Made by a program: the position numbers and the translations under genes
In this document: piece by piece, positions 1 to 15,910 of the stretch
Layout of the letters: each line of letters opens with the position of its first letter
Numbering within the stretch: position 1 is the first letter of the stretch
Notes under the pieces: generated by a model
What the model was told of the DNA's origin: nothing
The model's input: only the letters and a program-made list of their open reading frames with translations
Database searches by the model: none
Assembly: GCA_043818055.1 (NCBI GenBank)
Contig: JBDRGF010000010.1
Span: forward strand, 1-15,910
Source of the DNA: Pseudomonadota bacterium
GTDB taxonomy: Bacteria > UBA10199 > 2-02-FULL-44-16 > JBDRGF01
Length of the DNA stretch: 15,910 nt
Reading direction: 5' to 3'

Positions 1-1
1 C

Positions 2-151
2 CTACGCGATTTTTCGCAGATATTCGACACCACTATTCTCTATAACCCAAAGCTGGGACTAAAAATTCCAAAATCAGACTACAAAGAGATCTGGTACTTG
101 AGCCGCTCAAAGCCGATACAGAAATGGGATAAATTGGTGAGACTCAGGTAA
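2..151 (+). CDS. 3' end of a CDS running in from the left edge (hypothetical)
   Basis: Frame 2 is open from base 2 to TAA at 149-151 (LRDFSQIFDTTILYNPKLGLKIPKSDYKEIWYLSRSKPIQKWDKLVRLR*). A heptamer arm follows about 10 nt after the stop, as after other genes here. Confidence 0.55.
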   Translation, partial: LRDFSQIFDTTILYNPKLGLKIPKSDYKEIWYLSRSKPIQKWDKLVRLR

Positions 152-159
152 AAACAACA

Positions 160-176
160 GCGCATGTAGCATGTGC
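160..176. repeat. Heptamer cassette A: solo arm GC-GCATGTA-GCATGTG
   Basis: Two units identical to the arms at the other loci. No inverted partner was seen. Confidence 0.75.
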
Positions 177-328
177 TTAAAACAAAAAACAGATGTTTTG
201 AATAAGGCTTCACAAGAAACGATGTTTCACGTGACAACGGTGGAGCCCAACAGATCTATGTAGCCAATAGAAGGAAATAACATGGCTTTGCTTTGCGAAT
301 ATCTGCCTGCATCGATCTTTATTTTTGC

Positions 329-363
329 TTGACACAAAAGAGGTTATTGACATATGTTCATAA
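329..363 (+). promoter_or_regulatory. Sigma-70-type promoter with an overlapping palindromic operator
   Basis: TTGACA at 329-334 and a possible -10 TATGTT at 353-358. The imperfect palindrome TTATtgACATATGTtcATAA (344-363) overlaps the -10, 20 nt before the DUF134 start. Confidence 0.65.
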
Positions 364-383
364 CCCTTGAGAGGTAAAAATCA

Positions 384-731
384 ATGGTCAGACCACATAA
401 ATTAAGACGTGTCGGCTTAAATCCCAACTGTACTTATTTCAAACCCAGGGCAATTCCGCTCACCGAGCTTGAAGAGGTGATCATCACACAGGACGCCCTC
501 GAGGCTGTTCGCCTGGTGGATCTGGAAGGGCTGTATCAGGACGCGGCCGCTGAAAAAATGGAGGTTTCCCGCCCTACTATCGGCAGAATATTAGAACAGG
601 CTAGAAAGGCCATTGCAGACGCTTTGATAAACGGAAAGGCTATCAGGATTGAAGGGGGAAATGTAACTATCGATCAACCATGTGAACGTTCATTTAGAGG
701 CCGCAGAAGAGGTCGTGGCTGGAAAAGATAA
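384..731 (+). CDS. DUF134 (UPF0251) predicted DNA-binding HTH protein
   Basis: MVRPHKLRRV...YFKPRAIP...LEAVRLVDLEGLYQDAAAEKMEVSRPTIGRILEQARKAIADALINGKAIRIEGG is the family signature. SD GAGGT. Confidence 0.93.
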   Translation: MVRPHKLRRVGLNPNCTYFKPRAIPLTELEEVIITQDALEAVRLVDLEGLYQDAAAEKMEVSRPTIGRILEQARKAIADALINGKAIRIEGGNVTIDQPCERSFRGRRRGRGWKR

Positions 732-748
732 AACAAGAGGAGGTATTT

Positions 749-1054
749 ATGCCAGGAGGAGATGGAACAGGACCAATGGGACAGGGATCCATGACCGGAC
801 GAGGCATGGGGGTCTGTGCGGGATATTCAATCGAAGATCGTGCAAATGTTCCGCGCAGTTTTTTTGGCGCTGGTCGTGGTGGCCGACCGTCGAGGGGCGG
901 CAGAGGACGACGATATGAAAACATCGCAAGAAATTATCCAACAACCCCCAAAGATGAAAAAAGTTATGTTCAAGGTGAGATCAAAGAACTCGAAAAAGAA
1001 CTCGATGAGATGAAAAAGTACCTTACTGATCTGCAAACTGAAGAAAAGAAATGA
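749..1054 (+). CDS. DUF5320 family protein
   Basis: N-terminal MPGGDGTGPMGQGSMTGRGMGVC, Gly/Arg-rich middle and C-terminal coiled coil. SD GAGGAGG. Confidence 0.9.
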   Translation: MPGGDGTGPMGQGSMTGRGMGVCAGYSIEDRANVPRSFFGAGRGGRPSRGGRGRRYENIARNYPTTPKDEKSYVQGEIKELEKELDEMKKYLTDLQTEEKK

Positions 1055-1062
1055 GGTGACTT

Positions 1063-1425
1063 ATGAAAATTGCAATTACGGCGACAAAAAATTCGCCAGA
1101 CGCTGAGATCGATCCACGTTTCGGACGTGCGCCCTGCTTTGCCATATACGAAACAGATACTGACACAGTGAATTTTGTAAACAACGATCAAAATTTGAAC
1201 GCAAGTAGCGGCGCTGGTATTCAGGCAGCACAAAATATTTTAGCTACAGGCGCTGAGGTTGTTATAACCGGCAATTGCGGACCAAAGGCATTCAAGACGT
1301 TAAATGCTGCTAACATTAAAATAATCGTGGGTGCTTCAGGGACGATCAAGGAAGTGGTGGAAAAATATAAAAGAGGTGAATTGAAATATACCGATTCCGC
1401 AAATGTCGAAGGACATTGGGCGTAA
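1063..1425 (+). CDS. NifB/NifX family (FeMo-cofactor-binding-like) protein
   Basis: MKIAIT...DPRFGRAPCFAIY...GAGIQAAQ...VITGNCGPKAF...NVEGHW. Confidence 0.92.
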   Translation: MKIAITATKNSPDAEIDPRFGRAPCFAIYETDTDTVNFVNNDQNLNASSGAGIQAAQNILATGAEVVITGNCGPKAFKTLNAANIKIIVGASGTIKEVVEKYKRGELKYTDSANVEGHWA

Positions 1426-1451
1426 AAAAGATGCTTTTAACAGGAGGGAAT

Positions 1452-1691
1452 ATGCCAAGAGGAGATGGAACCGGACCCATGGGTAAAGGACCAGGAACGG
1501 GTAAAAATACGGGCAGAGGTCGAGTTCAGGGAGGCCAAGGCAAAGGAGGAAGAGGTTTTGGAGGCGGCAAAGCATTGGGTCCCGGCGGCGAATGTACGTG
1601 TCCAAAGTGTGGAAATAAAACCCCGCATCAAAGAGGCGTTCCATGCACGTCAATCAAATGCCCTTCATGTGGATCGGTGATGACAAGGTAG
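1452..1691 (+). CDS. DUF5320-like protein with a C-terminal Cys-rich zinc-ribbon-like domain
   Basis: Start moved to ATG 1452 after SD CAGGAGG. MPRGDGTGPMGKGPGTG...GPGGECTCPKCG...HQRGVPCTSIKCPSCGSVMTR. Confidence 0.85.
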   Translation: MPRGDGTGPMGKGPGTGKNTGRGRVQGGQGKGGRGFGGGKALGPGGECTCPKCGNKTPHQRGVPCTSIKCPSCGSVMTR

Positions 1692-1695
1692 AAAT

Positions 1696-2541
1696 ATGAA
1701 AATAGCAATTGGAAGCGGAAAGGGCGGAACGGGCAAGACTACATTATCTGTGGGATTGGCATTAGCTTTGACAGATAAAGATATATCGGTTCATCTAATT
1801 GATTGTGATGTCGAGGAACCCAATGCCCATCTTTTCTTGAAAGTTACAAATGAGAACTCAAGGTCTGTAGATGTCTTCGTTCCCGACATCGATACAAACC
1901 TTTGCACCCTCTGCGGTGAATGTGCAAAATTTTGCCAATTCAAAGCCTTAGCTGCCATTCCAAATTCAAAGATACTTATATTTAAGGAAATGTGTCATGG
2001 TTGCGGCGGTTGCGAGATTGTCTGTCCGGAAAAAGCAATAAAAGAGGTTTTTCGTGAAGTCGGAGTGATCAAAACATCACAATCAAAAAATCTGGATTTT
2101 ACATATGGAATACTAAACATCGGCGAGGCGATGGCCACGCCTGTGATCAGGGCTTTAAAAGAGATAGTCAATCCAACAAAAACAACGATCTTTGATGCAC
2201 CACCGGGAACCGCCTGTTCATTTGTGGAAACGGTGATAGATTCTGATTATTGCATATTAGTTACTGAACCTACACCATTTGGTCTCTTCGATCTCAAAAT
2301 TGCAGTTGAGGTAGTTAAAAAAATAAACATTCCCTTCGGCGTTGTTATCAACAGATCCAATATCGGCAACAAATCAGTGACAGGTTTTTGTGAAAACAAT
2401 GCCATACCGATACTGATGCAGATACCCTACGACAAAAATGTCGCCATCGCGTATTCTAAGGGAATTCCGATAACCGATGTTGATAAAAAATACGGCAGTC
2501 AGTTATTGGATATGTTCAAAACATTAAAGGCTTCGATATGA
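1696..2541 (+). CDS. MinD-superfamily P-loop ATPase with inserted 4Fe-4S ferredoxin domain (copy 1)
   Basis: SGKGGTGKTT, DCDVEEPN, CTLCGECAKFC, CHGCGGCEIVCP, DAPPGTAC, VTEPTPFGLFDL. Confidence 0.93.
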   Translation: MKIAIGSGKGGTGKTTLSVGLALALTDKDISVHLIDCDVEEPNAHLFLKVTNENSRSVDVFVPDIDTNLCTLCGECAKFCQFKALAAIPNSKILIFKEMCHGCGGCEIVCPEKAIKEVFREVGVIKTSQSKNLDFTYGILNIGEAMATPVIRALKEIVNPTKTTIFDAPPGTACSFVETVIDSDYCILVTEPTPFGLFDLKIAVEVVKKINIPFGVVINRSNIGNKSVTGFCENNAIPILMQIPYDKNVAIAYSKGIPITDVDKKYGSQLLDMFKTLKASI

Positions 2542-3401
2542 AGGAAATCGTAATAATAAGCGGAAAAGGTGGAACAGGCAAAACAAGCATAACGGCATGT
2601 TTTGCCCATCTTGCAGACAGGACAGTTCTTGCCGATTGTGATGTTGATGCGGCAGATCTACATCTGCTTTTAGAACCAAAAACAAAGGAAAGCGGTGAAT
2701 TCAAGGCAGGCAGGGTAGCAATTATTGATAAGAAAAACTGCACACTATGTGGAGAATGTTCTATTCGTTGTCGATTTGGAGCAATAAAAACAAAGGATGA
2801 TTTTTACTATGTTGACAATATATCCTGTGAAGGGTGCAAAGTCTGTGAAATTGTCTGCCCTTCTAATGCGATAAGACTCGAAGAAAAAATAAGCGGAGAT
2901 TGGTATATTGCCAACTCTAAAAAACATCCATTCATCTATGCGTATTTAAGGCCGGGAGAAGAAAACTCAGGAAAACTGGTCTCCCTGGTCAGGAGTAAGG
3001 CTAGGGATTATGCCAAAGATAATAATATAGAGATGATAATTATAGATGGTCCTCCCGGGATCGGCTGTCCTGTTATTGCGTCTGTAGGAGGTGTAAATCT
3101 TGCATTGATCGTAACGGAGCCTACACAATCAGGGCTACATGATCTAAAAAGAATATTTGAATTGACAGAACATTTCAAGATCGCAACATGTATCTGTATT
3201 AATAAATTTGACCTGAACCTAGACGTGACAAAAGATATTGAAAAATTCTGTATGGCAAAGAACGTGAATGTGGTTGGAAGAATTCCTTATGATGTGAGCG
3301 TTACCAAAGCAATGCTGCAAGGCTTAAGCATTGTCGAATATGCTGAAACACCAGTTTCGGAAGAAATAAGAAGAATGTGGAAACGGTTATGTAATTACTA
3401 A
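2538..3401 (+). CDS. MinD-superfamily P-loop ATPase with inserted 4Fe-4S ferredoxin domain (copy 2)
   Basis: SGKGGTGKTS, DCDVDAADL, CTLCGECSIRC, CEGCKVCEIVCP, GEENSGKLV, DGPPGIGCPV. ATGA overlap with the previous gene. Confidence 0.93.
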   Translation: MKEIVIISGKGGTGKTSITACFAHLADRTVLADCDVDAADLHLLLEPKTKESGEFKAGRVAIIDKKNCTLCGECSIRCRFGAIKTKDDFYYVDNISCEGCKVCEIVCPSNAIRLEEKISGDWYIANSKKHPFIYAYLRPGEENSGKLVSLVRSKARDYAKDNNIEMIIIDGPPGIGCPVIASVGGVNLALIVTEPTQSGLHDLKRIFELTEHFKIATCICINKFDLNLDVTKDIEKFCMAKNVNVVGRIPYDVSVTKAMLQGLSIVEYAETPVSEEIRRMWKRLCNY

Positions 3402-3499
3402 ACACAGTTAGAAAAGTATTGAAGGGAATAAATAAAATGCCAACCATGGACGGCCCATATAGAAAATCACAAATTTTTATTTAACAAGGAGGAAAGACT

Positions 3500-3838
3500 A
3501 TGAAGATCGCGATACCGCTTGCAGATGGAAAACTGAGCATGCATTTCGGACACTGTGAGGAATTCGCACTGATCGAGGTGGACGAGCACCAGAAAAATAT
3601 TTTAGGCAGGGAAATTCTGACAGACCCACCCCATCAACCCGGTCTTTTGCCGGAATGGCTTGCTGAAAGAGGGGCAAATGTAATTATTGCCGGCGGCATG
3701 GGTTCACGGGCGCAGGGGCTTTTTGCAGAAAAGAACATAAAAGTAGTTGTAGGTGTAACAGATAGCGATCCCACAGCTATAGTGGAACATTATCTGAACG
3801 ATAAATTGAAGACGGGAAACAATGTGTGTGACCATTAA
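3500..3838 (+). CDS. NifB/NifX family protein (second copy)
   Basis: MKIAIP...HFGHCEEFAL...PPHQPGLLPEWL...IIAGGMGSRA...GNNVCDH. SD AAGGAGG. Confidence 0.92.
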   Translation: MKIAIPLADGKLSMHFGHCEEFALIEVDEHQKNILGREILTDPPHQPGLLPEWLAERGANVIIAGGMGSRAQGLFAEKNIKVVVGVTDSDPTAIVEHYLNDKLKTGNNVCDH

Positions 3839-3933
3839 ATATGGTTTAAACACAGTTTCGGTTTACAGGACAAAAAAAAGATGTCTCCGCTATTAGCAAT
3901 GGCGATACTCTTAGAAGAAGGGGGAAAACATAA

Positions 3934-4482
3934 ATGTCCATAATAATTCCAAGACATGTTTTTTTTACCAGAGGCGTCGGACGCCATAAGGAAAAACTGG
4001 CTTCATTTGAACTCGCTTTGAGATCTGCAGGAATATCACATTTTAATCTTGTGCGCGTTTCCAGCATCTTTCCACCACATTGCAAAATAATTCCAAGGCC
4101 AAAGGGGATCGGATTGCTGCGAAGCGGTGAGGTTGTTTATTGCGTGATGGCAGACAATTCATCCGACGAATCGGGCCAGCTTGTTTCCACATCGATAGGC
4201 CTTGCAGTACCAAATGATCATGATCGCTATGGCTATTTGAGCGAGCACCACACCCATGGCATGACGATGAAACAATGTGGCGACTACGCAGAGGACCTTG
4301 CCGCATCGATGCTCGCGACAACTCTGGGCTTAAGTGATGAAGATTGTTTAAACTATGATGAAAAAAAGAAACACTGGCGGATGATGAAGATGATCGTCAG
4401 AACGACAAACACCACACAGTCGGCGATTGGCAAAAACGGCCTTTGGACGACATGTGTTGCCGCAGCTGTATTTGTACCGTGA
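3934..4482 (+). CDS. pdaD: Pyruvoyl-dependent arginine decarboxylase
   Basis: SFELALRSAGISHFNLVRVSSIFPP (Ser-Ser self-cleavage site), YGYLSEHH, YAEDLAASMLATTLG, WTTCVAAAV. Confidence 0.92.
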   Translation: MSIIIPRHVFFTRGVGRHKEKLASFELALRSAGISHFNLVRVSSIFPPHCKIIPRPKGIGLLRSGEVVYCVMADNSSDESGQLVSTSIGLAVPNDHDRYGYLSEHHTHGMTMKQCGDYAEDLAASMLATTLGLSDEDCLNYDEKKKHWRMMKMIVRTTNTTQSAIGKNGLWTTCVAAAVFVP

Positions 4483-4560
4483 TACCTCTTAATATCCTTT
4501 TCATAGATTCGGGCATTGTTATCCTTATACAACTTCCTCAATATGTGATATCAAAGACCC

Positions 4561-5277
4561 ATGGCATATATTGCGATAGCAGGTGACGTTCACGGCGCTC
4601 TGGGCGCATTTTATGATCGCATTTCAAAGATGCAAAAGGCCGCGGATGCACCCATAGCAGCTGTATTTCAGGTGGGAGATTTCCAGATATATTCGAAAAA
4701 GAGCCAGATCGACAAGGCGGTGAGGAAATACGGCAAAGGGGAATTTCCACAGTGGTTTTGCGATCAAAGACCCGCACCGGTTCCCACATATGTGATCCTT
4801 GGGAATCACGACGACGCAGATCTTTATTATCAATACGCAGGCAAAGAGATCGTCCCCTCGCTTCACATCCTGAGACAGGGTGATGTAACTTCCATCGAAA
4901 CATGTGGAGTGACCTTAAATATAGGCGTACTCGGCGGCAACTATTCGTCGCGATACTTCGAATTCAAACCGTCGCAACTCCCTCGGGGCAGGAGACGGCA
5001 TTACACGAAGACCCATATTGAATCTTTAGCGGCAAAAACCCCCTTTGATATCCTCCTCACCCATGAGGCCCCTTTGGGATTCGTGTTTAAGCATGGGCAG
5101 GATATCGGCCGGCCGGAGATAAGCGGGCTGATATCGGCAACGAAGCCCAGGTTCGCATTTTTCGGTCATCACCATCGATGTTATGCCGGAATGATCGGAG
5201 ATACCAAAATCATCGGACTTCCCGATGCGAATGATGAGGGAGGAATTGCACTGTTTGAAGCGAGTGAGCTTTGTTGA
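4561..5277 (+). CDS. Calcineurin-like metallophosphoesterase, Dbr1 (debranching enzyme)-like
   Basis: GDVHG, GDFQ, GNHD, LLTHEAP and FGHHH metal-binding motifs in the expected order. Confidence 0.88.
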   Translation: MAYIAIAGDVHGALGAFYDRISKMQKAADAPIAAVFQVGDFQIYSKKSQIDKAVRKYGKGEFPQWFCDQRPAPVPTYVILGNHDDADLYYQYAGKEIVPSLHILRQGDVTSIETCGVTLNIGVLGGNYSSRYFEFKPSQLPRGRRRHYTKTHIESLAAKTPFDILLTHEAPLGFVFKHGQDIGRPEISGLISATKPRFAFFGHHHRCYAGMIGDTKIIGLPDANDEGGIALFEASELC

Positions 5278-5293
5278 GGGGGAAAATAAAATG

Positions 5294-5326
5294 AAAAAAG
5301 CCCAGGGGAAAATTCACCGGGCTTTT
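5294..5326. terminator. Probable bidirectional intrinsic terminator
   Basis: AAAAAAGCCCaGGgGAA-AA-TTCaCCGGGCTTTT hairpin with A/T tracts, between convergent genes. Confidence 0.7.
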
Positions 5327-5350
5327 GGGAAAAACATTTTAAGAACGTGC

Positions 5351-6100
5351 TTAGAAATGCCAGCCTAACATTCCCATAAGGTTAAACTGTGTCTTTGTGC
5401 CACTTTTTGTGATTTTAACACTCTGTGGGCCTGTAGTAGTTGTGATTGTTTTTGTAAAACCTTTCTGAAAGATTACGGCTTCTGTTACGTCAAGACCGAC
5501 AAAGAGCCCCTTCCAGATGAACATCTCGATGCCAGCGCCAAAACCAATGCCGCCGCCAACTGCCCCTGCCTTGTTTGCATTTGTAGGGGCATTTACAAAT
5601 ACGGCATGGCCAAGACCGCCCAATTTAACGTAGGGGATGAACTTGACCATATTCGGCTGCCATGAGGCGCGTGTAAAATACGGAAGTGTTGCTTTTGCAT
5701 AAATGCCAAAATCTAGTGCATGTTCTCTGGCATTTTCAATAAGGAATGTATTTTGTGGATAAGTATTGCCGCCATAATTTGGACTTTGTTGATTGATATT
5801 GTTAGGGTCACCAGTTTGACCTGTTGCTGTAGCATACGTGATCTGTAACATCGGACCGATCCAGTCAGCAATATCCCAGCCAAAAGCAAGGCCAAAGGAC
5901 GGGATGAATGTTCCGTCGAATTTGCGATCATAGACGCTATGCTTATCATTCGTGACCTGCATCATGCCGCCTGTGGCCAAAATGTACGGCCCTTTATGCC
6001 AGCCCTTATCCGGGAATGGAGGCGACTTGGCTTGAGCAATGCCGGAGAACATCACAGCCAGCACGAACGTCACAACAAAACCGACCAAAACTTTTTTCAT
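5351..6100 (-). CDS. Outer-membrane beta-barrel protein (putative)
   Basis: Signal peptide ending AQA, alternating amphipathic strands (PYVKLGGLG, GIGFGAGIEMFI), and a C-terminal aromatic BAM-type signal (MLGWHF). Confidence 0.75.
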   Translation of the reverse strand: MKKVLVGFVVTFVLAVMFSGIAQAKSPPFPDKGWHKGPYILATGGMMQVTNDKHSVYDRKFDGTFIPSFGLAFGWDIADWIGPMLQITYATATGQTGDPNNINQQSPNYGGNTYPQNTFLIENAREHALDFGIYAKATLPYFTRASWQPNMVKFIPYVKLGGLGHAVFVNAPTNANKAGAVGGGIGFGAGIEMFIWKGLFVGLDVTEAVIFQKGFTKTITTTTGPQSVKITKSGTKTQFNLMGMLGWHF

Positions 6101-6200
6101 ATTTCCCCCTTTTTTGGTTTAAATTTCAAAAGCTTATGCTTTGCTATCAAATAAAAAACAATTGGTCAATTTGAAAATTGTTTTCTATTTTTGAAAGATT

Positions 6201-7505
6201 TCACCTGTAAATTGGTGATATTTTTTTAATTGATGGAACAGTGAAAACGGAGAACTTAGGAGGCTGTATCCCCCTCAGATTTGTTCCGAGTGCGTCTTTT
6301 ACGACATAGCAAAAATGAGTTGGTGTGTAATCTGTAATTTCGAATTTGTTATGTTCATTAGGTGTAAATACACCTCCTATAAATTCATAAGAAACCTCCT
6401 GAGCTTGAACAATGTAATTCGAAGTTCCAATAGAATTTTCAAATTCCACCTTCCCTTTTGCAATACTGCTGCATCCTGACAATGTAGAACCTGGTGTATT
6501 ACCACTAAGAATTTCAATTTGTTTAACATTGTAAGCTCTAAATTTATTCACCAATAGTTCATATTCATATCCCGCATGCGCAACAAGTTTAGGCATAGTT
6601 TCAAGATCCACACCATCCACCTTATCAACATTCGTAATGCTCTTGCCTCCCATGTTGAGATCGCCGGTCATGGCGGTCTGGCCGGAGACGAGGTTGTTCA
6701 CTATGGTTGTGATATTGGCATCGCTAGCTGCACGCGTCGTCGCTTCATTTGTTATCGCTATTTGTAATCCTGTATCCGCAGCTATCCTGTCATCTCGCTC
6801 CTGTTTAGTCTCCAGCCTTACCGTTGAAATCGCAGCATCCAGGCTGTCCATGTTTCCCTGCAAGGTGTTCTGTCCGGCGCCGTATGCCGGCGTTGGACGA
6901 ATGCCTATCATCGTCGCCTGAACAGGGTCGCGATAGAAACTCACCATGTCGCTTTGAAATACCAGCTCCGATTTATCCTTGCCTCCTGTGATCTCATCGA
7001 TCAGTTCATCCTTTGCGTTTGCTGAGAGGTGATTGTATTCCACTGCACCTTTTGCAATAGAGCTCGCCGTCACGCCCCCTTCCATAACACCGATCGCGTA
7101 TTGCGAATAATATGAGAATGGTGCTGCACCGAAGGGATCGGGTCCATAAGCTGGATATCCCACAAATTCCACTTCTAATCTCGGATCCAACGATGGCTTT
7201 AGCACATCAGCAGGTATCCCGTTCATCTTTGCACCTGTATCCACTGAGACTCCTGCTCCGATTGAAGCAACGGTATTTCCGTTCAAAATGTTCACTGTCT
7301 GCTTCTCTGAATATAGCAGGACATTGTTGATGTCGTATATTCGAAAGATAACATCGATCGGACCGTCATCGAGAAGATTTCCTCCTCCATCCGTTACATC
7401 TGCGTTGAAATAGATGTAGGGCGGTATTGTTTCAGACGCGAAACTCACTGTTGCGATCAGCAGCATCATTGCTGCCATCAATGTTGTGATTGTTTTTCTC
7501 TTCAT
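6201..7505 (-). CDS. Secreted tail-fibre-like adhesin (putative)
   Basis: Signal peptide (SFA). N-terminal domain ...VIFRIYD...LYSEKQTVNILNG...IG, then SIAKGAV, a coiled coil ERDDRIAAD/EATTRAASD, and shaft motifs MTGDLNMGGKSITNV and VDGVDL. SD GAGGAGG. Confidence 0.65.
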   Translation of the reverse strand: MKRKTITTLMAAMMLLIATVSFASETIPPYIYFNADVTDGGGNLLDDGPIDVIFRIYDINNVLLYSEKQTVNILNGNTVASIGAGVSVDTGAKMNGIPADVLKPSLDPRLEVEFVGYPAYGPDPFGAAPFSYYSQYAIGVMEGGVTASSIAKGAVEYNHLSANAKDELIDEITGGKDKSELVFQSDMVSFYRDPVQATMIGIRPTPAYGAGQNTLQGNMDSLDAAISTVRLETKQERDDRIAADTGLQIAITNEATTRAASDANITTIVNNLVSGQTAMTGDLNMGGKSITNVDKVDGVDLETMPKLVAHAGYEYELLVNKFRAYNVKQIEILSGNTPGSTLSGCSSIAKGKVEFENSIGTSNYIVQAQEVSYEFIGGVFTPNEHNKFEITDYTPTHFCYVVKDALGTNLRGIQPPKFSVFTVPSIKKISPIYR

Positions 7506-7534
7506 TTTACCCTCCTCAGTTTAGGTTTTAAAAT

Positions 7535-7608
7535 CGCATGTAGTGGAAACCATCTTTCACTTCATGGCTGACGTGCCAGGTTGTGCGTTATATCATGCTA
7601 CATGCGCC
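7535..7608. repeat. Heptamer inverted-repeat cassette B
   Basis: CGCATGTAG (7535-7543) ... CATGCTACATGCG (7594-7606). Confidence 0.8.
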
Positions 7609-7615
7609 CTTGTTC

Positions 7616-8335
7616 TTATTTATTCGCCAATGTCTTCCCTGCTCCACCAAAACTTATCCGGGCAGGCTTTCTGTCGCCTTCTTCTACCAGTCTTACTTTC
7701 GTCTCTGAGCTATATCCCGTGACCGTGCTCTCTAATTTGAACGTATGCCATGTGTTCGAAAGTGCCGTAGGCTCATATGAAAGCTCTCCCTTATCTGCGC
7801 TCAGCGAAAAAAGAGCTGCATTGTTTTCGGGATTTGTAAGGTCTGTTTCGACGCCATCGACAACATCCTTGATTATTACCTCATCCGATAGCTCGGAGAT
7901 TATTTTTAGATTTATGCGACCGTTTTCTATAATAGAATTCGGGATCATATTCGCTACGATAGGCACGCGTTTGAGTGTTACAGAGGCATCGTTCATTTTT
8001 CCACAATGAACAGCAACCAGGCTTTCACCTCTTTTTACGATTCTATTGGAATTGTCTATAGCAAGCAGTTCGACGTGACGATCATCGCCGCATGGAATGT
8101 CACGAATCACTCCATCTTGTGTTCCATACGGAAAGACTGCTTCGATAGGCGACTCAATTCCTTCACCCGTCACTATTATCTTAAACTCTTTGATATCTGT
8201 CGTAGGCTGGGCTTTGGTATTCGTTACCTTCAGTGAAAGACCTCCGCCTCCTTCTCCACCAGTGCCGCTGCTTGTGCAACTGGAGATCAGCAGCAGCAAG
8301 CCCACTATCAAAGTTATATCTCTTTTTCTATTCAT
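7616..8335 (-). CDS. Lipoprotein, beta-rich, function unknown
   Basis: Lipobox LLISSC followed by a Gly/Ser linker. SD GAGGAGG. Confidence 0.8.
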   Translation of the reverse strand: MNRKRDITLIVGLLLLISSCTSSGTGGEGGGGLSLKVTNTKAQPTTDIKEFKIIVTGEGIESPIEAVFPYGTQDGVIRDIPCGDDRHVELLAIDNSNRIVKRGESLVAVHCGKMNDASVTLKRVPIVANMIPNSIIENGRINLKIISELSDEVIIKDVVDGVETDLTNPENNAALFSLSADKGELSYEPTALSNTWHTFKLESTVTGYSSETKVRLVEEGDRKPARISFGGAGKTLANK

Positions 8336-8362
8336 GCATCCCTCCTCGGTTTAAGTTCTAAA

Positions 8363-8570
8363 GGCGCATGTAGCATGTGGCATGTAGTATGTAGTAAAAA
8401 CCCTTTGTACCTTATGCATAACGTGCCAGGTTTAACCTTATATGTTGGTATCACTTTCATCTTCTTTCTTACCCCTCCTATCCTCCTCTTATAAAGGGGA
8501 GGGAATTTTTTAGAACTTGCTTTTCCCTACATGCTACATGCTACATGCTACATGCCACATGCTACATGCT
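8363..8570. repeat. Heptamer inverted-repeat cassette C
   Basis: 4 units GYATGTR at 8366-8393 followed by GTAAAAACC. 6 units YACATGC at 8528-8569. Confidence 0.92.
8471..8505. repeat. REP-like purine/pyrimidine hairpin inside cassette C
   Basis: ACCCCTCCTATCCTCCTCTT-ATA-AAGGGGAGGGAA. Confidence 0.6.
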
Positions 8571-8576
8571 GAGTTT

Positions 8577-11063
8577 TTATTCCTCAAACACCCCCACATC
8601 CACTGTCCCTACAGATTGCGGACGAGATTTGTAGTTGTAATCCTTGAGCACTTGTCCTTCAGGTTCAGTGGCGGCATAAAATCCGTCGTTGATGCCGTCG
8701 TTAGCTGAGCCGTCTGAGACGAGGTGATAATTCGCATCTATCATAGTTGTAGGCGTGTCGTTTCTGCGGACTATATTTCCTGAGACTGCCGATTTGCCAA
8801 AGCTAAACACTGTCGTGGTATAGTTGCTCCCGTTGCAGTTTCGTACCAGCATTGTTGCGCTTGAGGTCGGTGATTTCAAAAAGAGGTTGTTTTTAACGTT
8901 CTTTGTAGGCTCAGTGCCTTGGCAGCTTAAGGGATAGCTCATCCCCGTGCTGCCGCCCGCGTCAACGAACAAAAATGTTACAAATACATTGTTCACGAGC
9001 ACAGGATCTGATGAATCGACAATCAGGCCGTTTAGTACGCTGGTATTCTTTGACGACTGGGCATTCAGAGTATTATTTGCAATGATTAAATCCGTTTTGG
9101 ATTTTGTTACCCTGATCGCCGTCTGCGAATACGCGCTGCCTGCATCTATTATATTGTTGGTGATCGTTGCCTTGGAAAGATTTGCAAGATACGCGCCCTG
9201 GCTGAATGTGCCGGCATCTGTCGTATGGCTGCCGCCTTCGAATTTGTTGGCTGAAAGTGTTAGCTCCATAGCTCCATCTGCCCAGAAGGCTGTGGTCTGC
9301 AGTAGAGTTGGATTGCCTTTTATCGTGCAGTTCTTAAAAGTCTTTTTACCTGTACCCTGCAGCGAGACAGTCTTTTGTCCATCGATTGAAGCTGTCGAGT
9401 TTGCTGTGTTTTCGATGTGGAAGCCGTCGAACAGGATATCGTCGAGCGAGCCGATAAGAAGTGTTATATCGGAATCGGTTCTCTTTAATGTGGTTTTGTT
9501 AGTGCTGCGATATTCGCGCGCGGTGAAGTTCGAGTTAAATCCGCCGAACATTTTGACGCCAGCCTGCCACGTGATGCCGCTCATGTCGTAATCGCCTGTG
9601 GCAACTACGAGCGGGACGTTGTTTAGTTTTGCCTTTCCCAAGCCCGTTGCGAAGGTTTTTAGTGGTGCATCCTTTGTGCCTCGTGCACTGTCTGAACCGG
9701 CTGCCTCAACGAAAACAGCAAACTGTTCAGTCTGCGCCATATTATCCGCGCCAAATGTCGCCCAAATGGCCGCTCCGAGAGATTCATCGCTATCATCAAG
9801 GTCGCAGTCTTTAACAACTCCATCAGCATCATCGTCCGTAGATGAATGAGCTACACCTGTATCTGGAACATATGGACAAACATCTGTTGAATTTAACTCT
9901 GTATCTCCATCGATATTATCATCACAAACATCGCCAGTCCCGTCTGTATCTATATCTGACTGGAATGGGTTTGCTTTGAGAGGACAGTTATCAGTTGCAA
10001 GCACGCCATCGTTATCGGCATCGGCATCACACACATCGCCGATCTTATCTCCATCGACATCTGATTGATCGGTGTTCTGAACGATCGGGCAATTATCCAG
10101 ATTGTCATTTATAGTATCGGCATCGGAATCTTTAGAGAGTGGGTTGTAACCCTTCGTCACCTCGTCGCCATCTCCCAAACCGTCACCATCTGTGTCGGCC
10201 TTCATGGGGTCTGTGCCTCGGTTTGTTTCATCCGTGTTCGTGAGTCCATCTCCGTCGGGGTCGTTCGAGCAAATATCTCCCACGCCATCCTTATCCTGAT
10301 CGGCCTGATCGGAGTTTGCTGTTGAGGGACAGTTGTCCTTGCCATCGTTCAAACCGTCGCCATCGCTGTCCGCGTTTCTGGGGTCGGTATTCTGTAGTGT
10401 TTCAGCATCATTCTTCACGCCGTCGCCATCGATATCATCATCCTGATTATCGCCGATGCCGTCGCCATCCATATCACCCCACTCTGTTGCGAGCATGGGG
10501 AAGAGGTCAAACCCATCCTGGACGCCATCGCCGTCAGAATCGACCTTTGCAGGATCACAGCTGTTTTCTATTTCGGAGATGTTGAACATCTTGTCGCCAT
10601 CGGCATCCATGTCATAGCTGTAAGTGCCTGACACAAGATCCTGGCCTGTGACGTATGGCACATACTGCCCGGCAATCATGAGATCGCCTGCCGCGATTGA
10701 ACCTACCTCCTTCGACTGCGTCGTTGTTGCTGTTGCGCGATACCAGACTTCAATCTTGAGATAGACGTTTTCTGTGGGTAGATCTGCAGAGGGCTCGAAC
10801 GAGAATGCATATTTGCCCTCCTTATATTCGCCTACGATTCTAGATGAAAGCTCCTGATCGTTAGCAGGATCGACTCCCTTGACCGCAGCACCGGTATTTG
10901 CAACCAGCTTTGCCGCAACTATCGCTTCACCACTAAGATCGGTGATCCGCTTTGGAAACTGCGGATCGAGCTTGACGTCGAGCTTGCTCGTTCCACCCCC
11001 GCCGCAGCTTATAAGTGCTATTAGTAGCAGACTCGTCATTAGTGTGGTTGTTTTTATTCTCAT
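8577..11063 (-). CDS. Lipoprotein with thrombospondin type-3-like Ca-binding repeats and a C-terminal right-handed beta-helix domain
   Basis: Start moved to ATG 11063 (SD AGGAGG at 11069-11074), because the ORF-track extension is translated heptamer. Lipobox ALISC. Many DxDGDG / DNCP...NxDQxDxDxDGxGDxC repeats, then VFVEAAGSDSARGTKDAPLKT and ITNNII/IANNTL/LVNNVF rungs, ending DVGVFE. Confidence 0.88.
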   Translation of the reverse strand: MRIKTTTLMTSLLLIALISCGGGGTSKLDVKLDPQFPKRITDLSGEAIVAAKLVANTGAAVKGVDPANDQELSSRIVGEYKEGKYAFSFEPSADLPTENVYLKIEVWYRATATTTQSKEVGSIAAGDLMIAGQYVPYVTGQDLVSGTYSYDMDADGDKMFNISEIENSCDPAKVDSDGDGVQDGFDLFPMLATEWGDMDGDGIGDNQDDDIDGDGVKNDAETLQNTDPRNADSDGDGLNDGKDNCPSTANSDQADQDKDGVGDICSNDPDGDGLTNTDETNRGTDPMKADTDGDGLGDGDEVTKGYNPLSKDSDADTINDNLDNCPIVQNTDQSDVDGDKIGDVCDADADNDGVLATDNCPLKANPFQSDIDTDGTGDVCDDNIDGDTELNSTDVCPYVPDTGVAHSSTDDDADGVVKDCDLDDSDESLGAAIWATFGADNMAQTEQFAVFVEAAGSDSARGTKDAPLKTFATGLGKAKLNNVPLVVATGDYDMSGITWQAGVKMFGGFNSNFTAREYRSTNKTTLKRTDSDITLLIGSLDDILFDGFHIENTANSTASIDGQKTVSLQGTGKKTFKNCTIKGNPTLLQTTAFWADGAMELTLSANKFEGGSHTTDAGTFSQGAYLANLSKATITNNIIDAGSAYSQTAIRVTKSKTDLIIANNTLNAQSSKNTSVLNGLIVDSSDPVLVNNVFVTFLFVDAGGSTGMSYPLSCQGTEPTKNVKNNLFLKSPTSSATMLVRNCNGSNYTTTVFSFGKSAVSGNIVRRNDTPTTMIDANYHLVSDGSANDGINDGFYAATEPEGQVLKDYNYKSRPQSVGTVDVGVFEE

Positions 11064-11082
11064 AAATACCTCCTGTAAAAAC

Positions 11083-11606
11083 CGCATGTAGCATGTGGCA
11101 TGTAGGCAAAACCTAATTACCTCATCCCTCATTCGCCACCTCTTAGTTTTTTTATCAAAGCGGTTGTCATCTTTGATATACCCTCCAGTTTTTCAAATAT
11201 CGGCCCGATATTTGTCCCACTGCAAAAACCCAAATCCTTTGCTATTATCAGCTGTGTCTCCAGCTCTGCTATAGATCCTCTTGATACATTCAAAAACTGA
11301 GTATATTCCTTCGCATGGAATCGCTTAAATCCCTCTGCGATATTTGATGGAATCGATATAGCCGATCTCCTCATCTGCGAACACAACCCATAAAGCTCTT
11401 CCCTGGGAAATTTCGAGGAAAGTTTGTATATGAACTTCACAACCTCTATTCCCTCCTGCCATATTTTCAATTCTTTATACGATGCAATCTTCATCTCTCT
11501 GCCTTTGCTTTTGCCTTTGCTTTTCCCTACATGCTACATGCTACATGCCACATGCTACATGCTGCCTTTGATTTTCCCTACATGCTACATGCGCCTTTTG
11601 CTTTTC
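11083..11606. mobile_element. Heptamer inverted-repeat cassette D enclosing the four-helix-bundle gene
   Basis: 3 units at 11084-11104 followed by GGCAAAACC. 5+2 units at 11528-11562 and 11579-11592. Hexamer-like (TTTGCY) repeats at 11498-11527. Mobility is inferred, not shown. Confidence 0.6.
11129..11494 (-). CDS. Four-helix-bundle protein (23S rRNA intervening-sequence protein / Avd-like family)
   Basis: SYKELKIWQ...FPREELYGLCSQMRRSAISIPSNIAEGF.R...EYTQFLNVSRGSIAELETQLIIAKDLGF. Confidence 0.95.
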   Translation of the reverse strand: MKIASYKELKIWQEGIEVVKFIYKLSSKFPREELYGLCSQMRRSAISIPSNIAEGFKRFHAKEYTQFLNVSRGSIAELETQLIIAKDLGFCSGTNIGPIFEKLEGISKMTTALIKKLRGGE

Positions 11607-11710
11607 ACAAACCGTGCCAATTTCAACATCTTTATAAATCAGCAAGTTAGAATTTGCTGCATTTAAAAAGCGTCCGATTTTTGGATTCAAGCGTCCGACA
11701 AATCGGACGC
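11604..11710 (-). promoter_or_regulatory. Sigma-54-type module with a degenerate -12, an IHF site and tandem enhancer-like palindromes
   Basis: Minus strand TTGGCACGGTTTGTGA (11620-11605). IHF consensus match AATCAG-CAAG-TTA at 11637-11649. GTCCGA sites at 11672 and 11693, the second being the perfect palindrome GCGTCCGA-CAAA-TCGGACGC. Confidence 0.65.
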
Positions 11711-11715
11711 CTTTG

Positions 11716-12186
11716 TTATCGTGCAACCAGTTCGACCCTTCTGTTTTTTCTCCAGGCGTCGGGAGTGTTCTGTGCATCGACCGGTTTTGTTTCTCCATAA
11801 GAGATAACCGCTGCGATTCTCTCCTTCGAAACTCCTTTGGACAAGAGATATGCCCTGACACTTCTGGCGCGCCGGTCTCCCAGCTCCTTGTTATAGGCCT
11901 CTGAACCTCTGTTGTCACAATGGACCTCGATGATCAGCGCTACGTCACGATTCTCGCTCAGCCATATCACATTCTGATCTAAGATTCTGGCCGCTGAGGG
12001 CATGATGCCGCTTGAGTTGGTCGCGAAATAGACAGTGCTGATGAGCTTCAACCCCTCTTCCCTTTCTGCGCGTTCATCTTCTACCGCCCTTTTGCTTGCC
12101 ACACGCGAAAAGATGCATCCGGAGATGAGCGAGATTCCGCAGATGATTATGAAGAGCACTATCCATTTGTTGTTTTTAAGTTTCAC
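11716..12186 (-). CDS. OmpA/Pal-family peptidoglycan-associated lipoprotein
   Basis: Start moved to GTG 12186 (SD AGGAGG at 12193-12198). Lipobox LISGC. VYFATNSS...HCDNRGSEAYNKELGDRRA...SYGETKP...KNRRVEL. Confidence 0.92.
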   Translation of the reverse strand: MKLKNNKWIVLFIIICGISLISGCIFSRVASKRAVEDERAEREEGLKLISTVYFATNSSGIMPSAARILDQNVIWLSENRDVALIIEVHCDNRGSEAYNKELGDRRARSVRAYLLSKGVSKERIAAVISYGETKPVDAQNTPDAWRKNRRVELVAR

Positions 12187-12202
12187 TGTTGTCCTCCTAA
12201 AA

Positions 12203-12323
12203 GCAGCATGTAGCATGTAGTAAAAACCTTTCTACCTCATGCTGCTTTTTCTTTTTGCCTTTCACTACATGCCACATGCTACATGCGCCCTTGCTTTTTC
12301 CACTACATGCTACATGCGCCTTT
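12203..12323. repeat. Heptamer inverted-repeat cassette E (gene-less counterpart of D)
   Basis: 2 units at 12206-12219 followed by GTAAAAACC. 3+2 units at 12266-12286 and 12304-12317. Confidence 0.92.
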
Positions 12324-12330
12324 GCTTTTT

Positions 12331-13575
12331 TTACTTCCCCGCCGATGTACCCAAACCGACAGTTATATCTCCTGAGCCTGATCCGCCGCCAGAAAGCCCG
12401 ATAGCAAGACCCGCCCCGAGTCCTCCCAGAAGCAGGCCGACACCCGCCCAGAATAGCGGTCGCTTATATATCGGCTTATTCATGGAATTAAAAAATGTTG
12501 CCGGGGTATCGGGGCTGATCTCTGCAACCTTGAATGTTCCCTTCTCTATGTCATGTTTTGCCTGCTCAGAGATCTTGTTCGCGAGCTTCATTAGATTTGA
12601 ATCGTAATCCCTCGAGTCTGCATTTATTCTGAAACTCACCGGCTTTTCTGCTACTGAAAAGCGGCGGTCTATCACCTGTGCCGTGACGAGATTTTGTGAC
12701 GGATTGGTCGATAGCAAAACGAGTTTATCGGCCTGCAGTAGCCCTGCGAGCCTTGAGCTCCTGGCAACTTTGCTCAATTCAACTTCATCAGCTGCATTTT
12801 CGCTCCATTTGAGCTTGCCCTTTACGCTCGCCGATTTCCCATCCTTCAACGTAACGACCTGATTAAAATGTTCGTAATGACTTGCTTTCAAAGTGATAAG
12901 GTACTCGCCAACCGGCAACTTATCGAACGAGGCTGGGGTCATCCCCTGAGATACACCGTTGATATAAAGCTCAACAGACTTTGGATTGCTCGTAATTTTG
13001 AGCTTCGCTGATCCACTTTCAAAGATTTTAGCACGCGCTTCCTCCACCCTTTTTGCCAGCGATGGCGGCAGATCTGAGCTCTCAAGATCTATATTAGGAT
13101 CTATCCTGACAATTTCAGCTGCAAGGGATGAGATGATCTCCTCTTCATTCAGAGCCTTCGCCACCAGCATCCTCAGGAGCATGGCGTCGAGCAGTTTGCC
13201 ACCTGCGCTCTGGTATCCGACCTTTCTCAGCTCTTTTATCACCTTGTCGGCAAACTTCTTTGCATCCTTATACTTGAAATTGAAATAGGCATCCTTGGCG
13301 ATATCGAGATCGTGGGAGGCTTTATCTTTGAATTCCTTCGATGTGATCACCTGATCATGATAGGCCGCGACATCTTCGACGAGCTTTTGATCGACTATCC
13401 TGCAGCAATCGCCGGAGGAAAGAAGGCCGCCAAGGTCGGATGTCACCTTGCCAAGAAATTCATCTTTCATTTCGGGATACAGGGCAACGGACGCACGGGA
13501 TGCCTCGCCCGCATGAAGAAGAAGCGGTTCGAGGACGAGAAGAAGGGCAAGTATTAAAGATATCTTTTTCATCAT
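12331..13575 (-). CDS. PEGA domain-containing exported/membrane protein
   Basis: Start moved to ATG 13575 or 13572 (MMKKISLILALL signal peptide). TPR-like helical region, PEGA motif LKITSNPKSVELYINGVSQGMTP...LPVGEYLITLK, and a C-terminal hydrophobic segment IYKRPLFWAGVG. Confidence 0.88.
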   Translation of the reverse strand: MMKKISLILALLLVLEPLLLHAGEASRASVALYPEMKDEFLGKVTSDLGGLLSSGDCCRIVDQKLVEDVAAYHDQVITSKEFKDKASHDLDIAKDAYFNFKYKDAKKFADKVIKELRKVGYQSAGGKLLDAMLLRMLVAKALNEEEIISSLAAEIVRIDPNIDLESSDLPPSLAKRVEEARAKIFESGSAKLKITSNPKSVELYINGVSQGMTPASFDKLPVGEYLITLKASHYEHFNQVVTLKDGKSASVKGKLKWSENAADEVELSKVARSSRLAGLLQADKLVLLSTNPSQNLVTAQVIDRRFSVAEKPVSFRINADSRDYDSNLMKLANKISEQAKHDIEKGTFKVAEISPDTPATFFNSMNKPIYKRPLFWAGVGLLLGGLGAGLAIGLSGGGSGSGDITVGLGTSAGK

Positions 13576-13590
13576 ATGTGAAGATAGCCT

Positions 13591-13608
13591 TAGCACAAAC
13601 CGTGCCAA
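13591..13608 (-). promoter_or_regulatory. Sigma-54 (-24/-12) promoter for the PEGA gene
   Basis: Minus strand TTGGCACGGTTTGTGCTA gives GG-N10-GC with a TGGCACG core. Confidence 0.8.
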
Positions 13609-13636
13609 AACTCCCCTCACCCTTGGAGGGCTTGTA

Positions 13637-13721
13637 AATCAATGGGATAACGATTTGTCAAGGATTAACTGACCTTTCAAACCGTCCGATTTTCGGACGT
13701 TTTAGTCTATAAAATCGGACA
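13637..13721. promoter_or_regulatory. IHF-like site and tandem enhancer-like palindromes
   Basis: AATCAA-TGGG-ATA at 13637-13649 (1 mismatch to the IHF consensus). CGTCCGA-TTT-TCGGACG at 13683-13699 and GTCTATAAAATCGGAC at 13705-13720. Confidence 0.65.
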
Positions 13722-13874
13722 ATTCCAGTTCACGCCTGGCATTTAATTTTCACCCTGTGTCAAAATTCCGACTGTAACTACATGAAATGTCAAAATAATT
13801 ACGTCAGATAATAATCAAGTGTTTTTTGTGTTAGTAAATTCAAGATGTTAAAAAGAAATCCACAACTAAAAACA

Positions 13875-13891
13875 TTGGCATGGATTATGCC
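13875..13891 (+). promoter_or_regulatory. Divergent sigma-54 (-24/-12) promoter
   Basis: TTGGCATGGATTATGCC gives GG-N10-GC, about 55 nt before ATG 13946. Confidence 0.7.
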
Positions 13892-13945
13892 ACTAACAAG
13901 GGGGAGTAGATTTTGATATTATGACTTTAAAAAAGGAGGGTTAGT

Positions 13946-14626
13946 ATGAATTACAAATCTCAAATAGTTTCTGTCGTAGTTTTGTTGGGTGCGATTCTCA
14001 TCGCTCCAGCATTGATGGCTGAAGAGATTTCCCAACCAGCCGCCCCTGCTCCGGCACCCGGTCTCGAACCTGAGGTGAATTCAGCAGCCGAAGTGCCTGT
14101 GCTAGGTGTAGAAGAAGCCCCTCAACCGATCGAGGTGCTCCAGCCTGCACAAATCATGTCGCAATCGCCTGAAACGATAGTAATCAGGTGGGATAAATCG
14201 GTCGTTTGGAAGATCCTTGAAAACCTGAGGGCGAACAACAAGCCGCAAAGAAAGCGGCTCGAGGGTGTCAAAGATGTCTCAGGCATGCAATATTCTATAA
14301 CTGCTCTGGTTAATAAGGATGTAAATCTGTTCCCGGTAACTGCACAACAAATTGCAAGCGATGCAGCGCCGGAAGATAGCGTGGATATGATGAACAAATC
14401 TGTGAGCTTCCAAAGTGATCTCATACCACATTATGAAGTCATAATAGATGTAGGCAGGCTGATTCAGCAGCTGGGTGGCAACACAAACTCATATCTGATT
14501 AAAATCAAACTTGATTATATGGGAGAGGTTTTCAAGAGAAATAAGTTCATCGATAACGTCGTCATCGCATCGGAAGAGATGAAGGTAAAGATATACTCGT
14601 CACCTGAGAGTGATTTGAAAAATTAA
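13946..14626 (+). CDS. Exported hypothetical protein with a Pro/Ala/Glu-rich linker
   Basis: SD AAGGAGG, signal peptide ending ALMA, low-complexity linker and a beta-rich C-terminal domain. Confidence 0.8.
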   Translation: MNYKSQIVSVVVLLGAILIAPALMAEEISQPAAPAPAPGLEPEVNSAAEVPVLGVEEAPQPIEVLQPAQIMSQSPETIVIRWDKSVVWKILENLRANNKPQRKRLEGVKDVSGMQYSITALVNKDVNLFPVTAQQIASDAAPEDSVDMMNKSVSFQSDLIPHYEVIIDVGRLIQQLGGNTNSYLIKIKLDYMGEVFKRNKFIDNVVIASEEMKVKIYSSPESDLKN

Positions 14627-14628
14627 AA

Positions 14629-14697
14629 GCAGCATGTAGTGTAAAATCTATTTGGTCTGGTTTTTGCCTACATACAACATGCTACATGCCACATGCG
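14629..14697. repeat. Heptamer inverted-repeat cassette F (flipped polarity)
   Basis: GCATGTA at 14632-14638. GGTTTTTGCC followed by 4 units at 14669-14696. Confidence 0.88.
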
Positions 14698-14773
14698 ATT
14701 TTTCCCTTACCTTTTGACATTTCATTTCAAAAATGCTCAAAAGCCCTGAATTCAAACAACACAGGATGAGACA

Positions 14774-15652
14774 ATGATTACTAAAACTATTTCAACACAA
14801 TTCGGGTTTATTCCGCGCGCAAGAACCGGAACAACTTATTCGCCTTCAAACAATTTCAGATTAACACATACGGGTATAAAGCCGGTTTTCCAAAACGTCA
14901 CATATGGCCAGATAGTGCAAATGGATGAAAAAGGAATATCATTATTTAATATACTTATGGAAGATGATGTCTGGACACCGGCAGCTGTCGATATAACGGA
15001 GATAAATTCAATAAGCGATCTGTATTATGAAATTCCACCAATACTGTGGGAGTTAAAACAACAACCGATAGAGGAATCCAAACTTTGCATGAAACTGATT
15101 GATCCGGATATGAATCAGATCGAAGAAGTGATTTTATTTCTTGAACAATCCATCCTGATCAATCCTTACAATCAGGATAAACTCTCAAATAAATTTGATT
15201 GCGACGTTAGAGGCCTCGTTCATCAGGCACTGCATTTCATCGGATGGTACAACTTCCTTAACAATGCAGATATCGGCCTTTCAACACTCATCAGTCATTT
15301 TCAGTTTTGCAGGGAGAAGGATTTTTCAGTCCTCTTATGGACTTTGTCATTATCCAACAGCCGCGCTAAATTTGCCTTTGCTATCGAAGCTGTGTCACGC
15401 TCAGAGGTGCTCGAAAGAATGATGTTATATCCCCCTGTCATATCAGCATTCAGCGAATTCTTAAATTCGGTAAAGGAAAATACTCCAATTGCACCCGACA
15501 TCGACAAGTTGGAGGCTATCTGTAACCGGCTGTTCGATATAAATTTCAATGTTGATAACAGGAATGACCTTGCTTTAGCTTTGTGTAAATTTTACGAAGT
15601 CATTGGGGAAGAAGAGCTAGCGAAAAAGTGGAAAAGCGAATGTAGTATGTAG
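14774..15652 (+). CDS. Hypothetical protein, alpha-helical C-terminal half
   Basis: 292-codon ORF with CAGGA upstream. No motif recognised. The stop codon lies inside a heptamer arm. Confidence 0.7.
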   Translation: MITKTISTQFGFIPRARTGTTYSPSNNFRLTHTGIKPVFQNVTYGQIVQMDEKGISLFNILMEDDVWTPAAVDITEINSISDLYYEIPPILWELKQQPIEESKLCMKLIDPDMNQIEEVILFLEQSILINPYNQDKLSNKFDCDVRGLVHQALHFIGWYNFLNNADIGLSTLISHFQFCREKDFSVLLWTLSLSNSRAKFAFAIEAVSRSEVLERMMLYPPVISAFSEFLNSVKENTPIAPDIDKLEAICNRLFDINFNVDNRNDLALALCKFYEVIGEEELAKKWKSECSM

Positions 15653-15753
15653 TAAAAACCTCACCCCCATCCGACCTCGCGGCCACCTTCCCCCATTCAT
15701 GGGGAAGGGCTTGGTTGTTGTGATTTTACCACATGCTACATGCCACATGCGCC
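15636..15753. repeat. Heptamer inverted-repeat cassette G
   Basis: GAATGTA-GTATGTA-GTAAAAACC at 15638-15660. 3 units YACATGC at 15730-15750. Confidence 0.88.
15664..15710. repeat. REP-like hairpin element inside cassette G
   Basis: ACCCCCATCCGACCTCGCGGCCA-CCTTCCCC-CATTCAT-GGGGAAGG. Confidence 0.65.
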
Positions 15754-15762
15754 TTTTTCTTT

Positions 15763-15909
15763 TTATTCTACGCTGACTATTTCGACATCGAAGTGGAGTT
15801 TTTTGCCGGCTAGTGGATGATTAAGATCGAGCGTCACGTTGTCCTTATCGATAGCTACGACCACTGCCTGAAACTCGTGCCCCTGTGCAGAACCTGTCAC
15901 GATATGACC
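15763..15909 (-). CDS. FKBP-type peptidyl-prolyl isomerase (SlyD/SlpA family), 3' end only
   Basis: Manual translation gives ...QAVVVAIDKDNVTLDLNHPLAGKKLHFDVEIVSVE*. DxNHPLAG is the family signature. No His-rich tail. Confidence 0.9.
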   Translation of the reverse strand, partial: GHIVTGSAQGHEFQAVVVAIDKDNVTLDLNHPLAGKKLHFDVEIVSVE

Positions 15910-15910
15910 C

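Follow-up and report, generated by a model that had tools for sequence, protein, structure and literature searches.

Heptamer cassettes of the window

In this study, we analyzed a 15,910-nt stretch (the window) of contig JBDRGF010000010.1 (C10) from the Pseudomonadota assembly GCA_043818055.1, and mapped the heptamer GCATGTR (YACATGC on the opposite strand) together with the genes around it. The window contains six facing pairs of heptamer arrays, or arms, and one solo arm, and one of the pairs encloses a gene of the 23S rRNA intervening-sequence protein (IVP) family. The features are as follows:

162..175, plus strand: solo two-unit arm, from the unit scan
7530..7611: gene-less cassette with one unit per arm (arms 7536-7542 / 7599-7605)
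8360..8576: gene-less cassette with 4 + 6 units (arms 8366-8393 / 8528-8569)
11084..11104, plus strand: three-unit arm downstream of the IVP gene
11129..11494, minus strand: intact four-helix-bundle gene (23S_rRNA_IVP / TIGR02436), 121 aa, predicted XCC0516/Avd fold
11528..11592, minus strand: two tandem arms upstream of the IVP gene, 5 + 2 units (11528-11562 plus 11579-11592)
11606..11620, minus strand: motif directly outside the IVP cassette that we take to be a sigma-54-like -24 element, read from the sequence
12200..12323: gene-less cassette with a tandem extra arm (arms 12206-12219 / 12266-12286 plus 12304-12317)
14626..14702: gene-less cassette of the minimal type (arms 14632-14638 / 14669-14696)
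15632..15757: cassette with hairpin cargo (arms 15638-15651, degenerate / 15730-15750)

Altogether, 36 exact units were found (12 GCATGTR and 24 YACATGC), compared with a chance expectation of 4.53 +/- 2.22 per window, and none of 200 shuffles reached 36; including units with one mismatch, the total was approximately 41. All six cassettes, the solo arm and the roughly 40 units reported in a first-pass annotation of this DNA were recovered, as was the empty region that it placed at 180-7500 (zero exact units between 176 and 7535). Its range of one to seven units per arm was too wide, the longest window arm having six, and the cargo that it had called a conserved motif (TGGCACG) occurs in only one of the 56 paired cassettes of the genome.

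The 8360..8576 cassette begins 7 nt past the stop of a TSP3-repeat gene, the 14626..14702 cassette begins 5 nt past the stop at 14626, and the 12200..12323 cassette lies between the stop of a PEGA gene and an OmpA gene. The left arm of the last cassette (15632..15757) itself provides the stop (TAG, 15652) of a 292-aa ORF, and its cargo is a hairpin of the family flanking the DUF559 gene of this genome. The outer edge of the arm at 11084..11104 adjoins the ribosome-binding site of the TSP3-repeat gene. A near copy of the presumed sigma-54-like motif, with the -12 GC intact, could be read at approximately 13590-13610, and the A/T-tract flanks of the cassettes resemble bidirectional terminators. 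No Rfam match was obtained in the window, where the IVP cassette is flanked by protein genes, and no IVP match on the rRNA contig of the genome (C126). Part of the region is present in eleven public sequencing runs, including one RNA run that contains 0.38 of its words.

The IVP gene product matched PF05635 (E 1.4e-36, 125.4 bits, cut-off 33.8) and TIGR02436 (E 3.5e-34, 117.3 bits, cut-off 24), and scored far below the cut-off of the Avd model NF033474 (22.7 versus 80 bits). Its AlphaFold model has four helices (pLDDT 95), and Foldseek with this predicted structure gave 2GSC, an entry with five chains, as the closest solved relative (TM 0.89, rmsd 1.0); Avd (4DWL, 8UBE) has the same fold (TM 0.77 at 10% identity). 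The IVP/S23p family of four-helix bundles is common among bacteria, and we know of no function for it and of no partner protein for heptamer repeat families. Ten columns are invariant among 47 aligned IVP sequences, and these residues presumably form no motif of the HUH, DDE or HEPN type. The 2GSC protein is described as a homopentamer (PMC4990558), and by analogy the IVP protein likely assembles into a five-subunit ring.

The arm family at gene junctions

A genome-wide count, proposed in the first-pass annotation, revealed that the window arms are a sample of a family of about 200 (201 counted), many of which form inverted facing pairs that are mostly gene-less. At least a dozen unit families coexist in the genome and nest in one another, and in 77 of 84 cases two facing arms less than 200 bp apart are of one family (about 14% by chance). 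Two-, three- and four-unit arms of the window family number 67, 42 and 86, respectively, and only 6 have five or more units; the next base is G after each of the 86 four-unit arms, and the next two are GT after 56 of them. Arms are capped at four units, with a G as a fifth core. The spacer is 26-31 bp in 33 of the 56 paired cassettes and exactly 29 bp in 21. Two conserved inverted arms, a variable spacer, an extragenic position and hundreds of copies amount to a REPIN-type architecture. This genome has 192 array matches, versus at most 3 in each of 40 relatives, all from outside its family and genus. On the other hand, 89 of the 201 arms are without a partner within 500 bp, which may reflect decay or single-arm events. 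A fixed-partner wobble code was dropped, since the exchanges in the window family are limited to C/T and A/G and those in other families include transversions.

Among arms facing a stop codon (n = 98), 65 begin 4-15 nt after it and 15 provide the stop themselves, and annotation is affected because of the latter; of the 96 arms facing a start codon, only 2 are 0-15 nt away from it. Stop adjacency was found again in five other genomes, and may reflect either targeting or the survival of harmless insertions. A role as all-frame stop signals was rejected: 118 homologue arms contain 365 stop triplets versus 335 +/- 19 after column shuffling, a value reached in 32 of 500 shuffles, and only 10 of 92 long arms in this genome stop all three frames. 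As for the first-pass claim that the divergent gap is spared, there is indeed no exact unit at 13575-13946, but genome-wide, by crude ORF calls, arms occur in 21 of 256 divergent, 68 of 834 co-directional and 22 of 198 convergent gaps, so divergent gaps are not avoided.

Cassettes turn over, since paralogous junctions carry different cassettes or cargo. Where paralogues have colinear C-termini, an arm may be present in one and missing in the other, and junctions that are 84-90% identical bear different unit families or none. On contig C46, the junction paralogous to 7530..7611 has a cassette of a GTGATCG-type unit, and the paralogue of the TSP3-repeat gene (90% aa identity) is followed by no 8360..8576-type cassette, its 32-bp gap containing two units of another heptamer. 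The IVP gene on C10 lies behind an arm, and C46 has a short spacer at the corresponding place. At the OmpA paralogues on C93 and C145, arms of the 12200..12323 type enclose as cargo either a GTAG-REP-like hairpin or a spacer of 28 bp. Direct repeats of 2-8 bp were not in excess at offsets 0-17 of 56 pairs, and the only metagenome locus found in the search for empty sites was the same strain, with 10 differences, none of them in cassettes.

This turnover bears on the idea of a domesticated system, in which the pentamer would be a TRAP-like host regulator that adjusts termination or mRNA decay by binding the arms at 3' ends and gene junctions, the arms having spread by ordinary recombination. 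The strong conservation of the protein, the terminator-like flanks, a long residence at one locus in Bacteroidota (see below) and the proposal of regulator sites for paired arrays in Geobacter (PMC2700814) are consistent with it. However, we regard it as unlikely in view of the differing cassettes at these 84-90% identical junctions, the dozen nested families and the hairpins of the DUF559 gene, a separate family that piles into cassettes (24 of the 46 hairpins have an arm within 90 bp) as selfish elements do.

IVP loci, homologues and RNA pairing

All five IVP loci of the genome have arms, each of a different unit with its own gene-less copies; two of the loci are interrupted, a third is truncated by the end of its contig, and C33 has an intact paralogue of the window gene. 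As the first-pass annotation anticipated, homologues are flanked by inverted 7/8-mer arrays, the gene lying between them at 59 of 81 loci, versus 0 of 81 in the shuffled control. Several unit families have a gene-bearing copy each, and the same layout surrounds homologues in many phyla. Five units are commonest in homologue arms (55 of 134, two mismatches allowed), which have a common G core (97% in the best-aligned column). Ordinary heptamer microsatellites growing by slippage, at which an IVP gene prefers to lie or survives, could account for the long pure heptamer runs in the genome and the tandem arm duplications in the window and on C76; nevertheless, the family-matched inverted pairs, the preferred 29-bp spacer, the sharp four-unit cap and the homologue arrays largely refute this very improbable explanation.

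The expected co-variation of unit and protein was detected (Mantel rho 0.30, p 0.001), but it is loose, not one 7-mer per clade, and could be plain linkage. The first-pass interpretation, a protein that recognises the arrays and takes part in spreading, processing or regulating them, is partly supported. All 13 of the closest profiled homologues have NGTAYNT-type units. Strict one-protein-one-unit specificity is contradicted by genome G232, whose close IVP has GTGAATA arms and whose expanded family is GTACATC, and by Bacteroidota, in which one protein loop occurs with several units; this genome itself has at least a dozen unit families versus only five IVP loci. Among 201 Omnitrophota, at least five array matches occurred in 11 of 22 genomes with a close IVP versus 10 of 179 without. 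This association is to some extent built in, as the arms of the IVP gene itself enter the count, and kin are not independent. G150 and G210 have 23 and 19 array matches, respectively; with this query, neither yielded an IVP at E<=1e-25. The cassette precedes the same thiolase gene in at least seven Bacteroidota, a pattern more like prolonged vertical residence than movement. The IVP gene also occurs on plasmids (41 of 72,556 records) and viral contigs (40 loci).

A further possibility is that the cassettes are mRNA versions of rRNA intervening sequences, whose arms pair and whose stem is cut by RNase III for RNA processing or stability, the protein being a passenger or RNA chaperone. The predicted fold of the IVP cassette contains a stem of approximately 22 bp (z -4.8 for one strand and -5.7 for the other), in which the inner upstream arm (5 units) pairs with 11084-11106. 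For the Coxiella intervening sequence (IVS), a stem of 28 bp, heptamer repeats ahead of the S23p gene and cleavage by RNase III are described (PMC4990558). Moreover, arms stay matched at one Bacteroidota locus while the unit drifts, and a cassette of another unit lies between two tRNAs in the rRNA spacer of our genome. However, folding is weak in two small cassettes of the window (z -0.3 to -2.5), and many arms are solo. In 34 cassettes of known transcript direction, arm differences produced 57 G-U versus 58 C-A pairs; therefore, there is no wobble bias. Four-unit arms of the same copy matched at 22.35 of 28 positions versus 21.94 for other copies (p 0.21), and spacer halves paired less within a copy than at random (7.8 versus 8.5 of 14). 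An RNA-pairing signature was accordingly rejected, and this explanation appears rather doubtful.

Proposed mechanism and related systems

We tentatively favor, at somewhat below even chance, the explanation that the arrays are the arms of junction cassettes, which the predicted IVP ring would bind and help to copy to new sites. The system is best read as a REPIN/RAYT-like pairing of repeat and protein built on a non-catalytic Avd-fold pentamer, of which binding and mobility are inferred parts. Cassettes, with or without the gene, would reach new sites with the help of the arm-bound ring, and would come and go at gene junctions, mostly directly behind stop codons. Each subunit might read one purine-G core per 7 nt, with loose preference at the other bases, and one protein could therefore serve several families. 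By analogy with Avd, the protein may be a scaffold, and a host enzyme (recombination/repair or reverse transcriptase) would do the chemistry. In the Avd pentamer, a single RNA stem-loop is touched by all five protomers, and Avd itself is believed to perform no chemistry (10.1101/2023.10.23.563531); we count this likeness in favor of the proposed IVP ring. In contrast to Avd, no reverse transcriptase gene was found among the 10 neighboring ORFs scanned.

A dedicated catalytic partner was rejected. The two reverse transcriptases of the genome are on other contigs, neither of them between arms, and no mapped arms were found in the flanks of its two Y1_Tnp matches or, for the mapped families, around a GxxExxY fragment. 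No transposase was seen as cargo in the 56 pairs, and the genome-wide transposase search, in a genome 93.6% complete, covered the Y1 type. The favored explanation must also accommodate the invariant residues, with presumably no catalytic motif among them, the lack of target-site duplication, the thiolase-locus residence, the unpaired arms, the partly built-in Omnitrophota association, the arrays of G150 and G210, the differing units of G232 and the possible linkage.

A broader version is possible, though somewhat doubtful: widespread transposase-free mobile elements, in which an Avd-fold pentamer would read five 7-nt-spaced cores per arm, recruit a host enzyme and write cassettes directly behind stop codons and tRNA ends. 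Protein-bearing rRNA intervening sequences would then be the gene-bearing form of one system, and the bacterial heptamer repeat families that lack an explanation its gene-less form. If binding or mobility is confirmed, a new transposase-free way for DNA to spread would emerge, and the origin of protein-bearing rRNA intervening sequences would be explained. The IVP family and heptamer repeats gain one testable frame (an arm is four units plus G), which adds a minimal element of about 85 bp, a landing zone behind stops and, as natural controls, five IVP loci with five units.

A full-text literature search, covering journals outside subscription, found no paper joining the IVP family to dispersed heptamer cassettes; only pieces of the system were found in print, namely the Coxiella IVS heptamers and the Geobacter paired arrays. 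As in the Coxiella burnetii S23p IVS, a gene of the same protein family lies inside terminal inverted repeats, with tandem heptamers before the start codon, and the Coxiella 28-bp stem is four units long. Unlike that IVS, the elements here lie between protein genes rather than in rRNA, comprise about 200 mostly gene-less arms of one family among at least a dozen families, and show no pairing signature in gene-less copies.

REPIN-RAYT systems are described as extragenic elements of about 100 bp with two conserved inverted arms and a variable spacer, hundreds per genome in several families, with a low-copy protein and hints of one protein serving related families (10.1101/2021.07.10.451892). The present system shares the extragenic two-arm elements, the hundreds of copies, the several families and the low-copy protein. 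Its arms, however, are tandem 7/8-mers instead of palindromic REPs, its partner (PF05635) is an all-helical bundle without the HUH/tyrosine site, and the IVP gene occurs on plasmids and viral contigs, whereas RAYTs are reported absent from plasmids (10.1101/2021.07.10.451892). The cassettes also resemble MITEs as short non-autonomous inverted-repeat elements beside one gene-bearing copy, but show no target duplication and, in the 56 pairs, no transposase as cargo, and copies are mosaics rather than master clones.

In Geobacter metallireducens, paired hepta/octanucleotide 'global regulator binding sites' consist of 3-5 tandem 7-8-mers in opposite-strand pairs at variable distance, proposed as possible IHF/HU sites (PMC2700814). 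The text and the 12 of 19 supplements searched contain no link to four-helix-bundle genes. These arrays are like ours in being tandem 7-8-mers paired on opposite strands, and the unit flanking the IVP gene on contig C159 of this genome is similar to their class 3 consensus, MTYCTGA.

Heptamer cassettes in the window and its host genome

The host genome of contig C10, to which the window belongs, comprises 2.93 Mb and is 93.6% complete. First, we found that the six facing cassette pairs and the solo arm described in the first-pass annotation were arranged as claimed, and that the GCATGTR repeats were real (36 exact units in the window vs 4.5 in shuffles). The enclosed four-helix-bundle gene was a full-length member of the 23S_rRNA_IVP (PF05635)/TIGR02436 family (hereafter IVP). 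The predicted structure of its product (pLDDT 95) matched XCC0516 (2GSC; TM 0.89), with a more distant match to Avd (4DWL; TM 0.77), the accessory protein of diversity-generating retroelements (DGRs). Its neighbours were OmpA-domain, TSP3-repeat and PEGA-domain genes and ORFs without a Pfam family, and Rfam gave no match in the window.

11129-11494, minus strand: IVP gene, 121 aa
384-3838: operon encoding two MinD-like ATPases that carry ferredoxin motifs, along with small Gly-rich proteins (judged by the ORF list alone); arms absent

C10 and C21 were the contigs richest in arms (11 and 8, respectively); positions 15771-15910 of the window overlap C21 at its end, and the join lies within metagenome locus L089.

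Genome-wide, 170 GCATGTR arrays of at least two units were spread over 64 contigs. Relaxing the unit to G(C/T)AT(G/A)T(A/G) gave 201 arms, 112 of which make up 56 facing pairs (no more than 500 bp apart). In 33 pairs the spacer measured 26-31 bp; a further nine had one of 73-78 bp, this longer class mostly holding a hairpin of a second family, the one flanking a DUF559 gene. This gene (C73:10600-11500) is flanked by inverted clusters of these GC-rich hairpins (46 pattern matches), 24 of which lay within 90 bp of a GCATGTR arm; one copy lies inside a heptamer cassette of the window (15660-15712). The DUF559 gene and its hairpins are a second repeat-plus-protein pair in this genome. When pairs with spacers of at least 140 bp were examined, gene cargo was found in two, the window IVP gene and the following:

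C69:1193-1588: GCATGTR cassette around an unrelated ORF of about 85 aa

Arm length was capped, with four units in 86 arms and more than four in 6 of 201. A G directly followed all 86 four-unit arms, so that four units and this G give five cores at 7-nt spacing.

Unit families, position and turnover within one genome

Five TIGR02436 loci were present in the genome, with arms of a different unit at each:

C10 (window): GCATGTR
C33: TAGCGNN
C159, gene with internal stop: AGAAGYY
C33, broken gene: 8-mer TGTWKAAG
C76: CGTGAAG; single visible arm, because the contig end cuts the locus

Each of these units recurred 26-189 times genome-wide as arrays of at least two, and at least eight further unit families had no IVP gene in the assembly. 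Mapping of 14 hand-defined families gave 468 arms in the genome and 55 in its reversed sequence. Neighbouring arms that faced each other no more than 200 bp apart belonged to the same family in 77 cases and to different families in 7; therefore, the unit of spread is the matched two-arm cassette. Five more same-family pairs, all of one family, were oriented the opposite way, and cassettes were nested within one another. The genome also encodes two reverse transcriptases (C30:78-1482 and C109:1715-3251), presumably one group II intron-like and one Abi-like, and its 23S rRNA gene has an insertion of about 700 bp (C126, about 31290-31990; L165), which we take to resemble a group I intron with a LAGLIDADG-type homing endonuclease.

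Second, arms were concentrated behind stop codons. Based on crude ORF calls, 65 of the 98 arms with a gene 3' end on the outer side began 4-15 nt past the stop codon, whereas uniform placement in gaps predicts about 32% (p 1e-11), and in 15 of the 98 the arm itself supplied the stop. Only 2 of 96 start-facing arms lay within 0-15 nt of the start. Stop adjacency was also seen in several other unit families of this genome and, among 40 regions hand-picked from the matches listed, in 14 of the 18 arms of genome G043 for which an upstream stop could be mapped (32 arms in all) and in 15 of 16 mapped arms (of 32) in four Omnitrophota genomes, none of those mapped being from G242. REPs of E. coli have likewise been reported no more than 15 nt from stop codons. 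Targeting and selection are each compatible with this position. A cassette of another unit occupies the tRNA-Ile/tRNA-Ala gap in the rRNA spacer (tRNAs identified by eye):

C126:28900-28975: gene-less heptamer array pair between tRNA-Ile and tRNA-Ala
C126, about 29200-29245: gene-less heptamer array before the 23S gene

Finally, paralogous junctions differed in their cassettes. The window gene cluster has paralogues on C46, C93 and C145 (69-88% DNA identity in gene-length matches). In place of the C10 cassette at junction 8360-8576, C46 had a gap of 32 bp containing two units of a different heptamer; its counterpart of junction 7530-7611 was a GTGATCG-type cassette; and C46 had an arm and a spacer of about 30 bp where C10 had the same arm and the IVP gene. 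Three OmpA paralogues had a common arm type and differing cargo. An arm lay behind at least one stop in 14 of 74 paralogue pairs; in one of the 14 it was called behind both stops, and in two more the partner had a degenerate single unit. Only eight genes with an arm account for these pairs, and the pairs are not independent of one another. As the C-termini of paralogues are colinear, the stop is usually older than the arm. We infer whether these sites gained or lost cassettes; no target-site duplication was found at the cassette pairs of this genome. The surface-protein cluster (PEGA, OmpA, TSP3-repeat and two unknown; window 6201-13620) occurs at least four times in the genome as paralogous copies, whose genes are in different orders (PEGA-OmpA-TSP3 in the window, PEGA-TSP3-OmpA on C93) and whose junctions hold cassettes.

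Homologous loci in other genomes

Inverted flanking arrays were anticipated at homologues, and 59 of 81 loci (the best 80 GTDB loci and the window) indeed had at least four related units on both sides, with 17 in direct orientation and none in shuffles as controls. The same test was passed by 19 of 34 viral-contig IVP loci (six apparent duplicates of 40 were dropped), some of whose units presumably resemble cyanobacterial STRR heptamers. Across the 64 loci whose arms had at least three units of a 7-mer, the proposed co-variation of unit and protein held as a correlation (Mantel rho 0.30, p 0.001) but not as strict pairing. Unit distance was 0.09 at protein identity of at least 80% and 0.30 at 55-65%; for lower identities it reached 0.46-0.50. 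NGTAYNT-type units were present in each of the 13 closest homologues that were profiled (labels: Omnitrophota, Atribacterota, Syntrophorhabdaceae, Planctomycetia or unnamed bacteria), which also had the loop FKR(F/Y)H (residues 56-60) in common. However, the FKRFH loop was also paired with an AGAATTT-type unit (L055), the close IVP of genome G232 carried GTGAATA arms, genomes G150 and G210 had arrays and no close IVP match, and before a thiolase gene in Bacteroidota the unit drifted while the loop stayed AGRN or SGRN. All unit families had a G core in common, usually AGT or CGT.

Among 201 Omnitrophota genomes, the expected association of arrays with IVP genes was observed, although it is inflated by the IVP gene's own arms and kin are not independent: at least five array matches occurred in 11 of 22 genomes with a close IVP (E<=1e-35) vs 10 of 179 without, and at least ten in 5 and 4, respectively. 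In Nostoc PCC 7120, an identical IVP protein is encoded on two plasmids (L206 and L207) behind ISL3 transposase sequence, with a downstream arm only; these copies are hitch-hiking on the insertion sequence.

Known systems and a possible mechanism

The heptamer-cassette system is real and general, and the literature searched leaves it unexplained; no paper describing the whole of it was found there. The cassettes amount to a variant IVS-type element that behaves like REPINs. They share the build of protein-bearing rRNA intervening sequences (IVSs) but lie outside rRNA. In population terms they work like REPIN-RAYT, judged by available passages of 10.1101/2021.07.10.451892, but they lack an HUH protein and are not a member. 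The enclosed protein shares the Avd fold, but no DGR was seen with it, and unlike MITEs the cassettes have no target duplication. Paired 7-8-mer arrays of Geobacter metallireducens were read as regulator sites (Aklujkar et al., PMC2700814); text passages and 12 of 19 supplements of that paper gave no protein link, and the other seven may bear on it. The accessible parts of PMC2996986, PMC3543383 and PMC10053308 contributed nothing beyond the Avd homology. The present tests add a census of several families within one genome, stop-codon statistics, paralogue swaps, a unit-protein correlation with its exceptions and negative RNA-pairing results.

In the Coxiella IVS, available passages of PMC4990558 describe heptamers and a 28-bp stem cleaved by RNase III, with pairing proven. 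The gene-bearing cassette folded with z about -5, and RNA pairing is possible there. Gene-less copies showed no sign of selection for pairing: transcribed-strand arm differences had no wobble bias (57 G-U vs 58 C-A pairs), no mirror covariation was seen between arms, and spacer halves were less complementary than random halves. Conservation of period, G core and unit count fits a protein measuring five cores. The solved IVP family member is a pentamer, and all five Avd protomers grip an RNA stem-loop without chemistry (10.1101/2023.10.23.563531, in part). Given the missing pairing signature, the kept period, core and count, and the pentamer/Avd parallel, we therefore chose a REPIN/RAYT-like reading. 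The first-pass annotation had the protein recognising the arrays and spreading, processing or regulating them; in the REPIN/RAYT-like reading, the IVP pentamer would likely be a loosely specific binder of the arms and would promote cassette copying through a host enzyme, where we infer the binding, its substrate (DNA or RNA) and the enzyme alike. That the IVP protein drives insertion, which would make a new class of mobile DNA, seems less likely than not.

Same-order relatives had twin four-helix-bundle genes arranged head to head, up to about 10 pairs per genome. The two genes of a pair lie about 90-150 bp from each other, with a near-perfect hairpin containing both ribosome-binding sites between them and short-period tracts (about 6 nt) behind them. 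This layout differs in architecture from the heptamer-armed single gene:

L114:1501-2257 (genome G020): twin four-helix-bundle genes; also L111-L115
G002, G004, G005, G007, G011, G017, G019, G021, G040: further genomes with twin genes
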